Of a stretch of DNA of 64,000 bases, positions 1 through 64,000 are shown one piece after another (position 1 is the first letter of the stretch; each line of letters opens with the position of its first letter). Both the position numbers and the translations under genes were made by a program. The notes beneath the pieces are model-generated. The model was not told the DNA's origin. It was given only the letters and a program-made list of their open reading frames with translations, and did no database searches. The stretch is from Bacteroidota bacterium. Its GTDB lineage: Bacteria; Bacteroidota; Bacteroidia; Bacteroidales; VadinHA17. Location of the stretch: positions 786 to 64,785 of the forward strand of contig JBAXXU010000004.1 of the NCBI GenBank assembly GCA_037127735.1, in the 5' to 3' direction.

Positions 1-1587
1 ATAGTTACAAAGCTTATCCCGGGCACTTATAACTTTACGGTTACCATAGCATCCGGATGTACTTCACTTGCATCATCCACAGTTGTTATCGACACACCAA
101 CGGGAATTCCGGCTACGCCAACATTGGGCACAATCACTCAGCCTACCTGTGCATTAGCAACCGGAAGCGTAATATTGAATGATTTACCAGCCGGTGACTG
201 GACTATTAATCCGGGAACAATAACAGGTTCAACTGCAAGCACAACAATCACAGGTTTAGCTGCAAATACTTATAACTTTACCGTTACCAATGCAGAAGGG
301 TGTACTTCGGTAGCATCAACCGATGTTCTTATCAATGTAGCGCCGGAAGCGCCAACAGCGCCTACTTGTACTGTTGCTGATCCAACATGTACCACTACCG
401 GAACTATCGCCATTACCTCTGCTACTGCCGGGCTCACCTTTAGTCTCGACGGAACAGCATATACAGCTTATCCGGCAGGTGGATTCATTTCAGTAGCTGC
501 GGGACCTCATACACTGACAGCACAAAATACCGGTAATTGTTTATCTGCCGTCACCAACGTAACAGTAAATGCACAAATAATTATTTCGGACAACTATACT
601 AAAGAACTATCTGATTATAAAGGTTTTAATATAAGTTGTCATGGTCAATCCAACGGATTTATCAGGATAAATCCTTCGGCTGAATTAGCTACCTACACGT
701 TTACCTGGAGTGGTCCGCGAGGCTTTACAGCTTCAACAAAAGATATCTCAGAACTGATTGCCGGACAATATACTCTGTTAATCACCGACAATAATTTGTG
801 CACCTGGGAAGAAACAATTAAGCTGTCTGAACCCGAACCACTCAGTATGACATTTGATCCATCACTCAGCCCTGCAGGAGGGTTCAATATCAGCTGTGCC
901 GGTTCAAAAACAGGGTCTGTTACTGTTTCGGCCCAAAATTATGCAGGTACGGTCGATTATCGGTGGGCTGATGGTGTTACGGGAAATTCAAGAACAGATC
1001 TTTCCGCTGGTATTTATACAATAATAATAACAGATTCAAATAATTGTAATGCTGATTCAACCGTAACTTTAACTGAGCCCGATGCACTAAAACTTGCCTT
1101 CGACATTACTGAACCATTCTGCCCCGATAAGGCTGATGGAGAAATCAGATTGACTGTCACGGGAGGAGTCCCTGGCAACGATTATATATATAAGTGGTCA
1201 GATAATTCTACCGATAAAAATATTTCAAATATTGCTTCAGGAACTTACAAAGTGACTGTTACTGATATGAACGGATGTTCAATAAATAATTCCACAGAAG
1301 TTAATTCCGTAAACAAAATTTGTCTTATTATTCCTGACGCGATATCACCTAATGATGACCTTATTAATGATGTTTGGAATATAAGCAATGCAAATCTGTA
1401 CCCACAGATTGAAATCACGGTTTACAACAGATGGGGACAATCTGTTTGGATATCAGAACAAGGTTATCCACTTCCCTGGGATGGAAGAAGCAATGGCGAA
1501 AAATTGCCTTTAGACTCATACCATTATGCTATTGAACTGAATAACGGATCAAAACCATTTGTCGGAACTATAACAATAGTCAGATAG
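1..1587 (+). CDS. SprB-repeat cell-surface protein with T9SS type B C-terminal sorting domain (5-prime partial)
   Basis: Frame 1 is open from base 1, so the gene starts upstream of the window. It has repeated Cys-containing SprB-type repeats (NISCHGQSNGFIRI, NISCAGSKTGSVTV, FCPDKADGEIRLTVTGGVPGNDYIYKWSD). The C-terminus (IPDAISPNDDLINDVW...VYNRWGQSVW...PWDGRSNGEKLPLDSYHY) matches the gliding-motility / T9SS type B CTD. Confidence 0.85.
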   Translation: MVTKLIPGTYNFTVTIASGCTSLASSTVVIDTPTGIPATPTLGTITQPTCALATGSVILNDLPAGDWTINPGTITGSTASTTITGLAANTYNFTVTNAEGCTSVASTDVLINVAPEAPTAPTCTVADPTCTTTGTIAITSATAGLTFSLDGTAYTAYPAGGFISVAAGPHTLTAQNTGNCLSAVTNVTVNAQIIISDNYTKELSDYKGFNISCHGQSNGFIRINPSAELATYTFTWSGPRGFTASTKDISELIAGQYTLLITDNNLCTWEETIKLSEPEPLSMTFDPSLSPAGGFNISCAGSKTGSVTVSAQNYAGTVDYRWADGVTGNSRTDLSAGIYTIIITDSNNCNADSTVTLTEPDALKLAFDITEPFCPDKADGEIRLTVTGGVPGNDYIYKWSDNSTDKNISNIASGTYKVTVTDMNGCSINNSTEVNSVNKICLIIPDAISPNDDLINDVWNISNANLYPQIEITVYNRWGQSVWISEQGYPLPWDGRSNGEKLPLDSYHYAIELNNGSKPFVGTITIVR

Positions 1588-1607
1588 AAATAAGAATTTA
1601 AATAGTT

Positions 1608-2606
1608 ATGAAAAGGTTGATATACATATTATTTTTTGTTTTTTTTGAGCAGATATTATTTGCCCAGCAGTTGCCTTTATATAGTCAGTATCTTTATAAC
1701 AAATTTCTGATTAATCCTGCACATGCAGGCAGCGATGGATATACAAGCTTTAACATTACTGCGCGGGAACAATGGATCGGTTATTCCGGAGCGCCAAGAA
1801 CTTATTCCATCAGCTTTCAGACCAGGATACTCAAAGGAAGTTATAAACTTAAAACGAATATTTTAAACCGGACTATTTACAGGCCAAAAACTGATGGGAA
1901 GGTAGGCTTTGGTGGCTATGTTTTCAGTGATAAGAACGGACTTATTCAAAGAACAGGCTTCCAGACTTCCTACTCCTATCATATGTGGCTTCAGGACTAT
2001 ACCCAACTATCGTTGGGACTTGCTCTTACCGGTTACTACTTTACTGTTAATGTAAATGAGACAAATTTTGAAGATCAAAATGAACCATGGTTAAATGATA
2101 ATTTACGCAGGGGAATATTTGTTCCTAATGCTGACTTTGGAATTTATCTTTTAAATCCCAGATTCGACTTTGGTTTTTCCGCTCAACAATTATTTGGTTC
2201 GTCTGTAAAAATGGGCGCTTACGCTTACCGAAATTACAAAATGTACAGGCACTATTACATATTTGGATCATATAGTTTTACTTCAGGAATTAAAACTGAA
2301 ATCGAACCTACAATACTTCTGAAGATGTCGGAACAGCTTATGCCACAAGCTGATATTGGTTTGACTTATATCTACGATCAGAATTTCTGGGCAGGATTAT
2401 CCTACAGAACGAGCGGAGCTTTAATAGCTAACATCAGGTTTAAATATGTCCCTGATTGGTTTAAAATGACAACTATGTTTTTTGGGTATGCTTTCGATTT
2501 TACATCCAACAAGATACAGAGCGCCACCTATGGGACCCATGAACTGACTATTGCATTGAAATTTGGTGATAGTTCAAGAAAGTACAGGTGGTTAGATCGT
2601 TTCTGA
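1608..2606 (+). CDS. PorP/SprF family type IX secretion system membrane protein
   Basis: The N-terminus has a signal peptide followed by QQLPLYSQYLYNKFLINPAHAG, the hallmark of PorP/SprF. It lies directly downstream of a type B CTD cargo gene. Confidence 0.85.
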   Translation: MKRLIYILFFVFFEQILFAQQLPLYSQYLYNKFLINPAHAGSDGYTSFNITAREQWIGYSGAPRTYSISFQTRILKGSYKLKTNILNRTIYRPKTDGKVGFGGYVFSDKNGLIQRTGFQTSYSYHMWLQDYTQLSLGLALTGYYFTVNVNETNFEDQNEPWLNDNLRRGIFVPNADFGIYLLNPRFDFGFSAQQLFGSSVKMGAYAYRNYKMYRHYYIFGSYSFTSGIKTEIEPTILLKMSEQLMPQADIGLTYIYDQNFWAGLSYRTSGALIANIRFKYVPDWFKMTTMFFGYAFDFTSNKIQSATYGTHELTIALKFGDSSRKYRWLDRF

Positions 2607-2632
2607 TCAGTCAGATAATACAATTTCCGTTG

Positions 2633-3997
2633 ATGAAATCTACTATTATTAGCTCTATTTTTGCTCTTGTATTTACAATTTCCTGTTCATCAGGAGATAG
2701 TAATCAGAATGGGCAATCCGGGAGAGAGACCAACCGGCAGAACATCTCTGATGATTCTCTGTTAACCCTTGTTCAGTATCGTACTTTTCAGTATTTCTGG
2801 GATGGAGCTGAACCTAACTCCGGAATGGCGCGGGAGAGATTTCATGTTGACGGGATTTATCCTGAAAATGATATGAATGTTGTCACGTCAGGTGGCAGCG
2901 GTTTTGGTGTGATGGCAATCCTGACAGGTATTGAAAGAGGTTTTATTACAAGAGAAGAAGGTTATACACGTTTCATCAGGATAGTAGATTTTCTTAAAAA
3001 ATCTGATAGGTTTCATGGAGCCTGGTCACATTGGATTTACGGGGAAACAGGTAAAGTAAAACCTTTCAGCCTAAAGGATAATGGCGCTGATATTGTTGAA
3101 ACAGCTTACCTCATGCAGGGTTTGCTTGCTGTAAGACAATACTTTCGCGATGGATCAGAAAAGGAAAATCTACTCGCATCAGACATTGATAAACTTTGGA
3201 GAGAGGTTGAATGGAGCTGGTTTACCAAAGGAGGAGAAGATATTTTGTACTGGCACTGGTCACCTGATTATGGATGGGATATGAACTTTGCCATCAAAGG
3301 CTATAATGAATGTCTTATACTATATATATTAGCTGCATCATCGCCAACATACCCGATACCGGCAACAGTATATCACCAGGGATGGGCAAGAAGCGGTGGA
3401 ATAAACACAATCAGTGGGAAATACGGGTATATTCTGACACTGAAACATAATGGCGCTGAGGAATATGGCGGGCCACTATTCTGGGCGCACTATTCCTACC
3501 TTGGACTTGACCCGGGAAACCTTAAAGACAAATATGCTGATTATTGGCAACAAAATAAAAATCAGACACTTATTAATTGGAAATGGTGTACTTTAAATCC
3601 CAAAAAATTCGCCGGTTACAGTAAAGACTGCTGGGGGCTTACAGCAAGTTACTCTCCGGCAGGATATGCCGCCCATTGCCCCGGCGAGATAAATGATCTG
3701 GGAGTAATTTCTCCCACAGCAGCTCTTTCTTCATTTCCATATACTCCCGACCAATCAATGAACGCTCTGAAACACTTTTATTATGTTCTTGGAAATAAAA
3801 TCTGGGGAGAATATGGTTTCTATGATGCCTTCAGTGAGCAAAATAACTGGTACCCTCAAAGATACCTTGCCATTGATCAGGGACCGGCAGTGATAATGAT
3901 AGAAAACTACAGAACAGGATTACTCTGGAATTTGTTTATGTCATGCGAGGATATTAAAAACGGATTAAAAGCTCTTGGTTTTACAACAGGTAAATGA
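2633..3997 (+). CDS. Lipoprotein, DUF3131 / GH144-like beta-1,2-glucanase family (glucoamylase-like fold)
   Basis: An internal ATG at 2633 gives a lipoprotein signal (MKSTIISSIFALVFTISCSS). The FQYFWDGAEPNSGMARERF motif and overall length are as I recall for DUF3131 proteins. The family assignment is from memory only. Confidence 0.55.
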   Translation: MKSTIISSIFALVFTISCSSGDSNQNGQSGRETNRQNISDDSLLTLVQYRTFQYFWDGAEPNSGMARERFHVDGIYPENDMNVVTSGGSGFGVMAILTGIERGFITREEGYTRFIRIVDFLKKSDRFHGAWSHWIYGETGKVKPFSLKDNGADIVETAYLMQGLLAVRQYFRDGSEKENLLASDIDKLWREVEWSWFTKGGEDILYWHWSPDYGWDMNFAIKGYNECLILYILAASSPTYPIPATVYHQGWARSGGINTISGKYGYILTLKHNGAEEYGGPLFWAHYSYLGLDPGNLKDKYADYWQQNKNQTLINWKWCTLNPKKFAGYSKDCWGLTASYSPAGYAAHCPGEINDLGVISPTAALSSFPYTPDQSMNALKHFYYVLGNKIWGEYGFYDAFSEQNNWYPQRYLAIDQGPAVIMIENYRTGLLWNLFMSCEDIKNGLKALGFTTGK

Positions 3998-4260
3998 TAA
4001 AATTGAAAGATTCAATTATCTTGCTTATGGTGCATGAAGAAAAGATCCAAGCTGGTTCCGGATTTTCAATTTTGTAACAGATAATTGATTTTTTGTGGCT
4101 CCAAAACATTTTTTTAATCATTATTTTAAGATTATTTGAATTTTGTATTGCTATGTTCCATAATTTTAATATCTTCGCACCGTAATTTTTAAACTAAAAC
4201 GATTTAATTATTAAAATCGGAATGTTATTAAATAATCAAAGAATTAAAAAGGTTAGAAAA

Positions 4261-4857
4261 ATGAAGAACAAAGTTTTAATGGGATTAGCAGCTATAGCAA
4301 TGGTTGCAGTCCTTTCTGGTTGTGGTAAAAAACCACAGGTTGAAATTGATGCAACTAATGCAGCTATTGAAGCTGCTAAAACTGCTGAAGCAGCAGTTTA
4401 TGTACCTGCTGAATTTGCAGCTGTACAGGATTCAATGACTGCTATCATGGCTGACGTTGCAGTTCAGGAAGGAAAATTATTTAAGAAATTTGGCCCTGCT
4501 AAGTTGAAATTGGAAGCTACATTGGCTCTTGCAAACAAAGTTGCTGCCAATGCTGTTGTTAAGAAAGAAGAAGTTAAAAAAGAGGTTGAGACCTCATTGA
4601 CAGAGATCAAAGCTGTTATTGAAGAGAACACAACTCTTATGAAGAAAGCTCCAAGAGGAAAAGAAGGAGCAGCTGTTCTTGAGCAGATTAAAACTGAGAT
4701 GGCTACTATCGAAGCTTCTGTTGTTGAATCACAGGGCCTGTACGATAAAGGTACCTTTATGGATGCACTAAACAAAGTTAAAGCTGCTAAAGAAAGAGCA
4801 ACCGGTATTAATACCGAACTTAAAGATGCTATTGCAAAAGTAAAAGGAAGAAAGTAA
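4261..4857 (+). CDS. Ala/Lys/Glu-rich helical lipoprotein (DUF4398-like), function unknown
   Basis: An ATG at 4261 gives a lipobox (LSGCGKK). The composition is coiled-coil-like. A strong intrinsic terminator follows. Confidence 0.6.
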   Translation: MKNKVLMGLAAIAMVAVLSGCGKKPQVEIDATNAAIEAAKTAEAAVYVPAEFAAVQDSMTAIMADVAVQEGKLFKKFGPAKLKLEATLALANKVAANAVVKKEEVKKEVETSLTEIKAVIEENTTLMKKAPRGKEGAAVLEQIKTEMATIEASVVESQGLYDKGTFMDALNKVKAAKERATGINTELKDAIAKVKGRK

Positions 4858-4886
4858 TTATTAAATACTTTCTTAATAATATAAAA

Positions 4887-4914
4887 CCCCCGGGATTTTC
4901 CCGGGGGTTTTTTT
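4887..4914 (+). terminator. Rho-independent terminator
   Basis: CCCCCGGG - ATTTT - CCCGGGGG forms a perfect 8-bp GC stem followed by TTTTTTT. It lies 30 nt after the stop at 4857. Confidence 0.85.
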
Positions 4915-4933
4915 AAAATCGTCACAGGGTTAC

Positions 4934-6046
4934 ATGAGAAAGGTTTTGAGATATGTGCTGATTTTCACTGCAATAGCAGTGTCTATTCCATTAATCGTCT
5001 TACTATTGATCCGTTTTACACCTCAACCCCCCATAGGTGAAATGGTATTTGCCAGAAAATCTTTATCTCAGGCAGGAAAAAACAAAGCAGATACATATTC
5101 TAAAAAACTTTTTGCCGAGGCGAAGATCTACTATGATTCAGCAATGGTAACCTGGCATAAAGAAAATAAAAGATTTATTCTTTCAAGAGATTACGGGAGG
5201 GTTGCCTTCTTTGCAAAGCTATCTGCAAAAAAAGCAAGTCTGGCCGGAGAAAATTCTATAAGCAGCACATCGAACCTGAAAATAAAACTGAAACAAAAAA
5301 TTGATTCTCTCAATGGTCTTATTTCTGAGAATATTGAACTTTTTACAACATATCCACTATCCTCTGAAACGCGAAATCGTATTTCTAAAGGAAAGATGTT
5401 GCTTAAAGAGGCTGAAATAGCATATAAAAAAGGGCAATATATGCAGGCTGACAGAAAATTAACTGATTCTGAATATCTGCTTACCGCATCATATAATTAT
5501 GCAACTGCAAACCTTAAAAACTATTTCAAATCATTCTCAATATGGAAGAAATGGGCTGACAAAACAATAAATGAATCGAAAAAAAATACTGATTATTCAA
5601 TAATTATTGATAAATTTTCACGAAAATGTTTTGTCTATCTTAATGGTAATAAAAAGTACGAATTTGATGCCGAATTGGGTAAAAACTGGGTTGGCGATAA
5701 AAGAGTCAGAGGAGATAAAGCTACACCGGAGGGAATGTATAAGATAACAAGAAAATTCGATGGGCGTAAGACTAAATACTATAAAGCCCTGTTACTTGAC
5801 TATCCAAACGATGAAGATAAAGAAAATTTTAAATCCGAGATAGAGCATGGCTCCTTACCAAAGTCTGCAAAGATAGGAGGTTTAATAGAAATACATGGCA
5901 ACGGTGGAAAAGGGATTGACTGGACTGAAGGGTGTATAGCCCTCACTGACAAAGAGATGGATGTGGTATTCAAAATTACGAAAGCAGGCACTCCTGTTAC
6001 AATCGTTGGATCGATGGTTGATCTTAAATATGTCGTGAACAGATAA
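4934..6046 (+). CDS. L,D-transpeptidase (YkuD domain) with N-terminal helical DUF4398-like region
   Basis: The C-terminal motif is GGLIEIHGNGGKGIDWTEGCIALTDKEMD (the H...G.C catalytic signature of YkuD). There is an N-terminal TM helix. Confidence 0.75.
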   Translation: MRKVLRYVLIFTAIAVSIPLIVLLLIRFTPQPPIGEMVFARKSLSQAGKNKADTYSKKLFAEAKIYYDSAMVTWHKENKRFILSRDYGRVAFFAKLSAKKASLAGENSISSTSNLKIKLKQKIDSLNGLISENIELFTTYPLSSETRNRISKGKMLLKEAEIAYKKGQYMQADRKLTDSEYLLTASYNYATANLKNYFKSFSIWKKWADKTINESKKNTDYSIIIDKFSRKCFVYLNGNKKYEFDAELGKNWVGDKRVRGDKATPEGMYKITRKFDGRKTKYYKALLLDYPNDEDKENFKSEIEHGSLPKSAKIGGLIEIHGNGGKGIDWTEGCIALTDKEMDVVFKITKAGTPVTIVGSMVDLKYVVNR

Positions 6047-6056
6047 ATTATCTGAT

Positions 6057-6797
6057 ATGGAAAATGACAAGATAATAATTGAAGATCCTCAGCCCGAAAT
6101 AGAGAAAAGGACACGCAATAAAATTCTTCCGGTTTTACACAGTCTCCTTATTGTCTTTGTTTCAATTCTTTCTGTTTTTTTCATTATTTTCTTCATACTT
6201 TACCTTGTCCCGGCACTTCAGGAAATGGTATCTGATCAGAAAACAGAAGTAACAAACAATAAGAAATTGAAACAAGATGCTGCCTATAAAAAGAAGATTA
6301 ACCTGATGGCCCATGAAATAGAGAGGCTTTCAGGCAAATATAATGGCTATACCACCGGGCAATCATATATCGTTATTAATACTACCGATAACAAATTTTC
6401 CCTTTATAAAAATAAAAAACTTATAAGGGGAGGACATTGCAGTACAGGCAAATTATTGAATCTTAAAACGGAAAAGGGCAGGTCGTGGGTATTTAAAACC
6501 CCTAAAGGAAAGAGATCGATTCAGGGAAAAAGAACAAATCCGGCGTGGCATAAACCTGACTGGGCATTTATTGAAGAAGGAGTCCCGGTCCCTCCAAAGG
6601 ATTCTCCGTTGAGATGGGAAGCTAATGTTTTAGGTGATTATGCATTGGATATTGGAGATAGCTACATGATTCATGGAACAATATATAAACGCTTAATGGG
6701 GATGCCGGTCACACACGGCTGTGTTCGTCTCTATGATGAAGATCTTGAGGTCGTTTATAACACGTTAAGTATTGGCTCGAAAGTATATATTTTCTGA
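6057..6797 (+). CDS. L,D-transpeptidase (YkuD domain), membrane anchored
   Basis: YMIHGT...GMPVTHGCVRLYDEDLEVVY is the YkuD catalytic His/Cys motif. There is one N-terminal TM helix. Confidence 0.8.
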   Translation: MENDKIIIEDPQPEIEKRTRNKILPVLHSLLIVFVSILSVFFIIFFILYLVPALQEMVSDQKTEVTNNKKLKQDAAYKKKINLMAHEIERLSGKYNGYTTGQSYIVINTTDNKFSLYKNKKLIRGGHCSTGKLLNLKTEKGRSWVFKTPKGKRSIQGKRTNPAWHKPDWAFIEEGVPVPPKDSPLRWEANVLGDYALDIGDSYMIHGTIYKRLMGMPVTHGCVRLYDEDLEVVYNTLSIGSKVYIF

Positions 6798-6813
6798 TCT
6801 GATAAATAAAACC

Positions 6814-7611
6814 ATGAAAACTGAAATTATCAATCACAGATCTGGCTTACAAATTACTTTCATTATACTGATAATTATTATTGCTGCATTTCTGATTTAT
6901 TACTCAGTGATGTCAGTGTTAGGTCCGGCTAAAAAGATGGAAGCACTAATTAATGAATTTGGTGCCAAAACTACACAAAACCCTATTGATGAAGCCATTA
7001 TTTCAGATTCAACATATCTCTCATTACTTAGGGAGAAATCATTTCTCCAGTCAAGAGTCGTTATGGCAGGAACCGATTCAATATATATTACTATCAGTTT
7101 ACCCGACAGTACGGTTAATGTTGAGATCAGTGGAGTAACTGTTCATACTTCAAAAATTAACGATTTTAAGATAAGCAGTATCCTTGAAGAAGGAAATAAG
7201 AACATAATACTATCGATGTTTGGTGCTCCCTTATCAATTGTAAATGACTATTCCACAATTAGAAAGGAGCCCGTTCTGATCAAGATGGCACCAAAAGATA
7301 CTTCTGAATATATACCTGATGTTATGCCCGATACATCTATCACGGAGCCCGTCAATTATATACTTGAAATGACCCACGGAATCAGGATCTACGTTCACCA
7401 GTCTGAAACTGAAAATTTTAGTGGTAAGTTGAATCTATTCTGGTTCGACACCAGATATCTGTTGCATGATACATGGAGGGAATTAAAGGATATAGTTGCT
7501 TTTAAAATACCTGAATATCATCCATTTATTAAGATACATCTTCCACGAGCCGATGCTAAAATAATCTACCGGGCCCTTCCCCGATACGGCCAAATAGGTA
7601 TGTACAAGTAA
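6814..7611 (+). CDS. Membrane-anchored hypothetical protein
   Basis: The ORF is in the same orientation as and contiguous with the two L,D-transpeptidase genes. An ATG at 6814 is followed by a TM helix (LQITFIILIIIIAAFLIYY). I recognise no motif. Confidence 0.5.
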   Translation: MKTEIINHRSGLQITFIILIIIIAAFLIYYSVMSVLGPAKKMEALINEFGAKTTQNPIDEAIISDSTYLSLLREKSFLQSRVVMAGTDSIYITISLPDSTVNVEISGVTVHTSKINDFKISSILEEGNKNIILSMFGAPLSIVNDYSTIRKEPVLIKMAPKDTSEYIPDVMPDTSITEPVNYILEMTHGIRIYVHQSETENFSGKLNLFWFDTRYLLHDTWRELKDIVAFKIPEYHPFIKIHLPRADAKIIYRALPRYGQIGMYK

Positions 7612-7662
7612 ATGTAAATTTCTTTTTTTCGAAAATACCTGGTTACTTGTTAAAAAAAAATG

Positions 7663-7670
7663 TAGGTTTG
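7663..7670 (+). promoter_or_regulatory. Candidate Bacteroidota -7 promoter box (TAGGTTTG)
   Basis: Matches TAnnTTTG about 32 nt upstream of the nupC-like start. Confidence 0.35.
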
Positions 7671-7701
7671 ATGAAGACTTTTTTATTTAATCGGAACTTA
7701 C

Positions 7702-8979
7702 ATGGGAAGATTTACTGGTGTTATCGGAATAATTATTATTCTCGCACTTGCATTTTTGTGGTCAAACAACCGGAAAAAAATTAATTACCGGCTTGTAATT
7801 ACCGGTCTGATTTTGCAGATCACTCTTGCAATCTTTATTCTTAAGGTCCCCATCGGTCAGGATATTTTCTTTTGGTTGGGGAAAGCTATTAATAAGCTTT
7901 TGGACTTTTCAAAAGAAGGTGGTCTTTTCGTCTTCGGAGATCTCACAAAAGTCACTCAGATACTCCCCGAAGGCATCGTGAAAAGTGGCGTCTTTCTCTT
8001 CATATTACTTCCAACGATAATCTTCGTCTGCGTTCTGGTTGCCATTGCTTATCATATTGGTTTGATGCAGAGGGTTATAGCAGTAATTGCACGATTTGTA
8101 CATTGGGCGATGAGAGTAAGTGGTAGCGAGGCTTTATCGAATGTCGCCAGCGCTTTTGTCGGTCAGGTGGAAGCCCAGATTATGATTCGTCCATATCTTT
8201 CAGGCATGACAATGTCGGAACTGCTTGCTTCCATGACCGGAAGTATGGCATGTATTGCCGGTGGTGTAATGGCTGTATATATTTCAATGGGGGTCCCGGC
8301 ATCATATCTTCTTGCAGCAAGTTTGATGGCTGCCCCCGGGGCGCTGGTCATTTCAAAAATCGTCTTCCCCGAAACTGAAGAATCAGAGACAAAAGGGAAA
8401 GTAAAACTTGAAGTGAAAAAGGAACATTCAAATATTATGGATGCTATTTCAGCCGGCGCCAGCGATGGCATGAAGATCTCTATTAATGTCATTGCAATGC
8501 TCATAGGAGTTATTGCTCTTATAGCTTTTGTCGATGCCCTTCTGGGATACTTCGGCCACTTTCTTTCCTGGACAGGTTTGTCTCTCAATGCATTAGGTCT
8601 GAATGTTGATAACCTTCGCCTGAAAGACGTTGTCGGAGCATTCTTCAGCCTTTTTGCAATTGTAATGGGAGTTCCACCCTCTGAATCACTGCATGTTGGT
8701 TCATTAATGGGGACAAAAATGGTAATTAACGAGTTTGTTGCCTATTCCGACCTCTCTCCAATGATACAACAGGGTCTGTTAAGTGCAAAATCAGTTGTGA
8801 TTGCAAGTTTTGCCCTATGCGGATTCGCCAATTTCAGCTCAATAGCTATCCAACTCGGGGGCATCGGAGTTTTGGTGCCAAACCGTAAAGCCGACCTTGC
8901 AAGACTGGGATTTAAAGCAATGCTTTGCGGAACAATGGCTTCATATATTTCTGCTTCCCTGGCCGGAATACTGTTATAA
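7702..8979 (+). CDS. nupC: NupC/NupG-family concentrative nucleoside transporter
   Basis: 425-aa polytopic membrane protein. The N-terminus (GVIGIIIILALAFLWSNNRKKINYRLV) and internal segments (SEALSNVASAFVGQVEAQIMIRPY, GFANFSSIAIQLGG) are typical of CNT/NupC. Confidence 0.8.
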   Translation: MGRFTGVIGIIIILALAFLWSNNRKKINYRLVITGLILQITLAIFILKVPIGQDIFFWLGKAINKLLDFSKEGGLFVFGDLTKVTQILPEGIVKSGVFLFILLPTIIFVCVLVAIAYHIGLMQRVIAVIARFVHWAMRVSGSEALSNVASAFVGQVEAQIMIRPYLSGMTMSELLASMTGSMACIAGGVMAVYISMGVPASYLLAASLMAAPGALVISKIVFPETEESETKGKVKLEVKKEHSNIMDAISAGASDGMKISINVIAMLIGVIALIAFVDALLGYFGHFLSWTGLSLNALGLNVDNLRLKDVVGAFFSLFAIVMGVPPSESLHVGSLMGTKMVINEFVAYSDLSPMIQQGLLSAKSVVIASFALCGFANFSSIAIQLGGIGVLVPNRKADLARLGFKAMLCGTMASYISASLAGILL

Positions 8980-9159
8980 TCCCCGTTAAATTATTTGTGA
9001 ATACCTTTCACCGGTTGAGAAAACTTCCAATGTAAGTTTAGAAAATCTGTAATATCACGGTCATACCATGGCATGACACTAATTTTAATAATGATACAAA
9101 CAAATTGATTTACTGATAAAATACCCGGTTATACTTAGGTAACGTCACAATCTGTTGAT

Positions 9160-9167
9160 TACTTTTG
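9160..9167 (+). promoter_or_regulatory. Candidate -7 promoter box (TACTTTTG) for the PqqD/ATP-grasp cluster
   Basis: Matches TAnnTTTG 85 nt upstream of ATG 9253. Confidence 0.3.
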
Positions 9168-9252
9168 TTTGGGATTCTGTCAGATATTATGTTTGTTCAA
9201 TTTATTATTAAACTTAAAACCGGAACGTTGTCAAAACACTAAAGATATAATC

Positions 9253-9495
9253 ATGTTAATAAAAGGGAATATAGCTCTCAGCGAAAACGGATTCGTTTTC
9301 AACCCGACAACAGGCGACTCTTTCACCATGAACAATACCGGTAAAGAAGTTATAATGTTGATAAAAGAAGGTAAGAATATCAATCAGATAACCGAATTGA
9401 TGATGGAAAAATACGATGTGGATCATAATACTCTCGAAAGATATCTGTCCGATTTTGTGAATGATCTTAGTGTGAATAACCTCATGGATGAATAA
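9253..9495 (+). CDS. PqqD-family (RRE-like) small protein
   Basis: 80 aa starting from the internal ATG. FNPTTGDSFTMNNTGKEVIMLIKEGKNINQITELMMEKYDVDHNTLERYLSDFVNDL fits the PqqD pattern. The stop lies 2 nt before the ATP-grasp start. Confidence 0.7.
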   Translation: MLIKGNIALSENGFVFNPTTGDSFTMNNTGKEVIMLIKEGKNINQITELMMEKYDVDHNTLERYLSDFVNDLSVNNLMDE

Positions 9496-9497
9496 TT

Positions 9498-10544
9498 ATG
9501 AAACTGCGTAAAGTAACAGTGGCAGTAACAGGGCTTAACAATATTGACAGTCCGGGCCCGGGAATTCCGGTAATACGCGGAATCAGGGAATCGAAGGATT
9601 TCGACGTCAGGATAATAGGATTGGCCTACGAGCATCTTGAACCCGGTATTTACATGAACGACCTGGTTGATAAAACCTATATGATCCCCTACCCGACTGA
9701 AGGTAAGGACGCTTTATTCAAAAGATTATCGGAAATACATGAGAAGGAGAAATTAGACGTTATTATTCCGAATTTCGATGCTGAGCTCTTTTCATTTATT
9801 AAACTTGAAAAAATGCTGGAGGAAATTGGTATTAAAACCTATCTGCCTACTCTTGAACAGTTTGAAGAGAGAAATAAATCAAACCTTCCGGCTTACGGGA
9901 AAAAATATGGCGTTAATGTCCCTGCCGGTACTGAGGTTTTCAGCGTATCCGATTTAAATAATACCCTTAAATCAATGAACTATCCGGTGATGATCAAGGG
10001 GAAATATTACGATGCTTATGCGGCTAACTCAATGGAGCAGGCAGTAAAACACTTCTCAAATATGTCTGCAAAATGGGGATTCCCGGTTATTGTCCAGGAA
10101 TTTATTAAAGGAACAGAGGTGAATGTTATTGCTCTGGGTGATGGGAAAGGCAATCTGATAGCAGCGGTACCAATGCGTAAACAATACATTACCGATAAGG
10201 GTAAGGCATGGGGAGGCATAACTATTGAAGATGGCACTTTGCTCGATCTTGCAAAAAAGATAATATCGCGAACAAAGTGGAAAGGTGGAATGGAGCTGGA
10301 ACTTATCAGAACAGCTAAAAATAAACTATATCTGCTCGAGATTAACCCCAGAATTCCTGCATGGGTCTATCTCGCAGTCGGAGCGGGTCAGAATATTTCT
10401 GAAGCATTGCTGAAGCTGACATTGGGTATGGAAGTTAAACCATTCACGCGGTACGATGTGGGTAAAATGTTTGTCAGGTACTCCTACGATATGATTGTCG
10501 ATCTGGAACTTTTTTCAAGGCTGACTACAACCGGGGAACTTTAA
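9498..10544 (+). CDS. ATP-grasp domain ligase (carboxylate-amine/peptide ligase type)
   Basis: 348 aa. It has a pre-ATP-grasp N-domain and C-terminal LYLLEINPRIPAWVY (the EINPR motif of ATP-grasp enzymes). Confidence 0.75.
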   Translation: MKLRKVTVAVTGLNNIDSPGPGIPVIRGIRESKDFDVRIIGLAYEHLEPGIYMNDLVDKTYMIPYPTEGKDALFKRLSEIHEKEKLDVIIPNFDAELFSFIKLEKMLEEIGIKTYLPTLEQFEERNKSNLPAYGKKYGVNVPAGTEVFSVSDLNNTLKSMNYPVMIKGKYYDAYAANSMEQAVKHFSNMSAKWGFPVIVQEFIKGTEVNVIALGDGKGNLIAAVPMRKQYITDKGKAWGGITIEDGTLLDLAKKIISRTKWKGGMELELIRTAKNKLYLLEINPRIPAWVYLAVGAGQNISEALLKLTLGMEVKPFTRYDVGKMFVRYSYDMIVDLELFSRLTTTGEL

Positions 10545-10600
10545 TAAAAGTTACAATGGAATAATGGAATCCGATAAAGCAAATAAAACAACAAAGAGTA

Positions 10601-11947
10601 ATGTCAAAGCAAATATTTGAACGACCAACAATAACCCGTTTAACTCCGGGCGTACCATCTAAACACGGAACAGGAACGATAATCGCCCCAATGCCATTAA
10701 TCGATGGAATTAAAGTTGATGATCTCATAGCGGAATACGGGTCTCCACTTTACATTTTCTCAGAAAGGACTATTAGAAAGAGTATGGAGGATATCAAAAG
10801 AGCCTTCAGCATAAGATACAACAAAATACAAATGGCCTGGAGTTACAAAACCAACTATCTCGATTCTATCTGCCGGATATTCCATCAGGAAGGCTCATGG
10901 GCTGAGGTTGTCTCTGGTTTTGAGTACGATAAAGCTTTAAGGAATGGTGTTAAGGGTGAAAATATCATTTTTAACGGTCCCGGAAAGAGTATTGATGATC
11001 TGGAGAAAGCTGTCAGGAATGGATCGTTCATACATATTGATCATATTGATGAGCTTTTTATGTTATCGGATGTTTGCCAGAGAAAAAATATTGAGGCAAG
11101 GGTAGCCGTCAGGGTAAATATGGATATCGGGCTTTATCCCAAATGGGACAGGTTCGGATTGAACTACGAGAATGGAGAGGCCTGGGATGCAATTAATCGT
11201 ATAATGATGAACCCAAAATTAAAATTGATGGGTTTACATACTCATATCGGCACCTACATCATGAGTGTAGATGCTTACCGGGTCGCGGCTACAAAACTTG
11301 CTGATCTGACTTACAATATAGCTCAGAAATTCGACCATCATATTTCGTATATCGATATGGGTGGTGGATTTGCCTCTAAGAATACCCTGAGGGGAGCTTA
11401 CCTTTCCGGTGAAGATACAACTCCTTCATTCGATGAATACGCCGAAGCAATCTCATCTGCAATTATCAATTCCAGGATTAAACCCGATAAACTCCCGACA
11501 TTAATACTTGAGACCGGACGCGCATTAATAGATAACGCGGGCTATATTGCAGGCTCCGTGCTTGCCAATAAGCGACTTTCTGATGGTCGCAGGGCGACTA
11601 TTTTTGATGTTGGTGTGAATCTGCTTTTTACATCATTCTGGTACGATCATAAAATTCACCCGGTAAGCAACCATTCCGGATTGGTTGAAGAGACAACAAT
11701 CTATGGCCCTTTGTGTATGAATATTGATGTTCTGCGACCATCACTGATGTTCCCTGCACTGAAACGCGGCGACAGGTTCGTGATAACAAGAACAGGAGCT
11801 TATAATAACACCCAGTGGTTACAGTTTATAACCATGCGTCCAAATGTGGTATTGATAGATATGAACAGAGAGGTTCATCTTATCAGACGGGCAGAGTCAA
11901 TGGAGAATGTATCAGAAAATGAGGTAATTCCGGAGTACTTGGTTTGA
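10601..11947 (+). CDS. PLP-dependent decarboxylase, Orn/DAP/Arg decarboxylase (fold type III) family
   Basis: WSYKTNY (PLP-lysine context), HTHIGT, IDMGGGFAS, ILETGRALI and TGAYN are the conserved blocks of DAP/ornithine decarboxylase-like enzymes. Confidence 0.8.
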   Translation: MSKQIFERPTITRLTPGVPSKHGTGTIIAPMPLIDGIKVDDLIAEYGSPLYIFSERTIRKSMEDIKRAFSIRYNKIQMAWSYKTNYLDSICRIFHQEGSWAEVVSGFEYDKALRNGVKGENIIFNGPGKSIDDLEKAVRNGSFIHIDHIDELFMLSDVCQRKNIEARVAVRVNMDIGLYPKWDRFGLNYENGEAWDAINRIMMNPKLKLMGLHTHIGTYIMSVDAYRVAATKLADLTYNIAQKFDHHISYIDMGGGFASKNTLRGAYLSGEDTTPSFDEYAEAISSAIINSRIKPDKLPTLILETGRALIDNAGYIAGSVLANKRLSDGRRATIFDVGVNLLFTSFWYDHKIHPVSNHSGLVEETTIYGPLCMNIDVLRPSLMFPALKRGDRFVITRTGAYNNTQWLQFITMRPNVVLIDMNREVHLIRRAESMENVSENEVIPEYLV

Positions 11948-11951
11948 AACC

Positions 11952-12028
11952 AAAGACAAAAGACAAAAGACAAAAGACAAAAGACAAAAGACAAAAGACA
12001 AAAGACAAAAGTAAAAAGATAAAAGTCA
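11952..12028 (+). repeat. AAAGACA heptamer tandem array (8 perfect + 3 degenerate copies)
   Basis: Read directly from the sequence. The array starts 5 nt after the TGA at 11945-11947. It is followed by GAAACAC GAAACAT at 12040-12053. Confidence 0.95.
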
Positions 12029-12063
12029 AATCTAAACCCGAAACACGAAACATCCCCCAATAA

Positions 12064-14241
12064 ATGTTAAAGAACTCCTCAATATCAACTTTTATTCAGG
12101 GAGTATTAAGAAGCTACTCCCAGATCTTCTTCTCAGAGAATTACTGGTTTGCCATTCCTTTGGTTATAGTTTCCTTCCTCGATATTTCTGCCGGTTTAGC
12201 CGGGTTGCTTTCGGTATTGACCGCTAATCTCGCGGCTTCGTTATTGAAGTTTGATAAACTGACAACCATAAAAGGGTTTTATGGTTTCAATAGCCTCCTG
12301 GTGGGACTGGGGTTAGGGTACTATTATGAATTAACCTTTGTAATAATTGTAATAGCAATATTATCAGGGTTTTTAACCCTTCTAATCACAATTACTTTCC
12401 AGGGTATTTTAGGCAAATATTACCTTCCTTATCTCTCGATTCCATTCGTTATATGTATCTGGATTGTCTTAAGTGCCGGAGGCATGTTAAGCGGGACAGA
12501 AGATAATCAAAGCGGTGTTTACATTCTGAATAAACTCTTTGTTATTGGCGGGCATCCTCTTGTAAATCTGCATCAATGGTTAGTCGGGAAGATCACATCC
12601 AATTTTGTAAACAGCTACTTTCTCTCTTTGGGCGCAATATTCTTCCAGTTTAATGTTTTTGCGGGATTTGTTGTAGCCGTCGCGTTGATTTTTTATTCGA
12701 GGATCGCCTTTATGCTTTCTTTACTTGGCTATGGTGTTGCCTACATGGCTTACTCCTTTTTTGGCACAGACATGACCCAATTGGGCTATAGTTATATAGG
12801 GTTTAACTTCATTTTAGGCGCTATAGCTATCGGTGGGTATTTTTATATCCCATCTAAACAGTCATTCTTCTGGGCATTTGCAATAACACCTGTAACCGCC
12901 CTGGTTTCAGCAGGTCTGTTTGTTTTGCTAAAACCTTTTAATCTGACTTTGCTATCGCTCCCATTTAACTTAATTCTTTTAACTTTTATCTATTCACTAA
13001 GATTCAGAACATCTCAGGGTAAGTTCAGGGAGGTATTGATTCAGGAAGGTACACCGGAAAGTAACCTGTATTCATACGAGAGCTTTTCCAAACGGTTTCC
13101 TAACTTCGGCCGGCTTCAGATAAGACTCCCTTTCCTGGGCGAATGGCATGTCAGTCAGGGACATAACGGAGATGACACTCATAAAAGCGAATGGGCCGAT
13201 GCATGGGATTTTGTTATTATCAACTCAGATTCATCTCAGTATAACTTCGAGGGGAATTATCTGCAGGACTATTTCTGTTTTGGACAGAATATAATTGCAC
13301 CGGCTGATGGAACAGTGGTTATTGCAGAGGATGGAACCGATGATAATAAAATTGGAGAAGTTAATACTTTCAAGAACTGGGGAAATACTGTTATAATCAA
13401 ACATGCCGAAGGGCTATATTCAAAACTTTGTCATCTCCGGAAAGGATCTATCCCTGTAAAAGCCGGCGATAATGTCCATTATGGTCAGGTTATCGGGAAA
13501 GTCGGAAATTCAGGACGTTCCCCTTATCCGCATCTTCATTTTCAGATTCAATCAACCCCCTACATTGGTTCAAAAACATTAAAATACCCAATATTTGTCT
13601 ATTTAGAAAACGGGAAAGAGATCAGGACTTTTAGTTATCCTTCCAAAGGCAATAAAGTAAAAACCATTGAAGAGAATTCACTCCTTAAAAAGGCTTTTAA
13701 TCTGATGCCGGTTACAAAACTGAACTGGACTGTCACTACTTCCGGAATAGCAGATTCAGTTACCTGGGAAGTCATCACCAACTCTTATAATAATTCCTAT
13801 ATTTTCTGTCATGCTACAAAATCTCTGGCTTATTTCCAGTACGATGGAGTTCACTTCTGCTTCACCCATTTTGCCGGCGACAGGCGATCTTTGCTCTACA
13901 ATTTCTATCTGGCAGCATTCAGATTACCTCTTGTAAATATTGATGAATATATCACAACCGATTCTTTGCCAATAAATCAGACATTTAAAGGATGGAGACT
14001 TTTCCTTCACGATTTTACAGCTCCTTTCTTCCTATACCTGAAAGTAAGCTTTAAGGTTAGTATAAAACTTATTGGCTCTGAGTTCGATCCGGACAGGATT
14101 GAGTACAGTTCAAAACTTTCGGGTTACTCATTTAGTCAAACAATTTGGACTAAAGGCTTCAAACTTATTGTAAACAGAGATAATAGCATGAAAATGGAAA
14201 CCGATCTCCTGGAAATAGAAGCTATATGCGAATCTTTTTAA
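12064..14241 (+). CDS. Fusion protein: urea-transporter-like (UT) membrane domain + M23 metallopeptidase domain + unknown C-terminal domain
   Basis: The N-terminal ~320 aa are polytopic, with FIQGVLRSYSQIFFSEN typical of the UT family. Residues ~345-500 carry M23 motifs (HKSEWADAWDF; GNSGRSPYPHLHFQI). The last ~225 aa have no motif I recognise. Confidence 0.75.
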   Translation: MLKNSSISTFIQGVLRSYSQIFFSENYWFAIPLVIVSFLDISAGLAGLLSVLTANLAASLLKFDKLTTIKGFYGFNSLLVGLGLGYYYELTFVIIVIAILSGFLTLLITITFQGILGKYYLPYLSIPFVICIWIVLSAGGMLSGTEDNQSGVYILNKLFVIGGHPLVNLHQWLVGKITSNFVNSYFLSLGAIFFQFNVFAGFVVAVALIFYSRIAFMLSLLGYGVAYMAYSFFGTDMTQLGYSYIGFNFILGAIAIGGYFYIPSKQSFFWAFAITPVTALVSAGLFVLLKPFNLTLLSLPFNLILLTFIYSLRFRTSQGKFREVLIQEGTPESNLYSYESFSKRFPNFGRLQIRLPFLGEWHVSQGHNGDDTHKSEWADAWDFVIINSDSSQYNFEGNYLQDYFCFGQNIIAPADGTVVIAEDGTDDNKIGEVNTFKNWGNTVIIKHAEGLYSKLCHLRKGSIPVKAGDNVHYGQVIGKVGNSGRSPYPHLHFQIQSTPYIGSKTLKYPIFVYLENGKEIRTFSYPSKGNKVKTIEENSLLKKAFNLMPVTKLNWTVTTSGIADSVTWEVITNSYNNSYIFCHATKSLAYFQYDGVHFCFTHFAGDRRSLLYNFYLAAFRLPLVNIDEYITTDSLPINQTFKGWRLFLHDFTAPFFLYLKVSFKVSIKLIGSEFDPDRIEYSSKLSGYSFSQTIWTKGFKLIVNRDNSMKMETDLLEIEAICESF

Positions 14242-15500
14242 TTATTGCAGTATTATTATTGGCCGGTTCAGCAAATTTGTCGGCTCAGTATGATTTTAAA
14301 GTACTCGATGAGAAAACATACGATTACTACATGAAGGGTGATTACAGAAATCTGAAAAAAGTGGCAGACACAATGCTTTCACAAGGAGTCGATTACTATT
14401 ACCTTAGGATGAGAATGGGAATTTTATCATACAATAAACAGTTGTATTCAAGCGCTTTAAAACATTTTAACAAAGCGATAGAGTTTAGCTCGCCGGATAC
14501 AATTTCGAGAGAGTATATATACTATAGTTACCTTTATTCCGGAAGAGAAGCAGATGCTAAACTATACCTTAAATCTATACCCCGCGACAAAAAAAACAGT
14601 ACGCTGAAATCATCATGTAAACCTTCTTATTCTGAATTCTATGTTGGTTCTTATGCTTCTGTTCACGATGCAGTTCTTTATGAAAAAAATAGCCTGAACT
14701 ACGAGGCAGTGAAAAACAGTTTAAGTATCAATGCCGGGTTTGAAACATATTTCTTAAGCAGATTCAAGGGAACCTTTGCTTATACAAACTTTCACAAAAC
14801 CGGAACAGTTTACTCTCCTTCCCATCCGGCAGGGACAGATCTTAACTTTACCCAAAATCAGGTTTACGCCAAACTAACAGGTTCAATTTTCCCGGGTTGG
14901 GATTTTTCAGGGTTTGCCCATTTTGTGCTTTATACCGAAGCAATTACTGTCGGGCCGGTAGGAAACAGAGTTACAACAAATCAAATAAAAACTGAATATC
15001 TTGGAGGTGTGGGTATTTCAAAAAACGGATGGAAAATTCGCACCGGGGCTAACTTATCGTTCAGCAATTTCAGCAACTCAAACCAAATCAGGGGTGAGGG
15101 ATATTTTACCTGGCTGCCATCCGGAAATCTAAATCTCTATCTTGCTTCCGCATGGTTGGGACAAATCGATACAAACTGGGGGGGAACTTATCAGGTAAGT
15201 CAGGAGATAGGATTAAAGATTTGTAAGTTACTCTGGATGGAAACCGGGGTGGTTAAGGGGAACTCATTTCTATCTGCAAGGAATCAGGGATTTATGATAA
15301 ATAATTCATTTCAGATTCCTGCAACTACTATCTACAGCAACATAATCATTTTGCCGGGTAAACATTTTAGGCTTGACATCACACCTTACTATGTTGAAAA
15401 TCAGATTTACTCATGGGATTTAAATGCTTTTTCAAGAACCAATAAGCTGAATATTAATTCATTCGGAGGATCACTTAAATTAATTTATAAGTACAAATAA
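14226..15500 (+). CDS. Secreted hypothetical protein, TPR-like N-terminus and beta-rich C-terminus (possible outer-membrane protein)
   Basis: It has a signal peptide (IAVLLLAGSANLSAQ). It overlaps the preceding gene by 16 nt. Alternating-hydrophobicity strands run toward the C-terminus. Confidence 0.5.
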   Translation: MRIFLIIAVLLLAGSANLSAQYDFKVLDEKTYDYYMKGDYRNLKKVADTMLSQGVDYYYLRMRMGILSYNKQLYSSALKHFNKAIEFSSPDTISREYIYYSYLYSGREADAKLYLKSIPRDKKNSTLKSSCKPSYSEFYVGSYASVHDAVLYEKNSLNYEAVKNSLSINAGFETYFLSRFKGTFAYTNFHKTGTVYSPSHPAGTDLNFTQNQVYAKLTGSIFPGWDFSGFAHFVLYTEAITVGPVGNRVTTNQIKTEYLGGVGISKNGWKIRTGANLSFSNFSNSNQIRGEGYFTWLPSGNLNLYLASAWLGQIDTNWGGTYQVSQEIGLKICKLLWMETGVVKGNSFLSARNQGFMINNSFQIPATTIYSNIIILPGKHFRLDITPYYVENQIYSWDLNAFSRTNKLNINSFGGSLKLIYKYK

Positions 15501-15502
15501 CT

Positions 15503-16114
15503 ATGAAGAGATTAACCTTACTAACAGCTCTGCTTTTTTTAGTCTTAGTATCAATGGCACAGGATTATACTAAGTTAACTGCAGCATTCAGCGATAGCTA
15601 TGCGAAAGAAAAATCAGAGAAGTATGGCGATGCTATCACAGCATTGAAAGCATACTACGACGTTAATTCCTATGAGATTAACCTGAGGCTTGGATGGTTA
15701 ACCTATCTCCAGGGACAGTTCTCTGAATCAACGGGTTATTATAATAAAGCCATTGAGTTGATGCCTTATGCTATAGAACCCCGTTTGGGTGTAGTTCTAC
15801 CGGCTTCTGCTCTTGGTAACTGGGATTTGGTTATAGTTCAGTATAATAAGATTCTCGCAATTGATCCCAACAACACACTTACCCTATATCGCATGGGACT
15901 TATTCTGTATGATAAGAAAGATTATAAGCTGGCCTATCAGCAATTTGAAAAGGTTGTCAACCTTTATCCCTTCGATTACCAAAGTGTCCTAATGCTTGCA
16001 TGGACAAACTACAGGCTGGGAAAAACACGTGAAGCAAAAATTCTTTTCAACAAAGCTTTGCTTTACTATCCCGAGGATGCCAGTGCAAAAGAGGGGCTTA
16101 GTCTGATAAAGTAA
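15503..16114 (+). CDS. Secreted tetratricopeptide-repeat protein
   Basis: It has a signal peptide. TPR-like repeats are present (YYNKAIELMPY, YNKILAIDPNN, FEKVVNLYPFD, FNKALLYYPED). It starts 2 nt after the previous stop. Confidence 0.7.
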   Translation: MKRLTLLTALLFLVLVSMAQDYTKLTAAFSDSYAKEKSEKYGDAITALKAYYDVNSYEINLRLGWLTYLQGQFSESTGYYNKAIELMPYAIEPRLGVVLPASALGNWDLVIVQYNKILAIDPNNTLTLYRMGLILYDKKDYKLAYQQFEKVVNLYPFDYQSVLMLAWTNYRLGKTREAKILFNKALLYYPEDASAKEGLSLIK

Positions 16115-16154
16115 AGACAAAAGACAAAAGACAAAAGTAAAAAGACAAAAGTAG
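16113..16154 (+). repeat. AAAGACA heptamer tandem array (6 copies, 2 degenerate)
   Basis: Read directly. The first copy overlaps the TAA stop at 16112-16114. Confidence 0.95.
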
Positions 16155-16212
16155 CCCATGCAGGGGGTGAGTTCATGGGGATTAGAGCGGTTAGGGGTGG
16201 GGTTTTCAAGAC
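16155..16212. repeat. GC-rich palindromic intergenic element
   Basis: CCCATG...CATGGG is an inverted repeat. It contains GGGGTGAGTTCATG (16164-16177), which recurs as an exact reverse complement at 59075-59088. Confidence 0.7.
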
Positions 16213-16235
16213 AAAAGGCAACATAAAAAATAAAA

Positions 16236-17342
16236 ATGCACAAAAATAAATTAAAATATACCGAAATAGGACTAATCATACTCGTTTGGATGGTTCTTCT
16301 GTTCACTCCGATTCTTTTCAGGGAAGATATTTACAGCCCGATACGAAGAAGTGTAATTATGCAGCTGCAAACTCTTATCCCGTTATTGTCATTGTTTCTT
16401 ATAAATCGTTTTATTCTTGTTCCCCTATTACTTTTTAAAGGGAAACAGATGTTCTTCATAATTTCAGTATTGGGACTAATACTACTATTTACTGCAGGTT
16501 CTTTTGTTTTTGACACAACTATCAAAAATATACCACCCGGAAGTATCCCGCAAATGGAAGATCAGATAAAACAACCGCCTTATGCTTTCCCGGGTGGAGT
16601 GGACACGTTTGGAAATTTGCGCCCGGCTCAGACGCGTCAGCCCAGGCCCATTCCTCCTTATGCTAACTTTTTAATTCTGTCAATACTTATAGTAGGTTTT
16701 GATACCGGCTTACGCTCAGGTCTTCGAGGAATAAATATTGAAAATGAAAAGGCAAGACTTGAAAAAGAAAGTGTGGCTACTCAACTGGTCCTATTACGGA
16801 ATCAGGTAAGCCCGCATTTTTTAATGAATACCCTGAACAATATCCATTCACTGGTTGATGTTAATGCAGAGGAGGCCAAAGAGGCTATAATCAAGTTGTC
16901 GAAAATGATGAGGTATCTATTGTATGAAACCGAAACTGAAAAAACAACTTTAATAAGAGAAGTCGAATTTCTTGAGAGTTATATAAACCTTATGAAACTC
17001 AGGTATAATGAAAGTGTTAAAATTACACTTAACTTACCGGCTATGATTCCTGAAAAGACAATTCCTCCGTTTATATTTACTTCATTGATAGAAAATGCTT
17101 TTAAACATGGGGTAAGTTATAAGGATGAATCGTTTATCAATATTGATATGACCATAGGTGAAGAACAACTTCTCCTGGTTGTAAAAAACAGCAAAACTGA
17201 TAAATCCCCGATTAAAGAATTTTCCGGTATAGGAATTGAAAACACCCGGAAACGTTTAGAGTTACTGTATGGTAAAAATTACCACCTCGATATAATTGAC
17301 GGTACAGATTTATTCACCGTAAACCTATCTCTTCCATTATGA
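16236..17342 (+). CDS. LytS/YehU-type sensor histidine kinase
   Basis: It has a membrane N-terminal half. QVSPHFLMNTLNNIHSL (His_kinase domain) and an HATPase-like C-terminus (ENAFKHG, GIGIENTRKRL) are present. Confidence 0.8.
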   Translation: MHKNKLKYTEIGLIILVWMVLLFTPILFREDIYSPIRRSVIMQLQTLIPLLSLFLINRFILVPLLLFKGKQMFFIISVLGLILLFTAGSFVFDTTIKNIPPGSIPQMEDQIKQPPYAFPGGVDTFGNLRPAQTRQPRPIPPYANFLILSILIVGFDTGLRSGLRGINIENEKARLEKESVATQLVLLRNQVSPHFLMNTLNNIHSLVDVNAEEAKEAIIKLSKMMRYLLYETETEKTTLIREVEFLESYINLMKLRYNESVKITLNLPAMIPEKTIPPFIFTSLIENAFKHGVSYKDESFINIDMTIGEEQLLLVVKNSKTDKSPIKEFSGIGIENTRKRLELLYGKNYHLDIIDGTDLFTVNLSLPL

Positions 17343-18055
17343 TCAGATGCATAGCAATTGATGACGAACCCCTGGCTTTGAGGCAGATTGCCGGTTACAT
17401 TAAGAAAACGCCTTTTCTTGAACTGGCAGGGCAATGCGAAAGTGCAATGCAGGCAATAGAAGTATTGGAAAGCGCTCCGGTTGACCTGATGTTTGTTGAT
17501 ATTAATTTGCCTGATCTTAGCGGTATGGATTTCGCTAAAACCCTTGACAACCCTCCTAAGATTGTTTTTGTCACGGCTTATAGCGAATATGCACTTGAGG
17601 GTTTCAGGGTTGATGCTCTCGACTATTTGCTTAAACCTATCAGTTATGTTGATTTCTTAAAGTCAGCCAATAAGGTCAAATCGTGGTTCGATACCCATCA
17701 TCAGGAATCAGATGAAGTAAGGAGTAATAAGGATTTTTTATTCATAAAATCTGGTTATAAATTACTTAGAATTAACTTTGACGATATTAAGTATATCGAG
17801 GGAATGAGCGAGTATATCAGAATTCACCTTACGAATGCTAAACCGGTAATGACCCTTCTGAGTATGAAGTCTGTTGAGGCGATTTTACCCCCGGACAGGT
17901 TCCTGAGGGTGCACAGATCTTATATTGTTAACCTTACAAAGATTTCAGTGATAGAAAGGAACCGGATAATTTTCGATGCGAATGTCTATATACCCGTGAG
18001 TGAACAGTATAAAAGTAATTTTCAGAAATACATTGATAAAAATTTTTTAAGCTGA
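17339..18055 (+). CDS. LytTR-family response regulator
   Basis: REC domain (IAIDDEP...DLMFVDINLPDLSG...LLKP) plus a LytTR C-terminus (RVHRSYIVNL). An ATGA overlap with the kinase gene suggests translational coupling. Confidence 0.85.
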   Translation: MIRCIAIDDEPLALRQIAGYIKKTPFLELAGQCESAMQAIEVLESAPVDLMFVDINLPDLSGMDFAKTLDNPPKIVFVTAYSEYALEGFRVDALDYLLKPISYVDFLKSANKVKSWFDTHHQESDEVRSNKDFLFIKSGYKLLRINFDDIKYIEGMSEYIRIHLTNAKPVMTLLSMKSVEAILPPDRFLRVHRSYIVNLTKISVIERNRIIFDANVYIPVSEQYKSNFQKYIDKNFLS

Positions 18056-18116
18056 TCTTTTTCTCAAGGGATTACGACCTCGCTTCACTCAGTCGTGATC
18101 CCCGGGGGAGAACCTT

Positions 18117-18328
<212 letters not shown>

Positions 18329-18446
18329 AATATAAATAAGAACTATATTAAAATACAATATCTGAGCTCTTCCGGCATGTTAAGCTACTTTCTGAAGCGT
18401 GACAAAAGTATAAAAACATGAATAAAGTGCAAAATTAATTATCTTT

Positions 18447-19865
18447 TTATTTCAGAACTTGTTTTCTTTTCAGAAGTACAACATTTTCAACATGATGAGT
18501 ATGAGGAAACATATCAACGGGTTGTACCCGGGCAACTTCATAGTCTTCCGACAACAAAAAGATGTCGCGCGCCTGGGTAGAAGGGTTACAACTGACATAT
18601 ACTATTTTATCAGGCGCCGCTGCAGCAATTGTCTTCACTACATCTTCATGCATCCCTGCCCTGGGCGGATCAGTAATAATAACATCAGGCTTGCCGTTAA
18701 TTTTTATAAACTCTCCGGAAAGAACATCTTTCATATCACCGGCAAAGAAGAAAGTATTCCGGATATTATTTATTCCTGAATTAATTTCAGCATCTTTTAC
18801 GGCCTCTTCAACATATTCAATACCAATTACTTTATTGGTAAAAGCCGCAACATAGTTTGCAATTGTGCCTGTTCCGGTATAAAGATCATACACTATTTCT
18901 TTCCCCGACAGCCCTGCAAATTCCTTTGCAACATGGTAGAGTTGCAGCGCCTGCCTTGTATTAGTCTGATAAAATGATTTTGGCCCGATCCTGAACCTCA
19001 AACCATCCATATTCTCAACTAAATGATTATCACCCTTGTACAGGATCACATTCTGATCATTCAGCGAATCATTTCCTTTTGAATTAATAACATACATCAG
19101 CGAAGTGACCTGTGGAAATTCCGATGCAAGAAAGTCGAGCAAACCTTTTCTTTTCACCACATCTTCATGAAAGAAAACTGCAATAACCATTACCTTACCT
19201 TCGAGTGAGTTACGTATCACAAGATTACGCAGGAATCCTACCTGTTCTCTCAGGTTAAAAAATTGAAGATCATTCCTGATGGCATACTCCCTTACTACAT
19301 TCTTTATCGAATTTGACGGGTCAGGCTGAAGATGACATTCCTTAATATCAAGTACTTTATCAAACAGGCCCGGGATGTGAAATCCAAGAGCATTTTCCTT
19401 TTCATATTGATTGCCCGAGTTTACCTCTTCATTCGTGAGCCACCGTTTGTCGGAAAATGTGTATTCAAGTTTATTCCGGTACATGAATGTTTCTGATGAG
19501 CCTATGATGGGATTTATTCCCGGAAGCTCAACTTTACCTATCCTTGTAAGGTTATCTCTTACCTGCTTCTCTTTGTACTGAAGCTGAAGATTATACGGAA
19601 GATGCTGCCACTTGCAACCCCCACAAATGCCAAAATGGCTGCACCGGGGTTCTATCCTGTCAGCAGAGTATTCATGAAACTTAACCACTCTTCCTTCAAG
19701 GTATTTTTTTCTCTTCTTTATTACGCGAATATCTACCACATCGCCGGGTATGAGCATCGGAACAAATACAACAAGGTTATCTACCCTTGCCAATGCATTT
19801 CCTTCGGCGCCAATGTCAGTTATCCTCACCTTTTCCAGTAATGGCAGATCTTTTCTTCTTCCCAC
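18447..19865 (-). CDS. rlmD: 23S rRNA (uracil-C5)-methyltransferase RlmD/RumA family
   Basis: It has an N-terminal TRAM domain and a Cys cluster (CSHFGICGGCKWQH). SAM-MTase motifs are present (DLYTGTGTI, DPPRAGM, YVSCNP). Confidence 0.85.
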   Translation of the reverse strand: MGRRKDLPLLEKVRITDIGAEGNALARVDNLVVFVPMLIPGDVVDIRVIKKRKKYLEGRVVKFHEYSADRIEPRCSHFGICGGCKWQHLPYNLQLQYKEKQVRDNLTRIGKVELPGINPIIGSSETFMYRNKLEYTFSDKRWLTNEEVNSGNQYEKENALGFHIPGLFDKVLDIKECHLQPDPSNSIKNVVREYAIRNDLQFFNLREQVGFLRNLVIRNSLEGKVMVIAVFFHEDVVKRKGLLDFLASEFPQVTSLMYVINSKGNDSLNDQNVILYKGDNHLVENMDGLRFRIGPKSFYQTNTRQALQLYHVAKEFAGLSGKEIVYDLYTGTGTIANYVAAFTNKVIGIEYVEEAVKDAEINSGINNIRNTFFFAGDMKDVLSGEFIKINGKPDVIITDPPRAGMHEDVVKTIAAAAPDKIVYVSCNPSTQARDIFLLSEDYEVARVQPVDMFPHTHHVENVVLLKRKQVLK

Positions 19866-19883
19866 TTAATTATTTTTATGACT

Positions 19884-21119
19884 TTACTTTGAAGTATTCA
19901 GGTTCATCAGAAAAAGGACTCCCTGAATCATACACGGAAAAATACCATCCCCATGATCAAGACCGGGAAGAATTACCTTTTTGCATAAATCACCTGATGT
20001 GCCTGCCTCAACCATTGCTGAATACATACTTTCTGTTGAAATGGGATTCACATCTGTATCATCTTCTCCATGTAACAGCAAAAGAGGCTTGTAACTATGC
20101 CATGCATTAACACTATTATTTATGAGAGCATCCCTTACTGAAGCATATTTTGGAGAAGTTGCAAACCCTGAAAGAAAATCAGAAGTGATCAATCCGGGAA
20201 TAGAGGTTGTAAGCTTATTATTGATCTCATCTGAGGTCAGAGATCCTGTGAACAACGAACTAAGCTTTGAAGCATACGGCTCATTTAGAATATCAGTAAC
20301 CGGGTTTGTAAACTGATTATAAGCAGTATAAGCATTTACAATATAGCCGAGATAAACCGGCATCGGATAAGTTGTCATGTTTACCATACCTTGCAAGAGA
20401 AGATAAATATCATAGGGACCTGCTCCACAGGCGCTTCCTTTTAGATTAAAATCACTATTGTAGTCAAGTTCAAGCGCCTTATGTAAGGCAAGTGTTGCCC
20501 AGCCACCCTGCGAATAACCAAGAAGATAATACTCATTCTTTAATGTTATTCCCGGCAGTTCAGAAATAGCTAGTTCTTTAACAGCAAACAACATATCTAC
20601 CAGCGATTTCACCGTGGGTTCTTTTACAAGATAAGGGTGAGGAACCTGAACTGATTCCCCGAATCCGGGATAATCGGCAATAACAACAACATATCCCATA
20701 GAGGCAATAATCTCAACAAACTGGTAAGGGTAGTTTATTGGAAATTCACCAGGAGCATAGTCATTGAGTGTATTTGTTCCATTCTGGAAAGATAAAACCG
20801 GATAATTACCCGGCGTTATCGGAACACAAACCAAACCGGAGGCATTAATCTCCTGACCATTAATGGTGGTTTTATAAACCAACCTGTGAATATTGATATC
20901 GCTGACTACAAGAGCTTTAAGACTATTGACTTCAGGAAGGGACGCGGAAACATTATCAATCAGATTGCTAATATAGGATTTGGTAAATGGAAACAAAAAC
21001 TCTTTTGAAACATAGTAAGAATAGGTTGTAGAATCATCTTTCTTTGTGCAGGAAGTTACTAAAACGAAAAGGATTAAAAATATCGCCGAAAACTTCAATA
21101 TTAATCTGTTAGTCTTCAT
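19884..21119 (-). CDS. Alpha/beta-hydrolase lipoprotein (secretory-lipase-like)
   Basis: Lipobox (LVTSCTKK), nucleophile elbow GYSQGG, and a C-terminal HGEDDTDV...DH consistent with a Ser-Asp-His triad. Confidence 0.65.
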   Translation of the reverse strand: MKTNRLILKFSAIFLILFVLVTSCTKKDDSTTYSYYVSKEFLFPFTKSYISNLIDNVSASLPEVNSLKALVVSDINIHRLVYKTTINGQEINASGLVCVPITPGNYPVLSFQNGTNTLNDYAPGEFPINYPYQFVEIIASMGYVVVIADYPGFGESVQVPHPYLVKEPTVKSLVDMLFAVKELAISELPGITLKNEYYLLGYSQGGWATLALHKALELDYNSDFNLKGSACGAGPYDIYLLLQGMVNMTTYPMPVYLGYIVNAYTAYNQFTNPVTDILNEPYASKLSSLFTGSLTSDEINNKLTTSIPGLITSDFLSGFATSPKYASVRDALINNSVNAWHSYKPLLLLHGEDDTDVNPISTESMYSAMVEAGTSGDLCKKVILPGLDHGDGIFPCMIQGVLFLMNLNTSK

Positions 21120-21177
21120 GATATCATAATTTTATGTTTAATCTCTAAATGTTCGGTCAGGGATTAGAATCCTGCTG

Positions 21178-21185
21178 CAAATATA
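21178..21185 (-). promoter_or_regulatory. Candidate -7 box (TATATTTG on minus strand) for the lipase-like gene
   Basis: The plus strand reads CAAATATA, about 58 nt upstream of the minus-strand start at 21119. Confidence 0.3.
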
Positions 21186-21235
21186 ACTTTTTGTAACTAA
21201 TCCGTAAATGTCCTAATACCGAAGTTTTTATCTTT

Positions 21236-21277
21236 CGACTTCGGACTTCCTACTCGGACTTCCGACTTCCGACATTC
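21236..21277. repeat. Heptamer array CGACTTC GGACTTC CTACTCG GACTTCC GACTTCC GACATTC
   Basis: Read directly. It lies in a divergent promoter region, ending 6 nt before the candidate -7 box of the ABC-F gene. Confidence 0.85.
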
Positions 21278-21283
21278 TTTTCC

Positions 21284-21291
21284 TATATTTG
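21284..21291 (+). promoter_or_regulatory. Candidate -7 box (TATATTTG) for the ABC-F gene
   Basis: Matches TAnnTTTG 20 nt upstream of ATG 21312. Confidence 0.4.
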
Positions 21292-21311
21292 CACACAATT
21301 TACTTTAATCT

Positions 21312-23255
21312 ATGGTCTCGGTTCAGGATATCTCAGTATCATTTGGCAGTTTTGACTTGTTAACTAATATCTCCTTTCTGATAAATGACCAGGACCGGAT
21401 TGGCCTGGCAGGGAAAAATGGCGCCGGCAAGTCAACTCTTCTCAAAATTATTTCAGGCCTTCAGAGCCCAAACACGGGGCTGATAGATATGTCGAAAGAG
21501 GTCACTATCGGGTATCTTCCACAGCAGATGAAGGTAGATGATACTACAACTGTATTAAATGAAACTGTAACGGCATTCTCTGAACTTATAGGCCTTTCCG
21601 AAGAGATAGAATACTGCAGCTCGGAAGTTGCGAGAAGAGAAGATTATGAATCGTCCGAATATCTGAAACTCTGTGATCACCTTACGTTTGTTGAAGAGAG
21701 GTACAGGATGCTTGGCGGCGCCAACTATATGGCAGAAGCTGAACAGACACTCCTTGGATTGGGCTTTGAACGTAAAGACTTTGACAGGTTTACAAAAGAG
21801 TTAAGCGGTGGCTGGAGGATGCGTATTGAACTTGCCAAGATACTGCTGAAAAAACCTTCTCTCTTCCTTCTCGATGAACCAACTAACCACCTTGACATTG
21901 AGTCAATACAGTGGCTCGAAACGTTTCTTGCCGGTTATCCGGGTGCAGTGTTAATGGTTTCACACGACAGGGCATTTCTTGATAATGTAACCAAAAGAAC
22001 AATCGAAATATCCCTCGGGAAAATTTACGATTATAAAGCATCATGGTCAAAATACCTTGTGCTGAGAGAGGAAAGAAGAGAACAGCAGATTGCAGCTTTC
22101 AGGAATCAGCAGAAAAAGATCGAAGATACCGAAAAGTTTATTGAACGTTTCAGGTCAAAAGCTACAAAAGCCGTTCAGGTTCAGTCGAAGATCAAACAAC
22201 TCGATAAAGTTGAAAGGCTTGAGGTTGATGAGGAAGATAATCGCGCTATTCATCTGAGGTTCCCTCCTGCCCCACGTTCAGGCACCGTGGTTGTTGAAGC
22301 AGTTGGACTGTCAAAAAGCTATGATTCGTTAAATGTCCTCAACAAGGTAGATATAAAAATATCGAGAGGAGAAAAAGTTGCTTTCGTGGGCCGCAACGGA
22401 GAAGGAAAAACAACGCTTTCAAAGATCATTAAAGGCGAACTTGATTATATCGGGGATCTGAATATAGGACATAACGTAAAAATCGGATATTTTGCGCAGA
22501 ACCAGGATGAGCTTCTTGATGAGAACAAAACTGTACTTCAGACAATTGATGATGCTGCAAAAGGAGATATAAGAGCAAAGATCCGCAATATGCTCGGGGC
22601 ATTTCTCTTCAGAGGAGATGATGTTGAGAAAAAAGTCAAAGTGCTTTCCGGAGGCGAACGGTCGAGGCTCGCCCTGATAAGACTGCTGCTTGAACCAAGT
22701 AACCTTCTTGTGCTCGATGAGCCGACTAATCATCTCGATATGCGTTCAAAAGATATTCTAAAACAGGCCCTGATAAAATTCGATGGCACAGTAATTGTAG
22801 TGTCACATGACAGGGATTTTCTTGACGGAATAGTAGGAAAAGTATTTGAATTCAAACATAACAGGATAAAGGAAAACATCGGGGGTATTTATGACTTCCT
22901 CAGAAGAAAAAAAATTGAGAACCTGAAAGATATTGAGAGAAAAGACAAAATAAAAAATGAATTGGTCAAGGGGGATATTTCCTCCAACAAGCAAAAATAC
23001 CTTGAAAAAAAGGAGTTTGACAGGAACCTGAGAAAGCTCAGGAAGAGACTTGAGGAATCGGAAACGGTGATTGAGAACATAGAAGCAGAAATTATCGCGG
23101 TTGATAAATCATTTATGGAGCCGGGAAATTCTTCGGAGACTCATGATAATGACTACAAAAGATATCAGGATTTAAAGGAACAGCTCAACGAAGAGATGGA
23201 CAAATGGGCTCTTTACAGCCAGGAGGTCGAAGAGTTTTTACGCAATAACAGTTGA
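21312..23255 (+). CDS. ABC-F family ATPase (two ABC domains, C-terminal coiled coil)
   Basis: Two Walker A motifs (GKNGAGKST, GRNGEGKTT), two signature motifs (LSGGWRMR, LSGGERSR), no TM domain, and a Lys/Glu-rich tail. Confidence 0.9.
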   Translation: MVSVQDISVSFGSFDLLTNISFLINDQDRIGLAGKNGAGKSTLLKIISGLQSPNTGLIDMSKEVTIGYLPQQMKVDDTTTVLNETVTAFSELIGLSEEIEYCSSEVARREDYESSEYLKLCDHLTFVEERYRMLGGANYMAEAEQTLLGLGFERKDFDRFTKELSGGWRMRIELAKILLKKPSLFLLDEPTNHLDIESIQWLETFLAGYPGAVLMVSHDRAFLDNVTKRTIEISLGKIYDYKASWSKYLVLREERREQQIAAFRNQQKKIEDTEKFIERFRSKATKAVQVQSKIKQLDKVERLEVDEEDNRAIHLRFPPAPRSGTVVVEAVGLSKSYDSLNVLNKVDIKISRGEKVAFVGRNGEGKTTLSKIIKGELDYIGDLNIGHNVKIGYFAQNQDELLDENKTVLQTIDDAAKGDIRAKIRNMLGAFLFRGDDVEKKVKVLSGGERSRLALIRLLLEPSNLLVLDEPTNHLDMRSKDILKQALIKFDGTVIVVSHDRDFLDGIVGKVFEFKHNRIKENIGGIYDFLRRKKIENLKDIERKDKIKNELVKGDISSNKQKYLEKKEFDRNLRKLRKRLEESETVIENIEAEIIAVDKSFMEPGNSSETHDNDYKRYQDLKEQLNEEMDKWALYSQEVEEFLRNNS

Positions 23256-23258
23256 GGA

Positions 23259-24023
23259 ATGGAATCACTTCAGTTTGAAAAAGAATACAGGGTACATGTG
23301 TATGAAACCGGACCTGATGGTAAACTTAACCTCTATTCGTTGTTCAATTATTTGCAAGACATAGCCTCCGACCACGCTGTAAAACTCGGGTTCGGCAGAG
23401 ATGACCTCATGAAAGATAACCGTTTCTGGGTTCTTTCGCGAATGTACGCAGTTATCACTGAATGGCCGGTATGGGAAGATATCATAGTTGCAAAAACATG
23501 GCCCAATGGAACTGATAAATTGTTTGCCCTGAGAAATTATGAATTAAGATTTCCCGATGGCAACCACATCGCTTCAGGCGCTTCGTCGTGGTTGATCCTT
23601 GACCGCATTACCAAAAAAATCCAAAGACCTGATTCAATTTTAACTCAATATAACCCGAATAATCATTCATTTGACTCCCCGGTAAGAAATGCATCAAAAC
23701 TTGAACCGTCAGCAGAATATGGAAATGTCTCGCCACGGTTCAGAGTAAAAGTCAGCGATATCGACGTCAACCTTCATACAAACAATGTTCGATATCTTAA
23801 ATGGGTCAGCGATATCTACAGCCTCGGTTTCGTGATGAAGAATGTTCCACGATCGGCTGAAATAAACTATCTTGCAGAATCTCTTTTTGACGAAGAGATA
23901 ACTATAAGAACTTCTGTAGAAAAAAATAATGGCGTTTTTTACAACCATTCGATCTTTCGGACCGATGATAATAAGGAGCTTTGCAGGATAAAAATTGAAT
24001 GGAAAGAGGGTAACATTAAATAA
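23259..24023 (+). CDS. Acyl-ACP thioesterase (FatA/B-like)
   Basis: The length and motifs (YRVHVYETGPDGKL, NRFWVLSRM, DIDVNLHTNNVRYLKW) are typical of the acyl-ACP thioesterase family. Confidence 0.75.
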   Translation: MESLQFEKEYRVHVYETGPDGKLNLYSLFNYLQDIASDHAVKLGFGRDDLMKDNRFWVLSRMYAVITEWPVWEDIIVAKTWPNGTDKLFALRNYELRFPDGNHIASGASSWLILDRITKKIQRPDSILTQYNPNNHSFDSPVRNASKLEPSAEYGNVSPRFRVKVSDIDVNLHTNNVRYLKWVSDIYSLGFVMKNVPRSAEINYLAESLFDEEITIRTSVEKNNGVFYNHSIFRTDDNKELCRIKIEWKEGNIK

Positions 24024-24039
24024 GTTAATCCATTTTGAC

Positions 24040-25377
24040 ATGAAGAATAGTATTACCACCGGGACTATTTGTTTATTGCTTACTGTTACTCTGTTTTTTG
24101 CGTTTTTCAACTCGTGCAAAACTATCCAAAAAACAGTTGACTCTAAAGATCTCTCCTATCTTTACAATCCTACCCGAAATCCGATCAATCCCCGATATAA
24201 TGTTATTAATCAATCTGATGAATCATCGGTATTATCAGTGAAGTTTTTCGCTAATGATCTTTTCTTTTCAGAAGCTAATGCGCAGGGTGTTCCCACGGCC
24301 CAAATACTGTTAACTGTAAAGCTCTTTAATATAAGTCAGGGGAAACTACTGGCCGACACCGTGGTTTATAATCTCAGCATAGTAAAAGAGACAGGACGGC
24401 CCGAATATATTTATGATGTGTCTCTGAAAGTTGAAATGGGAATAGAATACATGGCTGAGATAAAAATCCTTGACAGGCTCCGTCTTAAGGTAGTGCAGGC
24501 TTTTGTGCCATTTAATACGCTGTCGTACAACAATAAATATAATTTCAAAGCTCAGGGCCATTTCGAAAAAAATGAACTGTTTAACCCGGTTGTGAGAGTA
24601 AATGAATATGTCAACCTTGTTTACACCCGAACGCCTCCTGACAGCCTCTTTATTTCATTTTATAAACCCTTCCGCGAAGTTCCTGATGCTCCATCAATGA
24701 TACTTCCTGAAAAGACTCTCGATTACCAACCGGAGATAGTTGTGGCGATTCCTTATTCTGATACTATACCGATGATGTTTCCGAGAGAAGGAATCTATCT
24801 CTGTTCAGTAGCGAGAGATATAGGCGAGGGGTTTACCTTTTTAAATCTTGGCGCCTCATATCCGTCTATGACAGCGCCGGAAGTTATGATAGATCCTCTT
24901 GCTTACCTCGCTTCCGGCGATGAAGTTACTGATTTAAAGTCAGCCATTAAACCGAAGATGTCTCTCGATCAATTCTGGATTAAATGCGGGGGGAATGTTG
25001 AGAAGGCCAGAGAACTTATCAGGATATATTATACCCGCGTACTTTATTCAAACTACTATTTCACATCATACAAAGAAGGGTGGCGGAGTGAGAGAGGTAT
25101 GATCTATATAATCTACGGGCCGCCTGATAAAGTATATAAAACATCTGAAGGAGAGAGCTGGGGTTACAGAAAGCCCGTGATAAAATCCTCCTGGGCAGGC
25201 AGGTTTAAGGTTAGTGATGATTATCTTTTTTTTAACTTTAAAAAGAAAGAGAATCTCTTTTCAGACAATGACTATTATCTGAGCCGCGGCGAAACTCTTG
25301 TCACATACTGGGATAAGGCTGTTCTTAGTTGGCGGAAAGGAATTGTTTTCCGCCTCGATAATCCGGAAGGTATTTAA
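24040..25377 (+). CDS. GWxTD domain-containing protein
   Basis: GWRSERGMIYIIYGPPDKVYKTSEGESWGY matches the GWxTD signature. An internal ATG at 24040 precedes the signal peptide/lipobox (FFNSC). Confidence 0.8.
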   Translation: MKNSITTGTICLLLTVTLFFAFFNSCKTIQKTVDSKDLSYLYNPTRNPINPRYNVINQSDESSVLSVKFFANDLFFSEANAQGVPTAQILLTVKLFNISQGKLLADTVVYNLSIVKETGRPEYIYDVSLKVEMGIEYMAEIKILDRLRLKVVQAFVPFNTLSYNNKYNFKAQGHFEKNELFNPVVRVNEYVNLVYTRTPPDSLFISFYKPFREVPDAPSMILPEKTLDYQPEIVVAIPYSDTIPMMFPREGIYLCSVARDIGEGFTFLNLGASYPSMTAPEVMIDPLAYLASGDEVTDLKSAIKPKMSLDQFWIKCGGNVEKARELIRIYYTRVLYSNYYFTSYKEGWRSERGMIYIIYGPPDKVYKTSEGESWGYRKPVIKSSWAGRFKVSDDYLFFNFKKKENLFSDNDYYLSRGETLVTYWDKAVLSWRKGIVFRLDNPEGI

Positions 25378-25420
25378 TTAGTTTCATTAACAATTATCTG
25401 GAAACATGTATAAAGATTCA

Positions 25421-25540
25421 TTGATTTTGACTTCATCGAGCTCCGCTTCGCTCCGGTTCTTCGTTTACCCCAGCCCCAGGGGGAGCGAAGAAAATCAATT
25501 TACTCCCCTTGGGGTAGGGGTAAATAAATTGATTTTCAAG
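25421..25540. repeat. GC-rich structured intergenic element with interleaved complementary segments
   Basis: CTTCGCTCC (25446-54) pairs with GGAGCGAAG (25482-90). TTTACCCCAGCCCC (25464-77) pairs with GGGGTAGGGGTAAA (25511-24). ATTGATTTT / AAAATCAAT / ATTGATTTT sit at 25422, 25490 and 25527. Confidence 0.7.
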
Positions 25541-25588
25541 CGACTTTGTAACTGTATTCATTAATATTAACTCCCTAATTGCTTTATC

Positions 25589-26332
25589 ATGCAGAAAGAA
25601 TCAGATTGTATTTTTGGATTACGGCCTGTAATTGAGGCTATTAAAGCAGGGAAACAGATCGATAGGCTTCTGGTTAAGCAGGGTCTTCAGGGTACTCTTT
25701 ACCATGAGCTCATGACCGAAGTTAAAACTCATAATATAGTTTACCAGATAGTACCTGTTGAGAGGATAGAACTGGTTACAAAGAAAAATCATCAGGGAGT
25801 ACTGGCATGGCTGTCGGTGATTGAATATCAATATATTGCAAATCTTCTTCCAATGATCTTTGAAAAGGGTGAAGATCCATTGATTATTGCCCTCGATGGT
25901 GTTTCGGATGTAAGGAACTTCGGAGCAATAGTGCGAACGGCAGACTGTATGGGAGCCCATGCTATTATAATCCCCGAAAAAGGGTCGGCAAGGATAACAG
26001 CCGATGCAGTAAAAACATCAGCAGGCGCTTTACATTCGTTCCCGGTCTGCAGGGAAAAAAGCATCATAAGGGCAATAGAGTATCTCAAAGAATCGGGGCT
26101 CAAAGTTTTTTGTGCAGCAGAAAAAGCCGGTCAAATTGCATCAGAAGCACATTTAACAGGTCCTTCTGTATTAATACTCGGTTCAGAAGATAAGGGTATA
26201 AGCCGCGAACTTATTGCACTGTCAGATAACGAGATAAAAATCCCTATGACCGGCGCCATAGGTTCACTGAATGTTTCAGTGGCAGCGGGAATTCTGCTGT
26301 ATGAAATGGTTAGGCAGAGGGCAGGAGAATAG
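25589..26332 (+). CDS. rlmB: 23S rRNA (guanosine-2-prime-O)-methyltransferase RlmB (SpoU/TrmH family)
   Basis: It has a SpoU_sub_bind N-domain and TrmH motifs (LDGVSDVRNFGAIVRTA, LILGSEDKGIS, IPMTGAIGSLNVSVAAGI). Confidence 0.85.
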   Translation: MQKESDCIFGLRPVIEAIKAGKQIDRLLVKQGLQGTLYHELMTEVKTHNIVYQIVPVERIELVTKKNHQGVLAWLSVIEYQYIANLLPMIFEKGEDPLIIALDGVSDVRNFGAIVRTADCMGAHAIIIPEKGSARITADAVKTSAGALHSFPVCREKSIIRAIEYLKESGLKVFCAAEKAGQIASEAHLTGPSVLILGSEDKGISRELIALSDNEIKIPMTGAIGSLNVSVAAGILLYEMVRQRAGE

Positions 26333-26354
26333 GTTGAGAAGGAACTAAATCCCG

Positions 26355-26375
26355 AAACGATAAACGATAAACCTT
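26355..26375 (+). repeat. AAACGAT heptamer x2 plus one degenerate copy
   Basis: Read directly, 22 nt after the rlmB stop. The preceding CCCGAAAC resembles the tail of the array at 12037-12053. Confidence 0.6.
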
Positions 26376-26387
26376 GCCCTTTTAGAC

Positions 26388-26395
26388 TAATTTTG
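26388..26395 (+). promoter_or_regulatory. Candidate -7 box (TAATTTTG) for the beta-galactosidase gene
   Basis: Matches TAnnTTTG 84 nt upstream of ATG 26480. Confidence 0.3.
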
Positions 26396-26413
26396 CATTT
26401 AGCCTTGATATGA

Positions 26414-29761
<3,348 letters not shown>

Positions 29762-29778
29762 CTTCTCGTATTCATAAA

Positions 29779-29872
29779 CTTTGTGAGCCTTTGTGTAATC
29801 CTTTGTGCGACTTAGTGTTTAATATTTTTTTACCACGAAGGTACACAAAGTACATCACAAAGTAACACAAAG
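29779..29872. repeat. Palindromic motif array: 4x CTTTGTG-like then 4x CACAAAG-like
   Basis: CTTTGTG occurs at 29779, 29789 and 29801, and CTTAGTG at 29811. CACGAAG occurs at 29834, and CACAAAG at 29844, 29856 and 29866. The spacings 10/12/10 are mirrored. It lies between convergent genes. Confidence 0.9.
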
Positions 29873-29910
29873 AAAAAGAGCACTTTAAGTATATATCTGA
29901 ATAATTCAGA

Positions 29911-30978
29911 CTAATACTTCAATTCTACTTTAAGAACCTCTTTTTCACCTATAAGAATATTCCTTACATCATAAATGAGTGGTGTTGTGACTTTCTTGCT
30001 AAGAACAATTCTTGTAACAGAATTAGCTGCCAGTGTTATTGAAGCCGGGGCACCATTAACGCCATTAATAAGGTAAAAAGGAACATCCGATCTGTTTAGG
30101 ACCTCAAAAAACAGGCTTTTATCGTTTTGGTAAAAGGGCTTGCCAACAGAAATACACTGATAGAAAAATGGTTTTGCATACTCCTCTTTTCCAGCAAGTA
30201 TATCTCTGAAATACACCATGGTACGACCGGCAAACATAGCCTCTTTCAGGGAATCGTGACTTCTTTCTTTTGCAAATACAAGAGTCATTGGCCTGTTGGT
30301 ATAATCAGGCCGGGTATAGAATTCACTTATGATTCCATGTACATCGCTGTTGCCCATCAAAGCAAGATTGTATTGTTTGCAGAATTTAAACACAAGTGGA
30401 TAATATTCGTTCTCGTTAAAAAATTCTATCCCATGGAGCCAGCCTTTTTTGATAAGTTTCTGATGAATCTCATACATCTTTGGAATTCCGTCAGGTTCCT
30501 GTGCTTTCCAACCCGGATGGTTCCACTGAAGGAATGCGCCCTGTTTTATTGCTGCTTCAAAAGCATCCCATACCGAGTCTTTTGCAATAAGTGAAGCATC
30601 AGAAATAAAAAGTGCATTAAAATGTCCGGGAGGCATATCCCTTGTGATTTCAGCTCCATGAACAAGTATCAGATTTTTTTCTTTAGCATATTCTTCCCCG
30701 GTTTTCCAAGCAGCATTGAAGTCGGCAGGAATAAAATCCTCCTTTGGAGCGTATTCAAGATGATCGGTAATTGAAATGGCATCAAGACCATCGCGTAATG
30801 CCTCATCGATTCTCACTGTCGGCCATACATCGCCGTCAGAAAATACCGTGTGGATGTGAAAATCGCACTTCATGGTTACATAACCCGGAATATCCGGAAG
30901 GTTAATAGTTTTCCTCTGTCCGGAAGCCAAAGCAGTAAAGCAAATAATGGTTAGTGTTATGATTATCAGTCTTTTCAT
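29911..30978 (-). CDS. Secreted PHP-domain metal-dependent phosphoesterase
   Basis: It has a signal peptide. CDFHIHTVFSDGDVWP...ISITDHLEY and later HGAE / NSDVHG are typical PHP histidine clusters. Confidence 0.6.
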   Translation of the reverse strand: MKRLIIITLTIICFTALASGQRKTINLPDIPGYVTMKCDFHIHTVFSDGDVWPTVRIDEALRDGLDAISITDHLEYAPKEDFIPADFNAAWKTGEEYAKEKNLILVHGAEITRDMPPGHFNALFISDASLIAKDSVWDAFEAAIKQGAFLQWNHPGWKAQEPDGIPKMYEIHQKLIKKGWLHGIEFFNENEYYPLVFKFCKQYNLALMGNSDVHGIISEFYTRPDYTNRPMTLVFAKERSHDSLKEAMFAGRTMVYFRDILAGKEEYAKPFFYQCISVGKPFYQNDKSLFFEVLNRSDVPFYLINGVNGAPASITLAANSVTRIVLSKKVTTPLIYDVRNILIGEKEVLKVELKY

Positions 30979-31026
30979 ATGTGTAATTTATTTAAAAATA
31001 GAGTTTCATCCGGCCACTTAAACTTT

Positions 31027-31061
31027 TGTCTTTTATCTTTTGTCTTTTGTCTTTTGTCTTT
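31027..31061 (-). repeat. AAAGACA heptamer array (5 copies, minus-strand sense)
   Basis: The plus strand reads TGTCTTT TATCTTT TGTCTTT TGTCTTT TGTCTTT. It ends 2 nt from the stop codon (31064-31066) of the minus-strand gene. Confidence 0.95.
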
Positions 31062-31063
31062 CC

Positions 31064-31723
31064 TCATAACTCTTCATAAAAATACGCCATTTTCTGATCA
31101 GCATCATCCCAGGTATATATCTTTTTTTCACTGTTCAGAAAGTAAAAATTAAGCATGGCAAAATCGCCGGCACACATTGTGGTATGAACAAACGAAAAGA
31201 GCGACAGGCTCCATTTCCACAAACCGGGCAGCAGAAAAACAAGAAGTGTAAAGACTACACTTATAACTATAAATGGTATAATGGCTACAATTTTGAATTG
31301 AAGAGGTGTTGCAACATGCCTGTGAGCAGTAACATAGAAAAAATATTGTTTAAGGTCCATCCCGATCCTTATTTTCCTGGCGCCTGCAAAATAATAGGTG
31401 ATAATATGCAAAGATTCATGAACAGGAATACACAGGATTGGGAAGACAACCAATCCAAGCATCGAATGGAGAATAATATTTCTTACTGGAAAATACCCTG
31501 CAATATTTATTCTGACATTAATCGCTATTGCTATAAAAATCAGGCATGATGACCAGAAGAAAACAATCAGTCCCGACTTTCTTTTCAGATAATCAAAGAT
31601 AAAAGGAACAAGATCGTGATACGAAATCGCGAGTATCTGCCTGTATTTTGCCTGATTGTCAAGATCTTCTACCTGTAATGCCATGATTGTCCTTTTAACA
31701 AATTTACTTTTTATAAGCTGCAA
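31064..31723 (-). CDS. DUF3267-like membrane protein (putative zincin-like)
   Basis: It has four or more TM helices and a HESLHIITYY motif. The family assignment is from recall. Confidence 0.5.
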   Translation of the reverse strand: MQLIKSKFVKRTIMALQVEDLDNQAKYRQILAISYHDLVPFIFDYLKRKSGLIVFFWSSCLIFIAIAINVRINIAGYFPVRNIILHSMLGLVVFPILCIPVHESLHIITYYFAGARKIRIGMDLKQYFFYVTAHRHVATPLQFKIVAIIPFIVISVVFTLLVFLLPGLWKWSLSLFSFVHTTMCAGDFAMLNFYFLNSEKKIYTWDDADQKMAYFYEEL

Positions 31724-31806
31724 TTCAAAAGATGAAGAATGATTTTTTTATTTTTCTTTGAGATAACACCACTTTTTATGATAATAATTTGTGGCCCATA
31801 ATTTGA

Positions 31807-31814
31807 TACATTTG
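31807..31814 (+). promoter_or_regulatory. Candidate -7 box (TACATTTG)
   Basis: Matches TAnnTTTG 16 nt upstream of the GTG start at 31831. Confidence 0.35.
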
Positions 31815-31830
31815 TAAAAATATTCCATTA

Positions 31831-32445
31831 GTGAGGCTGTTGTTTACCATATTTTTGATCATTCTTTATGCTGTTGAAGCAACAGGACAGGAAGATTCAT
31901 TAAAACATAAGAATGATACTCTCCCGGATAGGTTTTACATTTTACCGAAAGTGAATAGAGATGGAGTTATTATGCCCGAAGTTGAAATTAAAGAGGTGAC
32001 TGTGGTTGCCAGGCCAAAGATTTCCAGGAGAAATGAAAACCGCGTAAACGAAAGGCTGGTCTATAATATTAAAAAAGTATATCCTTATGCATTAATGGTA
32101 AGGATGAAACTGAGCGAGGTAAATGAGGATATTAAGAACATCACAGATGAAAAGGAACGGAAGAAATATTTTAAAAATGTAGAGAAGGATGTTTTTTCCG
32201 AGTATGAAGATGATATGCGGGAGATGACAATGACACAGGGGAGACTTCTCATTAAGCTTATAGACAGGGAGACACAGAATACCTCTTATGAATTAATCCG
32301 CGATTACCGGGGAAAGTTTTCTGCAGCTTTCTGGCAGGGAATCGCGCGTATCTTCGGGACAAACCTTAAAGAAGAATATGATGCTTATGGAGATGATTCA
32401 GTGATAGAATTGATAATTAATGAAATAGAGGCCGGTAGGTTGTAA
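31831..32445 (+). CDS. DUF4294-like secreted protein
   Basis: GTG start followed by a signal peptide. GRLLIKLIDRETQNTSYELIRDYRG resembles DUF4294 as I recall it. Confidence 0.5.
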   Translation: MRLLFTIFLIILYAVEATGQEDSLKHKNDTLPDRFYILPKVNRDGVIMPEVEIKEVTVVARPKISRRNENRVNERLVYNIKKVYPYALMVRMKLSEVNEDIKNITDEKERKKYFKNVEKDVFSEYEDDMREMTMTQGRLLIKLIDRETQNTSYELIRDYRGKFSAAFWQGIARIFGTNLKEEYDAYGDDSVIELIINEIEAGRL

Positions 32446-32705
32446 AATTCAACTTTAGAACAGGCCCTTCAAACCTCACTTAACGCTCGGTCGGATAAAA
32501 TATCTGAAACCGGAGAATAGCCTGAAAGAGATGATTGAGAGATATAAAGATACAGAAATACAGAAAGTGTCTGTTAATGAGGTGGTTCTCTATGAGAGTA
32601 TTCTGCTTCAGACAGTACCGGTATATAATCCTCTAAGAAAATTTCTTTTAAGTTTTCAAGCCTAAATGAGTAAAACTTCTTAAAGTGCCGGTCTCATTAT
32701 TTTTA

Positions 32706-32713
32706 TATTTTTG
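32706..32713 (+). promoter_or_regulatory. Candidate -7 box (TATTTTTG) for pcm
   Basis: Matches TAnnTTTG 31 nt upstream of ATG 32745. Confidence 0.35.
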
Positions 32714-32744
32714 TGGGAATGAAATTTTATAGAGCGGATAGCCG

Positions 32745-33395
32745 ATGACAGATACATTTGAAGCGAAAGGCAAAAGAAAAAAACTTGTTGCAGAACTAAG
32801 ACAGAAAGGGATTAATGACGAAGATGTACTGAGAGCTATTGATACTGTACCGAGGCATCTTTTTATGGATCCTGCATTCCTTGTCCATGCCTATATTGAT
32901 AAGGCTTTTCCTATCACTTCGGGTCAGACAATATCACAACCTTACACGGTAGCAGTCCAGACCTCTCTGCTTAGAGTTAAAAAACGAGATAAAATTCTTG
33001 AAATAGGAACAGGGTCCGGTTACCAGGCTGCAATACTGGTGGAGATGGGAGCCAAGGTCTATACTATTGAGCGGTTCAGGGAACTTTTTATAAAAGCCAG
33101 GCAGACAATGACATCACTTGGCTATTCAGCAGATTTCTTCTACGGCGATGGTTATGAGGGCAAACCACAATACGGTCCTTTCGATGGTATAATAATAACG
33201 GCAGCAGCTCCGGAGATACCCCAAAAACTTCTTCAACAGCTAAAGACAGGAGGAAGACTTGTAATGCCTGTCGGTGCTTCCGGTTCGCAGGTTATGACTG
33301 TTGTTGAAAGGACTGGAACCGATAGCTTCGAGTATTCCGAACATGGGAATTTTGTATTTGTGCCGATGCTGAAAGGAACTGTAAGCAGTGAGTAG
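32745..33395 (+). CDS. pcm: Protein-L-isoaspartate O-methyltransferase
   Basis: VPRHLF, QTISQPYTVA, LEIGTGSGYQAA and GGRLVMPVG are canonical PCMT blocks. Confidence 0.9.
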   Translation: MTDTFEAKGKRKKLVAELRQKGINDEDVLRAIDTVPRHLFMDPAFLVHAYIDKAFPITSGQTISQPYTVAVQTSLLRVKKRDKILEIGTGSGYQAAILVEMGAKVYTIERFRELFIKARQTMTSLGYSADFFYGDGYEGKPQYGPFDGIIITAAAPEIPQKLLQQLKTGGRLVMPVGASGSQVMTVVERTGTDSFEYSEHGNFVFVPMLKGTVSSE

Positions 33396-33414
33396 TGAAA
33401 AGTGAAAAGTAAAC
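33387..33414 (+). repeat. AGTGAAA-type heptamer array (AGTGAGT AGTGAAA AGTGAAA AGTAAAC)
   Basis: Read directly. It spans the last two codons and the TAG stop (33393-33395) of pcm. Confidence 0.8.
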
Positions 33415-33483
33415 AGGCAATTGAAATCCTTGCTCCTTAACGAAGGAACCATGTGAATAATACCATTGAAAAATAAGTAAATT

Positions 33484-34122
33484 ATGATAAAAATATTCAA
33501 ACTTGCTTTTTCACCGATTGAAGTTAATACATATATTCTTGCAGATAAGTCGGGTGATTGTGCAATAATTGATTGTGGTTGTTACGATAAGGCTGAATCG
33601 GAGGAACTTGCAGGATTCATTAAAAATAAGAATCTTAACCCGGTTTTACTCTTGAATACCCATTGCCACCTAGATCACATTTTTGGAAACAGGTTCATTC
33701 TGGAAAAATACAATCTCAGGGCATTTTCCGGCAAACTCGACGAGGGTAACAGGAAAAATTCTGTGCAGCATGCTCTGCTTTTTGGTCTGACAATGGATAA
33801 TCCTCCTGAGCCGGGAGGCTTTATAACTGACAATCAGATAATAACTTTCGGCACAACAGAACTTATGGCACTTCATGTTCCGGGTCATAGTGCAGGCAGC
33901 CTGGCTTTTTACAGCGAAAAAAATGGCTGTGTTTTTACCGGTGATGCACTTTTTGCCGGGAGTATTGGGAGAACAGACCTTCCTGATGGCGATTATAATA
34001 CTTTAATAAATAGCATCCGGAGTAAATTATTTATTCTACCCACATCAACTGTCGTTTACCCCGGGCATGGCAATGAAACTACAATTGAAAGGGAATTGAA
34101 ATCAAATCCCTACTTTTCATAA
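33484..34122 (+). CDS. MBL-fold metallo-hydrolase (glyoxalase II-like)
   Basis: THCHLDH motif, HVPGHSAGS, and TGDALFAGSIGRTD...PGHG. Confidence 0.85.
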   Translation: MIKIFKLAFSPIEVNTYILADKSGDCAIIDCGCYDKAESEELAGFIKNKNLNPVLLLNTHCHLDHIFGNRFILEKYNLRAFSGKLDEGNRKNSVQHALLFGLTMDNPPEPGGFITDNQIITFGTTELMALHVPGHSAGSLAFYSEKNGCVFTGDALFAGSIGRTDLPDGDYNTLINSIRSKLFILPTSTVVYPGHGNETTIERELKSNPYFS

Positions 34123-34217
34123 TAATTGTCATGTTTATATTATAGGGAATTTCTTATAATTACCTGCTCAAAATTTGAAATAATACAAATCATTTATATT
34201 AATTTAATTTGAAATAA

Positions 34218-37106
34218 ATGCCTTCAAATAAGTACGTTACCCGTCACAATGGTCCCCGCGATAATGAGTTGCCGCAGATGTTGAAGACCATCGGAGTTAA
34301 TTCGCTCGACCACTTGATTGAAAAAACCATTCCGAAGTCAATTATGCTCGAAAAGCCGCCAAGACTTCCGGAAGCAATGAGTGAATTCGAATATCTTAAT
34401 CATATTAAATCTATCGGCCAGAAGAATAAGATGTTCCGTTCATTTATAGGGCAGGGTTATTATGGGGTTGCTCCTCTTTCGGTAATCATCCGGAATGTTC
34501 TTGAAAATCCTGCATGGTACACATCATACACTCCTTATCAGGCTGAAATTTCGCAGGGAAGACTTGAGGCGTTGCTTAATTATCAGACTATGATAATTGA
34601 ACTTACAGGTATGGAGATTGCCAATGCCTCACTGCTCGATGAATCAACTGCAGCAGCAGAAGCAATGTTGATGATGTTCAATGCCCGGTCCAGGGCTTCA
34701 GTTAAAGCCGGGGCAAATAAGTTTTTTGTTGATGATGATGTGTTTCCACAAACTCTTGATGTGATAAAAACCCGGTCAGCCCCCTTGGGAATAGAGTTAG
34801 TTTCGGGAAAATATACAGAGGCTTTTCTTAATGAATCTTACTTCGGCTCCCTGGTCCAGTACCCGGCTGCTTCGGGTCAGATCAGAGACTATAAGTCATT
34901 TACTGATATGGCTCATTCAACCGGAATACTCGTGGGAGTAGCTGCCGATCTGATGAGTCTGGCCTTGTTGACCCCTCCCGGCGAGTGGGGCGCTGATATA
35001 GTTGTAGGTTCAAGTCAAAGGATGGGACTGACAATGAGTTTCGGAGGACCTCATGCCGGTTACTTTGCAACAAAAAATGAACTAAAAAGAAGTATGCCGG
35101 GCCGTATTATAGGCGTCTCGGTTGATGCCCAGGGGAACAGCGCGTTAAGAATGGCATTGCAGACACGAGAGCAGCACATTAAACGTGAAAGGGCAACATC
35201 AAATATTTGTACTTCACAGGCGCTTCTCGCTACCATGTCGGGCATGTATGCACAATACCACGGCCCTGAAGGATTGAAAAATATTGCAAAACTTATTCAT
35301 AATTCGGCATGTACGATAAGCTACAACCTCAAAGAGATGGGAATAAGGCAATTAAATTCAATGTTCTTTGATACTGTAAAGGTTAGCCTGGATTGTGGAA
35401 TTTCTACAGACAATATCAAAAAGCTGGCGCTTGAAGCAGAAATGAATTTCTTTTACCCTGATGATAATTCGGTGATTATCAGTACAGATGAGATAACCAC
35501 TCTAAAAGAAATAGACACAATTGTAAATATTTTTGCAAAAGCAGCAGGTAAAGAACATGTTCATGTTACTTCTTACTGTAATTGTAAAGTTCTTGACGAT
35601 AAATTTTTAAGGAAGTCCGCATTTTTAAAGGCGGGAACTTTTAGCAGGTATCATAGCGAGACTGAAATGATGAGGTATATTAAAATGCTTGAGCGAAAAG
35701 ATTTTTCTCTTACTCACAGCATGATATCACTTGGCTCGTGTACTATGAAACTTAATCCCGCCAGTTCAATGTTTGCAATGAGCCGGCCCGAATTCGGGAA
35801 TATTCATCCCTTCGTTCCAAAGGATCAGGTTTTGGGATATTACCAGATTATGGATGAACTTGGCGAGGCTCTAAAGGAGATAACAGGATTTTCTGCAATC
35901 TCTTTCCAGCCCAACTCGGGCGCTGCCGGCGAGTATGCAGGACTTATGGTGATTCGTAAGTTTCATAACAGCAGGGGTGAGAGAGACAGGAACATAGCTC
36001 TTATTCCATCCTCGGCTCATGGCACCAACCCTGCCAGCGCTGCTATGGCTGGAATGAAGATTATTGTTATCGAGTGTGATGAAAAGGGAAATATAAACGT
36101 TGACGACCTCAGGAAAAAAGCTGAGGAGCATAAAGCCCACCTTGCCTGCTTTATGATCACATATCCATCAACTCATGGTGTGTTTGAGGCCGCAGTTAAT
36201 GAAATGTCAGGTATCGTTCATGCAAATGGCGGACTGGTTTATATGGATGGGGCTAATATGAACGCACAGGTAGGACTGACCAATCCCGAACACATCGGAG
36301 CAGATGTATGTCATCTGAATCTTCACAAAACATTCGCGATACCTCATGGCGGAGGCGGACCGGGAATGGGCCCGATCCTGGTTAATGATAAGCTTGCTGA
36401 GTTTCTTCCATCGCACCCGGTTGTTAAAACAGGTGGCAGTCACGGAACTACTGCCGTTGCCGGGGCTCCTTTCGGTAGTGGGCATGTACTCACAATTTCT
36501 CATGCTTACGTGATGATGATGGGTTCAGCCGGATTGACCCTGGCTACAAAATATGCCATATTAAATGCAAACTATATTGCAGCATCATTGAAAGGATGGT
36601 TTAAAACTCTTTATACCGGAACAGAAGGATTTGTTGCACATGAGATGATTCTCGATTGCCGGGATTTTAAAACAGAGGCGGGTATTACGGAAGCGGATAT
36701 TGCCAAAAGGTTAATGGATTATGGATTTCATGCACCAACTCTTTCATTTCCTGTTCACGGGACACTTATGGTGGAACCTACTGAATCAGAGTCGTTACAG
36801 GAGCTTGATAAATTTGTGAGCGCTCTGAAATCTATATGGGATGAAATAAAGGAAATAGTAGATGGTAAAGCAGATAAAGAGGATAATGTTCTGCATAATG
36901 CACCTCATACTGTTAAAGTTTTAACAGCTGACGAGTGGAGACATTCTTATAATCGCCAGAAGGCAGCTTACCCGCTTAAGTGGGTAGTTGAGAACAAGTT
37001 CTGGCCCACGGTAGGTCGGATAGATGATGGTTACGGTGATCGTAATCTTGTATGTACCTGCGATCCTGTTGACTTGTACAGGACGGAAACAATATTGGGA
37101 CAATGA
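34218..37106 (+). CDS. gcvP: Glycine dehydrogenase (aminomethyl-transferring), single-chain P protein
   Basis: 962 aa. TPYQAEISQGRLEALLNYQTM, NLHKTFAIPHGGGGPG (PLP-lysine block) and HAPTLSFPV are present. Confidence 0.95.
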   Translation: MPSNKYVTRHNGPRDNELPQMLKTIGVNSLDHLIEKTIPKSIMLEKPPRLPEAMSEFEYLNHIKSIGQKNKMFRSFIGQGYYGVAPLSVIIRNVLENPAWYTSYTPYQAEISQGRLEALLNYQTMIIELTGMEIANASLLDESTAAAEAMLMMFNARSRASVKAGANKFFVDDDVFPQTLDVIKTRSAPLGIELVSGKYTEAFLNESYFGSLVQYPAASGQIRDYKSFTDMAHSTGILVGVAADLMSLALLTPPGEWGADIVVGSSQRMGLTMSFGGPHAGYFATKNELKRSMPGRIIGVSVDAQGNSALRMALQTREQHIKRERATSNICTSQALLATMSGMYAQYHGPEGLKNIAKLIHNSACTISYNLKEMGIRQLNSMFFDTVKVSLDCGISTDNIKKLALEAEMNFFYPDDNSVIISTDEITTLKEIDTIVNIFAKAAGKEHVHVTSYCNCKVLDDKFLRKSAFLKAGTFSRYHSETEMMRYIKMLERKDFSLTHSMISLGSCTMKLNPASSMFAMSRPEFGNIHPFVPKDQVLGYYQIMDELGEALKEITGFSAISFQPNSGAAGEYAGLMVIRKFHNSRGERDRNIALIPSSAHGTNPASAAMAGMKIIVIECDEKGNINVDDLRKKAEEHKAHLACFMITYPSTHGVFEAAVNEMSGIVHANGGLVYMDGANMNAQVGLTNPEHIGADVCHLNLHKTFAIPHGGGGPGMGPILVNDKLAEFLPSHPVVKTGGSHGTTAVAGAPFGSGHVLTISHAYVMMMGSAGLTLATKYAILNANYIAASLKGWFKTLYTGTEGFVAHEMILDCRDFKTEAGITEADIAKRLMDYGFHAPTLSFPVHGTLMVEPTESESLQELDKFVSALKSIWDEIKEIVDGKADKEDNVLHNAPHTVKVLTADEWRHSYNRQKAAYPLKWVVENKFWPTVGRIDDGYGDRNLVCTCDPVDLYRTETILGQ

Positions 37107-38500
37107 AAAAAATAATTTTATTACTTCTTCCGACATTGATTGCAATAGCCTGTGGATCAGGAGGTTCTAAACAACAATCAGTTAAATCCGATGCTTCAAT
37201 GGAAAATGCGAATCAGGTAAAGTTGATCACAGTTGACCCGGGCCATTTTCATGCTGCCCTCGTACAGAAATCTATGTATAACCAGGTATCACCTGATGTT
37301 CATGTATATGCTCCGGAAGGACCTGATTATCAGCAACATCTTGGCAGGATCAATTCTTACAACACAAGAGCTGCAAATCCCACATCCTGGAATGAGATAG
37401 TTTATACCGGTACTGATTTCTTTGAGAAGATGCTTGCAGACAAAGCCGGTAATGTTGTGGTATTATCAGGAAATAACAGGAAAAAAGCAGAATATATTTC
37501 AAAATCGGTCAATGCAGGGCTTAATGTCCTGGCCGATAAGCCAATGATCATAACTCCTGAAGATTTTCCTGTTCTGGAGGCTTCCTTCGCGACTGCAAAA
37601 GAAAAAGGGATACTTCTATATGATATTATGACTGAGAGATTTGAGGTGACTACCCTTCTGCAGAAACGCCTATCGCAAAACACAGAAGTTTTTGGTACTC
37701 TGATGACCGGGAGCAAAGAGAACCCGGCTGTAACAAAATTAAGTGTACATCATTTTTCCAAAATTGTTTCGGGAAGTCCGTTGCTTCGACCTGCATGGTT
37801 TTTCGATGTTGAACAGCAGGGAGAAGGGATTGTGGATGTTACGACTCATCTTGTTGATCTTGTTCAATGGGAATGTTTTCCGGAGCAGATTCTTAAGCCA
37901 TCCGATATTACTATGGTAGCGGCAAAAAGATGGCCTACACTGATTTCACAAACTGAATTTAAAGGAGTAACCGGTTTAGATAGTTTTCCTGATTATCTTC
38001 AGAAAGATTTGAAAGAGGGCAAATTGAATGTCTTTTCCAACGGAGAGATGGTTTATCAGATAAAAGGATTTTTTGCAAAAGTATCAGTTGAGTGGAAATA
38101 CCAGGCTTCTCCCGGAGGTGGCGATACGCACTATTCGGTTATGCATGGAACAAAGTGCGACCTGGTTATAAAGCAGGGTGCAGAGGAAAAATTTCTGCCA
38201 ACGCTTTATGTTGAAAATGTTAAAGGAACAACCTTAAGTGAATTTGCCTCCAAACTAAAAGAAGTTATCGGAGCCTTACCTTATGACAGCATTCAGATAG
38301 AGCTAGTTAACAAGAATGCTCTTAAAATCAATATACCTGAAAAGTACAGAGTGACACATAAAGATCATTTTGGTCAGGTAACAGCGAAATTCCTCGAATA
38401 TCTTAAGGATGGTAAATTACCTGACTGGGAAGTTCCCGGTATGATAACCAAATATTACACAACAACCAGCGCATTGAAGATAGCGAGAGGGAAAAAGTAG
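37103..38500 (+). CDS. Lipoprotein, Gfo/Idh/MocA-like putative oxidoreductase with oxidoreductase C-terminal domain
   Basis: Lipobox (IAIACGS). VDPGHFHAALVQ and ADKPM motifs are present. An ATGA overlap links it to the gcvP stop. The assignment is from recall. Confidence 0.5.
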   Translation: MKKIILLLLPTLIAIACGSGGSKQQSVKSDASMENANQVKLITVDPGHFHAALVQKSMYNQVSPDVHVYAPEGPDYQQHLGRINSYNTRAANPTSWNEIVYTGTDFFEKMLADKAGNVVVLSGNNRKKAEYISKSVNAGLNVLADKPMIITPEDFPVLEASFATAKEKGILLYDIMTERFEVTTLLQKRLSQNTEVFGTLMTGSKENPAVTKLSVHHFSKIVSGSPLLRPAWFFDVEQQGEGIVDVTTHLVDLVQWECFPEQILKPSDITMVAAKRWPTLISQTEFKGVTGLDSFPDYLQKDLKEGKLNVFSNGEMVYQIKGFFAKVSVEWKYQASPGGGDTHYSVMHGTKCDLVIKQGAEEKFLPTLYVENVKGTTLSEFASKLKEVIGALPYDSIQIELVNKNALKINIPEKYRVTHKDHFGQVTAKFLEYLKDGKLPDWEVPGMITKYYTTTSALKIARGKK

Positions 38501-38722
38501 TTATGCACTCCCCTATTTCCGGAATTTGTTTGCAATCTATTGTCCGATAGAGGAAATGGATATTAGCAGAAAAAATAAAAAATATGTTTATATCTGACAA
38601 GACTATGGGATTTTAATTAGAATTTGCGTTTTTTTAAAATAAGTTATAGCCAAGCGGGAAATGATCTCGAGACAAATCATCAACCTTGACAAATTATTAC
38701 ATCTAGATAAAGCCAACGCTCA

Positions 38723-38758
38723 AAAGTATGTGTTTGGCTGACGCCAAACACATACTTT
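38723..38758. other. Perfect 16-bp inverted repeat with 4-nt loop
   Basis: AAAGTATGTGTTTGGC-TGAC-GCCAAACACATACTTT, read directly. It lies about 50 nt upstream of the vsr start, at the left edge of the R-M locus. Confidence 0.9.
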
Positions 38759-38805
38759 CTTGCCAGCACGCTCCTCTTAAGATTATTATGGGTAATTTTG
38801 TTATT

Positions 38806-39276
38806 ATGGACAAATTGACCAAAGATCAGAGACGAAAGAATATGCAAGCAGTAAAGCAGAAAGATTCAAAAATAGAGAGTCTTTTGGCAAAACGACTATA
38901 TTCATTTGGAATCCGATATAGACGAAATGATAATTCTGTTTATGGAAAACCTGATATCTCATTTAAAAAACTTAAAATAGCCGTATTCTGTGACAGTGAA
39001 TTTTGGCACGGGAAAGATTGGGAAACTAAAAAGTACGAGATAAAATCAAATCAGGATTTTTGGTATAAAAAGATTGAATCAAATATTTTACGCGACAAAG
39101 AAGTAAATAGTCAACTTTCTGAGTCCGGATGGAAAATAATTAGATTTTGGGGTAAGGATATCGAAAAAAAATTAGAATTCTGTGTTTCAAGTATTCAAAA
39201 TGCCATTTTTGAACAAAAAGAAAAAATAAATGACTTACATAAGGACATTAAAAGACGGGAAATCTCAGGTAATTAA
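38806..39276 (+). CDS. vsr: Very-short-patch-repair endonuclease
   Basis: From ATG 38806: QRRKNMQAVKQKDSKIE, FGIRYRRND..YGKPDISF and KIAVFCDSEFWHGKDW are canonical Vsr blocks. Confidence 0.85.
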   Translation: MDKLTKDQRRKNMQAVKQKDSKIESLLAKRLYSFGIRYRRNDNSVYGKPDISFKKLKIAVFCDSEFWHGKDWETKKYEIKSNQDFWYKKIESNILRDKEVNSQLSESGWKIIRFWGKDIEKKLEFCVSSIQNAIFEQKEKINDLHKDIKRREISGN

Positions 39277-40069
39277 AGATGTAGCATTTTGCACACTTTT
39301 AAAAGAAAAATTGCCTGAACCTCAACAGCTTCTTGATAAATTAATTACGGACTTTGATAAAGAGATTAATAAACGAGACAGCACTGTTTCAAAAGACGCT
39401 TTAAATAATGTTCACGGTGATTGGTATGAATGGCTTTTAGCATTATCAGCATGGAATTATTTTGCTGAAAATAAAAAGGCTAATCTTGCCCTCTTGACTC
39501 CAAATATTGCTCAATTTGATGTAGCAAGTCTTTACAATGAAAAACTGTTTTCCTTAATCCAAGATCTTCGGCAAAAAGTTTCGGCAGCTTCCTCTGTTCA
39601 ACTTATTTCTTCAAATCCGGATTTTGTAATTATTGATCGTAATTTAGTTAATCGATTTATTCCAAGATTTGATAAAATAACAAAGATTAACCAAGAAGCA
39701 ATTAAAAAAATAGAAGATGCATATAAAACATTTGAGTTAAAATGCGGATTTGATGATATCTTTGGATATATTTCTGTGAAGACTTCTTTTAGGCCTGACA
39801 GGAGACTTCAAATTCCTCACGAAGGAAGTTTGATGAAAGCAATTTATACCCATCTTCAAACAAGAGAATGGATCATTAATCCTAAAGGAATAAAATATTT
39901 TGCCATAGCTACGAAAGTTGGTAACCCAGATAGGGCTGCACTAAAGACTGTTGCCACACATAGCATCACAACGGTTCATTCAATCCCTCAAGCAGCAGTT
40001 GATGAGGTATTTGAAGTTAACTCACTACAACAAGCTCAACTTGCTTTTCAACAGATATTGAGTGTTTGA
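39230..40069 (+). CDS. Type II restriction endonuclease, Cfr10I/Bse634I/NgoMIV family (CCGG-core recognition expected)
   Basis: GDWYEWL, SNPDF and SVKTSFRPDRRLQIPHEGS give a PD...SxK...E arrangement. The K-to-E spacing is 14 residues, as I recall for Cfr10I (S188/K190/E204). The gene is adjacent to a C5-MTase and vsr. Confidence 0.7.
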   Translation: MTYIRTLKDGKSQVIKDVAFCTLLKEKLPEPQQLLDKLITDFDKEINKRDSTVSKDALNNVHGDWYEWLLALSAWNYFAENKKANLALLTPNIAQFDVASLYNEKLFSLIQDLRQKVSAASSVQLISSNPDFVIIDRNLVNRFIPRFDKITKINQEAIKKIEDAYKTFELKCGFDDIFGYISVKTSFRPDRRLQIPHEGSLMKAIYTHLQTREWIINPKGIKYFAIATKVGNPDRAALKTVATHSITTVHSIPQAAVDEVFEVNSLQQAQLAFQQILSV

Positions 40070-41279
40070 TACTTAATTGTTTTTTGATACTTAGTCCGAT
40101 AGCTCGTGCTAACCCAGGAGGTACTGCATTTCCAATTTGTTTTCCTCCACTTGCAAGGGTTACTCGTCCTCTTCCATGATGTTTTAAAGTCCAACTTAAT
40201 GGGAAATCCTGTAAAATTGCCATCTCAATCGTACTTAACCCTCTATTTTCAAATGGATGAATGTACATACCTTTAGCGGGATTATATGCAGCGGTGCGAA
40301 TTGTAACAGAAGGTAAATCAGCAATTAGCCTACCGAATGTATCATTTCCTTGATGCTTACCACTTTTCCAACAATCAGGTCTTAATTCAGGAGGTAGTAC
40401 TTTGAAATTTTCACCCTGCTTTATCAATTTCATGCGGTTTACTACTTTTTCCGAAATATTCATAAGAGCGAAATCTTCTCTCTTTTCTGGATTCTTTGGT
40501 AGCCGATTAAAAGCGTCTTTCACAGTTACCCAACTTTTTGGAGTATATTTCGGTACCTTATTCAAACCTCTAGTGAATGTTTCCCAGCTCTTAGTATCTT
40601 TCATATGAGTTGGAAGTGGAAAGGCGGGATTTTTAGAATCTTTTATACCAATTAAGAAAAATCTTTCACGTCTTTGTGGAACACCATAATTTGCAGAATT
40701 TAATATCGAATAAGAAATTCCATAACCCGTCCCCTCAAAGTTTTTAATCATATAATCTAACACAAAAGCATGCTTATTCTGAGTAATTCCAGCAACATTT
40801 TCGAAGATAAACGCTTCAGGTTGAATACCTTTAACCATACGGACAAATTCCTGAAAAAGATCACCATTTTTTTTATCTTCAAGTCCTTCCTTTTTTCCCA
40901 TATTGCTAAATGGCTGACAAGGGGCACCACCAACAACAAGGGTTACTTGGCCTTTTTTTAATCCAACATAATTTAATAGTTCATCTACTTCAATATCTCT
41001 AATGTCACCCGGTTCTCTTGTGATTATTTTACCATATTCTGTTTTCACCGATTCTTCGAAAACATTCCAATCTGGTCGATTAAACTTTAAAGTTGCCCTG
41101 CAATTGATATCATTCTCAACACATGCAATTGTGTGAAATCCTGCTTGTTCTAAACCAATATCCAAACCACCAGCTCCGGAAAATAAGCTGATCACTGTAT
41201 AAAACTGACCATTTTTAATTTTTTCTGATTCAGTAATATCAACATACTGTATTTTATTCTTCTCATTAATATAATTCAT
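40017..41279 (-). CDS. DNA (cytosine-5)-methyltransferase
   Basis: Motifs I FSGAGGLDIG, IV GGAPCQPFS, VI FENV, VIII QRRERFF and X GNAVPP are present. I chose the start at ATG 41279 (MNYINEK). The 3-prime end overlaps the endonuclease 3-prime end by 53 nt. Confidence 0.9.
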   Translation of the reverse strand: MNYINEKNKIQYVDITESEKIKNGQFYTVISLFSGAGGLDIGLEQAGFHTIACVENDINCRATLKFNRPDWNVFEESVKTEYGKIITREPGDIRDIEVDELLNYVGLKKGQVTLVVGGAPCQPFSNMGKKEGLEDKKNGDLFQEFVRMVKGIQPEAFIFENVAGITQNKHAFVLDYMIKNFEGTGYGISYSILNSANYGVPQRRERFFLIGIKDSKNPAFPLPTHMKDTKSWETFTRGLNKVPKYTPKSWVTVKDAFNRLPKNPEKREDFALMNISEKVVNRMKLIKQGENFKVLPPELRPDCWKSGKHQGNDTFGRLIADLPSVTIRTAAYNPAKGMYIHPFENRGLSTIEMAILQDFPLSWTLKHHGRGRVTLASGGKQIGNAVPPGLARAIGLSIKKQLSIKHSISVEKQVELVVVS

Positions 41280-41283
41280 AACC

Positions 41284-41556
41284 TTACTTATTTCTATTAT
41301 ACAAACCTTTGGGTTCTTCAACCAAATCAGCTGAAATTTCTGGAACAAACGATTTACAGCCTATAGCTAGCAAACATTGTATCAAAAAAGCAGCACTAAA
41401 TGTTCCTCTACTTATTTTACTATCAATGCTAGCTTTTGTCTCTATAACATTAATTTCAGCAAGTAGTTCAACCAACTGATCATGACTAATGCCTCTCCGA
41501 ACTAATTCAGATCTCAGCAGTCGTTTAGCTTTATCGTTCCAATCAATTGAGTTCAT
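41284..41556 (-). CDS. Small helix-turn-helix-like protein, possible R-M controller
   Basis: 90 aa. LLRSELVRRGISHDQLVELL is HTH-like. It lies immediately upstream of and co-oriented with the methyltransferase. Confidence 0.45.
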   Translation of the reverse strand: MNSIDWNDKAKRLLRSELVRRGISHDQLVELLAEINVIETKASIDSKISRGTFSAAFLIQCLLAIGCKSFVPEISADLVEEPKGLYNRNK

Positions 41557-41578
41557 ATACCGGCGAATTTACCGGTAT
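41557..41578. promoter_or_regulatory. Inverted repeat ATACCGG-N8-CCGGTAT abutting the start codon of the HTH/methylase operon
   Basis: Read directly. It contains ACCGGC and ACCGGT, both RCCGGY-type sites. Confidence 0.5.
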
Positions 41579-42154
41579 ATTATCACATATGCAAATATTT
41601 TAACGCATTTTATAAACATTTTTCAACTTTATTTAACTTTATTTTTAAAAAATCTCTGTCAGGCACATTTGGCATTCGCTCAATGCCCTCGCATTAACCA
41701 AAAATGCCAAACGAGTCTTTAATTTTACACATCATGACAATAGTCTAAATCTATTAATAATCCATTGACCCCGGGACAATTCAGGATTTAAATGAATGCC
41801 TGCATACAACACGGACAATAAAGGTAAGTTGTTTGTCACACTTTTTGCTTTTGCTCCTGCACGCAAGACAGATTCGTAATTCCTTATACCGCGATCGTGC
41901 CAGTGCCCACCAATAACATTGTAACCGGGGATAAATTCGCGGCTCCGATCAAACTTGTACCGCGTCACTCGTATAACTCGCAAAACTTGTACCTGGTCGG
42001 CAAAAAGTGCGCCATACCCTCCTTGCACAGTGCCAGTTTCTCGGCTAAAGTACCAGGACCCAACCCGGTACTTGCATCGGGTAACACAACCTCCCTTTAT
42101 TGCCGGGCTGTTAATGTTAATTAATCAGCTCCCTGCACATTAGACAAATTTCTT

Positions 42155-43132
42155 TTGCAACGTAAAGGCAAAAGATGGGATGGGGTTCCATTACCAAATA
42201 TTTCTGTTGCAGAATTAAAGCAAGAGTCATTTGATTTTTTTCGCAAAAGAGCACTTAAAAGCCAACGAATTGAAGAAGATATATTGACAGATTCTAACGA
42301 ACTTCTTATTGAAAATCTTCAATTAAAAGAAAATGCGTTTCTAAAACGGGCAGCTATTTTACTGTTTCATCCTAAACCTGAAAAATTTATTACCGGGTCA
42401 TTCATTAAAATAGGTTTTTTTGAAACAGATGATGACCTGAAATTTCAGGACGAAATACACGGTAATCTATTTGAACAGATTGAAAAGGCAATGGATTTAC
42501 TTTTTACCAAATACATTAAAGCCGAAATAAGTTACGAGGGTATTAGTAGAGTCGAAAAATATGAATATCCGAAAGATGCGGTTCGTGAAGCTCTGTTAAA
42601 TGCTATTGCTCACAAAGACTATTCAGGAGGTGTGCCCATACAGATTAGTGTTTACAACGACAAAATCATTTTTTGGAACGAAGGTCAATTACCGGAGAAT
42701 TGGACAATTGAAAGTCTTTTGACCAAACATCCATCAAAACCCTATAAACCTGATATTGCCAACGCCCTTTTCAGAAGCGGTTACATTGAATCGTGGGGAC
42801 GTGGAACTTTAAAGATGATTAAAGAATGTATTGACGCTGGTTTACCTAAACCTTTGTACTACTACGACATGTCGGGCTTTTTTGTGGAGTTTAGAAAAGA
42901 CATATTCAGTGAGAAATATCTTAAATCTCTTGGATTAAATGATCGGCAGGAAAAAGCAATTATATTCATTAAAGAAAAAGGTAAAATTTCGAATAGTGAG
43001 TATCAGGATCTAAACAATGTATCTAAGGCCACAGCTACAAGAGATTTATCAGAACTTGTTGAGAAATATGAAATTTTAAGAAGAGCCGGTGACATTGGGG
43101 CTGGAACTAATTATGTTTTGATTGGCTCATAA
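42155..43132 (+). pseudogene. N-terminally truncated AlbA_2/HATPase_c_4-type putative DNA-binding ATPase (often mis-annotated RecG-like)
   Basis: The reading frame opens only at 42125, with no ATG; the track uses TTG. The sequence begins in the linker (GKRWDGVPL). The usual about 120-aa N-terminal AlbA_2 domain is absent. A C-terminal wHTH is present (NSEYQDLNNVSKATATRDLSELV). Confidence 0.5.
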
Positions 43133-43180
43133 TTGGCTCAATTGGCTCATAATGGGCTCATAATTGGCTCAATTGCATCA
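43121..43180 (+). repeat. TTGGCTCA tandem array, period 9/11, 5-6 copies
   Basis: ATTGGCTCATA ATTGGCTCA ATTGGCTCATA ATGGGCTCATA ATTGGCTCA ATTGCATCA, read directly. The first copy encodes the last codons and the TAA stop (43130-43132). Confidence 0.9.
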
Positions 43181-43693
43181 CACATTAGTTTGCAAGCATC
43201 CCGAAAGCTTTCGGGACCAAAGCCCCACGATCCAACGCTGCAACCAAAACTTTGTCAAAGAACTTGCAAAACCGTAAAGGGGGGAATTTTTAAATTTTCC
43301 TCCCTCACGCCTCCCTAAGAAAGTAATCAACAACATGACAATTTACTGGACTCCAGATGAAGTCGGCAGCCCAGACTACTTATCAATCTGCCCCTCTCTA
43401 TACGAGTAAAATCATCTCAATTTATCAAATCTTGTGGCACCCGGACTAATCCTGCTACCGTGACAAAGTCAATAGGGCTGCTCGCCTTCGCTACTGCCTT
43501 CGGCGAACAAAGCCGGCCGACCAACCCTGACACTATTTTGGCACATTTGCTTTTGAACGAAACATAACCCGGTGCACATGCAAACGCAAAAGAACCAAAT
43601 TATGTCGTTTTTTTCATTAAATTTGTTCCTCAACTTAAGATAAAATGATAACATTTCCTGATGTTTCTATAACAAATAAAATCTGATATCATT

Positions 43694-45883
43694 ATGGCAA
43701 TTGATGTTAGAACACTTGTTTTAATTATAGGTATTTCTCATCTGCTGCAGGTGTTAGTGCTTTTCAACCAATATAAAGCAAACAAAAATTTGCTGGGACC
43801 CGGGTGGTGGCTGATGTGGAGCTCTGCAGAGGCTTTGGGTTTTATCCTAATTCTTCTGAGAAGTATTCCATCCCTTATTCCGATGGTGATTATATTTCAA
43901 GATATAGTAATATTTTCCGGAACAATTTTTATATATATAGGGATAGTTCGGTTTTTTAATAAGAAAGTAAATTTAAAGCTCATTACTTATTTTTTCGTCA
44001 GTTTTGTAATACTGCATCTTTTTTTCTTTTTTGTTAAAAATGATATTTTAATACGCACTTTAATTTTCGATGCTTACCTTTCTGTGATTGCTTTTTTGAC
44101 TGCAATATTCATATATAAAAATAAAACCAGTTCAATAGCTTTAGCTGCAAATTTTAACATAGTAATATTTATTGTGCATGGTATCATTTTTTGCTTTCGG
44201 TTCATTATGATCCTATTCGGCTCTACCGTCTTTGAAATGTTCTCTCCAACGTTGTTTAACCTTCTTCAGTATTTTGATGGTCTCATTGTAGGGCTCCTAT
44301 GGACTTTTGGCTTTATAATTATGTTAAACCAAAAATTGAACGCGGAAATCTCCGAGGTAAAAGTGCATTTCGAACAGATTTTCAATACAAGTCCCGATGC
44401 AGTAGTAATTTCCCGCTTAAGTGATGGTATGTTTGTAGAATGTAATGAAGGCTTTACAAAAATATCAGGATATACAAAAAAAGAAATTTTAGACAAATCA
44501 TCTCTTGATATAAATATATGGAAAAATCCTTCAGACCGGTTTGAAGTGGTAAAAATGATTAAGATAAAAGGATCTTATGAAAATTTTGAATTTCCTTTTC
44601 AACGAAAAGGTGGAGAAGTGATTACCGGGTTAATGTCAGGGAAGATTTTGACTCTCAAAGGGATACCTCATATTATCAGTGTTACACGTGACATAAGTGA
44701 TCGCAAGATTGCGGATCAAGTCATTAAACTTAAAAATGAAGAACTAATAAAACTCAATCTCGAAAAAGATAAATTTTTCTCCATAATTGCCCACGACTTA
44801 CGCGGCCCGTTCAGTGGATTTCTGGGGCAAACACAAATTATGGCTGAAGACTCACATAGCCTGACAATGTTGGAGGTTAAAGAGTTTGCAGTGAGTTTGA
44901 ACAAGTCAGCTGACAGCCTTTACCGATTGCTCAACAACCTTTTGGAATGGTCGCAAATTCAAAAAGGATCAGTTGTTTTCACACCTGCGGCCATTCAATT
45001 GCGTTCTTTGGTTGATGAAAGCATGGTTATGATAATCGAATCCGCCAAAACCAAGGGAATTGAAATAAATTACGATATTCGGGATGATATAACAGTTTTT
45101 GCTGATAATAACATCCTGCAAACAGTGATCCGGAACCTTGTTTCCAATGCTGTTAAGTTTACTCCCAGGAATGGCAAAATTGATCTTTCTGCTAAAACCT
45201 TAAGTGATAAAAGTATTGAAATATGCGTTAGGGATTCAGGTATTGGAATAAACCCTTCTATGGTTGATGATTTATTCAGACTCGATGTTCAAACAAACAG
45301 AAAAGGGACCGAGGGTGAGCCCAGCTCAGGATTGGGGCTACTACTATGCAAAGAGTTTATTGAAAAACATGGTGGCAAAATTTGGGTAGAAAGTGAAGAG
45401 GGGATTGGTTCAGCCTTTTATTTCACTTTGCCATACCATGTTAAACCTGAAGAAAAATTTCTGACTAAAAACGCTATTCCTGATGATGGAGCAGAACGAA
45501 AAATGAATCCCGAAGTTGCAGGACTGAAAATACTCATTGTCGAAGATGATAAAGCATCGGAAATACTTATTTCAAAAATGGTCGAAATGGTTGGAAGAGA
45601 AATACTAAAAGTAAGAACCGGTATTGAAGCCGTAGAAGCGTGCCATAATAACCCTGACCTGAATTTAATTCTGATGGATATTCAAATGCCCGGCTTAAAC
45701 GGATACGAAGCTACACGTCAAATCAGGCAGTTTAACAAAAATGTTGTTATTATAGCACAGACAGCTTATGCCCAAACCGGTGACAGAGAAAAGTCAATAG
45801 CAGAGGGCTGCAACGATTATATTGCCAAACCCATTTTAAAAGATGAATTATTGGCATTAATACAAAAATATTTCAAGGAATAA
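43694..45883 (+). CDS. Hybrid sensor histidine kinase/response regulator (membrane sensor, PAS, HisKA, HATPase, REC)
   Basis: It has about 6 N-terminal TM helices and a PAS region (FNTSPDAVVISR). H-box FFSIIAHDLRGP, GLGLLLCKEFIEKHGG, and REC (ILIVEDD...LMDIQMPGLNG...AKP) are present. Confidence 0.9.
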   Translation: MAIDVRTLVLIIGISHLLQVLVLFNQYKANKNLLGPGWWLMWSSAEALGFILILLRSIPSLIPMVIIFQDIVIFSGTIFIYIGIVRFFNKKVNLKLITYFFVSFVILHLFFFFVKNDILIRTLIFDAYLSVIAFLTAIFIYKNKTSSIALAANFNIVIFIVHGIIFCFRFIMILFGSTVFEMFSPTLFNLLQYFDGLIVGLLWTFGFIIMLNQKLNAEISEVKVHFEQIFNTSPDAVVISRLSDGMFVECNEGFTKISGYTKKEILDKSSLDINIWKNPSDRFEVVKMIKIKGSYENFEFPFQRKGGEVITGLMSGKILTLKGIPHIISVTRDISDRKIADQVIKLKNEELIKLNLEKDKFFSIIAHDLRGPFSGFLGQTQIMAEDSHSLTMLEVKEFAVSLNKSADSLYRLLNNLLEWSQIQKGSVVFTPAAIQLRSLVDESMVMIIESAKTKGIEINYDIRDDITVFADNNILQTVIRNLVSNAVKFTPRNGKIDLSAKTLSDKSIEICVRDSGIGINPSMVDDLFRLDVQTNRKGTEGEPSSGLGLLLCKEFIEKHGGKIWVESEEGIGSAFYFTLPYHVKPEEKFLTKNAIPDDGAERKMNPEVAGLKILIVEDDKASEILISKMVEMVGREILKVRTGIEAVEACHNNPDLNLILMDIQMPGLNGYEATRQIRQFNKNVVIIAQTAYAQTGDREKSIAEGCNDYIAKPILKDELLALIQKYFKE

Positions 45884-45900
45884 CTAATTAAAAACCTAAC

Positions 45901-46281
45901 ATGATAAAAACAAGACAAGATCATGAACAACCTGAATCGATAGTAAAATGGGGATGGAAATATCATCATTTGGGGATACCTACTGATAAAATAATGGCTG
46001 ATGAAACCTATTTACCCCAGTTAAAACTTTATGTATCAGGATTTAGTGAAAGTCCTTTTGGAATTGAGTGGATGCGATTTGAAAAGGATTCTCCAATTAA
46101 TAAATTGATTCAAACAGTACCACATATCGCTTTTGAAGTTGAAAATGTAAATTACGAATTAGCGACTCATGACTTAAAAGTGATTACAGAACCAAATTCT
46201 CCTACTGATAAGATAATTGTGGCGATGATTGAACACAATGGAGGTGTAATAGAATTGATTGAGTTTGTAAAAAACAAATAA
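45901..46281 (+). CDS. VOC/glyoxalase-fold small protein
   Basis: HHLGIPT...PHIAFEV...IELIEF is the pattern of the vicinal-oxygen-chelate fold. This is a weak call. Confidence 0.45.
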   Translation: MIKTRQDHEQPESIVKWGWKYHHLGIPTDKIMADETYLPQLKLYVSGFSESPFGIEWMRFEKDSPINKLIQTVPHIAFEVENVNYELATHDLKVITEPNSPTDKIIVAMIEHNGGVIELIEFVKNK

Positions 46282-46285
46282 ACTA

Positions 46286-47254
46286 TCAAAACAGATCTTC
46301 AAGCACCATTGAATAAATATCTTCGAGAGGAATTCCAGCGGCTTCAGCCTGTTTCGGGACCAGACTTTCTTTTGTCATTCCCGGAACGGTGTTGATCTCA
46401 AGAAAGAATGGCTTTCCCTTGATCACAATAAAATCAACCCTTACAATGCCTTTACAGCCAAGAAGATCATACACGAGTGAGCTGAGTCTTTGGATCTCTT
46501 CTGTTACGCTTGCAGGCATATTGGCAGGGGTGACCTCATTCGATTTCCCTGGAGTATATTTTGCTTCGTAATCGAAAAACTCATTTTTACTTATAATCTC
46601 AGTTACAGGAAGTATAATTGCTTTCTTTTTCGTTTTCACAACGCCGCAAGCTACCTCTCTTCCATCCATAAAAACTTCAATCAGCGCTTCGTTGCTCTCC
46701 TTAAATGCTGAATCAATAGCCGGCAGTAACTCCTCTTCCGTTTTAACCTTTGTCACTCCAAAACTCGACCCGCTGTCATTTGGCTTAACAAAGCACGGTA
46801 GTCCTACCTGCTTAATAATGCTTTTATTATCTGTTTTTTCTCCTTTTCTTATCAGGATAGCATCAACCATTGGAATCTTATACTCCTTCAGAAAGAGTTT
46901 GCACGCCTGTTTATTAAATGTGAGGGCAGAGCAGAATGCTGAGCAACTTGTATAAGGAATACCCATCATATCAAAATAACCCTGCAGCAGGCCATTCTCC
47001 CCTGGTGTACCATGTATTGCAATGAATACTGCATTGAATTTTATCTTGTATTCATCGGTAAGAAGAGTGAAATCATTCTTGTCAATATTATGATAACGGC
47101 CATTCTGATCTTCCCAGTACCAGTTGGTTCCCCGGATCATTATTATATAAACTATATATCCGTATGATAGTATTTTACCAACTTCATTTGCACTTTTTAC
47201 CGAGATCTCAAATTCAGAGGAGTCACCTCCTGCTACTATTGCAATTGTTTTCAT
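46286..47254 (-). CDS. ddl: D-alanine--D-alanine ligase
   Basis: IAIVAGGDSSEFEISVKS, IHGTPGENGLLQG, FVKPNDSGSSFG and FLEINTVPGMT are present. Confidence 0.9.
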   Translation of the reverse strand: MKTIAIVAGGDSSEFEISVKSANEVGKILSYGYIVYIIMIRGTNWYWEDQNGRYHNIDKNDFTLLTDEYKIKFNAVFIAIHGTPGENGLLQGYFDMMGIPYTSCSAFCSALTFNKQACKLFLKEYKIPMVDAILIRKGEKTDNKSIIKQVGLPCFVKPNDSGSSFGVTKVKTEEELLPAIDSAFKESNEALIEVFMDGREVACGVVKTKKKAIILPVTEIISKNEFFDYEAKYTPGKSNEVTPANMPASVTEEIQRLSSLVYDLLGCKGIVRVDFIVIKGKPFFLEINTVPGMTKESLVPKQAEAAGIPLEDIYSMVLEDLF

Positions 47255-47275
47255 ATTGCTTTATTAATATCGCTA

Positions 47276-47283
47276 CAAATTTA
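47276..47283 (-). promoter_or_regulatory. Candidate -7 box (TAAATTTG on minus strand) for ddl
   Basis: The plus strand reads CAAATTTA, 21 nt upstream of the minus-strand start at 47254. Confidence 0.35.
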
Positions 47284-47327
47284 ATTAAATATGGGAATTA
47301 TTTTAGAAATCCATAACTGCAGAGGTA

Positions 47328-47354
47328 GCAAAGATATTGCAAAGATCGCAAAAA
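47328..47354. repeat. GCAAAGA motif x3 (period 11/9) with weak inverted partner CCTTGC..CTTTGC at 47413-47426
   Basis: Read directly. It lies in the ddl/lemA divergent intergenic region. Confidence 0.7.
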
Positions 47355-47479
47355 GAATTTCTTCAGTATTAAGAGTTATTTTAGGGTCGGTTTAATATTA
47401 TTAAGTTGGTTTCCTTGCTGCTTTGCAGAAACTTCAAAACCTTTATGGTTAAAATTTATTTAAGCTTCGAATTAAGTAT

Positions 47480-47487
47480 TACCTTTG
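47480..47487 (+). promoter_or_regulatory. Candidate -7 box (TACCTTTG) for lemA
   Basis: Matches TAnnTTTG 23 nt upstream of ATG 47511. Confidence 0.4.
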
Positions 47488-47510
47488 ATGAAATTTAAAA
47501 AACCATAAAA

Positions 47511-48113
47511 ATGAAAAAAGGGTGTTTGATTTCAATTATAGTTGGTGCATTTCTTGCGCTTGTTGTAGTAAGTTTAGTGATCTGGGGCACAAGAGTTTAT
47601 AACGGAATGGTAACTCTGAACGAAGGTGTAACCAGTCAGTGGGGTAATGTTGAAACATCATATCAGCGCAGATCGGACCTTATTCCCAACTTCGTAAATA
47701 CTGTTAAGGGCGCTGCCAATTTTGAACAGACTACACTTACTCAGGTTATTGAAGCCAGGGCTAAAGCTACTTCAGTAACAATTGACCCTTCAAAGATGAC
47801 TGCAGAAAACATGCAACAGTTCCAGCAGGCGCAGGGACAGGTTTCCTCAGCTCTGGGAAGACTGATGGTAGTTATGGAACAATATCCCGAGCTTAAGGCT
47901 ACTCAGAATTTCAGGGACCTTCAGATAGAACTTGAAGGTACAGAAAACAGGATCTCAGTTGAAAGAAGAAAGTTCAATGAAGTGGCCCAGGTTTACAATA
48001 CCTATATCAAAAGGTTCCCCCAGAATTTTATTGCCGGAATGTCCGGTTTTCAGGCTAAACCTTATTTTGAGGCTCTTGAAGGGGCTGAGAAGGCGCCGGA
48101 AGTTAAATTTTAA
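47511..48113 (+). CDS. lemA: LemA family protein
   Basis: It has an N-terminal TM helix. NEGVTSQWGNVETSYQRRSDLIPNFVNTVKG and YPELKA..NF are present. Confidence 0.9.
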   Translation: MKKGCLISIIVGAFLALVVVSLVIWGTRVYNGMVTLNEGVTSQWGNVETSYQRRSDLIPNFVNTVKGAANFEQTTLTQVIEARAKATSVTIDPSKMTAENMQQFQQAQGQVSSALGRLMVVMEQYPELKATQNFRDLQIELEGTENRISVERRKFNEVAQVYNTYIKRFPQNFIAGMSGFQAKPYFEALEGAEKAPEVKF

Positions 48114-48133
48114 TTCTTATTTATAAATAATAA

Positions 48134-48583
48134 ATGAAAGCTTCATCGTTCTTTTCAAAGGAACAACAGGCACTGATTCTTGCATCTGTCAGAGAGGCCG
48201 AAATGGCAACTTCAGGTGAGATTCGGGTTCATATTGAAACCTCATTTACAGGTGATGTACTCGACAGAGCTGCCTGGATATTCAAAAAGCTTGGGATGAA
48301 CAAAACTGCCGACCGTAACGGAGTACTCTTCTATCTTGCAGTAACCGACAGAAAGTTCGCCATCATTGGAGATGCAGGTATCAATGCAAAAGTTCCTGCA
48401 GGTTTCTGGGATGAGATAAGCGCACTTCTTCAAAAAAATTTCAGGGAAGGGAAATTCACGGAAGGGCTTTCGGAAGGAATTGTGCTTGCCGGCAAACAGC
48501 TTAAGACTCATTTCCCTTATAGTAAGGATGATGTAAACGAACTGCCCGATGAGATTTCATTCGATAAAATTAAGGGAGAGTAA
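48134..48583 (+). CDS. TPM-domain protein (TLP18.3/Psb32/MOLO-1 phosphatase family)
   Basis: SGEIRVHIE, NGVLFYLAV.DRKFAIIGD and the LemA-TPM-TPM gene order are typical. Confidence 0.75.
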   Translation: MKASSFFSKEQQALILASVREAEMATSGEIRVHIETSFTGDVLDRAAWIFKKLGMNKTADRNGVLFYLAVTDRKFAIIGDAGINAKVPAGFWDEISALLQKNFREGKFTEGLSEGIVLAGKQLKTHFPYSKDDVNELPDEISFDKIKGE

Positions 48584-49404
48584 TGGCAATGAAAAGAAAA
48601 AGTTTGTATTTACTAACCCTGGCTGTTCTTTTTTGCACTATTTCAATCAGCGGAGTTTTTTCACAGAATATTCCTGACAGGCCGGTTCCTCAAAGGCTGG
48701 TAAATGATTTCGCGGGGTTACTTAATGCACAGGAAGCAGGTTTACTTGAAGGGAAGCTGGTGGCTTTCAACGACTCAACATCAACACAGATTGCTATCGT
48801 AATTGTCCCATCTCTTGACGGATATGATAAATCGGACTATGCACAGCGATTAGCAGAGAAATGGGGCGTTGGTCAGAAAGGTCTGAATAATGGAGTCATC
48901 GTTCTGGTTAAACCAAAAACTGCCGGTTCAAACGGAGAGGTCTTTATTGCCCAGGGTTATGGTCTCGAAGGAGCAATTCCTGATATTACATGCGGTGAGA
49001 TAGTTGATAAGGAGATACTGCCTGCCTTCAGGAACGGAGATTACTTTGGTGGGCTGAGTAATGCAACAAATACACTGATGTCGCTGGCAAGAGGTGAGTT
49101 TACGGCTGCACAATACGGACAATCGGCAAAGAAGAGTTCAGGGGGCGATGCACCTATCGGGCTTATTATTTTTATCGTTTTCATTATTGTAGCTATGATC
49201 TCCGGAAAATCGGGAGGATCGCGCAATAAAAACATCGGCAGTGGCGGGTTACCTTTCTGGTTATTATTGGGAATGATGGGCTCAGGAAGAGGATCTCATG
49301 GCGGAAGCTGGGGTGGATTTTCTGGTGGCGGTGGTGGAGGCGGCGGTTTCGGCGGCTTCGGAGGGGGCAGCTTTGGCGGTGGCGGTGCCGGCGGGAGCTG
49401 GTAG
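48583..49404 (+). CDS. TPM-domain protein (YgcG-like) with TM helix and Gly-rich tail
   Basis: It has a signal peptide. VNDFAGLL...TSTQIAIVIV...NNGVIVLV...GYGLEG are present, with a C-terminal GGGGGGFGGFGGG. A TAATG overlap links it to the preceding gene. Confidence 0.8.
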   Translation: MAMKRKSLYLLTLAVLFCTISISGVFSQNIPDRPVPQRLVNDFAGLLNAQEAGLLEGKLVAFNDSTSTQIAIVIVPSLDGYDKSDYAQRLAEKWGVGQKGLNNGVIVLVKPKTAGSNGEVFIAQGYGLEGAIPDITCGEIVDKEILPAFRNGDYFGGLSNATNTLMSLARGEFTAAQYGQSAKKSSGGDAPIGLIIFIVFIIVAMISGKSGGSRNKNIGSGGLPFWLLLGMMGSGRGSHGGSWGGFSGGGGGGGGFGGFGGGSFGGGGAGGSW

Positions 49405-49416
49405 CTTAAGGCATGG

Positions 49417-49444
49417 GGCGCAGGGCGCAGGGCGCAGGGCGCAG
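49417..49444 (+). repeat. GGCGCAG heptamer x4
   Basis: Read directly. It starts 13 nt after the TAG stop at 49402-49404. Confidence 0.95.
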
Positions 49445-49582
49445 GGTTCATCTTATAAACAAGTTAAAGGTAAGGTAAGTTAACGAAATTTATGTCTGGA
49501 CAGCCTCTGCGCAGGCAAGAGTTTTGCAGCCCATACTTGCAACCATCCCTTCACTGCCAAACACATGTTTTTTTGCCTACCC

Positions 49583-49760
49583 GGACTCCACCATATAGAG
49601 AATCTTATCATAATCCAAAATTTCTACCCCTTTACCAGGACTTTTTCCACCTTGACAAATTTATCAAAACACGATAATTCCTGCCAATCTACTGGGACTT
49701 TACCATATTGAAAACTTTATCATTCAATGACAACACCTGCCCTTAATCGGAACTTTAATA
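49583..49760 (+). repeat. About 3.5 degenerate tandem copies of a ~55-bp unit (GGACTTT..CCAYMTWTTGA.AA..TTATCA...CCTGCC)
   Basis: GGACT occurs at 49583, 49638 and 49695, and GGAACT at 49749. I aligned the units by eye. Confidence 0.65.
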
Positions 49761-49764
49761 TCAG

Positions 49765-50032
49765 GTGAAAGCACCGGTCACTGATTTGAACAACTTGCCA
49801 AGGCTGGTTCAATTGAATTATTTATTTTACGATAAAAACGGCAACAAAATTTCTGAGGATGACTACATTATAAAACCAGAAGGTTTTACAATTCCGGCGG
49901 AGGAATCAAGAATTCACGGGATTTCAAACGAGAAAACAATCCATGAGGGTAAAGCTCTTCGGACTGTCTTAACAAACGTTCTATATTTTGATTGATCAGG
50001 CAGAATATCTTGTTGTACATAATATAATATGA
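49765..50032 (+). pseudogene. Remnant of a DnaQ-like 3-prime-5-prime exonuclease gene
   Basis: LPRLVQLNYLFYDKNGN...IIKPEGFTIPAEESRIHGISNE matches the region after the Exo I motif. There is no DxE N-terminus (a stop lies 9 nt upstream). The frame breaks at 49995 and continues shifted as DQAEYLVVHNII before stopping. Confidence 0.6.
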
Positions 50033-50103
50033 TTCATTCGATGAATTAAATTCAAATTCGTCAAAATATATCCGTGAATATTTCACGGATAAGAATAAAA
50101 CAA

Positions 50104-50111
50104 TATCTTTG
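50104..50111 (+). promoter_or_regulatory. Candidate -7 box (TATCTTTG) for the ATPase/RloB pair
   Basis: Matches TAnnTTTG 25 nt upstream of ATG 50137. Confidence 0.4.
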
Positions 50112-50136
50112 ATCTACAATATTAAATCGAAAAATC

Positions 50137-51438
50137 ATGTTACTACGATTAAAAATCAGGAACTTCCTGTCATTTTTTGAAGAAACAGTATTCGATATGT
50201 TTCCGAATCCTAAACGCACTTCTTTTCCTAATCACATCTATGGAGAAATGAGCGTACCACTGTTAAAGCAAGCTGCCATTTATGGGGCTAATGGTTCGGG
50301 AAAATCTAATTTTATTAAAGCAATTGGGTTTATTAAAATGTTTGTAACACACGAAGATTTCCTGAAAAAGATAGATTTAGATGAATACATCTTCCAGTTG
50401 ACAACTGCAAAACAATCGAAGGTAAATTTTGAAGTAGAGTTTTTTATCAAGGGAAAGTACTTTGTTTACAAGATAGAAATTGATAAAAAGCATATTCAAG
50501 AGTCGCTTTATCAATCTGGATTAGGAAAAACACCCGACAAGTTGCTGTTTAAGCGCAATGGAGACGAAATCACATCAGGTTATTTAGAAAATGAGAGTTC
50601 TGCTAAGCAGTTGTTGACAATGAATCCTCTGTCATCTCTTCTCCCTTTAAACCAAAAGTTTCCTGTGCTTACTAGTGAAGATGTCAAGCTGGCTTTTGAG
50701 TGGTTTGAAAATAAGCTGGAAATAGTTACGATAAACAGTACTGTCCCTGCATTAATAGAATTGATGTCGAAACAGGCCGCCTTATTAAATTTAACGAATG
50801 AGATTTTTGAAAATATTGGGGTGGGGATCAATGCTGTAAAGATTGCTGATACACCTTTTGATCAATGGGTTACAGATAATAAAAACGCTAAGGATTTACA
50901 GCAAATAATGGAGAATGACCCATTGAAACAAAATATAGGGATATTAGGAATCGAAAATAACAGGACTATTTTTTCTGTTTCATTAAAAAAAGGAGGTAAA
51001 ACAGTACAGGAATTTCTGTTTGAACAAATAGGACAGACTGGATTTAAAAAAGAAATGAAAATCACTGCTCAATCAGATGGTACCGTTCGATTATTGACAT
51101 TAATTCCTGCCATATATGAAGCTATAAATAAACAAAAAGTCGTTTTTATTGATGAAATAGATAACAGTATCCATCCTAATTTGATGTTCTCGTTACTGCA
51201 GTTTTATGGAGCTAAACCATCTAAAGGTCAATTAATATTCACTACCCATACTACTAAATTGATAAATCAGCAGGAGTTACTTCGACCTGACGAGATATGG
51301 TTAAGCGAAAAGGAAAATGGTAATTCACGTATGTATTCTATTAATGAATTTAAGATACATAATACTATAAACCTTGAAAATGGGTATTTAGATGGACGTT
51401 ATGGTGCTGTACCTCAATTAAGTGTTTTAAATTCTTAA
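50137..51438 (+). CDS. AAA_21/AAA_15-type ABC-like ATPase (AbiLi-like)
   Basis: The N-terminus LKIRNFLSF, Walker A YGANGSGKSNF, Walker B VVFIDEIDNSIHP and TTHT are typical of the defence-associated ATPases paired with RloB/Toprim proteins. Confidence 0.75.
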   Translation: MLLRLKIRNFLSFFEETVFDMFPNPKRTSFPNHIYGEMSVPLLKQAAIYGANGSGKSNFIKAIGFIKMFVTHEDFLKKIDLDEYIFQLTTAKQSKVNFEVEFFIKGKYFVYKIEIDKKHIQESLYQSGLGKTPDKLLFKRNGDEITSGYLENESSAKQLLTMNPLSSLLPLNQKFPVLTSEDVKLAFEWFENKLEIVTINSTVPALIELMSKQAALLNLTNEIFENIGVGINAVKIADTPFDQWVTDNKNAKDLQQIMENDPLKQNIGILGIENNRTIFSVSLKKGGKTVQEFLFEQIGQTGFKKEMKITAQSDGTVRLLTLIPAIYEAINKQKVVFIDEIDNSIHPNLMFSLLQFYGAKPSKGQLIFTTHTTKLINQQELLRPDEIWLSEKENGNSRMYSINEFKIHNTINLENGYLDGRYGAVPQLSVLNS

Positions 51439-52247
51439 TGGCAGAAGTTAAGCCTACATATAGTAAAAATAGTCCTGAAAGGGAGCTTCTGCCACTACAG
51501 AAAAAGAAAACTGTTTCAGTCGAAGCCCAGCAAGTATCTTTAGTTAATATTCAGTTACCCGATTATCAAAAACCGGATATTGCAGAATTACCAAAAGCGT
51601 TTTTCATAATCATATCCGGGGGGGAAGTGCGTGAAAAAAACTATTTCAGATTCATATCAATTCAAGACAAATTTAAACGCATTAAGTTAGAATTTATAGC
51701 TGATCCATTAAAACTATCGCCGGATGGAATGTATGAGGTGGCTGAATATAAGAAAGCACATTATGAAACAAGTCGGAATGAAGATGCTGAACCCGACAAA
51801 ATGTATTTATTATCGGATGTAGATGATTTTATAAATGAACTTCTTCGAATTAAACCAAAATGTGAAAATGTAGGTTTTCATCTGATTATAAGTAATTCTT
51901 GTTTTGAAGTTTGGTTGTATTATGCTTATCGTGATACGATTCCATCTTTCCCATTACCAACAGATCCACTTAAGATTAGCAGCAAATTTAAAGGTTGGTT
52001 ACCAAGTGTAATTTCTGGAGGAATAAAACCCCAAAAAGCAATTTTACGTATATATTCTAATATTGAAAATGCAAAAAAAAATTACAGAGAAGATGAGAAC
52101 GGAATTCCTTTGTTGTTTTCAACTAACATGTATTTATTAGCCGAGAATTTATTGCCATTGATTGAACCAGAGCTTACAGAAATGATAGAGGAAACAAAAA
52201 GAATTGAAGCTGAGTTTCGTATTAAAAAGAAAGTAACTAATCAGTAA
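51438..52247 (+). CDS. RloB-like (Toprim-related) protein (AbiLii-like)
   Basis: FFIIISGGEVREKNYF, YLLSDVDDF and HLIISNSCFEVWLYYAY correspond to the three conserved RloB blocks as I recall them. A 1-nt TAATG overlap links it to the ATPase gene. Confidence 0.65.
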   Translation: MAEVKPTYSKNSPERELLPLQKKKTVSVEAQQVSLVNIQLPDYQKPDIAELPKAFFIIISGGEVREKNYFRFISIQDKFKRIKLEFIADPLKLSPDGMYEVAEYKKAHYETSRNEDAEPDKMYLLSDVDDFINELLRIKPKCENVGFHLIISNSCFEVWLYYAYRDTIPSFPLPTDPLKISSKFKGWLPSVISGGIKPQKAILRIYSNIENAKKNYREDENGIPLLFSTNMYLLAENLLPLIEPELTEMIEETKRIEAEFRIKKKVTNQ

Positions 52248-52491
52248 ATACAATAAGTATGTTTTAAGAGCTTAAAGTATTAAATACTTAAAGTTTAATC
52301 TATTAGATATTTACTCGAAGTCAATATTTAACTGATTAATTTTCTTATAATTAAAACCTTTATGATCTGTTATTTTGATTTTAAAATTCTCAGATTATCA
52401 AACATATCGTGTTTTTTACATATGTTAATAAACTTTGTCTATTTAAAAATATAATGTAAATTTATATCAGATGAACTAAAATTTAAAAAAG

Positions 52492-52869
52492 ATGAAAAAG
52501 ACAACTTTATTAATCGTATCGGTTTTGTTTATTTTATCTTGTTCTACTGATAATTCAAAAGAAGCATTATTAAAAAAAATAAAAAAAGCATTTCCTGCAG
52601 CTGCTGTTAATATGGAAACAACTGAAAAACAATTTAGAGTTGCAGATGAATTTGAAACTTATCCTATGCTATTTTTAAGTAGCGATATGGAAACAAGTTC
52701 AAAAGTAGAAAAATTAATAAATGAACATTTAGGATTTTCCACATCTACAAAATTTAATAATCAAGTATGGACAACGCCTGATTATGGGGTTGTTAAATTT
52801 ATAAACGGAAATCAAGATTTAGTTTTATTAATCTGTTCAAAAATGAGAGCTGAATTATATTTACATTAA
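52492..52869 (+). CDS. Small lipoprotein, unknown function
   Basis: Lipobox (VLFILSCSTD). The DNA is very AT-rich. I recognise no motif. Confidence 0.45.
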   Translation: MKKTTLLIVSVLFILSCSTDNSKEALLKKIKKAFPAAAVNMETTEKQFRVADEFETYPMLFLSSDMETSSKVEKLINEHLGFSTSTKFNNQVWTTPDYGVVKFINGNQDLVLLICSKMRAELYLH

Positions 52870-52910
52870 TCTAATCCTATTAAAATTTAAACAATTCTAA
52901 AATCAGCATC

Positions 52911-53138
52911 ATGGAAAGAAAAGATGAAATTAAAATAGCACTTTATACGGATTTTAAAAAGGGTGATGAACTTAAAACATTTGAAATAAAAGAATGCGTT
53001 TCAAAACATTATCCCGAAATTCCTAAAAATAGTATTTTACCATCTGATTTTTGTTGTAATTCTAAGACTAAGGATCCGTTTTCTGGAAAGTATCACATAT
53101 TTAAAATATTAGGCTATGGTTCTTATGAATTATTATAA
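52911..53138 (+). CDS. Hypothetical 75-aa protein
   Basis: An ORF only. The ILPSDFCCNSKTKDP motif is not assignable from memory. Confidence 0.3.
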   Translation: MERKDEIKIALYTDFKKGDELKTFEIKECVSKHYPEIPKNSILPSDFCCNSKTKDPFSGKYHIFKILGYGSYELL

Positions 53139-53301
53139 ATATCTAAACTTCAAAAAATAGCAAATGTAATTTTCAAAATTTTATTGTGTAAAACATTTTA
53201 TATTGGATTTTAGCCTAATATTTACTTTCCAATCTTATATCTTGATGATTATTAATAATATATAACTTTAATATGGCATAGCTGGGCCCACAATGAAAAT
53301 C

Positions 53302-53338
53302 AGACACTTACATTTCTAAATTGTGAGTGTCTTTTTTT
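53302..53338 (+). terminator. Rho-independent terminator-like hairpin with no obvious upstream gene
   Basis: AGACACTTA-(loop)-TGAGTGTCT followed by TTTTTTT. It lies 165 nt after the 52911-53138 ORF. Confidence 0.5.
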
Positions 53339-53413
53339 ATGCGCCAGGCTTAAGCCAGGTTTTGGAGAAAAGGAGAGAGTTTTGACCAAAAGATTACTCT
53401 ATCATAAGAGCAG

Positions 53414-53698
53414 GTGAAAGGAACCAAGAAACAATTGGCAGATTTTTTTGAGGTCAATGAGCGAACAATTGAAAACTATATCGAGAAAAATGAAGCAGAA
53501 CTAGCAAAAAACGGTTACGAGGTTGTTGTTGGCAAACGACTGACAGACTTTAAGTTAGTCCTTGAACGTCAGTCTGATCCTGAAATGGATTTCACCATCA
53601 AAACTGTCCGGTTGGGAATCTTCAATTTCAGGGCTTTGCTAAACCTTGGAATGTTGCTTTCCGACATCATTAAGGTCCGTGAACTTAGAAGATTTTGA
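53414..53698 (+). pseudogene. Fragment of an HTH/DNA-binding protein gene
   Basis: GTG start immediately after an in-frame stop. TKKQLADFFEVNERTIENYIEKN is HTH-like. The ORF ends abruptly and I do not recognise a complete domain architecture. Confidence 0.35.
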
Positions 53699-53978
53699 CA
53701 GGTTTCTGGGAGAGAAAAGTATGTCACTTGAAGATCGACTTGATGAATTCAAAGAGATTTTTATGAAGCATTAAAACTTGAGATATTGACCATTATAAGC
53801 CAGGACTTATCTTTAAATGAGTGAGAATTTTCTACAATTATTTACTCTACAGTTTTAATTTTAGACAAATTCAGTCTTCAGATTCTTTGGGTTATAAACC
53901 CAGCCCGTCCCTGCCTCACAACTTGACAGAGTGCAAGGTGCCAGTACTCATTTATAACGAGACGGATTTTAAATTTGC

Positions 53979-54012
53979 CCTGCCTCTGAGCCTGGGCCCT
54001 GAGCCCTGCGCC
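53979..54012 (-). repeat. GGCNCAG heptamer array (minus-strand sense: GGCGCAG GGCTCAG GGCCCAG GCTCAG AGGCAGG)
   Basis: Read directly. It starts 3 nt after the minus-strand rluD stop codon (54016-54018). Confidence 0.9.
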
Positions 54013-54015
54013 AAT

Positions 54016-55047
54016 TCATTCATGATCCCTACCGGAAGTATATTTCCTCCATTTATCTATTACCTGCGCCATATCATCAGGCATTTCTGAGTCGAATGAG
54101 AGCCTTTTTCCGGTTACCGGATGATCGAATGACAGCGATTTTGCATGCAGCGCCTGTCGTGGCAGTATCTTAAAACAATTTTTAATAAACTGTTGGTACT
54201 TGGTAAATGTGGTTCCTTTAAGTATCTGATCGCCACCGTATTCCTCATCGTTAAAAAGAGGGTGTTTAATATAACTGAAATGTACCCTGATCTGATGAGT
54301 CCTTCCTGTTTCAAGTTTACATTCAACAAGTGAAATATATCCGAGGTCCTCAATTACCTTATAATGTGTTATTGCTGATTTCCCTTCACTGCCATCTTTA
54401 AAGACCTGCATTATCTTCCTGTCTTTTATACTCCTGCCGACATTCCCGGTAATTGTGCCTTCCATAGGATCTGGTGTTCCCCATACAAGTGCATTATATC
54501 TTCTCTCTGTTGTACGATCATAAAATTGTTTCGAGAGTCTGTTAAGGGCGAATTCATTCTTCGCGATAACGAGAATCCCTGAAGTGTTTTTATCCAGTCT
54601 GTGAACAAGTCCCGGCCTGCTTTCACCCGTATTGAAAAGAGGAAGATCCTTAAAGTGCCACATCAGCGCGCTAACCAGTGTGCCGGTATAATTGCCATAG
54701 GCAGGATGGACAACCATTCCGGGCTCTTTGTTAACTACCAGGACGTCAGCATCTTCGTAAACAATATTTAGGGGAATGTTTTCCGGAACAAGTTCAATTT
54801 CTCTTGGAGGAGTCGGCAAAACGACCTGAACTATATCACCGGGTTTGACTTTATAGTTTGGTTTAACAGGGTTATTGTTAACGAGAATATTACCGGCATT
54901 TGCAGCATTTTGTATCCGTGTCCTGGAGGTGCTCTCGAGTCTGTCAGACAGGAATTTATCTATTCTCAGAAGCGATTGTCCGGGATCGGCTTTAAAACTG
55001 TGATGTTCAAAAAGTTCTTGCCGGTCAACTAATTCTTCTTCTGCCAT
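54016..55047 (-). CDS. rluD: RluA-family 23S rRNA pseudouridine synthase (RluD-like)
   Basis: It has an S4 domain (RIDKFLSDRL). HRLDKNTSGILVIAK, GRTHQIRVH and LHA are present. Confidence 0.9.
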   Translation of the reverse strand: MAEEELVDRQELFEHHSFKADPGQSLLRIDKFLSDRLESTSRTRIQNAANAGNILVNNNPVKPNYKVKPGDIVQVVLPTPPREIELVPENIPLNIVYEDADVLVVNKEPGMVVHPAYGNYTGTLVSALMWHFKDLPLFNTGESRPGLVHRLDKNTSGILVIAKNEFALNRLSKQFYDRTTERRYNALVWGTPDPMEGTITGNVGRSIKDRKIMQVFKDGSEGKSAITHYKVIEDLGYISLVECKLETGRTHQIRVHFSYIKHPLFNDEEYGGDQILKGTTFTKYQQFIKNCFKILPRQALHAKSLSFDHPVTGKRLSFDSEMPDDMAQVIDKWRKYTSGRDHE

Positions 55048-55056
55048 TTTGGGTTA

Positions 55057-56913
55057 TTACCTTGTTTTCAAAAGCCGGTTATAGCCTACACGTTTACCAT
55101 TTGTACTTGTAATAATAATGTAAATGCCCTCGTGCAGAGTGGAGATATCAATTTTTTCACTAAGTGGTTCTCTTATCAGTTCGCGGCCATACAAGTCAAA
55201 AACTGAAATATAGGTTGATCCTGATAATTGTAGTTCCCCGGTTTTAACATTAAGATAATCAGTTGCCGGATTGGGCCATACACTTATCTGGTTTTTGTTA
55301 TAGTAATAATTATCGTTTATTGATGTTATCTTAATCGGATCACCTACGACCGGTCGTATCATTATGCTCCCCTTCACCTGCGACTGCAGCCATTCTCCAT
55401 TCAGCCAGTAAAATTGCTTCCCCGCGTGAGGCGTGTTTACATCAAAACCTACATTCAGAAATGTCTCGGAGCGCTGCTTCCATCCGATATAAAAGATACT
55501 GTTTACCATAACTCCCTCAGGAATATAATAGGAATAAAAACCATTGATCATTTCACCCTGTTCAACTATAACCTCTTCTCTGGAATATATAACATTACCC
55601 GGCACCCCATTTTTGTCGTCCCAAACCATCAGATCAAATGCTCTTTTGTTTGTATTCAAATAGCTGTCGTTGAAGCAAATATTGATAGCCCTTAATGTAT
55701 CCTGCATGAACGAAACAAACCTGTAAGCACACATCGCGTTTCTCGATCCAAGCCCGTTTATTCCGTAACCCCCTTCAGAGGAGCCATCGTCAAATGCAAA
55801 ATAGTTTTTGAATCTCTGGAAATAGACTAATGTGTCGTTTCCCTTAGGATCAAACTCATCAGTTTTTAGTGAACAGGTAATTCTGAAAAGGGCCGAATCG
55901 TTGTTATCAGTGTTGAATGTGTAGATGAGGTTGGCATTATCATCTACGTTGGTTAAAGGGCCGATATTTGTAGCGCCGGCAGAGAAAGAAATGGATTGTG
56001 AATTTTTATAGACATCCCATATCTCGAAGTCGCGGGTTACATTCCTTATAATTGTGTCGTTGTTGCGGAAATGAACAGGAATCGAGGAACCCATCTCCTG
56101 AAGATATACCTGTCTGAATTGTTTCCATGGCATAGCCTCATGACTTTTGAGCAGAGAGCGGAGCGGAAGCCTGAAAGCCACGTCGGCAAAGACCGTATCA
56201 CCGGCATTCCTGTTTTTGTCAAGAAGAACATAATCAATGTTCCATATATCGCAGTTCCCAACCATTGAAGGATCACTCATGTTTGGGCTGAGGCTCGCGT
56301 AATTGATGAAACGGAACTGGAAACCATTTTTAAGAAAACGGCTATTGTCAACCCTGATGATAACGGGTTTAAATCTCTGGTCGGTATTTCCACCGGCTTT
56401 CCAGACAGAATACCATTTGCTCTCATCAGGAGCCAGGAACTGAAGGGTAAGACTATCATTTTCTTCAGGCGAATCTGCCAGACCGCCTGCCTGATAAAAA
56501 AAACTTAGCCAGATGTTTTCTGATGCGGCATAATTAAGGTTTACCGGTTGAGATGTAAGATGGTCTGCTTCAAAGACCGCGGAAGAGGCAGTTTCATATA
56601 ACCTGCCGGAATTATCGAGTGCATCAAAAGTTGCGATCCCTGTGGTGATCTGCCTATCGGAGTATGTATCATTAATAAAAACAAAGTTATCGAGCCACTT
56701 CATACTATTTGGAAAAACCGATAGCCCCGAGAAATCATCAAAGAGGGGAAGTTCCACAGTTCCTCCTTTGGCTATCGCTTTATTTGATTCCTGTTTAACT
56801 TTGTTTAAAGTTATCGGGTAGTTTGATTGCAGACCGGTAACCACCTCCTGTGCAGTTAAGTAAACCAGACAAAGATTAAGAAGAATTGAATATAGGATTA
56901 TCTGTTTGATCAT
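55057..56913 (-). CDS. Secreted protein with T9SS type A C-terminal sorting domain
   Basis: It has a signal peptide. The C-terminus ISVWPNPATDYLNV...ISVFDLYGRELI...LHEGIYIIITSTNGK is a Por_Secre_tail. Confidence 0.8.
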   Translation of the reverse strand: MIKQIILYSILLNLCLVYLTAQEVVTGLQSNYPITLNKVKQESNKAIAKGGTVELPLFDDFSGLSVFPNSMKWLDNFVFINDTYSDRQITTGIATFDALDNSGRLYETASSAVFEADHLTSQPVNLNYAASENIWLSFFYQAGGLADSPEENDSLTLQFLAPDESKWYSVWKAGGNTDQRFKPVIIRVDNSRFLKNGFQFRFINYASLSPNMSDPSMVGNCDIWNIDYVLLDKNRNAGDTVFADVAFRLPLRSLLKSHEAMPWKQFRQVYLQEMGSSIPVHFRNNDTIIRNVTRDFEIWDVYKNSQSISFSAGATNIGPLTNVDDNANLIYTFNTDNNDSALFRITCSLKTDEFDPKGNDTLVYFQRFKNYFAFDDGSSEGGYGINGLGSRNAMCAYRFVSFMQDTLRAINICFNDSYLNTNKRAFDLMVWDDKNGVPGNVIYSREEVIVEQGEMINGFYSYYIPEGVMVNSIFYIGWKQRSETFLNVGFDVNTPHAGKQFYWLNGEWLQSQVKGSIMIRPVVGDPIKITSINDNYYYNKNQISVWPNPATDYLNVKTGELQLSGSTYISVFDLYGRELIREPLSEKIDISTLHEGIYIIITSTNGKRVGYNRLLKTR

Positions 56914-56936
56914 CAGTTTTGGTTAGATGTCCTGTT

Positions 56937-57773
56937 TTAAAGGCTAACAGAAGGTACTGTATCTGAAATAATTAAAATAGTTGAATCGATCGAGGTCTTT
57001 GCCGGATCCACTGTCATCCACAGGTATATCGCGGATCCAAGCTGTAGTCTGGCACCCTCTTTGTATTCTGGATTCTGTTTATAAACATAGGCATTAAGTG
57101 TGTCATCCCTGTTAACAATAGTATTATCGTAAATATATGTCGCGAGATTAAGCGATGAGGCAAGGATTTTATTTCTTGCAGGTTCAAGATTCATGCCGAT
57201 CAGGTATGGTACCGGAGTGCGTTCATTACTCAATCCTTTCCCCAGTACCAGATCAACAACCGAGCCCTTTTGCAGTGAATCACCCCTGGCGATGCTTTTT
57301 CCATTGTAAAGTTGTTCGATAACGACATCTATTGAGAGATCTGGCCTGTATCTTAATTGTCCCATTTCGAATCCTGAATTCTCTATCAATGTTATTGCCT
57401 GTCTTTTTGGAAGATCAACAAGATCTGGCATAGCTACCATTTCAGGGTGAAAGGCATTTATAGTCAGTACAATAAGTCTGCGTTTCTTTACTTTAAAACC
57501 CGGTTTTGGATTCTGCTTAGCAACGCAGCCACGCGGAACAAGTGACGTGTAAACTGAATCAATGACCTGATATCTTAGTCTGCTCTTTTTTGCCAGAGTT
57601 GCAGTCTGCTCCATAGTAAGCCCTAAAAAATCAGGAACCGTCCGCGCCTGTCCATGCCTTGTATAGAAATTTAGCCAAATAAGTAATAGCATTACCAATC
57701 CGACAATAATGACAATTGCATACCCAAGGTGTTTAATAAATAATTTGCTTAGGATAAAATTTTTAAGGCTCAT
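56937..57773 (-). CDS. PASTA domain-containing membrane protein
   Basis: It has an N-terminal TM helix. Three repeats carry the PDF/PDL...G pattern (VPDFLGLTMEQA, MPDLVDLPKRQA, VPYLIGMNLEPA). Confidence 0.7.
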   Translation of the reverse strand: MSLKNFILSKLFIKHLGYAIVIIVGLVMLLLIWLNFYTRHGQARTVPDFLGLTMEQTATLAKKSRLRYQVIDSVYTSLVPRGCVAKQNPKPGFKVKKRRLIVLTINAFHPEMVAMPDLVDLPKRQAITLIENSGFEMGQLRYRPDLSIDVVIEQLYNGKSIARGDSLQKGSVVDLVLGKGLSNERTPVPYLIGMNLEPARNKILASSLNLATYIYDNTIVNRDDTLNAYVYKQNPEYKEGARLQLGSAIYLWMTVDPAKTSIDSTILIISDTVPSVSL

Positions 57774-57867
57774 ACTTACAAATTGAACATTAGTAATAAC
57801 GCAAATGTACTGATAAAATTATAAGAAATATTACTTAGAATTTTTTAACCGCGGAGTTCTCAAATCC

Positions 57868-59028
57868 TTAGTGACCTTTGTGGCTAATGGATTTCGACTT
57901 TTTAGACGGCCCTGATGAGGAGTAAATAATAGGGTTATAGAGTGAATCTCTTTCTACAGGAATAAATCCTGCTTCACGAATCAATTGGCAGATCTCTTCT
58001 GTTGTCATTGCCGGGTTCTCCTCTTTTGAACCTGCCATAGAATAGATTCTTGTGGTATCATCAATTGTTCCATCCATATCATCGGCACCGAAAGAGAGAG
58101 AAAGCCTGGCGTTTTCTTTCCCGGTCATTGGCCAGTATGCTTTTATATGATTGAAGTTATCGAGATAAATTCTTGATACAGCATAGTTTCGGAGATCTTC
58201 AATAATGTTCACTTCGCCGAGGTACGACATACCGTTGTTCGACTTCTTATATTTTAATGGGATAAAGGCATTAAATCCTCCAGTTTTGTCCTGGAGCTTG
58301 CGAAGTCTCTCCATGTGATCAATACGGTGCTTGTAAGTTTCCATGTGCCCATAAAGCATCGTGGCATTCGATGGAATTCCGATGTTGTGTGCAATTTCAT
58401 GAATTTTAAGCCATAGAGATGATGATGATTTTTCGGCACAGATAATTTTTCGAAGTTCTTCATCGAATATTTCAGCCCCGCCTCCGGGTATTGAATCAAG
58501 TCCATAACCCTTTAAAAGCTTTAGCCCTTCTTCTATTGTGCAACCCGCCCGGGTTATCATATAATCAAGTTCAATGGCTGAGAAAGCCTTTACATGAAGG
58601 GCAGGCCGGTGTTCTTTGATTTTTTGTATTAGTCTGCCCCAATAATGAAGATCGTAAGCGGGATGTACACCTCCAACAATATGAACTTCTGTAACATCTT
58701 TATTATCAAAGCTTTTAACAATGTCAAGCATATCTTCATGGCTGTATTCCCAGCTTTCCGGATCTCCCTCAGGTTTATGATAAGAACAGAACCTGCAATT
58801 ATAAATACATTTATTGGTTGGTTCAATATGAAAATTATGATTGAAATAAGCAAAATTACCATTGTGTCTTCTCCTGACAATTCCAGCGAGGAGGCCCAGG
58901 AGTGACAGGTCGGCTTCATTATAAAGTATTAAACCATCTTCGGGAGTGATGCGGATATTGTTGGCTATTCTATCAGCGATCAGCCTGAGGTCTTTATCGT
59001 CAATATAGTTAAAAAGGTCATTCATCAT
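57868..59028 (-). CDS. CofH/MqnE/MqnC-family radical SAM enzyme (futalosine-pathway type)
   Basis: IEPTNKCIYNCRFCSY is a CxxxCxxC cluster. VHIVGGVHP and GADDMDGT are present. I chose the start at ATG 59028, because the track ORF extends into an upstream hairpin element. Confidence 0.7.
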   Translation of the reverse strand: MMNDLFNYIDDKDLRLIADRIANNIRITPEDGLILYNEADLSLLGLLAGIVRRRHNGNFAYFNHNFHIEPTNKCIYNCRFCSYHKPEGDPESWEYSHEDMLDIVKSFDNKDVTEVHIVGGVHPAYDLHYWGRLIQKIKEHRPALHVKAFSAIELDYMITRAGCTIEEGLKLLKGYGLDSIPGGGAEIFDEELRKIICAEKSSSSLWLKIHEIAHNIGIPSNATMLYGHMETYKHRIDHMERLRKLQDKTGGFNAFIPLKYKKSNNGMSYLGEVNIIEDLRNYAVSRIYLDNFNHIKAYWPMTGKENARLSLSFGADDMDGTIDDTTRIYSMAGSKEENPAMTTEEICQLIREAGFIPVERDSLYNPIIYSSSGPSKKSKSISHKGH

Positions 59029-59074
59029 TTTATGGATAAAAAGGCCGGTAAAGTTAAGAATTATCTCTGATCTA

Positions 59075-59142
59075 CATGAACTCACCCCTCCCCGACCCCC
59101 TCTCTGCTCCGCAAAAAGGAGGATTAAGGGGGTGTGTTCATG
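59075..59142. repeat. GC-rich hairpin element
   Basis: CATGAACTCACCCC (59075-88) and GGGGTGTGTTCATG (59129-42) are complementary at 13/14 positions. The left arm is the exact reverse complement of 16164-16177. Confidence 0.75.
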
Positions 59143-59152
59143 AGGTGGAATG

Positions 59153-59184
59153 AAACAAAAAAAGGCGCCTTATTTAAAGGCACC
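59153..59184 (-). terminator. Rho-independent terminator of rpmH
   Basis: The minus strand reads GGUGCCUU-UAAAU-AAGGCGCC (8 bp including one G-U pair) followed by UUUUUUUGUUU. Confidence 0.75.
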
Positions 59185-59210
59185 CTTAAGCAGATATTGT
59201 ATAATGTTTA

Positions 59211-59369
59211 TTATCCTTTCAATTTAAGTTCAGGGGAAACTGAAAGTTTTTTTCTTCCCTTTGCTCTGCGGGCAGCAAGAACTCTTCTTCCGTTGGGAGT
59301 TGACATCCTTTCCCTGAAACCATGTTTATTTGCTCTCTTCCTTCTTGATGGCTGAAATGTCCTTTTCAT
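59211..59369 (-). CDS. rpmH: 50S ribosomal protein L34
   Basis: This gene is not in the supplied track (52 aa). The reverse-strand translation is [52 protein letters not shown]. Confidence 0.95.
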
Positions 59370-59468
59370 CTTTTCAATTATATTTATTGACTACTTTCTG
59401 TTTTGAGACTGCAAATGTAGTACTTTTTTGAAATATAAAAACCGGGAGGGTGTTTTTTTTCAAAAAAA

Positions 59469-60092
59469 TCAAACAGGCAGATATACAATCTTTTTCGTTT
59501 CAAAAAACGGCTCATCAAAAAAATCTTTAATATTCCACACGGTTACTCTGTTTTGAAAATGAGCAAGCTCATCCGACAGATCACCTCCCTTGAGGTACAG
59601 AATACCATTACTGAGGCTGTTTTTCCCATGCTTGTCAATATTTTTTACAGTCAGGCTCACAAATCCCGGGAAACCGGTAACTCCCCTGCTTATGACAAAA
59701 TGGTATTTACCTTTTTCATCTTCAACCCTCTTTCGTACAGGGATGACATTTTCCAACCCAAGTTCATCAACAACTGATGCAACAACTTTAATCTTTTTTT
59801 CAATGGAGTCGAGAAGGGTAAATTCTGAGCCGGGGAAGAGAATGGCGAGAGGAATTCCGGGAAACCCTCCTCCAGTACCTACATCAAGGATGCTGGTATG
59901 TGGCAAAAAGGTGATAACTTTTGCCAATGCCATGGAATGAAGAACATGATGAATGAGGAAATTATCCATATCCTTTCGGGATATCACATTAATCATACTG
60001 TTCCATCTCTCATAGATATGCTTTAACCGCGAAAGCTTCTCTTTCTGAATGTCGGATAATAAGGGAAAATAGTTGAAGATATTTTCGGACAC
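59469..60092 (-). CDS. rsmG: 16S rRNA (guanine527-N7)-methyltransferase
   Basis: ILDVGTGGGFPGIPLAI plus the overall GidB length and pattern. Confidence 0.85.
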   Translation of the reverse strand: MSENIFNYFPLLSDIQKEKLSRLKHIYERWNSMINVISRKDMDNFLIHHVLHSMALAKVITFLPHTSILDVGTGGGFPGIPLAILFPGSEFTLLDSIEKKIKVVASVVDELGLENVIPVRKRVEDEKGKYHFVISRGVTGFPGFVSLTVKNIDKHGKNSLSNGILYLKGGDLSDELAHFQNRVTVWNIKDFFDEPFFETKKIVYLPV

Positions 60093-60688
60093 TACCTGTT
60101 ACCTGTTTTGATTAATATGTTATATAACAATGATTTGGCCCGGTAAAGCTGGGCTTTTACTGTTCCGATAGGAAGATTGAGTTCCGATGATATCTCTTCA
60201 TACGAGTATTCCTTATAATATCGAAGCTCAATAAGCGCCTTATATCTGGGTTTTAGCTGGGATACTATATCTTTAAGAGCGGCTATCTTCTGGCGGTTGA
60301 TTAATGACTCTTCGGGATCTGGCAAATCTGATTGGATATTTACAGTTGCATTGTCCAGATTATCCTGCAAAAGATCAAAAGGAGTTGGAGAGAGCTGCTT
60401 CTTTCTTATAAAATCAACGCAGTTGTTAGTAGCAATTTTAAAAAGCCAGGTACTGAATGCAAAATTTGGAGTGTAGGAATCAAGATTTCTGAAAGCCTTT
60501 CCAAAAGCTTCAATAGTAAGGTCTTCTGCATCAGATTGGTTATTGACCATTTTAAGAAGCAAAAAATAAATGGAATCTCTATACCGGTTCATAAGGTCGG
60601 CAAAAGCTTTTTCATTACCTCTTTTGGCCTGTTCCACAAGAAGAAGATCGCTTTTTGCCTTGTCTGATAAACCGTGATTTATCTCCAT
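60092..60688 (-). CDS. ECF-type RNA polymerase sigma-70 factor
   Basis: Region 2 (FADLMNRYRDSIYFLLLKMV...AEDLTIEAF) and region 4 (ELRYYKEYSYEEISSELNLPIGTVKAQLYRA) are present. Confidence 0.85.
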   Translation of the reverse strand: MEINHGLSDKAKSDLLLVEQAKRGNEKAFADLMNRYRDSIYFLLLKMVNNQSDAEDLTIEAFGKAFRNLDSYTPNFAFSTWLFKIATNNCVDFIRKKQLSPTPFDLLQDNLDNATVNIQSDLPDPEESLINRQKIAALKDIVSQLKPRYKALIELRYYKEYSYEEISSELNLPIGTVKAQLYRAKSLLYNILIKTGNR

Positions 60689-61809
60689 CTGTTTAATTTG
60701 GATATGTTCCGGGTAGCGTTTAAAAATATAATGCTGTTAATCACAGGTGAAAAGATATCAAAAAATAGCGAATATGTTATTAATCCCGGCTCTTTCAATT
60801 TCTTTTGGACAAGAGCAAAAACAATAATTTGTGTTAGAAGCCTTAAGCCAAAGACAGCTAACGCTAAGGGCAAGAGAAAATTGCAGGAAAGAAGTACAAC
60901 AAAAGCCGAATAGAAGATAATCCTCGTTAATGGTTCAGTTATTAACAGTAGTTTATCTCTGAATTTATAATATGGCGCAGTTGTCAGGTGTATTTTCTTT
61001 TGTGTTATCCACTCCTTTAAGCCGGAATAAGTAATGGACCTGGTATGAGTTCCATTACTGAATTCGACACATGTATTTATTCCCGAAGCATTTGCATTTA
61101 CGAACAGATCATCATCGCCTGAAATAATATGATTGTGAGCGCCAAAGCCTTTGTTCGCGAAAAAAGCTGATCGCCGGTATGCAAGATTACGTCCAACGCC
61201 CGTGTACGGAATACCGCGGATTGCCATTCCGAGATACTGCATTGCAATTGTCATGCTGTCGTACCGGATATATTTGTTAAGCAAACCCTTCTCTGTGAGG
61301 TAACCGCCATATCCAAGTACAAAAGTGATTTTGTCATCAAAATGTGAAGCCATCCCCTCGATCCATTTATCTGACCCGGGCTGGCAATCAGCATCTGTAA
61401 AGAGCAGAATATCATTCTTTGCTGCCTTTATTCCAATGAATTGGGCAAATTTTTTATTGTGAGTAAATTTGGGGTCTTTGTTGACATTGGAGATCCTGAG
61501 ATGCGGATATTGCAGCATAAATTTTCCAAGTACGTCATAGGAGTTATCTTCTGAACAATCATTTACAACAATAACTTCATAATCGGGATAATCCTGTTCC
61601 AGTACTTTAGGTAAAAAGTTCCGGAGGTTTTCCGCTTCGTTTCTGGCACAAATTATAATGGAAACCGGTTTATTTTTTGTTCCGGGAACAGACGGTTTGT
61701 GCAGATATAATGACAGGTAGAAGAAAAGATAATAAAATAACTGAATTGCCACGGCCGACACGAAGATTAAGAAAACCGCTTCAAGAAACATATTATTGTG
61801 GTACAGCAT
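60679..61809 (-). CDS. Family 2 glycosyltransferase, membrane-bound
   Basis: VSIIICARNEAENL, VIVVNDCSEDNS and FTDADCQP (DxD) are present, with flanking TM helices. Confidence 0.8.
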   Translation of the reverse strand: MLYHNNMFLEAVFLIFVSAVAIQLFYYLFFYLSLYLHKPSVPGTKNKPVSIIICARNEAENLRNFLPKVLEQDYPDYEVIVVNDCSEDNSYDVLGKFMLQYPHLRISNVNKDPKFTHNKKFAQFIGIKAAKNDILLFTDADCQPGSDKWIEGMASHFDDKITFVLGYGGYLTEKGLLNKYIRYDSMTIAMQYLGMAIRGIPYTGVGRNLAYRRSAFFANKGFGAHNHIISGDDDLFVNANASGINTCVEFSNGTHTRSITYSGLKEWITQKKIHLTTAPYYKFRDKLLLITEPLTRIIFYSAFVVLLSCNFLLPLALAVFGLRLLTQIIVFALVQKKLKEPGLITYSLFFDIFSPVINSIIFLNATRNISKLNRWR

Positions 61810-61901
61810 TTGAATTTCATAAATATCCGCAATATTAATAAGATAATCGGAATGTCGAAAAAATTATCTCATGATAATTTTATAAGGCCGTATGGAAGAA
61901 T

Positions 61902-61909
61902 TACCTTTG
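61902..61909 (+). promoter_or_regulatory. Candidate -7 box (TACCTTTG) for tgt
   Basis: Matches TAnnTTTG 25 nt upstream of ATG 61935. Confidence 0.4.
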
Positions 61910-61934
61910 TGCTTCGAAAAACCGGATTTATGTT

Positions 61935-63062
61935 ATGTTTATAATTGAGAGCAGGGATAAGGAATCAAGAGCGCGTACAGGTCTTATAAAGACAGCTCAT
62001 GGCGATATTCCTACTCCGGTTTTCATGCCGGTTGGTACCGGTGGTACAGTAAAAGGCATTCTGCAGCGCGATCTTTCAGAGGATATAAATGCAAAAATAA
62101 TACTCGGTAATACCTACCATTTGTATTTACGCCCCGGTACTGAAATTCTAAAGGCGTCAGGAGGTCTTCATAAATTTATGTCGTGGGAACGTCCTATTCT
62201 CACCGATAGCGGAGGTTATCAGGTTTTCTCGTTTGCAGGAAACAGGAAACTGACTGATGAAGGAGCTATCTTTAAATCTCATATTGATGGATCACGTCAC
62301 GTTTTTACTCCTGAGAACACTATTGATATACAACGTATTATAGGTTCTGACATAATGATGGCCTTTGATGAGTGTGCTCCCTGGCCATGTGATTACAACT
62401 ATGTCAGGAAATCTATTGCTCTTACTCATCACTGGCTCGACAGGGCAATTGTAAGGTTTCGCGAAACAGATCCGTTATGGGGGAAGGAGCAGTTTTTGTT
62501 CCCTATAGTACAAGGAGGAACATTTGACGAGCTCAGAAAATTATCGGCTGAAAAAATAGCATCTTCCGGTCTCGCGGGAAATGCTATCGGAGGGTTGTCA
62601 GTAGGAGAACCGGCTGAAGAAATGTACAGGATAATTGAGATTGTCAATGAGATTCTGCCTGATGATAAACCGCGATACCTGATGGGGGTTGGGACACCTG
62701 TCAACCTTCTCGAAGCTATTGACAGGGGTATAGATATGTTCGATTGCGTTATGCCAACGCGAAACGGGCGAAATGGGATGCTCTTTACCAGTGAAGGGAC
62801 CGTGAATATCAGGAACAGAAAATGGATCGATGATTTCAGTCCAATAGACCCGGAGGGCCCTTCAGCTGTAAGTCTTTGCTATTCAAAAGCATATTTACGG
62901 CATCTCGTGATTTCGGGTGAAAATCTCGGGGCTCAGATAGCGAGCATACATAATCTGGCATTTTATTTGAAACTGGTTGGTGAAGCAAGAATAAAAATTG
63001 AAGAGGGTAATTTCAAAAGATGGAAAAACTCAATGATAAAAAAACTTTCAGAGAGATTATAG
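61935..63062 (+). CDS. tgt: tRNA-guanine transglycosylase (queuine insertion)
   Basis: ARTG...TAHG...TPVFMPVGT, LTDSGGYQVFS, MAFDEC and LMGVGTP..L...ERGIDMFDCV are present. Confidence 0.95.
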   Translation: MFIIESRDKESRARTGLIKTAHGDIPTPVFMPVGTGGTVKGILQRDLSEDINAKIILGNTYHLYLRPGTEILKASGGLHKFMSWERPILTDSGGYQVFSFAGNRKLTDEGAIFKSHIDGSRHVFTPENTIDIQRIIGSDIMMAFDECAPWPCDYNYVRKSIALTHHWLDRAIVRFRETDPLWGKEQFLFPIVQGGTFDELRKLSAEKIASSGLAGNAIGGLSVGEPAEEMYRIIEIVNEILPDDKPRYLMGVGTPVNLLEAIDRGIDMFDCVMPTRNGRNGMLFTSEGTVNIRNRKWIDDFSPIDPEGPSAVSLCYSKAYLRHLVISGENLGAQIASIHNLAFYLKLVGEARIKIEEGNFKRWKNSMIKKLSERL

Positions 63063-63067
63063 AATCT

Positions 63068-64000
63068 CTGAATATCAAACTAATTGATGCTTATATAATC
63101 AGAAAGTTTCTTGGTACTTTCTTCTTCTGTCTGGTCTTAATACTGACCATTGCTGTGGTATTCGATTTCGCCGAAAAAATAGACAATTTCATGGAGAAAC
63201 AGGCTCCTGTAAAGGCAATAATTTTTGGCTATTACATGAATTTCATCCCATATTTTGCCACACTGTTTGCCCCGCTGTTTGTCTTCATCGCTGTTATATT
63301 CTTTACTTCAAAAATGGCGGTTAACACCGAGATAATAGCGATCCTGAACTGTGGCATGAGCTTTAAAAGAATGATGTGGCCCTATTTTCTTTCAGCTTTG
63401 GTTATTGCATCATTCACCTTTGTCCTTACCAATTTTGTTATTCCTAAATCAAATCTTATCCGGATGGATTTTGAAGATAAGTACTACCGGTCGTCAAGCA
63501 GGAAAGTTACTGTGGAGAATATACACCGTATGGAATTTAAAAATATTTATGTCTATATGGGATCCTTCAATCCTTTAAGTCAGAGAGGGCAGAACTTCAC
63601 TATTGAAAAATTCAATGACAGCGGAAGGCTTGTATCGAAACTGTCATCCTCATCGGTACTTTATGATACCGCGAAACATAAATGGTCTGCCCAGAATTAT
63701 TATCTGCGCGAAATAATTGGAAATGAGGAGATAATAACCAGAGGCAAGCAAATTGATACTACCCTTCACATAAAGCCAAATGATTTTTCAAGAGACCCCG
63801 GATTTGTCGGAACGATGACTTACCGGGAGCTGGATGATTATATTAGCCTGCTCCGGCTGCAGGGATCAGATGAACTAAAGCTTTTCCTGATTGAAAAATA
63901 TCGTCGGTTTGCTAATCCGTTTGCTGTTTTCATACTTACCCTAATAGGCGTTTCTTTGTCGTCAAGAAAGATAAGAGGAGGTATCGGGATGAATATCGGA
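63068..64000 (+). CDS. LptF/LptG (YjgP/YjgQ) family permease, 3-prime partial, start codon uncertain
   Basis: The frame-2 translation LNIKLIDAYIIRKFLGTFFFCLVLILTIAVVFDFAEKIDNF... and later SSRKIRGGIGMNIG is typical. The frame opens after a TAA at 63059-63061. The first in-frame ATG, at 63191, would delete the conserved N-terminus. Confidence 0.75.
   Translation, partial: MNIKLIDAYIIRKFLGTFFFCLVLILTIAVVFDFAEKIDNFMEKQAPVKAIIFGYYMNFIPYFATLFAPLFVFIAVIFFTSKMAVNTEIIAILNCGMSFKRMMWPYFLSALVIASFTFVLTNFVIPKSNLIRMDFEDKYYRSSSRKVTVENIHRMEFKNIYVYMGSFNPLSQRGQNFTIEKFNDSGRLVSKLSSSSVLYDTAKHKWSAQNYYLREIIGNEEIITRGKQIDTTLHIKPNDFSRDPGFVGTMTYRELDDYISLLRLQGSDELKLFLIEKYRRFANPFAVFILTLIGVSLSSRKIRGGIGMNIG

Follow-up and report, generated by a model that had tools for sequence, protein, structure and literature searches.

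A conserved bacterial gene cluster joins a PqqD-like protein, an ATP-grasp ligase and a PLP decarboxylase to a channel-hydrolase fusion

Within a 64,000-nucleotide stretch of a Bacteroidota contig, hereafter the window, we identified six genes that form one real, tightly packed and conserved functional unit (Table 1). For its enzymes the best-supported chemistry is a ligation whose product is then decarboxylated, and we tentatively read the whole as a self-contained, envelope-spanning pathway that may make and release a small nitrogen-containing amide or amine. No publication on this gene combination was found in the literature, nor any account of a UT-family channel fused to an M23 or sirtuin domain. 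Inspection of the window bears out the six co-directional, tightly spaced open reading frames (ORFs) described in the first-pass annotation, with the gaps matching exactly, and Pfam and NCBIfam matches confirm its domain calls (PqqD, ATP-grasp, PLP decarboxylase, UT::M23 and TPR). The gene content of the span it proposed (9160-16154) also stands, but the cluster ends at 16114; the remaining letters hold a second copy of a heptamer array that lies outside the cluster.

Table 1. Features of the gene cluster and its surroundings in the window
Feature	Position	Strand	Size, basis or description
Bacteroidetes-type promoter-like site (TTTG ... TAtgTTTG)	9164..9195	+	Consensus match; directly upstream of PqqD-like gene
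PqqD-like protein, stand-alone RRE-type domain	9253..9495 (longer ORF from 9169)	+	80 aa; Pfam PqqD 6e-11
ATP-grasp ligase, carbamoyl-phosphate-synthetase-like / ATPgrasp_Ter branch	9498..10544	+	348 aa; Pfam, NCBIfam
Alanine-racemase-fold PLP decarboxylase, FslC/FigC-like	10601..11947	+	448 aa; Pfam
AAAGACA heptamer array, decarboxylase to UT::M23 gap	11952..12030	.	TRF, 11.3 copies
UT::M23 inner-membrane fusion protein	12064..14241	+	725 aa; Pfam UT, Peptidase_M23; UT-family channel about 1-340, M23 metallopeptidase about 345-505, beta-rich domain of unknown fold at the C-terminus, about 510-725
Signal-peptide protein: periplasmic TPR and predicted outer-membrane beta-barrel	14226..15500	+	424 aa; AF2 model
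Small secreted TPR protein	15503..16114	+	203 aa; several TPR Pfam families
Second copy of heptamer array	16113..16151
LytS-type histidine kinase and LytTR response regulator	16236..18055	+	Pfam His_kinase, Response_reg and LytTR

The genes are separated by 2 nt, 56 nt, 116 nt, a 16-nt overlap and 2 nt. For the first of them the most likely start is the ATG at 9253 rather than the TTG of the longer ORF; the public gene call uses this ATG, and the promoter-like site falls within the longer ORF. That site is the sole plus-strand match to TTTG-N17-23-TANNTTTG between 9000 and 18000, close relatives retain its elements upstream of their PqqD-like gene, and it represents a putative promoter of a six-gene operon. 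The operon reading follows from the short gaps seen in many genomes (-28 to +12 nt), from this single upstream promoter-like site and from the lack of a terminator-like site in the intergenic regions inside the cluster. The PqqD-like gene overlaps the ATP-grasp gene or lies 2 nt away from it in all relatives. The 116-nt gap is occupied by an AAAGACA array (about 11 copies) present only in this genome and absent at all related loci, where the decarboxylase and UT::M23 genes are spaced by -4 to 9 nt and many abut or overlap. That is to say, the array is a genome-specific spacer and no conserved part of the system.

Co-occurrence of the six genes, which the first-pass annotation had put forward as a check, proved far above chance: of the 57 GTDB species loci that could be tested, 53 carry all six with the order kept, and the first three occur together in all 67 species loci. 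A core of PqqD-like protein, ATP-grasp, PLP decarboxylase and UT-channel fusion recurs in Riflebacteria, in a Betaproteobacteria MAG and in over 500 metagenome contigs, including 80 diverse metagenome loci taken from at least 588 relatives. The system is therefore not limited to Bacteroidota and is conserved across several bacterial phyla. Draconibacterium and Maribellus are among its cultured carriers. Because natural PqqD::ATP-grasp (P0203) and ATP-grasp::decarboxylase (P0167) fusions exist, the three enzymes are functionally linked. Two architectures are apparent, one of the window type with a single ATP-grasp module, UT::M23, the outer-membrane barrel and the small TPR protein, and another with two ATP-grasp modules and a UT::sirtuin. 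Partial sets also occur: the L033 genome holds the first three genes with no copies of the rest nearby, and Crocinitomicaceae carry the PqqD-like/ATP-grasp pair only. The LytS/LytTR pair noted directly downstream in the first-pass annotation is present, but it holds this place in the closest relatives only. It is a lineage-specific neighbour outside the conserved core and a possible regulator; different two-component pairs adjoin the system in other lineages.

Inspection of the PqqD-like family reveals no conserved attachment residue, a glycine being the sole invariant position, and an unconserved C-terminus. A covalent carrier role of the BtrI or LysW type, the precedent first invoked for this protein, therefore appears unlikely, and a non-covalent adaptor or RRE fits better. 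Its best NCBIfam matches are PqqD-family peptide chaperones, all below cut-off. The ATP-grasp protein matches Pfam ATPgrasp_Ter / ATP-grasp_3 (5e-12), and 231 representative clusters score E<=1e-30. Among solved structures its best relative is 2pn1 (profile E 4e-9), a protein of unknown function. Its invariant positions include K167, E266/E268 and E281-x-N283-x-R285, which we take to be the ATP/Mg-binding residues of ATP-grasp enzymes.

The decarboxylase matches Pfam Orn_Arg_deC_N (2e-29) together with its C-terminal counterpart. Assignment as LysA/DAP decarboxylase was rejected: the lysA model scores 222 bits, below its cut-off of 298, and the residues that define DAP specificity are missing. 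The nearest solved structure is instead the N-citrylornithine decarboxylase 7kh2 (FigC/FslC; 1e-53, against 1e-36 for DAPDC), and BtrK is also detectable as a homologue (E 1e-30). As in FigC, the DAPDC arginine is replaced by threonine and the acidic residue after the catalytic cysteine by methionine; both replacements are invariant across phyla, as are the motifs SYKTNY, T344 and GPLCM(N/Q)(I/V)D. The active site has no residues for binding a free amine or the DAP carboxylate, and by these sequence features the enzyme resembles decarboxylases that act on conjugated substrates. FslC itself acts on N-acylated ornithine. The window enzyme has Gln and Ile in place of R387 and H357, which bind citrate in FigC, and the acyl group of the conjugate is therefore not citrate. 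FigC, SbnH, AcsE, MccE and BtrK form one decarboxylase clade acting on conjugated amino acids (PMC7857480). This clade and the natural fusions uphold the ligation-then-decarboxylation part of the carrier- or peptide-templated scheme proposed earlier, but not its covalent carrier.

The fourth gene encodes a channel-hydrolase fusion in which Pfam detects UT at residues 12-310 (1.3e-55) and Peptidase_M23 at residues 407-497 (1.5e-19). The AF2 model (pLDDT 84.8, pTM 0.74) retrieves UT structures first and M23 structures next, and the UT part aligns full-length to dvUT 3k3f. The pore-lining glutamines are kept, with both threonines of the Q-T-T-Q motif changed to serine, and H373, D382, H457, H490 and H492 of the M23 part are invariant; judged from such motifs, the catalytic residues of all enzymes of the system are intact. 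The hydrolase domain and the UT C-terminus lie on the same side of the membrane. Since the UT domain is complete, no hydrophobic segment follows residue 312 and UT termini are intracellular at both ends (PMC11589576), a cytoplasmic location is predicted for the M23 domain. Other lineages carry at this position an NAD-dependent sirtuin with canonical motifs, whose need for NAD likewise argues for the cytoplasmic side. The fusion architecture called earlier thus holds, but the M23 as an envelope processing peptidase does not. Whatever module is fused to the channel, be it M23, a sirtuin or a sirtuin plus GNAT, it is always an enzyme that acts on amides.

The 424-aa protein, previously described as a secreted beta-rich protein, does have that beta content, and its reading changes to a predicted TPR and outer-membrane barrel protein. 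It has no Pfam or NCBIfam match. In the AF2 model, TPR helices (24-117) reach pLDDT above 90, and about 14-16 strands (157-421) that would form the barrel remain at a low-confidence pLDDT of 40-67. The top fold match is BcsC (E 1e-5, weak TM of 0.39), the family consensus ends C-terminally in W-x-F, and one relative bears the UniRef name YaiO-family OMP. Of 29 type I metagenome loci that could be read, 26 encode the 203-aa TPR protein, and a same-size homologue adjoins the Betaproteobacterial system (28% identity, E 3e-20). Both kinds of envelope partner recur with the system across phyla.

From these data we infer substrates, step order, direction of transport and the roles of the TPR and outer-membrane proteins as follows. 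In the cytoplasm, the PqqD-like protein would sit on the ATP-grasp ligase as a non-covalent adaptor and present the acyl or amine partner, which is probably a peptide or a segment of a protein. The ligase would make a side-chain (omega) amide of isopeptide type in which one partner keeps a free alpha-amino-acid head, and the FslC-like decarboxylase would take the alpha-carboxylate off the conjugated amino acid. The M23 domain, or the sirtuin in the sister architecture, may then cleave or deprotect the conjugate at the inner pore mouth, so that a small, largely uncharged product could exit through the UT-family pore and be handled by the small TPR protein and the TPR-barrel protein in the periplasm and outer membrane. 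Several points stand against this pathway. If the fused hydrolase merely reverses the bond made by the ligase, the result is a futile cycle. The first-pass annotation saw no convincing precursor gene in the cluster, and a search of roughly 170 loci and their flanks likewise turned up neither a precursor nor a carrier gene, yet to our knowledge all characterised PqqD/RRE domains bind peptides. The UT pore is narrow, and the solutes that we know of for it are urea-sized and neutral only. The very divergent UT domains of the sirtuin type, the low-confidence barrel model and the partial sets of L033 and Crocinitomicaceae weigh in the same direction.

The PqqD/RRE match, with peptide-maturation chaperones as nearest NCBIfam models, would also suit a true RiPP or scaffold-peptide natural-product pathway with its precursor gene elsewhere in the genome, which we regard as rather unlikely. 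The RRE would then deliver a ribosomal peptide, the ATP-grasp would extend a side chain or the C-terminus by an amino acid, the decarboxylase would trim as its clade member MccE does in microcin C, and M23 would be a leader or scaffold peptidase. Precursors almost always adjoin their enzymes, however, and no conserved small ORF was found in the cluster or within 4 kb at 80 genome loci, nor was one apparent in 80 metagenome loci. The ATP-grasp identity of 62-91% across Bacteroidales families and the invariant decarboxylase site are unusual for specialised metabolism, and the ligase falls in the CPS-like rather than the graspetide branch. Two-component systems often adjoin the operon, which is in keeping with a RiPP pathway, and a stand-alone RRE, an ATP-grasp enzyme and a scaffold peptide cooperate in fosfazinomycin assembly (PMC13622209). 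Reversible modification of a lysine or acidic tail of a cellular protein is improbable: aminoacylation by the ATP-grasp and decarboxylation would yield an aminoalkyl-acyl group resembling hypusine or beta-lysyl-lysine, with M23 or sirtuin as eraser and UT mainly as membrane anchor or sensor. Canonical sirtuins deacylate N-epsilon-acyl-lysine, one is fused at the M23 position, some variants add a GNAT domain, and ATP-grasp enzymes of the RimK, LysX and TTL types modify protein tails. Such a scheme leaves the conserved pore residues and the co-occurring periplasmic TPR and outer-membrane barrel without a role, and no candidate target gene lies nearby. The acidic C-terminal tail of most Bacteroidales PqqD-like proteins would favour it, but the tail is missing in outgroups and in the PqqD::ATP-grasp fusion.

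Uptake or salvage, in which UT would admit a urea-like or amide nutrient, the fused hydrolase would trap it and the ATP-grasp and decarboxylase would assimilate the product, seems quite improbable. Channel-enzyme coupling for metabolic trapping is an established principle (urease at UreI, GlpK at GlpF), the UT fold and pore glutamines are kept, amtB-glnK adjoins the Betaproteobacterial locus, and a dedicated outer-membrane barrel suits uptake as well as export. In contrast, an ATP-consuming ligase, an RRE and a biosynthetic FigC/BtrK-clade decarboxylase are atypical of catabolism, a sirtuin is unlikely as a catabolic amidase, and the conserved neighbours of the system include no urease, amidase regulon or nitrogen regulator. 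Very improbable is cell-wall remodelling, where the ATP-grasp would add a diamino acid to a peptidoglycan precursor, like the D-aspartate ligase Aslfm, for conversion by the decarboxylase into a diamine substituent. Peptidoglycan endopeptidase is the usual activity of M23 enzymes and the name that public annotations give the fusion protein; ATP-grasp ligases build peptidoglycan side chains, and Negativicutes have diamine-substituted peptidoglycan. Here, however, the M23 that would act on peptidoglycan is predicted to be cytoplasmic and gives way to an NAD-dependent sirtuin in the sister architecture, a stem peptide is not an expected ligand for an RRE, and the conserved neighbours include no mur, pbp or flippase genes. 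Ordinary lysine or polyamine metabolism, or chance juxtaposition of unrelated genes, is scarcely credible despite automated annotations as diaminopimelate decarboxylase, carbamoyl-phosphate synthase large subunit and urea transporter, being contradicted by both the active-site and the co-occurrence tests: the lysA score, the replaced DAP-binding arginine and acidic residue, the conserved order and spacing and the fusions that link the proteins all speak against it.

The envelope-spanning ligation-decarboxylation pathway that we favour resembles several known systems in part. The LysW/LysX/LysK amino-group carrier system also combines a small acidic protein, an ATP-grasp and a metallopeptidase that frees the product and regenerates the carrier. 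LysW, however, ends in a conserved EDWGE glutamate and blocks the alpha-amino group that a PLP decarboxylase needs free, and the window ligase matches the rimK/LysX family only marginally (E 1e-3). In the scaffold-peptide pathways (3-thiaglutamate and pearlins; fosfazinomycin FzmZ/FzmT/FzmF), RiPP machinery likewise builds a small molecule on a peptide, using a stand-alone RRE and, in fosfazinomycin, an ATP-grasp, before a peptidase releases the product (PMC13622209). These clusters encode their scaffold peptide, whereas none was found at the window-type loci, and they have neither a channel-fused hydrolase nor a decarboxylase of the window type. PCAT transporters with a C39 peptidase, ClbP prodrug activation and UreI-urease also couple a conduit to a cargo-cleaving enzyme at the membrane, whereas the window enzyme is predicted to be cytoplasmic and its conduit a passive, narrow pore. 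The BcsC, PgaA, PelB and AlgK/AlgE exporters share a layout in which a TPR domain in the periplasm precedes a barrel in the outer membrane, but the structural match is weak, the window system has no glycosyltransferase synthase and its inner-membrane partner cannot pass a polymer.

In butirosin biosynthesis (BtrI/BtrJ/BtrK, Bacillus circulans), an ATP-grasp couples the side-chain carboxylate of an amino acid to a small partner protein, the amino acid so tethered is the substrate of an alanine-racemase-fold PLP decarboxylase and a later enzyme removes a protecting group; BtrJ ligates twice, recalling the two-module ATP-grasp variants. BtrI, however, is a phosphopantetheinylated acyl carrier protein rather than a PqqD/RRE fold, the window decarboxylase is closer to FslC than to BtrK, aminoglycoside genes are absent, and butirosin has no counterpart of the UT-fused hydrolase, the TPR protein or the outer-membrane barrel. 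Rhizoferrin synthesis by FslA(FigA)/FslC(FigC), with the related SbnH and AcsE, differs in using an NIS synthetase instead of an ATP-grasp, in lacking a PqqD-like protein and in the citrate-binding residues of its decarboxylase. It nevertheless follows the same logic, in that an N-acyl (omega-amide) amino acid is made and its alpha-carboxylate then removed, by the closest solved relative of the window decarboxylase, with the same threonine and methionine in the active site. Transport genes for the inner and outer membrane are likewise part of the fsl operon itself.

The six co-directional open reading frames described in the first-pass annotation were recovered with spacings of 2, 56, 116, -16 and 2 nt, and profile searches upheld its PqqD, ATP-grasp, Orn/DAP/Arg PLP decarboxylase, UT, Peptidase_M23 and TPR assignments. 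The fifth product is a 424-aa protein without a family match, whereas the sixth belongs to the TPR proteins. The PqqD-like gene most likely begins at the ATG at 9253 (80 aa), in agreement with the public gene call made on a metagenome contig of identical sequence. Upstream lies a promoter-like site that is the sole plus-strand match within 9000-18000, where the gaps of the cluster hold no terminator-like sites and neither leader nor gaps hold riboswitches or other Rfam elements. Inspection of the 116-nt gap bears out the heptamer array reported there, an AAAGACA repeat. A second array follows the operon's TPR gene and a third lies farther along the window. The array is absent from all related loci and is thus a peculiarity of the window genome, where these arrays are a dispersed, genome-specific intergenic simple repeat. 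Two other short tandem repeats occur in the window. A tRNA gene unrelated to the operon (57.7 bits to Rfam) sits shortly after the LytTR gene, with a terminator-like hairpin on the same strand. Upstream of a nucleoside transporter gene, two adjacent YkuD-type L,D-transpeptidase genes occur with SprB/PorP gliding and T9SS genes, none of which is conserved beside the operon in other genomes. PADLOC anti-phage models matched none of the six operon proteins, and a known defence system was rejected.

To survey conservation, one genome per GTDB species was scanned with the window ATP-grasp protein, which returned 80 loci from Bacteroidales/Marinilabiliales lineages, including Prolixibacteraceae, Draconibacterium, Maribellus, Mariniphaga and Salinivirgaceae; Tenuifilaceae were among the protein-search matches. 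The first-pass annotation had staked its cluster on co-occurrence in related genomes, and tblastn with window proteins found all six genes co-directional and in unchanged order in 53 of the 57 loci long enough to test, and the first three genes in all loci examined for them (67/67). The genes abut or overlap throughout in many genomes (gaps of 5, 12, 0, -19 and -13 nt in locus L077), which indicates an operon-like arrangement with no space for an internal precursor gene. At one locus, L033, only the first three genes are kept at that place. The LytS/LytTR pair does lie directly downstream in the window, as first noted, but it recurs only in the closest relatives and is not a general partner. 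In Prolixibacteraceae-type loci (L025, L029, L030, L041, L044, L053, L060, L070 and others), a conserved secreted protein of ~263 aa with a T9SS C-terminal sorting domain follows the TPR gene after 9-25 nt and may be a lineage-specific seventh gene. A T9SS-tail protein also precedes the PqqD-like/ATP-grasp pair in Crocinitomicaceae locus L083.

The system extends well beyond these lineages. A search of 1.8 billion cluster representatives gave 231 clusters at E<=1e-30 to the ATP-grasp protein, many of them ~710-aa proteins with two tandem ATP-grasp modules, and a metagenome scan with the decarboxylase profile gave at least 588 relatives, of which 80 loci were kept and annotated with HMMs built from operon parts. 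Automated classification mis-scored some loci because stop-to-stop ORFs overlap, and the architecture counts were therefore read directly from the annotation table of the 80 loci. About 45 loci have the window's architecture (type I), with PqqD, one ATP-grasp module, the decarboxylase and UT::M23 with its beta-rich C-terminal domain, usually ending in an outer-membrane protein and a small TPR protein. About 23 (type II) encode a large TPR protein and PqqD, then two ATP-grasp modules, either fused or in neighbouring genes, then the decarboxylase and a UT channel fused to a sirtuin (UT::SIR2); some of them add a GNAT domain or a further SIR2 gene, and one variant is UT::SIR2::GNAT. The covariation is perfect: in every readable locus one ligase module accompanies M23 and two accompany the sirtuin.

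Individual carriers illustrate both types. Riflebacteria have TPR genes upstream of PqqD, ATP-grasp, decarboxylase and UT::M23, and the full six-gene order occurs in one lineage without taxonomic assignment. A high-GC soil contig and a Betaproteobacteria MAG share the order TPR lipoprotein, PqqD, double ATP-grasp, decarboxylase and UT::SIR2, where the MAG also encodes a homologue of the window's small TPR protein (E 3e-20) and a barrel-like protein of 292 aa that carries a signal peptide. In this MAG the system adjoins amtB-glnK (ammonium channel and PII protein), a neighbourhood seen once that may hint at a link to nitrogen status. In Crocinitomicaceae, no more than the small PqqD-like protein and the ATP-grasp is kept. 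Natural fusions (Pfam) join PqqD to ATP-grasp in protein P0203 and ATP-grasp to decarboxylase in protein P0167. A search for plasmid-borne relatives gave one distant Streptomyces match (27% identity) in an unrelated context. One further UT fusion, at L094, ends in a domain resembling a degenerate sirtuin, which retains the Zn-ribbon cysteines and has lost the QNxDxLH and catalytic His motifs; an alpha/beta-hydrolase gene comes after it.

Coordinates of features in the window and in related loci
Feature	Position	Strand	Remark
Bacteroidetes-type promoter-like site, TTTG ... TAnnTTTG	9164-9195	+	Consensus match, kept in close relatives
AAAGACA heptamer arrays, 3-11 copies	11952-12030, 16113-16151, 31023-31061 (- strand)		Directly 3' of three genes' stop codons
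Decarboxylase N-terminal tail	10601-10700		Residues 1-33
tRNA gene	18242-18328	-	
Terminator-like hairpin	18228-18208	-	
Other short tandem repeats	49416-49446 and 43121-43171		GGGCGCA x4.4 and 11-mer x4.8
YkuD-type gene pair	5437-7300 (L001 numbering)		
System adjoining amtB-glnK	L096 16884-18752		Betaproteobacteria MAG
UT fusion with sirtuin-like domain	L094 6717-8324		
Type II loci	L098-L121, L085, L090, L096		Two ATP-grasp modules and UT fused to canonical sirtuin

By the first-pass annotation, a match of the ligase and decarboxylase to a known pathway such as lysine synthesis would refute its reading, and two tests of the decarboxylase as LysA failed: the lysA model TIGR01048 scores 221.8 bits against a curated cut-off of 297.9, and the specificity residues named for FigC (PMC7857480), mapped by HMMER alignment, place Thr344 where diaminopimelate decarboxylase (DAPDC) has the Arg that binds the distal carboxylate, and Met373, after the catalytic Cys372, where an acidic residue binds the free side-chain amine. 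LysA is thereby ruled out. FigC shares both replacements, and among solved structures the N-citrylornithine decarboxylase FslC/FigC is nearest (1e-53), followed by diaminopimelate decarboxylases (1e-36) and BtrK (1e-30). FigC, SbnH, AcsE, MccE and BtrK form one clade that decarboxylates amino acids already conjugated (PMC7857480). N-citrylornithine decarboxylase itself is ruled out: the citrate binders R387 and H357 of FigC are replaced by Gln405 and Ile375, the FslC/FigC model NF041039 gives 215 bits where its cut-off is 500, and the window locus holds no NIS synthetase. Across 76 sequences, distant phyla among them, Thr344, Met373, Gln405, Ile375 and the SYKTNY motif of the PLP lysine vary little or not at all, which argues for the same substrate in all lineages, one that is neither a citryl conjugate nor DAP, Orn or Lys whose side chain is free. 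Judged from these residues, it is most probably an uncharged, amide-linked amino acid. That the ATP-grasp enzyme may handle the same substrate is suggested by the adjacency of the two genes everywhere, their fusion in P0167 and the BtrK homology. The N-terminal tail of the decarboxylase carries a cross-phylum motif (K5, (F/Y)-E10-x-P12-x-I, K24) that is without equivalent where DAPDC or FslC can be aligned and may be a docking peptide. Its Lys was rejected as an acylation site, being conserved in 16/16 sequences but replaced in the ATP-grasp::decarboxylase fusion.

The PqqD-like protein bears on two of the rival explanations. It has a PqqD-like domain (Pfam PqqD 6e-11, above the gathering score), as expected of a RiPP recognition element (RRE), and a RiPP pathway whose precursor gene is remote from the operon would account for it. 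The earlier remark that no convincing precursor gene is visible holds across about 170 loci: clustering of all ATG ORFs in 80 loci yielded only lineage-specific neighbours and no conserved ORF of >=25 aa within 4 kb of the cluster, aligned upstream DNA of 16 close relatives conserves only the promoter-like element and no precursor ORF, and no precursor peptide gene was evident in the 80 metagenome loci. These searches cover ORFs of >=25 aa near the operon, and very short or remotely encoded peptides fall outside them. The ATP-grasp best matches ATPgrasp_Ter, PRK12767 (CPS-like) and 2pn1, with no match of the graspetide type, a known RiPP class, and we consider a RiPP pathway rather unlikely. 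Across phyla the PqqD-like protein has no invariant Lys, Asp, Glu or Ser, Gly being its only invariant residue, and its C-terminal tail is internal in the PqqD::ATP-grasp fusion; no attachment-point residue is conserved. Reversible modification of a cellular protein, the rival in which ligase and sirtuin or M23 would act on a resident target, appears improbable to us.

The channel fusion bears on the other two, uptake with metabolic trapping and cell-wall remodelling. Its UT part is complete (Pfam UT 1.3e-55, profile positions 2-289 of 292), aligns end to end to the Desulfovibrio urea channel dvUT (residues 10-335) and has UT structures as its top fold matches, in keeping with the family's fold of ten transmembrane and two re-entrant helices. 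The pore glutamines Q20 and Q195 are invariant, where the Thr positions of the urea-recognition Q-T-T-Q pattern are Ser125 and Ser/Ala298. The urea transporter model TIGR03441 gives 114 bits, its cut-off being 275, and no urease genes lie near the operon in the window. Uptake with trapping strikes us as having little chance of being right. For cell-wall remodelling, the Peptidase_M23 match (1.5e-19) and the Zn-binding and catalytic residues H373, D382, H457, H490 and H492, invariant in sets of 27 and 121 sequences, fit a peptidoglycan endopeptidase. However, UT::M23 has no hydrophobic segment after residue 312, UT termini face the cytoplasm (PMC11589576), and the same position is taken in type II systems by a sirtuin whose motifs for NAD binding, catalytic His and Zn are intact, which together predict an M23 domain in the cytoplasm, away from peptidoglycan. 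An extracytoplasmic location with access to peptidoglycan is therefore not predicted, and remodelling is very improbable. The AlphaFold2 model of UT::M23, a confident one (pLDDT 84.8, pTM 0.74), includes the beta-rich C-terminal domain (510-725), for which Pfam gave no match and the fold-search list was filled by UT and M23 matches.

In the envelope, the 424-aa protein carries a signal peptide and a TPR domain (24-117) that AlphaFold2 models confidently, followed by about 14-16 strands at low confidence, and its family consensus ends in W-x-F. Its best fold match is the TPR-barrel exporter BcsC, weakly (E 1e-5, TM 0.39). Since no glycosyltransferase is conserved in the loci and the BcsC likeness is only weak, synthase-dependent exopolysaccharide export of the BcsC/PgaA type is not supported. 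Of the envelope components, the small TPR protein is conserved best. No homology was found by hhalign between the Betaproteobacterial 292-aa protein and the window outer-membrane protein, so the two are comparable in architecture only.

Taken together, the comparisons show that the operon genes are one unit, that its three cytoplasmic proteins work together and that the channel carries an amide-acting enzyme, predicted to be cytoplasmic, from which we infer an order of steps. The ATP-grasp and PqqD-like adaptor would make a side-chain amide, leaving the alpha-amino-acid head free; the decarboxylase would take off the carboxylate of that head; the channel-fused M23 or sirtuin would cleave or deprotect this conjugate beside the pore; and a small product would exit the cell. 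The one chemical feature that the two swapped modules share is that M23 DD-endopeptidases, like sirtuins, cut acyl bonds at the side-chain amine of diamino acids. We speculate, by analogy with BtrJ in butirosin synthesis, that the extra ligase module accompanying the sirtuin adds a protecting acyl group. The boldest reading that fits the data, to which we give clearly less than an even chance, is an undescribed, multi-phylum, envelope-spanning metabolite factory, in which an RRE-type adaptor would work without a dedicated precursor gene, the ATP-grasp ligase and FslC-like decarboxylase would build a tethered or protected amine, and the UT-family pore with its cytoplasmic M23 or sirtuin would couple cleavage to release. 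The main weakness of the inferred mechanism is the partner bound by the PqqD-like protein, for which about 170 loci gave neither a precursor or carrier gene nor a conserved attachment residue.

If correct, thousands of environmental bacteria, among them Bacteroidales/Marinilabiliales, Riflebacteria, Betaproteobacteria and many uncultured lineages, would make a small nitrogen compound by one conserved route, and three familiar protein families would acquire new functions: the PqqD/RRE domain would act where the cluster encodes no precursor, a UT 'urea transporter' would serve as an enzyme-coupled outlet, and an M23 'peptidoglycan' peptidase or a sirtuin would act on a pathway intermediate in the cytoplasm. 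The routine annotations of diaminopimelate decarboxylase, carbamoyl-phosphate synthase, urea transporter and peptidoglycan DD-metalloendopeptidase are corrected. Cultured carriers exist (Draconibacterium, Maribellus), so the question is directly testable. Consistent with the first-pass remark that it knew of no assigned pathway, full-text literature searches found nothing for PqqD, ATP-grasp and decarboxylase in Bacteroidetes, nor for UT with M23 or sirtuin or for the cluster's annotation words, and recent RRE surveys do not mention the system.

By analogy, the operon logic has precedents in the butirosin, rhizoferrin, LysW and scaffold-peptide pathways, and it fails the defining tests of each family. 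The butirosin carrier analogy originally drawn does not hold, where BtrI (of BtrI/J/K) is a phosphopantetheinyl carrier with a conserved Ser and the window system has instead a PqqD fold without that Ser. The parallel with LysX/LysW fails likewise: LysW carries a conserved C-terminal Glu (EDWGE) and is served by a LysX/RimK-family ligase, whereas the window protein ends in ...MDE, a tail not conserved among its variable relatives, which makes a LysW-like covalent carrier unlikely, and its ligase reaches 18.5 bits (E 1e-3) with the rimK_fam model, whose cut-off is 143. FslC/FigC differ in their citrate binders and NIS synthetase partner, and BcsC/PgaA exporters in pairing a TPR-barrel outer-membrane protein with an inner-membrane glycosyltransferase synthase. 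RRE-dependent RiPP clusters differ in their adjacent precursor and known-class modifying enzyme and have the RRE in common with the window operon, and in fosfazinomycin, a scaffold-peptide pathway, a stand-alone RRE and an ATP-grasp likewise occur together (PMC13622209).

Follow-up and report, generated by a model that had tools for sequence, protein, structure and literature searches.

AAAGACA heptamer arrays behind stop codons of Bacteroidota genes look like fast-evolving, dispensable repeats

Tandem arrays of the heptamer AAAGACA that begin at stop codons and run in the sense orientation were analyzed in a 64,000-nt stretch of DNA (hereafter, the window) and in other genomes. The arrays are real and fast-evolving, and comparison of sequences suggests dispensable repeats rather than a conserved regulatory element. 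They belong to the known class of bacterial heptamer repeats, which have been known in cyanobacteria since 1990 and across prokaryotes since 2007. The present case contributes a quantitative rule for an A-rich, non-G-quadruplex heptamer family of Bacteroidota. According to this four-part rule, arrays are purine-rich in the sense strand, begin between -3 and +5 nt relative to the stop codon, decay toward the distal end, and quickly exchange their repeat unit while the site stays the same. In view of the rule, neither G-quadruplexes nor leaky stop codons are a likely explanation, and the question narrows to transcript-level selection versus transcription-coupled expansion, both of which are testable in cultivable carriers; candidates for these among the matches are Polaribacter marinus MSW13, Flagellimonas marina and Flavivirga sp. 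57AJ16. At a probability of about 0.5, we favour the reading that the arrays are slippage microsatellites of the heptanucleotide LSSR class, bounded by coding sequence, filtered at the transcript level to purine-rich sense strands and devoid of a conserved sequence-specific function.

Heptamer arrays of the window

With crude gene calls (open reading frames of at least 100 aa), the non-coding share of the window is 8.66 kb. The three AAAGACA arrays and their immediate surroundings are as follows.

11945..11947, plus strand: TGA stop codon of the PLP-dependent decarboxylase gene 10601..11947; the spacer AACC separates it from array 1
11952..12028, plus strand: AAAGACA array 1, 8 perfect units followed by AAAGTAA, AAAGATA and AAAGTCA, 11 units in total
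12029..12056, plus strand: decayed heptamers AAATCTA AACCCGA AACACGA AACATCC, which keep the register of array 1
16113..16154, plus strand: AAAGACA array 2, AAAGACA x3, AAAGTAA, AAAGACA, AAAGTAG (6 units)
16155..16220, plus strand: G-rich stretch and a weak 6-bp hairpin, then a AAGACAAAAGGCA remnant at 16207-16220, upstream of the His_kinase gene 16236..17342
31020..31061, minus strand: AAAGACA array 3, AAAGACA x3, AAAGATA, AAAGACA, AAAGTTT (5-6 units)

The first-pass annotation of this DNA had described three sense-oriented arrays at the stop codons of unrelated genes. This was confirmed: arrays 1, 2 and 3 contain 11, 6 and 5-6 units and have offsets of 4, -2 and 2 nt relative to the stop codon, respectively, all in the sense orientation. 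In a Pfam search, the genes that precede arrays 1, 2 and 3 were confirmed to encode, in this order, a PLP decarboxylase, a TPR protein and a DUF3267 protein. The first unit of array 2 overlaps the AA of the TAA stop codon (16112-16114) of the TPR gene 15503..16114, and array 3 begins 2 nt (GG) past the TGA stop codon (31066-31064) of the minus-strand DUF3267 gene 31064..31723. TRF reported 11.3, 5.6 and 5.6 copies for the three arrays with 87-93% matches (91% for array 1), and an additional row with the unit AAACACG at 12034-12052, within the decayed part distal to array 1. The spacer 11948-12063 is wholly in the 7-nt register, being composed of AACC, 15 heptamers and CCCAATA, and is followed by the ATG of gene 12064..14241. 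In the array 2 spacer, the segment 16155..16220 is probably older decayed repeat material.

A search of the window for the two-unit 14-mer with at most 2 mismatches returned 21 matches against 1.4 expected, a number reached in none of 100 shuffles. The probability that three random arrays in 8.66 kb of non-coding DNA would all fall 0-5 nt after a same-strand stop codon is about 5e-6. Each of the three is in non-coding DNA, flanked by ORFs whose products have Pfam support. The period of 7 is not a multiple of 3, hence the location in non-coding DNA, as expected of the LSSR class. The ORFs antisense to the arrays translate as FVFCLLS repeats, in agreement with the earlier view that they are spurious products of the arrays.

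Each array is located in a co-directional spacer, with the next start codon 36-88 nt downstream. Arrays 1 and 2 are within a single co-directional gene string (9498..18055), and the gene beyond array 3 (29911..30978) is co-directional with the DUF3267 gene. Proteins encoded in the window have their nearest relatives in Bacteroidales/Bacteroidia MAGs. An Rfam search of the whole window at gathering thresholds matched only a tRNA.

Heptamer arrays of the window belong to the AAAGACA, GGGCGCA, CTTCSGA and TGAAAAG families. Those with units other than AAAGACA are listed below.

21232..21273, plus strand: CTTCSGA array, the complement of a GAAGTCG family found after stop codons in relatives, between two divergent TATATTTG boxes
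33394..33410, plus strand: short array TAG TGAAAAG TGAAAAG TAAACAG, overlapping the TAG stop codon of the PCMT gene 32745..33395
49416..49446, plus strand: GGGCGCA x4.4 array (second heptamer family), in the sense orientation 11 nt past the TAG stop codon of the TPM-domain gene 48583..49404
53986..54012, minus strand: degenerate GGSNCAG heptamers of the GGGCGCA family, in the sense orientation 4 nt past the TGA stop codon of the pseudouridine synthase gene 54016..55047

Its position between divergent boxes makes the CTTCSGA array an exception to the post-stop rule, and it is probably untranscribed. The GGGCGCA array at 49416-49446 fits the G3N4 quadruplex pattern and is a predicted quadruplex former by sequence only. 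A Pfam search with the ORF fragment at 49822-49992 gave no match.

Anchoring, orientation and turnover in other genomes

The sample comprised 94 evaluable AAAGACA arrays from about 92-100 other genomes, and an array was taken as stop-adjacent when it begins within 12 nt of a stop codon. Just after a sense-strand stop codon were 32 of the 94 arrays, while 3 abut an antisense stop codon (p=4e-7). In convergent gaps, the sense stop codon was hugged by 11 of 21 arrays and the antisense one by 2. Viral contigs contributed 18 arrays, many of them in giant-virus bins; their sense versus antisense count of 5 v 0 adds little. The anchoring and sense bias reported in the first-pass annotation are thus general, and extend to other heptamer units. 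The offsets of stop-adjacent AAAGACA arrays span -3 to +5 nt and lack a fixed phase, and stop codon usage of array-bearing genes (17 TAA, 8 TAG, 7 TGA) is close to background (379, 159 and 203). Variable phase and background-like usage fit a boundary effect rather than a molecular ruler, and a leaky stop codon with readthrough was rejected on the same usage data.

The arrays are polar. Mismatches in stop-adjacent arrays amount to 45/896 in the proximal half versus 87/896 in the distal half, so that the distal decay noticed earlier is statistically real; in AAAGACA arrays away from stop codons mismatches are symmetric between halves. The unit AAAGTAA, which carries a double substitution, recurred 18 times.

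Stop-adjacent arrays with other units (n=30) were purine-rich in the sense strand in 25 cases and pyrimidine-rich in 5, with a mean sense purine fraction of 0.67 versus 0.54 in background; G exceeded C in 22 and was below C in 5. Seven was the commonest tandem period, accounting for 200 of about 330 arrays in loci that had been selected for arrays, and was again the commonest where loci had not been so selected (480 kb, 21 arrays). The cumulative GC skew of the window rises almost throughout and dips only at minus-strand gene clusters. Since every array in this one window takes the orientation of the gene before it, on the plus as on the minus strand, orientation tracks transcription and not replication, and a replication-strand explanation was ruled out.

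Matches to AAAGACA arrays are mostly from Bacteroidota and are concentrated, with 16 genomes supplying 39/115; complete genomes among the carriers include OY764960.1 (L075) and OZ245848.1 (L064). Singleton AAAGACA is not enriched, and an origin of the arrays by expansion of an abundant functional singleton motif was rejected on this ground. The right-hand neighbour of stop-anchored arrays was an antisense stop codon in 10/29, about a third of stop-anchored arrays face a convergent gene or have no gene nearby, and their co-directionality is no higher than in a typical genome. In loci L002, L035, L096 and L101 the array reaches to 1-7 nt from the next start codon.

Comparison of orthologous intergenic regions, proposed in the first-pass annotation, revealed that relatives differ in presence, unit and copy number. 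For the decarboxylase site, 80 loci were fetched. The array is absent from L134, where stop and start codons overlap (TAATG), and from L137, where the spacer is 15 nt; other close relatives have AGACGGA/AGTCGGA, AGTCAGA x21, TTAGAGA, AACGCAA or GTAAGAA arrays, and these replacement heptamers begin 0-9 nt past the same conserved stop codon. At 60-66% identity, arrays are present in only 2 of about 43 decarboxylase loci. The C-terminus of the decarboxylase is fixed at 448 aa, apart from the L128 ORF (P0057), which extends 16 aa into the array. At the DUF3267 site AAAGACA is restricted to the lineage of the window. Copy number changed from 6.4 to 3 units between genomes with 89% nucleotide identity; in the few near-identical comparisons it was the same, both in a 99.95% identical contig from a different sample (L199) and between L131 and L132 (98% identity). 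Because close relatives lack the array or carry another unit at orthologous sites, the arrays appear dispensable and quick to turn over. The same relatives argue against the earlier proposals of a conserved, sequence-specific RNA-protein site or a required 3'-end element.

Relation to known repeats

An excess of heptanucleotide SSRs in prokaryotes was reported previously (Mrazek et al. 2007 via PMC4679880). In the account available there, the heptanucleotide LSSR class, like the arrays described here, consists of head-to-tail 7-nt units in non-coding DNA, is the commonest class of long SSR and has a sporadic, genome-specific distribution; polymerase slippage was proposed for it (PMC4679880). 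As represented in that account, the survey highlights neither Bacteroidota nor AAAGACA and gives no statistics on stop anchoring, sense orientation or polarity. Tandem units above chance (5-11 nt in that class, 7 nt here), non-coding location, variable presence and copy number and several families, the marks of a heptanucleotide LSSR/STRR-like class, were all found here.

The statement in the first-pass annotation that no such element had been described does not stand. Heptanucleotide SSRs are known, and a stop-proximal, coding-strand bias was reported for GGGAATC in Xanthomonas and for GGGGA(T/C)T in Nostoc PCC 7120 (Rehm et al. 2015, PMC4692102). Like the arrays described here, those G-rich heptamers are mostly intergenic and nearer the upstream ORF (mean 28 nt) than the downstream one (160 nt), and each genome has its favourite unit; their inverted pairs are able to form hairpins. 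They differ in that their units are G-rich, whereas AAAGACA is A-rich and comes from Bacteroidota. A G-quadruplex repeat was excluded for AAAGACA, which has a single G per unit, whereas at least four G3+ tracts with loops of 1-7 nt between them are required. The Rehm repeats occupy relatively conserved locations, whereas the arrays described here turn over between close relatives, and their G-rich and C-rich strands are found on transcripts roughly equally, in contrast to the sense bias of about 10 to 1 found here. A literature search for AAAGACA or TGTCTTT arrays found no paper.

Cyanobacterial STRR in the strict sense are repeats of heterocystous cyanobacteria, defined by the specific units CCCCAGT, TTGGTCA and CAACAGT. 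These are absent from the window and belong to a different phylum; with the unit AAAGACA and relatives in Bacteroidales/Bacteroidia, the arrays are not STRR sensu stricto. The likeness is in organization, since STRR of Calothrix/Anabaena (cited in PMC4692102) are also tandem heptamers with several families per genome and compound intergenic arrays. At one cyanobacterial locus (L001), TTGGTCA-type units adjoin an AAAGACA array.

Direct TAACTGA repeats occur in Beggiatoaceae, Cyanobacteria and five Bacteroidetes (MacGregor 2015, PMC4679880), and the same paper noted heptamer repeats in spacers of Gramella, Aequorivita and Elizabethkingia, with close relatives that have no arrays. The TAACTGA repeats share with AAAGACA the intergenic location and one favourite unit per genome. 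They contain stop codons in all three frames and are mostly 1-43 nt upstream of start codons, whereas AAAGACA is stop-free in three frames and anchored to the upstream stop codon. Origin from REP/BIME, MITE or another mobile element was also considered and rejected: arrays 1-3 have no shared flanking sequence, the unit AAAGACA is not palindromic, and an inverted partner within 300 nt was found for 1/94 AAAGACA arrays.

Origin and possible function

As RNA, the arrays are predicted to be fully unpaired in MFE structures, over a span of 35-105 nt. In the three spacers a terminator scan found no site and no hairpin with a U-tract, a sigma-70 promoter scan gave no match, and no sense-strand TAnnTTTG promoter box was present. 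The AAAGACA-AAAGTAA junction gives TACTTTTG, that is, an antisense TAnnTTTG at 12006-12013, 16132-16139 and 16146-16153, which makes a candidate antisense promoter; TAnnTTTG occurs in the window at chance frequency (75 v 72.8), and array 3 is without an antisense TAnnTTTG.

A rut site is C-rich, G-poor RNA with YC dinucleotides and about 70-80 unstructured nucleotides, and an intrinsic terminator consists of a G+C-rich hairpin and, directly behind it, a U-tract, both located where a gene ends. The purine-rich sense unit AAAGACA, with one C and one G (G=C=1/7) and no YC dinucleotide, is the opposite of a rut site, and equal G and C together with the lack of YC make the arrays poor Rho sites; it is the complement, UGUCUUU, that is pyrimidine-rich and has YC. 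An intrinsic terminator was rejected on the negative scan and the predicted unpaired state of the arrays. We therefore consider very improbable three candidates of the first-pass annotation: a Rho entry site, a terminator, and an element that stabilizes the 3' end of the upstream mRNA. Anchoring at stop codons, sense orientation and the lack of structure over 35-105 nt would suit them, and transcript starts or stops are somewhat commoner at G4-forming heptamer repeats than at control repeats (Rehm et al., PMC4692102). However, arrays are found inside co-directional gene strings without a sense promoter box, the distal genes of the string 9498..18055, past arrays 1 and 2, must still be transcribed, and relatives do without arrays.

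For the favoured reading, we infer that slippage is the generator and that coding sequence acts as a wall. Strand slippage in the untranslated spacer behind a gene would create and alter arrays, and the coding sequence would be the sole hard boundary, so that arrays would come to abut the stop codon. Ancestral spacers were tiny, judging from the 0-15 nt in array-less relatives, and a newborn array would therefore fill its spacer. Selection on the gene would keep the 5' edge sharp, and the 3' edge would be free to decay. Orientation would be set at the level of the transcript, with only arrays that are purine-rich in the sense strand (A>T, G>=C) persisting or expanding. Their RNA would be unstructured, free of start codons and a poor substrate for Rho or pyrimidine binders, and their purine richness would be in line with sense strands elsewhere in this genome, which are purine-loaded. 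Such arrays would be carried passively in 3'UTRs and intercistronic spacers. Random slippage alone, as the first-pass annotation also held, is insufficient and leaves orientation and polarity unexplained. Even with the wall, the recurrence of one unit at many loci per genome is unexplained (3 AAAGACA arrays in 64 kb; 39/115 matches from 16 genomes), given no enrichment of singleton AAAGACA and no shared flanks among arrays 1-3. The sharp proximal end, the distal decay and the recurrent AAAGTAA hint instead at directional growth or selection.

These features would fit a possible, though doubtful, reading in which the anchoring, the sense bias of about 10:1 and the decay would all be traces of one process that works in a single direction from the end of translation. 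It would be either R-loop expansion or a post-stop cis-element found throughout the phylum, of which a protein of the OB-fold/cold-shock type would read one unit with each domain. The cis-element, if true, would also explain why one favourite heptamer is amplified at many loci per genome. The R-loop version, unlikely when taken by itself, holds that ribosome-free, purine-rich nascent RNA re-anneals to its pyrimidine-rich template at the stop codon and drives directional expansion in the purine-sense orientation only. A single idea would then cover the purine richness of the sense strand and the start of arrays at the first untranslated nucleotides, and would account for perfect units near the stop codon and for an orientation that is gene-wise rather than replication-wise. 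Hybrids of rPurine with dPyrimidine are unusually stable, and transcription of GAA.TTC in E. coli leads to persistent hybrids. Against this reading, the units do not consist of purines alone. Arrays start at -3 to +5 nt, although about 12-15 nt beyond the stop codon should still be covered by the terminating ribosome; moreover, the sense strand is pyrimidine-rich in 5/30 stop-adjacent arrays, and the array at 21232-21273 is probably untranscribed. Equally unlikely is a generic functional spacer, in which RNA without structure and rich in A and G would prevent the intercistronic region from closing up. It could serve the downstream cistron as a standby site or S1 loading pad, or resist Rho and so protect against polarity. 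Composition and length, not the exact unit, would matter for such a spacer, and Bacteroidota, from which most matches come, do not use Shine-Dalgarno sequences. Consistent with it are the position of the window arrays 36-88 nt ahead of co-directional genes with no sense promoter box in the spacers, the predicted unpaired state, the change of unit while purine richness stays, and the arrays that end 1-7 nt from the next start codon; an S1/CSP role was already raised for TAACTGA repeats (PMC4679880). But the anchor is the upstream stop codon, the distance to the next start codon varies, and about a third of anchored arrays have no co-directional neighbour. In addition, relatives cope with overlapping stop and start codons and no array, and the G-rich GGGCGCA obeys the same positional rule.

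It appears quite improbable that each unit binds one copy of a protein for single-stranded nucleic acids (cold-shock domain or S1-type OB fold) whose footprint is 7 nt. In favour of such a binding array, a cold-shock domain has a footprint of the same length as the period, 7 nt, and recurrence of the unit at several loci within single genomes is what a trans-acting factor would lead one to expect. The optimum heptamer of B. subtilis CspB is 5'-GTCTTTG/T-3' (PMC1904285), and the complement (TGTCTTT)n, a rotation of (GTCTTTT)n, contains an exact match to it, GTCTTTT, in every unit. That strand, however, is the antisense (template) one, and purine-rich sense RNA is poorly bound by cold-shock proteins. 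Furthermore, orthologous sites in relatives do not keep the unit, many unrelated units follow the same positional rule and singletons are not enriched. The least probable of the alternatives is a phase-variation locus, where a change in copy number toggles the neighbouring gene. The arrays resemble contingency loci (tetramer and heptamer repeats of Haemophilus and Neisseria) in being slippage-prone tandem SSRs whose copy number differs between related genomes, and in L128 the array is entered by 16 aa of the ORF. Contingency repeats lie within ORFs or between promoter elements and switch at high frequency, whereas the arrays described here follow the stop codon and had identical copy numbers in the few near-identical pairs compared (99.95% and 98% identity); their neighbours are genes of housekeeping type, not surface antigens.

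The arrays also have practical consequences. They break short-read assemblies, as seen in contigs L117 and L200, which end inside arrays, and the spurious antisense FVFCLLS ORFs enter annotation.

AAAGACA arrays in the window

The window contains three tandem arrays of the heptamer AAAGACA, each following a gene whose identity was confirmed with Pfam:

10601-11947, plus strand, decarboxylase gene; TGA stop at 11945-11947, then the spacer AACC
11952-12028, plus strand, array 1; eight perfect AAAGACA units, then AAAGTAA, AAAGATA and AAAGTCA
15503-16114, plus strand, TPR gene; TAA stop at 16112-16114
16113-16154, plus strand, array 2; six units, the first two bases being the last two A's of the TAA
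31064-31723, minus strand, DUF3267 gene; TGA stop, then GG
31061-31020, minus strand, array 3; five units plus AAAGTTT

The positions reported for all three loci in the first-pass annotation proved exact when stops and units were re-read, and translation confirmed that the antisense ORFs of the arrays encode FVFCLLS repeats. A two-unit AAAGACA probe with up to two mismatches allowed gave 21 matches in the window, compared to 1.4 expected; singleton AAAGACA was not enriched. The three arrays, found within 64 kb, have no common flanks. If they were placed randomly in the non-coding part of the window (8.66 kb), all three would fall 0-5 nt past a same-strand stop with a probability of ~5 × 10⁻⁶.

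All three arrays are located in co-directional spacers, with the next start codon 36-88 nt downstream. The spacer at 11948-12063 reads in register as AACC, 15 heptamers (the last four decayed) and CCCAATA, followed by the ATG at 12064, and is thus essentially all array. No Bacteroidota-type TAnnTTTG box was detected on the sense strand (the mRNA strand of the upstream gene) of the three spacers, nor any terminator-like hairpin in them. RNA folding predictions leave the arrays entirely unpaired. On the antisense (minus) strand, junctions between AAAGACA and AAAGTAA units (AAAGTAG at 16146-16153) read TACTTTTG at 12006-12013, 16132-16139 and 16146-16153; this fits the Bacteroidota −7 promoter consensus TAnnTTTG, a motif present at chance frequency window-wide (75 vs 72.8). 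Two Logan short-read contigs (L117 and L200, SRR12676969) end inside arrays 1 and 2. The arrays therefore fragment assemblies, and copy numbers of long arrays in MAGs may be unreliable.

Arrays 1 and 2 share one uninterrupted string of genes:

9498-18055, plus strand; ATP-grasp, decarboxylase, UT-M23 fusion, 424-aa protein, TPR, His_kinase, LytTR

The part at 9498-15500 is conserved and, together with metagenomic locus L116, comprises a PqqD-like protein (80 aa, called in L116), an ATP-grasp protein of the ATPgrasp_Ter type, a PLP-dependent decarboxylase (Orn/DAP/Arg-type), a urea-transporter-like/Peptidase_M23 fusion and the 424-aa protein, which matches no Pfam family. The string may be a cluster for modifying small molecules or peptides. 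Relatives of the decarboxylase number thousands in Bacteroidales metagenomes.

Stop anchoring in other genomes and of other heptamers

A scan for (AAAGACA)x4 with one genome per species returned at least 115 loci. The matches listed are mostly from Bacteroidota (Bacteroidales, Rikenellaceae, Crocinitomicaceae, Chitinophagales, Flavobacteriales), with a minority from Proteobacteria, Firmicutes, Cyanobacteria and other phyla. The analysis covered 8-kb loci, and any ORF of 100 aa or more was taken as a crude gene; for an internal control, each array was also examined at its other end on the other strand. Among the matches listed, a sense stop was found within 12 nt of the array 5′ end in 32 of 94 evaluable arrays (27 within 5 nt), and only 3 of 94 have an antisense stop equally close to the other end (p = 4 × 10⁻⁷). 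In convergent gaps, 11 of 21 listed arrays lie against the sense stop, compared to 2 of 21 for the antisense stop, and 18 arrays on viral contigs followed the same trend (5 vs 0). Thus, the stop anchoring and sense orientation noticed in the first-pass annotation hold in the window and extend to other genomes. Offsets from the stop range from −3 to +5 nt without a preferred phase, and stop usage (17 TAA, 8 TAG, 7 TGA) equals the background.

The decay toward the distal end, described earlier for the window, was also recovered: stop-adjacent arrays carry 45/896 mismatches in the proximal (stop-side) and 87/896 in the distal half (p = 2 × 10⁻⁴). Mismatches are symmetric in arrays away from stops. 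Among variant units, AAAGATA (46) and AAAGTAA (18) are the most frequent. The unit recurs within genomes, 16 of which account for 39 of the 115 listed matches; ~0.04 double matches are expected at random.

Units other than AAAGACA obey the post-stop rule as well. Most tandem repeats in the array-selected loci have period 7 (200 of ~330 arrays); besides AAAGACA, these loci contain 84 arrays built from 57 further unit types, often adjoining as compound arrays. Period 7 was again the commonest in 480 kb of loci picked by protein rather than by repeats, where 8 of 21 heptamer arrays, oriented by their purine-rich strand, lie within 12 nt past a same-strand stop and one is opposite. When 30 stop-adjacent arrays of units other than AAAGACA were each oriented by the adjacent gene, their sense strand averaged 67% purine (background 54%); 25 were purine-rich and 5 pyrimidine-rich (p = 3 × 10⁻⁴), and G exceeded C in 22 vs 5. 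The post-stop observation is real, statistically strong and general.

Turnover at orthologous sites and possible origin

The decarboxylase site was compared in 80 metagenomic loci with relatives at 60-92% amino-acid identity. Nearly all encode a protein with the same end point, and the sequence past the stop varies widely. Some close relatives have no array there, such as L134, where stop and start overlap (TAATG), and L137, where the spacer is 15 nt long. Among relatives at 60-66% identity, arrays are present in only 2 of ~43 loci. Arrays of other units all begin 0-9 nt past the conserved stop:

AGACGGA/AGTCGGA: L119, L120, L129, L131, L132, L136, L169
AGTCAGA x21: L141
TTAGAGA: L121
AATGCAA/AACGCAA: L126
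GTAAGAA plus ATAGCAA: L133
AATTAGG/AATGAAA: L190

At the DUF3267 site AAAGACA is confined to the lineage of the window. In relatives with 75-78% identity, the site carries purine-rich sequence without repeats, an array of 8-mers, or a 9-mer that also occurs in inverted copies. Since orthologous sites lack an array or carry other units, the arrays are dispensable. Units turn over; position and purine richness persist.

Copy-number variation at orthologous sites, the comparison proposed in the first-pass annotation, was borne out: L129 and L131 (89% nucleotide identity) have 6.4 and 3 units, while copy number is equal in L131 and L132 (98%), among the few strain-level pairs compared, and array 2 has the same copy number in a 99.95%-identical contig from another sample. 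Arrays change on the timescale of species divergence.

Past the decarboxylase stop of L119, L128, L129, L131, L132 and L136, purine-rich (GAAGWCG)n is followed by inverted (CGWCTTC)n. Judged from sequence, the pair would fold into a long imperfect hairpin with heptamer repeats throughout; no U-tract follows it. Such pairs resemble the inverted heptamer pairs reported in Xanthomonas. In L128 the decarboxylase ORF (protein P0057) lacks the usual stop and runs 16 aa into the heptamer array (tail GRRKLEAGSQKLEDI), showing that an array can be taken over as a charged extension of a C-terminus.

In most prokaryotic genomes, no class of long SSR is more abundant than the heptanucleotides, according to the summary of Mrazek's work in PMC4679880. 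TAACTGA arrays lie mostly just 5′ of start codons in Beggiatoaceae, Cyanobacteria and five Bacteroidetes, and other heptamer arrays occupy spacers of Gramella, Aequorivita and Elizabethkingia, close relatives being without them (MacGregor 2015, PMC4679880). Intergenic GGGAATC in Xanthomonas and GGGGAYT in Nostoc lie far nearer to the upstream ORF (mean 28 nt) than to the downstream one (160 nt) (Rehm et al. 2015, PMC4692102). Our literature search found no mention of AAAGACA or TGTCTTT arrays. The suggestion that the element is of an undescribed kind therefore has to be withdrawn: the arrays are a new Bacteroidota family of known heptanucleotide SSRs, for which stop-proximal bias is already published.

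The spacers that contain these tandem heptamers are untranslated, and the 5′ edge of the arrays coincides with the coding end in a phase that varies; the sense strand is rich in purines and predicted to be unstructured. We give a probability of about one half to a passive model of slippage followed by a filter. Strand slippage in formerly very short spacers would give birth to arrays, which would fill those spacers; the coding sequence would wall off the proximal edge and keep it sharp, and the distal edge would decay. Only arrays with purine-rich, G≥C transcripts would persist, the complementary U/C-rich RNA being expected to attract Rho or a pyrimidine-binder, to pair with purine-loaded coding RNA and, if translated, to give hydrophobic peptides. 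Simple slippage, however, predicts neither the proximal-perfect, distal-decayed polarity nor the recurrent double-substitution variant AAAGTAA, and it does not account for the presence of one unit at several loci per genome.

Directional growth through R-loops formed by ribosome-free purine-rich RNA appears unlikely, and we consider a composition-dependent function of the spacer equally so. Binding by OB-fold or CSP-type proteins is more doubtful still. One lead in its direction is that GTCTTTT, the heptamer optimal for B. subtilis CspB (PMC1904285), repeats perfectly in tandem in the array complement; this lies on the antisense strand. A Rho, terminator or stability element, akin to the 3′ UTR or termination function initially proposed, is very improbable and finds no support in spacers free of terminator-like hairpins or in relatives with other units or none; phase variation is likewise very improbable. 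The cause of anchoring, polarity and genome-specific unit choice is a testable question.

Other repeat arrays in the window

Seven tandem arrays in the window reach four copies or more; six abut a stop and are sense-oriented, and the CTTCSGA array is the exception. Further repeats in the window are:

21232-21273, CTTCSGA array between divergent TATATTTG −7-type boxes at 21178-21185 (minus) and 21284-21291 (plus)
26355-26372, short AAACGAT array (x2.6), 22 nt past the TAG of SpoU methylase gene 25589-26332
33394-33410, plus strand, short TGAAAAG array (x2.4) overlapping the TAG of PCMT gene 32745-33395
43121-43171, array of 9/11-nt units, ATTGGCTCA(TA) x4.8, overlapping the TAA of gene 42155-43132
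49416-49446, plus strand, GGGCGCA array, sense, 11 nt past the TAG of gene 48583-49404
53986-54012, minus strand, degenerate GGGCGCA copy, sense, 4 nt past the TGA of gene 54016-55047

GGGCGCA is of the form G3N4 and would be G-quadruplex-capable; its family (CAGGGCK / GGGTTGC) abuts AAAGACA arrays in L033, L063, L076 and L078. Past the GGGCGCA array, an unusually long (~700 nt) non-coding stretch (49450-50136) includes direct repeats that have diverged and are spaced 56-57 nt apart (49577-49611/49689-49723 and 49619-49644/49676-49701). A 57-codon open frame at 49822-49992 (LFYDKNGNKISEDDYIIKPEGFTIPAEESRIHGISNE...) ends abruptly; it has no Pfam match, and its likeness to an exonuclease fragment is by eye only.

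The first unit of the 43121-43171 array holds the last codons and TAA of gene 42155-43132 (HATPase_c_4 / HTH_DeoR), and the array looks like a tandem duplication of the gene's end, stop codon included. CTTCSGA is the complement of the GAAGTCG family found past stops in relatives; its array at 21232-21273 is probably promoter spacer that is not transcribed, and thus falls outside the post-stop rule.

Follow-up and report, generated by a model that had tools for sequence, protein, structure and literature searches.

The convergent genes TPM2 and rluD of this Bacteroidales genome are separated by an AT-rich island that carries inverted heptamer arrays at its two edges, which raises the question of how the island arose and what part the arrays had in it. 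The original prediction was that a defence or accessory island had integrated, exactly between the arrays, into the loop of a terminator-like palindrome that they once formed. Analysis of the window, the whole 64,000-nucleotide stretch of DNA, indicates that the island is probably a horizontally acquired islet that was built stepwise in a short convergent spacer with native arrays at its edges. The features of the locus, in window coordinates, are:

48583-49404, + strand: TPM2, TPM-domain protein with a Gly-rich tail (Pfam TPM_phosphatase, 1.5e-37)
49397-49446, + strand: TPM-side heptamer array (sequence, TRF, pattern count)
49447-49508, no strand: segment of about 62 nt for which no homolog was found, possibly a former hairpin loop
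49509-49598, + strand: 90-nt plasmid-homologous block (blastn against Rep_3 plasmid-like contigs)
49566-49764, no strand: degenerate 56-nt unit in about 3.5 copies, core GGACTTT.CCA.ATTGA.AA..TTATCA
49765-50043, + strand: DnaQ/DEDDh-type 3'-5' exonuclease pseudogene (profile matches in three libraries)
50044-52232, + strand: mobile AbiL cassette of 2.19 kb (homologous copies with the same end points)
50137-51438, + strand: AbiLi, ABC/AAA_21-type ATPase, 433 aa (PADLOC AbiLi 3.2e-74; Pfam AAA_21 1.4e-33)
51438-52247, + strand: AbiLii, RloB-family (TOPRIM-related), 269 aa (PADLOC AbiLii 8.2e-17; Pfam RloB 8.8e-18)
52440-52870, + strand: orf125 module with an ORF at 52492-52869, 125 aa, lipoprotein-like
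52911-53138, + strand: DUF7225/DUF7669-like small ORF, 75 aa (Pfam DUF7225 2.3e-6, DUF7669 8.7e-5)
53302-53338, + strand: terminator-like hairpin AGACACTTACA … TGTGAGTGTCT, then T7 (fold, sequence)
53414-53698, + strand: truncated gene with an HTH-like region, PDC-M59A-like (PADLOC PDC-M59A 2.5e-21)
53977-54012, - strand: rluD-side heptamer array, GGCGCAG GGCTCAG GGCCCAG GCTCAG AGGCAG GGC
54016-55047, - strand: rluD, pseudouridine synthase with S4 and PseudoU_synth_2 domains (Pfam 1.6e-33, 7.1e-11), the right core flank

The left core flank is TPM2, which closes the LemA-TPM1-TPM2 operon and has its TAG stop codon at 49402-49404. The gene order, T9SS-RluD converging on TPM2-TPM1-LemA and then Ddl, is kept in about 75 of the 80 Bacteroidales relatives compared, whose RluD proteins are 80-93% identical. 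The island genes are present at this site in none of the 80 species. Alignment with these relatives revealed the short spacer lacking the island that had been predicted: its median length is 87.5 nt, it measures at most 260 nt in 70 of 74 species, and heptamer arrays often make it up. Empty sites of the foreseen form, with facing GCNCAG arrays and a short loop, occur in L058, L020 and L056 by a strict pattern, and a looser one adds L015, L018 and L080; facing arrays of the same unit are thus found in only three to six of the 74 species. The closest relatives have quite different spacers (AAGACAA arrays and an IS in L006, 3 nt in L008, a CGCAAAG hairpin in L009), and the ancestral hairpin is therefore not reconstructable with certainty. 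Within the species itself the search gave no empty site: the island is present in all three long assemblies, so that the case for insertion is drawn from the comparison between species only.

The island (49445-53985) has a GC content of 31.8%, lower than in any 4.5-kb sliding window of the 238 examined; the value is 38.5% for the window and 39-41% for the flanks. The island is thus AT-rich as claimed, but the contrast is smaller than the one first given, in which the comparator of 48% was a single GC-rich gene. The GC content also varies along the island, falling to 23.4% at 52233-53290 from 32.6% within the AbiL cassette and 36-39% in the outer parts. GC3 is low too, at 0.13-0.30 compared with about 0.4. 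The description of the content as accessory or decayed was borne out, as was the lack of an integrase or transposase. A search for an integrase, transposase or tRNA found none for the island, and none of the ends displayed a target duplication, significant end repeats or a conserved junction motif.

The heptamer arrays at both edges are native 3'-end elements and lie outside the island proper. On the TPM side, four copies of GGCGCAG are located at 49417-49444 of the + strand as described, the first base being the 13th after the TPM2 stop. TRF calls the array at 49416-49446 with 4.4 copies and 100% matches. In the same register, the four perfect GCGCAGG units come after three degenerate ones, GCTGGTA, GCTTAAG and GCATGGG, which overlap the stop codon. 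The sense strand of the array fits the G3N4 G-quadruplex motif. On the rluD side, the - strand reads GGCGCAG GGCTCAG GGCCCAG GCTCAG from 54012 to 53986, in agreement with the original prediction. A degenerate AGGCAG GGC extends the array to 53977, and the gap between the array and the rluD stop (54016-54018) is three bases. With at most one mismatch, GGCNCAGGGCNCAG has five matches in the window, every one inside the two arrays, compared with 0.10 expected, and none of 100 shuffles reached five. When joined in silico, the window arrays fold with -61.3 kcal/mol (z -5.4) and resemble natural sites such as that of L058 (-36.4 kcal/mol, z -5.3). The reconstructed hairpin has no U-tract beside it.

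Arrays of this kind are not restricted to one site. Of 66 non-coding heptamer arrays, 47 lie within 30 nt past a stop codon and none within 15 nt of a 5' end. Without two recurrent sites, eight of 20 arrays are within 15 nt of a 3' end, compared with 11.4% expected (p ~1e-3). In the sense orientation the arrays are mostly purine-rich (40 versus 7) and richer in G than in C (40 versus 5). The copy number is very variable and reaches about 34 in L056. At the TPM2/rluD site, a GCNYAGN array on the TPM side starts at +6 or +7 past the stop in nine of the 11 species that have it. The arrays are native, stop-codon-anchored, sense-oriented, G/purine-rich 3'-end elements of this Bacteroidales clade. 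We found no literature description of such a clade-wide heptamer gene-end repeat system, which is the more interesting by-product of the analysis, the island itself being ordinary.

It is possible, though doubtful, that a contiguous hairpin never existed here, and that TPM2 and rluD each had a 3'-end array whose units belong to the same family by chance. Any DNA landing in the convergent spacer would then automatically gain inverted flanking arrays. The arrays are not peculiar to this site, and the pair may not represent two halves of a single palindrome: arrays of the same unit trail many stop codons in sense, often with no partner. Unpaired single arrays follow stop codons at 11952, 16113 and 31023 of the window, and at the TPM2/rluD site the TPM-side array stands alone in L027, L066, L069 and L071. 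TPM-side arrays occur there in 11 of 74 species, and rluD-side arrays of the same family, in rluD-sense orientation, in four of 74. In L049 and L056 the units on the two sides are not complementary. The genomes employ a few unit families at many genes, exemplified by AAAGACA at three sites in the window and by one unit common to the TPM2 and Ddl 3' ends in L083, and the sharing of a unit is therefore no proof of a former hairpin. However, arrays on both sides of the spacer are usually complementary, and 19 of 53 spacers fold with z < -3. The two arms in the window are 91% complementary across 22 nt, and arrays of this unit family are paired in the three species that match the strict pattern. 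Moreover, the rare CTCTGCGC is situated 63 nt inside the left array, where a right arm would be expected to have its inner end.

That octamer, at 49505-49512, is a lone unit in inverted orientation whose sequence matches exactly the first bases of the right arm in L058. The hexamer CTGCGC is found just five times on the window's + strand, and 0.009 occurrences would be expected in 120 nt. The local fold formed with CTCTGCGC is not above shuffles (z -0.45), and the element is a single unit that was spotted post hoc. The segment 49447-49508 may have been the hairpin loop, with CTCTGCGC as a remnant of the right arm. The island does lie between the arrays, but not exactly: the left junction appears to be about 64 nt inside the left array, beside the stray CTCTGCGC. 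Rep_3 plasmid-like contigs carry a homolog of the adjacent block 49509-49598 about 100-170 nt ahead of the AbiL cassette (80% identity over 66 nt, E 1.4e-10; L087, L092, L093 and L094), and this homology starts with GCGCAGG on the window side and GCGCAAG on the plasmid side. The 55-bp degenerate repeats reported downstream of it proved weak, with a 20-nt core, 56-nt spacing and 75% identity, and they are not called by TRF. A related single stretch occupies the same relative position in the plasmid.

The AbiL cassette extends from its own upstream region to just short of the AbiLii stop codon. The upstream region contains a perfect palindrome, ATCCGTGAA-TAT-TTCACGGAT (50069-50091), and TATCTTTG at 50104-50111, which we take to mark a promoter on the basis of the Bacteroidetes -7 consensus TAnnTTTG. 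The profile matches of both libraries upheld the identification of an AAA-ATPase/RloB pair. AbiLi is equal in length to most homologs and retains intact Walker A (G50ANGSGKS57) and Walker B (VVFIDE) motifs in its translation. Its stop codon overlaps the start of AbiLii by one base (TAATG). AbiLii is also full length and is 91% identical to the plasmid copy over 264 aa; its difference from other copies is confined to the last codons. The two genes would thus constitute an intact two-gene AbiL-type defence cassette. Both the mobility of the cassette and its plasmid homology are evident: it recurs in nine other contigs with the same end points and 93-94.5% DNA identity, and with 80% in L090. Among its carriers are the Rep_3/ParA plasmid-like contigs L087, L088 and L091; the cassette is also found beside hypothetical genes (L086), in L092-L095, and in a PUL (L090). 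The flanks in its different contexts are unrelated.

The remainder of the island is of diverse origin. The predicted exonuclease remnant was recognized by NCBIfam PRK07942 (2e-6, positions 25-82 of 232), PHROG 192 (4e-4) and PADLOC DEDDh (2e-3). Its Exo I motif is decayed, three-frame translation reveals two frameshifts (…RIHGISNE… / …LVVHNII / YDSFDEL…), and the junction of the AbiL cassette truncates it. The two small ORFs reported on the other side of the cassette are present. The first, orf125 (26% GC, GC3 0.13), has weak signal-peptide/lipoprotein matches and none in Pfam or PADLOC. Its relative in an unrelated context in L101 (74% aa and 79% nt identity) is homologous over the gene and about 50 nt upstream only. 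The second, the DUF7225/DUF7669-like ORF, has a GC3 of 0.15. Folding corroborated the orphan terminator, a terminator-like hairpin at 53302-53332 with T7 behind it, which could terminate the orf125-DUF7225 transcript. The reported HTH gene fragment is a truncated gene with an HTH-like region, but it resembles PDC-M59A (profile positions 42-126 of 338), has no match in Pfam, NCBIfam or PHROG, and has a host-like GC3 of 0.41. Instead of the single integration event first proposed, the island shows a mosaic of modules, each about the size of a gene and with a history of its own.

It is unlikely that the paired arrays or their hairpin actively attract insertions and make the spacer a dedicated cargo-capturing hotspot. 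REP sequences are targets of some IS families, as are attC sites for integrons. Three other species have inserts in the TPM2/rluD spacer, and the plasmid homology begins at a heptamer-like sequence. However, the inserts are unrelated in kind: an IS with a DUF772/DDE transposase in L006, a heparinase II/III gene in L046 and 636 nt of non-coding DNA in L070. Neither a recombinase nor the junction signatures sought at the island ends were found, and the other contexts of the AbiL cassette are array-free. The neighbouring array-free LemA/Ddl divergent spacer has inserts of at least 600 nt in five of 69 species, compared with three of 74 here. It takes insertions as often, and arrays as a hotspot-making target were rejected. 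The TPM2/rluD spacer is a permissive site for an ordinary defence islet; since it is no hotter than the neighbouring spacer, "hotspot" is too strong a word.

An ancestral island at TPM2/rluD that was lost from all other sampled species is very improbable. Within the species the island is fixed across all contigs sampled, and its outer segments are host-like in GC, but it is missing from the 80 species, its GC and GC3 are low, and the cassette DNA shares 93-94.5% identity with copies from plasmid-like contigs and from unrelated chromosomal sites while core proteins are only 80-93% identical, which is unexpected for vertical descent. A chimeric assembly join at the repeat arrays is barely credible: the short-read Logan contigs L003 and L005 end at or near the arrays, but the independent assemblies GCA_964470955.1 (NCBI) and ERZ4201038 and ERZ4223250 (ENA) have the identical 4611-nt spacer with point differences only, and L003 runs 84 nt past the rluD stop, via the right array, into the right edge of the island.

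In the stepwise assembly of an accessory islet between the TPM2 and rluD stop codons, arrays of the same unit on both convergent genes would have paired as a long hairpin, and the islet lies where the loop of that hairpin would be. Its entry point was most likely the inner edge of the rluD-proximal arm. The frameshifted exonuclease gene and the truncated PDC-M59A-like gene would be leftovers of earlier cargo, and beside them is a very AT-rich small-gene segment that is separately mobile. The cassette and the 90 nt upstream are co-linear with a Rep_3/ParA plasmid-like element, indicating that the cassette most likely reached or left the chromosome by recombination with such a plasmid, with no integrase of its own. 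We infer the direction and mechanism of this transfer, as well as an earlier intact hairpin in this lineage. The cassette, with its own promoter region, would be the working part of the islet. AbiLi is the presumed sensor and AbiLii the presumed nuclease effector, and together they would abort phage infection, by analogy with PARIS and OLD-family systems.

AbiL has been placed among the ABC-ATPase + TOPRIM defence systems, with OLD, Gabija and PARIS (PMC11464382). The pair described here has the same adjacent, overlapping and co-oriented genes, with an AAA_21/AAA_15 ABC ATPase followed by an RloB-family protein. Many systems of this group are plasmid-borne as well as chromosomal, as are the copies found here. 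However, the host is an uncultured Bacteroidales bacterium and not Lactococcus, and the mechanism is presumed by analogy with PARIS and OLD. Defence systems between core genes are also known from the P. aeruginosa cDHS (PMC10250203) and E. coli hotspots (PMC10121019), where, as here, content varies between species and includes decayed remnants, with no integrase or means of mobilisation. In contrast to those, the islet is very small and contains one system, and most other inserts are non-defence. Occupancy of the spacer across species is low (4 of ~78).

The arrays resemble the REP/BIME elements of Proteobacteria, which are short dispersed repeats past gene ends, often convergent, hairpin-capable and repeated several times in a genome; both show recurrent compound arrangements (L072). 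Unlike in REP/BIME, the arm is a tandem 7-nt array, the unit sequence varies by locus and species, and unpaired arrays are common, strand-biased and placed a few bases past the stop codon. The STRR sequences of cyanobacteria are comparable heptamer simple-sequence repeats. Others are the heptanucleotide LSSRs surveyed by Mrazek et al. 2007 (cited in PMC4679880). The TAACTGA direct repeats (PMC4679880) are likewise tandem 7-nt, mostly intergenic, orientation-biased and taxonomically patchy. They have a single unit and lie mostly just upstream of start codons, whereas the arrays described here lie downstream of stop codons, comprise many unit families and frequently form inverted pairs.

The island between the convergent genes TPM2 (left, + strand) and rluD (right, − strand) is edged by two arrays of the heptamer GGCNCAG, and both were found where the original prediction had placed them. 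The TPM-side array consists of four GGCGCAG units at 49417-49444 (TRF, 49416-49446, 100% matches) and starts at the 13th base past the TPM2 stop codon (TAG, 49402-49404). The rluD-side array reads GGCGCAG, GGCTCAG, GGCCCAG and GCTCAG on the − strand from 54012 to 53986, degenerates to AGGCAG GGC by 53977, and is separated from the rluD stop codon (54016-54018) by three bases. The two arms are 91% complementary over 22 nt. A pattern of two GGCNCAG units with at most one mismatch has five matches in the 64-kb window, all within these two arrays; 0.10 matches are expected, and none of 100 shuffled sequences reached five. The GC content of the island is 31.8%, compared to 38.5% for the window and 39–41% for the flanks, and each of the 238 sliding windows of 4.5 kb that were scanned has a higher value. 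This difference is genuine, although it is smaller than was implied by the 48% comparator used when the island was described as AT-rich. The composition is patchy, with 23.4% GC at 52233-53290, 32.6% in the AbiL genes, and 36–39% at both outer ends.

The features assigned within the island are:

49765-49995: DnaQ-type exonuclease gene remnant (NCBIfam PRK07942, 2e-6, positions 25-82 of 232; PHROG 192; PADLOC DEDDh)
50137-51438: AbiLi (PADLOC AbiLi, 3.2e-74; Pfam AAA_21, 1.4e-33)
51438-52247: AbiLii (PADLOC AbiLii, 8.2e-17; Pfam RloB, 8.8e-18)
52492-52869: orf125, lipoprotein-like product, no family assigned
52911-53138: small ORF, weak DUF7225/DUF7669 match
53302-53338: hairpin followed by seven T residues (fold)
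53414-53698: PDC-M59A-like ORF

PADLOC and Pfam matches to both genes support the proposed pairing of an AAA-ATPase with an RloB protein, and the two ORFs are a predicted two-gene system of the AbiL type. In the AbiLi translation, both Walker motifs are intact (A, G50ANGSGKS; B, VVFIDE). AbiLii is located directly downstream in the same orientation, and its start overlaps the AbiLi stop by one base (TAATG, 51436-51440). The exonuclease remnant is backed by matches in three collections, and three-frame translation shows that the pseudogene runs on through two frameshifts ('LVVHNII', then 'YDSFDEL') to approximately 50043. The ORF at 53414-53698 matches the 338-position PDC-M59A profile over positions 42-126 alone and is therefore a truncated gene. 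The island contains no ORFs longer than 125 aa besides the AbiL genes. As had been stated, ORF and domain searches found no integrase or transposase in the island; a tRNA is also absent, and the sole tRNA of the window is at 18241-18328. Rfam identified no RNA family in or near the island, and curated plasmid and phage collections gave no DNA match to it. The reported 55-bp repeats were recovered in part: a 20-nt core recurs with 56-nt spacing, but it is weak and too degenerate to be detected by TRF, and a genuine tandem array was rejected. The repeats may be kept as a weak feature, propped by their resemblance to plasmid DNA.

Relatives of AbiLi on long contigs are 88–97% identical. The 97% copies are located on plasmid-like contigs (L087, L088, L091 and a 7-kb Logan contig), which carry Rep_3, ParA, iterons, a resolvase, and IS21. 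A 95% copy (contig L086) adjoins hydrogenase-maturation genes, and an 88% copy (contig L090) lies within a polysaccharide-utilisation region. In all ten contexts, the DNA homology is limited to window positions 50043/4-52231/2, with identities of 93–94.5% (80% in L090), and the flanks are unrelated between contexts. The cassette extends from its own upstream region to just short of the AbiLii stop codon, and neither terminal repeats nor a target-site duplication were seen at its ends. Within the upstream region are a perfect palindrome (50069-50091) and the sequence TATCTTTG (50104-50111), which fits the Bacteroidetes −7 box. The sharp ends, repeated in ten contexts, are useful data on the exchange of such modules.

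A more sensitive comparison added window positions 49509-49598 to the plasmid homology (80% identity, E 1.4e-10). The plasmid counterpart is a stretch approximately 100–170 nt upstream of the plasmid's cassette, and the plasmid's next stretch resembles the 56-nt unit of the window. Therefore, 49509-52232 is co-linear with the plasmid apart from the window's exonuclease pseudogene, whose end coincides with the cassette junction. A metagenome scan with orf125 found a single relative, which is 74% identical and occurs in another context (contig L101), where the homology comprises the gene and 50 nt upstream only. Since the homologies of the cassette, the plasmid block, and orf125 differ, the segments of the island have separate histories. 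The island is a mosaic in which the decayed genes are leftovers from earlier cargo. On the plasmid-like contig L087, 24-nt repeats AGGTGGTCAATTTGCTCCGGCG adjoin the IS21 genes (5305-5389), and a similar motif, GATGGTCAATTTGCTCC, is positioned immediately upstream of the orf125 homolog in L101 (~1530-1580). This likeness hints that IS21-type ends may travel with such small cargo genes.

AbiL has been grouped among the defence systems that combine an ABC-ATPase with a TOPRIM protein, such as OLD, Gabija, and PARIS (PMC11464382). By analogy with these systems, AbiLi would sense infection, whereupon the AbiLii nuclease would be released or activated and the infection aborted; the cassette would thus function in abortive infection. 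The islet alone adds little beyond another AbiL cassette that moves as a module, from promoter to stop codon, between plasmid and chromosome.

The 4611-nt spacer between TPM2 and rluD is identical except for point differences in GCA_964470955.1 and in two independent ENA assemblies. Exact-protein look-ups with RluD, TPM2, LemA, and TPM1 recovered only contigs that carry the island and short contigs that end in arrays, and thus gave no empty site for the species. Short-read contigs break off at the arrays or close to them. Logan contigs L003 and L005 of the same species end inside the left array or slightly past the right one; therefore, short-read MAGs may under-report heptamer arrays and the DNA between them.

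A scan of species-representative genomes identified 80 related loci with RluD proteins 80–93% identical to that of the window. The T9SS-RluD genes converging on TPM2-TPM1-LemA, followed by Ddl, are retained in about 75 of the 80 species, and none of the loci encodes any of the island proteins. The median stop-to-stop spacer is 87.5 nt, and spacers are at most 260 nt long in 70 of 74 species. Many of them are built of heptamer arrays, and the arrays alone match the DNA of the island. By a strict pattern, 11 of 74 species have a GCNYAGN array on the TPM side, which starts at +6/+7 past the stop codon in nine of these, and the degenerate window units GCTTAAG and GCATGGG share this register. By the same strict pattern, four of 74 species have an array on the rluD side, and L020, L056, and L058 have arrays on both sides. 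The predicted empty site with facing arrays was thus observed in some relatives, for example in L058, where GCTCAGA, GCTCAGT, GCTTAGA, and GCGCAGG are followed by a 15-nt loop, CTCTGCGC, and two CCTGAGC units. Conserved core flanks enclose content that varies among genomes: the island in the window, an insertion sequence (DUF772/DDE transposase) in L006, a heparinase II/III gene in L046, and 636 nt of non-coding DNA in L070. On the TPM side, the spacer of L056 (locus 11029-11420) holds approximately 33–34 copies of GGCTCAG, and its rluD side has a CTCTCCG-type array of about 11 copies that is not complementary to them; array length is highly unstable.

The direct control disposes of the arrays as an insertion hotspot: inserts of at least 600 nt occur in three of 74 relatives at TPM2/rluD, compared to five of 69 at LemA/Ddl, the neighbouring spacer, and none in the tandem spacer between T9SS and RluD. 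Compared to other intergenic sites, TPM2/rluD was not enriched for insertions or defence systems, and a recognised defence system is present there in the window alone. No arrays are present at the junctions of the AbiL cassette's other sites; together with the LemA/Ddl rate, this points to a permissive spacer rather than an array-directed target.

A dedicated integration palindrome likewise finds no support. Neither an integrase or recombinase, nor att-like direct repeats, nor a tRNA was found at the island. The best direct repeat shared by the island ends, TTATAAAC (8 nt), was reached by 48 of 300 shuffles, so the search for end repeats gave nothing beyond chance. The arrays are native gene-end elements, and the spacer is merely permissive.

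The reading of the island as the interrupted loop of a hairpin finds partial support. When the window arrays are joined in silico without the island, they fold at −61.3 kcal/mol (z −5.4). Folds at natural sites are similar, at −36.4 kcal/mol in L058, −48.4 kcal/mol in L076, and −31.3 kcal/mol for the CTTTGTG/CACAAAG element of the window, and 19 of 53 spacers of 40–260 nt fold at z < −3. The reconstructed junction and the natural empty sites are stable G+C-rich hairpins between convergent genes. A still-working local hairpin at each gene end was rejected, since with the island present neither end out-folds shuffled sequences (z −0.99 and −0.45). No T-run follows either arm, and a terminator scan lists nothing at the arrays. 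The spacers of the nearest relatives are unrelated, with AAGACAA arrays and the insertion sequence in L006, 3 nt in L008, and a CGCAAAG hairpin in L009; turnover is fast and the ancestral state cannot be reconstructed here. Unpaired arrays are common, both in the window (11952, 16113, and 31023) and at the TPM2/rluD site (L027 and L071), and a single genome re-uses one unit after different genes. Because arrays occur generally at gene ends, unpaired and re-used, inverted arrays flanking an insert between convergent genes are partly automatic.

The plasmid homology opens exactly at GCGCAGG (49509-49515), for which the plasmid has GCGCAAG. Before this unit the window has CTCTGCGC, an 8-mer with which the right arm of L058 also starts; on the + strand of the window, CTGCGC is found at only five positions. 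These observations suggest that the old hairpin loop corresponds to 49447-49508 and that the foreign block joined the inner end of the right arm through GCGC microhomology, a lead that depends on one unit noticed post hoc at a place where the local fold is non-significant. The original prediction is partly borne out: the island is acquired accessory DNA located where some relatives have a paired-array hairpin, but it is a multi-step, plasmid-related mosaic instead of a single integrated island.

Defence systems in sites flanked by core genes without identifiable mobilisation are known (PMC10250203, PMC10121019). The island, which exemplifies defence cargo accumulating and decaying in a permissive spacer without an integrase, is a further case of this phenomenon, and further work is better directed at the array system.

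In 1.53 Mb, seven is the commonest tandem period, with 70 arrays of at least three copies. Of the non-coding heptamer arrays, 47 of 66 lie within 30 nt past a stop codon; 43 of 66 are at most 15 nt from a 3′ gene end, and none is that close to a 5′ end. Outside the two recurrently sampled sites, eight of 20 arrays are at most 15 nt from a 3′ end, compared to 11.4% expected (p ~1e-3), and none of these 20 is near a 5′ end. The arrays are biased with respect to the sense strand (purine-rich, 40 versus 7; more G than C, 40 versus 5). Sense units contain the dinucleotide AG in 36 of 46 cases versus 18 of 46 for antisense units, and AG occurs in 19 of 27 distinct units versus 13.9 expected; most unit families share an NAG-N4 periodicity. 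The motif G3N1-7 x4 occurs in eight sense arrays versus no antisense arrays, and G-quadruplex-motif arrays in the GGGCNCA register, in the sense orientation only, are located at 49416-49446 of the window and in L034, L046, L066, L069, L070, L071, and L077.

Orthologous arrays in many species are anchored at +7, a few bases past the stop codon, and they expand to about 34 copies, as in L056. The same internal order of variants recurs at different loci in different species. Array turnover between sister species is rapid, compound units are copied from locus to locus, and arrays that meet at convergent gene ends pair to form long hairpins. It is conceivable, if doubtful, that the arrays are a clade-wide gene-end element acting at the level of RNA or transcription and not the debris of slippage. 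If so, they could provide a platform for a multimeric RNA-binding protein, a terminator based on G-quadruplexes or hairpins, or a 3′-end stabiliser, and the island would show the effect of splitting a paired array element. To our knowledge, the ending of transcription and the protection of mRNA 3′ ends are poorly understood in Bacteroidota. The oriented arrays mark many gene ends in an uncultured clade of Bacteroidales common in peat, fen, and lake sediments, and they are a concrete feature, predictable from sequence, that can be tested with metatranscriptomes.

A literature search found no description of 3′-end heptamer arrays in Bacteroidota, which is not proof of absence. Heptamer simple-sequence repeats are alike in forming head-to-tail 7-nt arrays in intergenic DNA. 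The closest published example is the TAACTGA repeat, a single unit found mainly upstream of start codons (PMC4679880); a survey of heptanucleotide simple repeats, as cited in that article, is also close. Unlike the TAACTGA repeats, the arrays described here are anchored at stop codons, sense-biased, and belong to many unit families. In comparison with REP/BIME elements, the arrays are extragenic and often palindromic as pairs, with compound copies that recur (L072), but their units vary between loci, for the window's own genome within the 64 kb examined. In viral contigs, four-unit GGCNCAG matches are mostly from genomes of 50–69% GC, are mostly located within ORFs, and depart from the stop-codon rule; giant-virus MAGs account for many of the AAAGACA matches in viral contigs.

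Three AAAGACA arrays are present in the window at 11952-12030 (+), 16113-16151 (+), and 31023-31061 (−), with 11.3, 5.6, and 5.6 copies. They begin 2–4 nt past a stop codon or overlap it, run in the sense direction of the upstream gene, have no inverted partner nearby, and all close with a similar AAAGTAAAAAGAYAAAAGT tail. A 31-nt string of these arrays recurs at the TPM2 end in L006. The element at 29779-29872, located 17 nt past a stop codon, consists of three CTTTGTG and three CACAAAG units with 3–5-nt spacers and a period of 10–12 (z −5.1). The same spaced design, built from CACAGAG, CACAAAG, or CGCAAAG units, occupies the whole TPM2/rluD spacer in L009, L012, L013, L034, L047, L055, L059, L076, and L077. 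A six-copy CTTCCGA-type array at 21232-21273 (75% matches), in a divergent (5′) spacer, is the sole array of the window that breaks the stop-codon rule.

Arrays of the GGCNCAG family start 0–6 nt past the Ddl stop codon in L006, L028, L046, L066, L070, L077, and L083. The window has no such array because Ddl (46286-47254, − strand) is 4 nt from a converging 126-aa ORF. Locus L072 contains a compound element of approximately 100 nt, [GCGGCAC]x5-[TGAAAGT]x4-CTCAGGGCGTGCAGGG…, at 11027-11130, 11418-11490, and 19806-19905, with two direct copies and one inverted; the outer copies, 8.7 kb apart, abut the stop codons of rluD and of a − strand ORF. The TPM operon is absent from the L072-L074 lineage, which suggests an array-associated rearrangement. 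In L086, the genome with the 95% AbiL copy, a paired-array hairpin (GGCTTCA x4.3 and CCTGAAG x2.6, 3773-3828) lies between convergent genes and starts 2 nt past the HycI stop codon; the array system therefore reaches beyond the 80 sampled relatives.

A second accessory cluster of the window at approximately 38728-43132, for which the gene calls were taken from contig L096 and shifted by 37510, encodes Vsr, a Bse634I-like restriction enzyme, a DNA cytosine methylase, a DUF6471 protein, and a HATPase_c_4 protein. The end of its last gene is overlapped by an 11-nt tandem repeat, ATTGGCTCATA, with 4.8 copies at 43121-43171.
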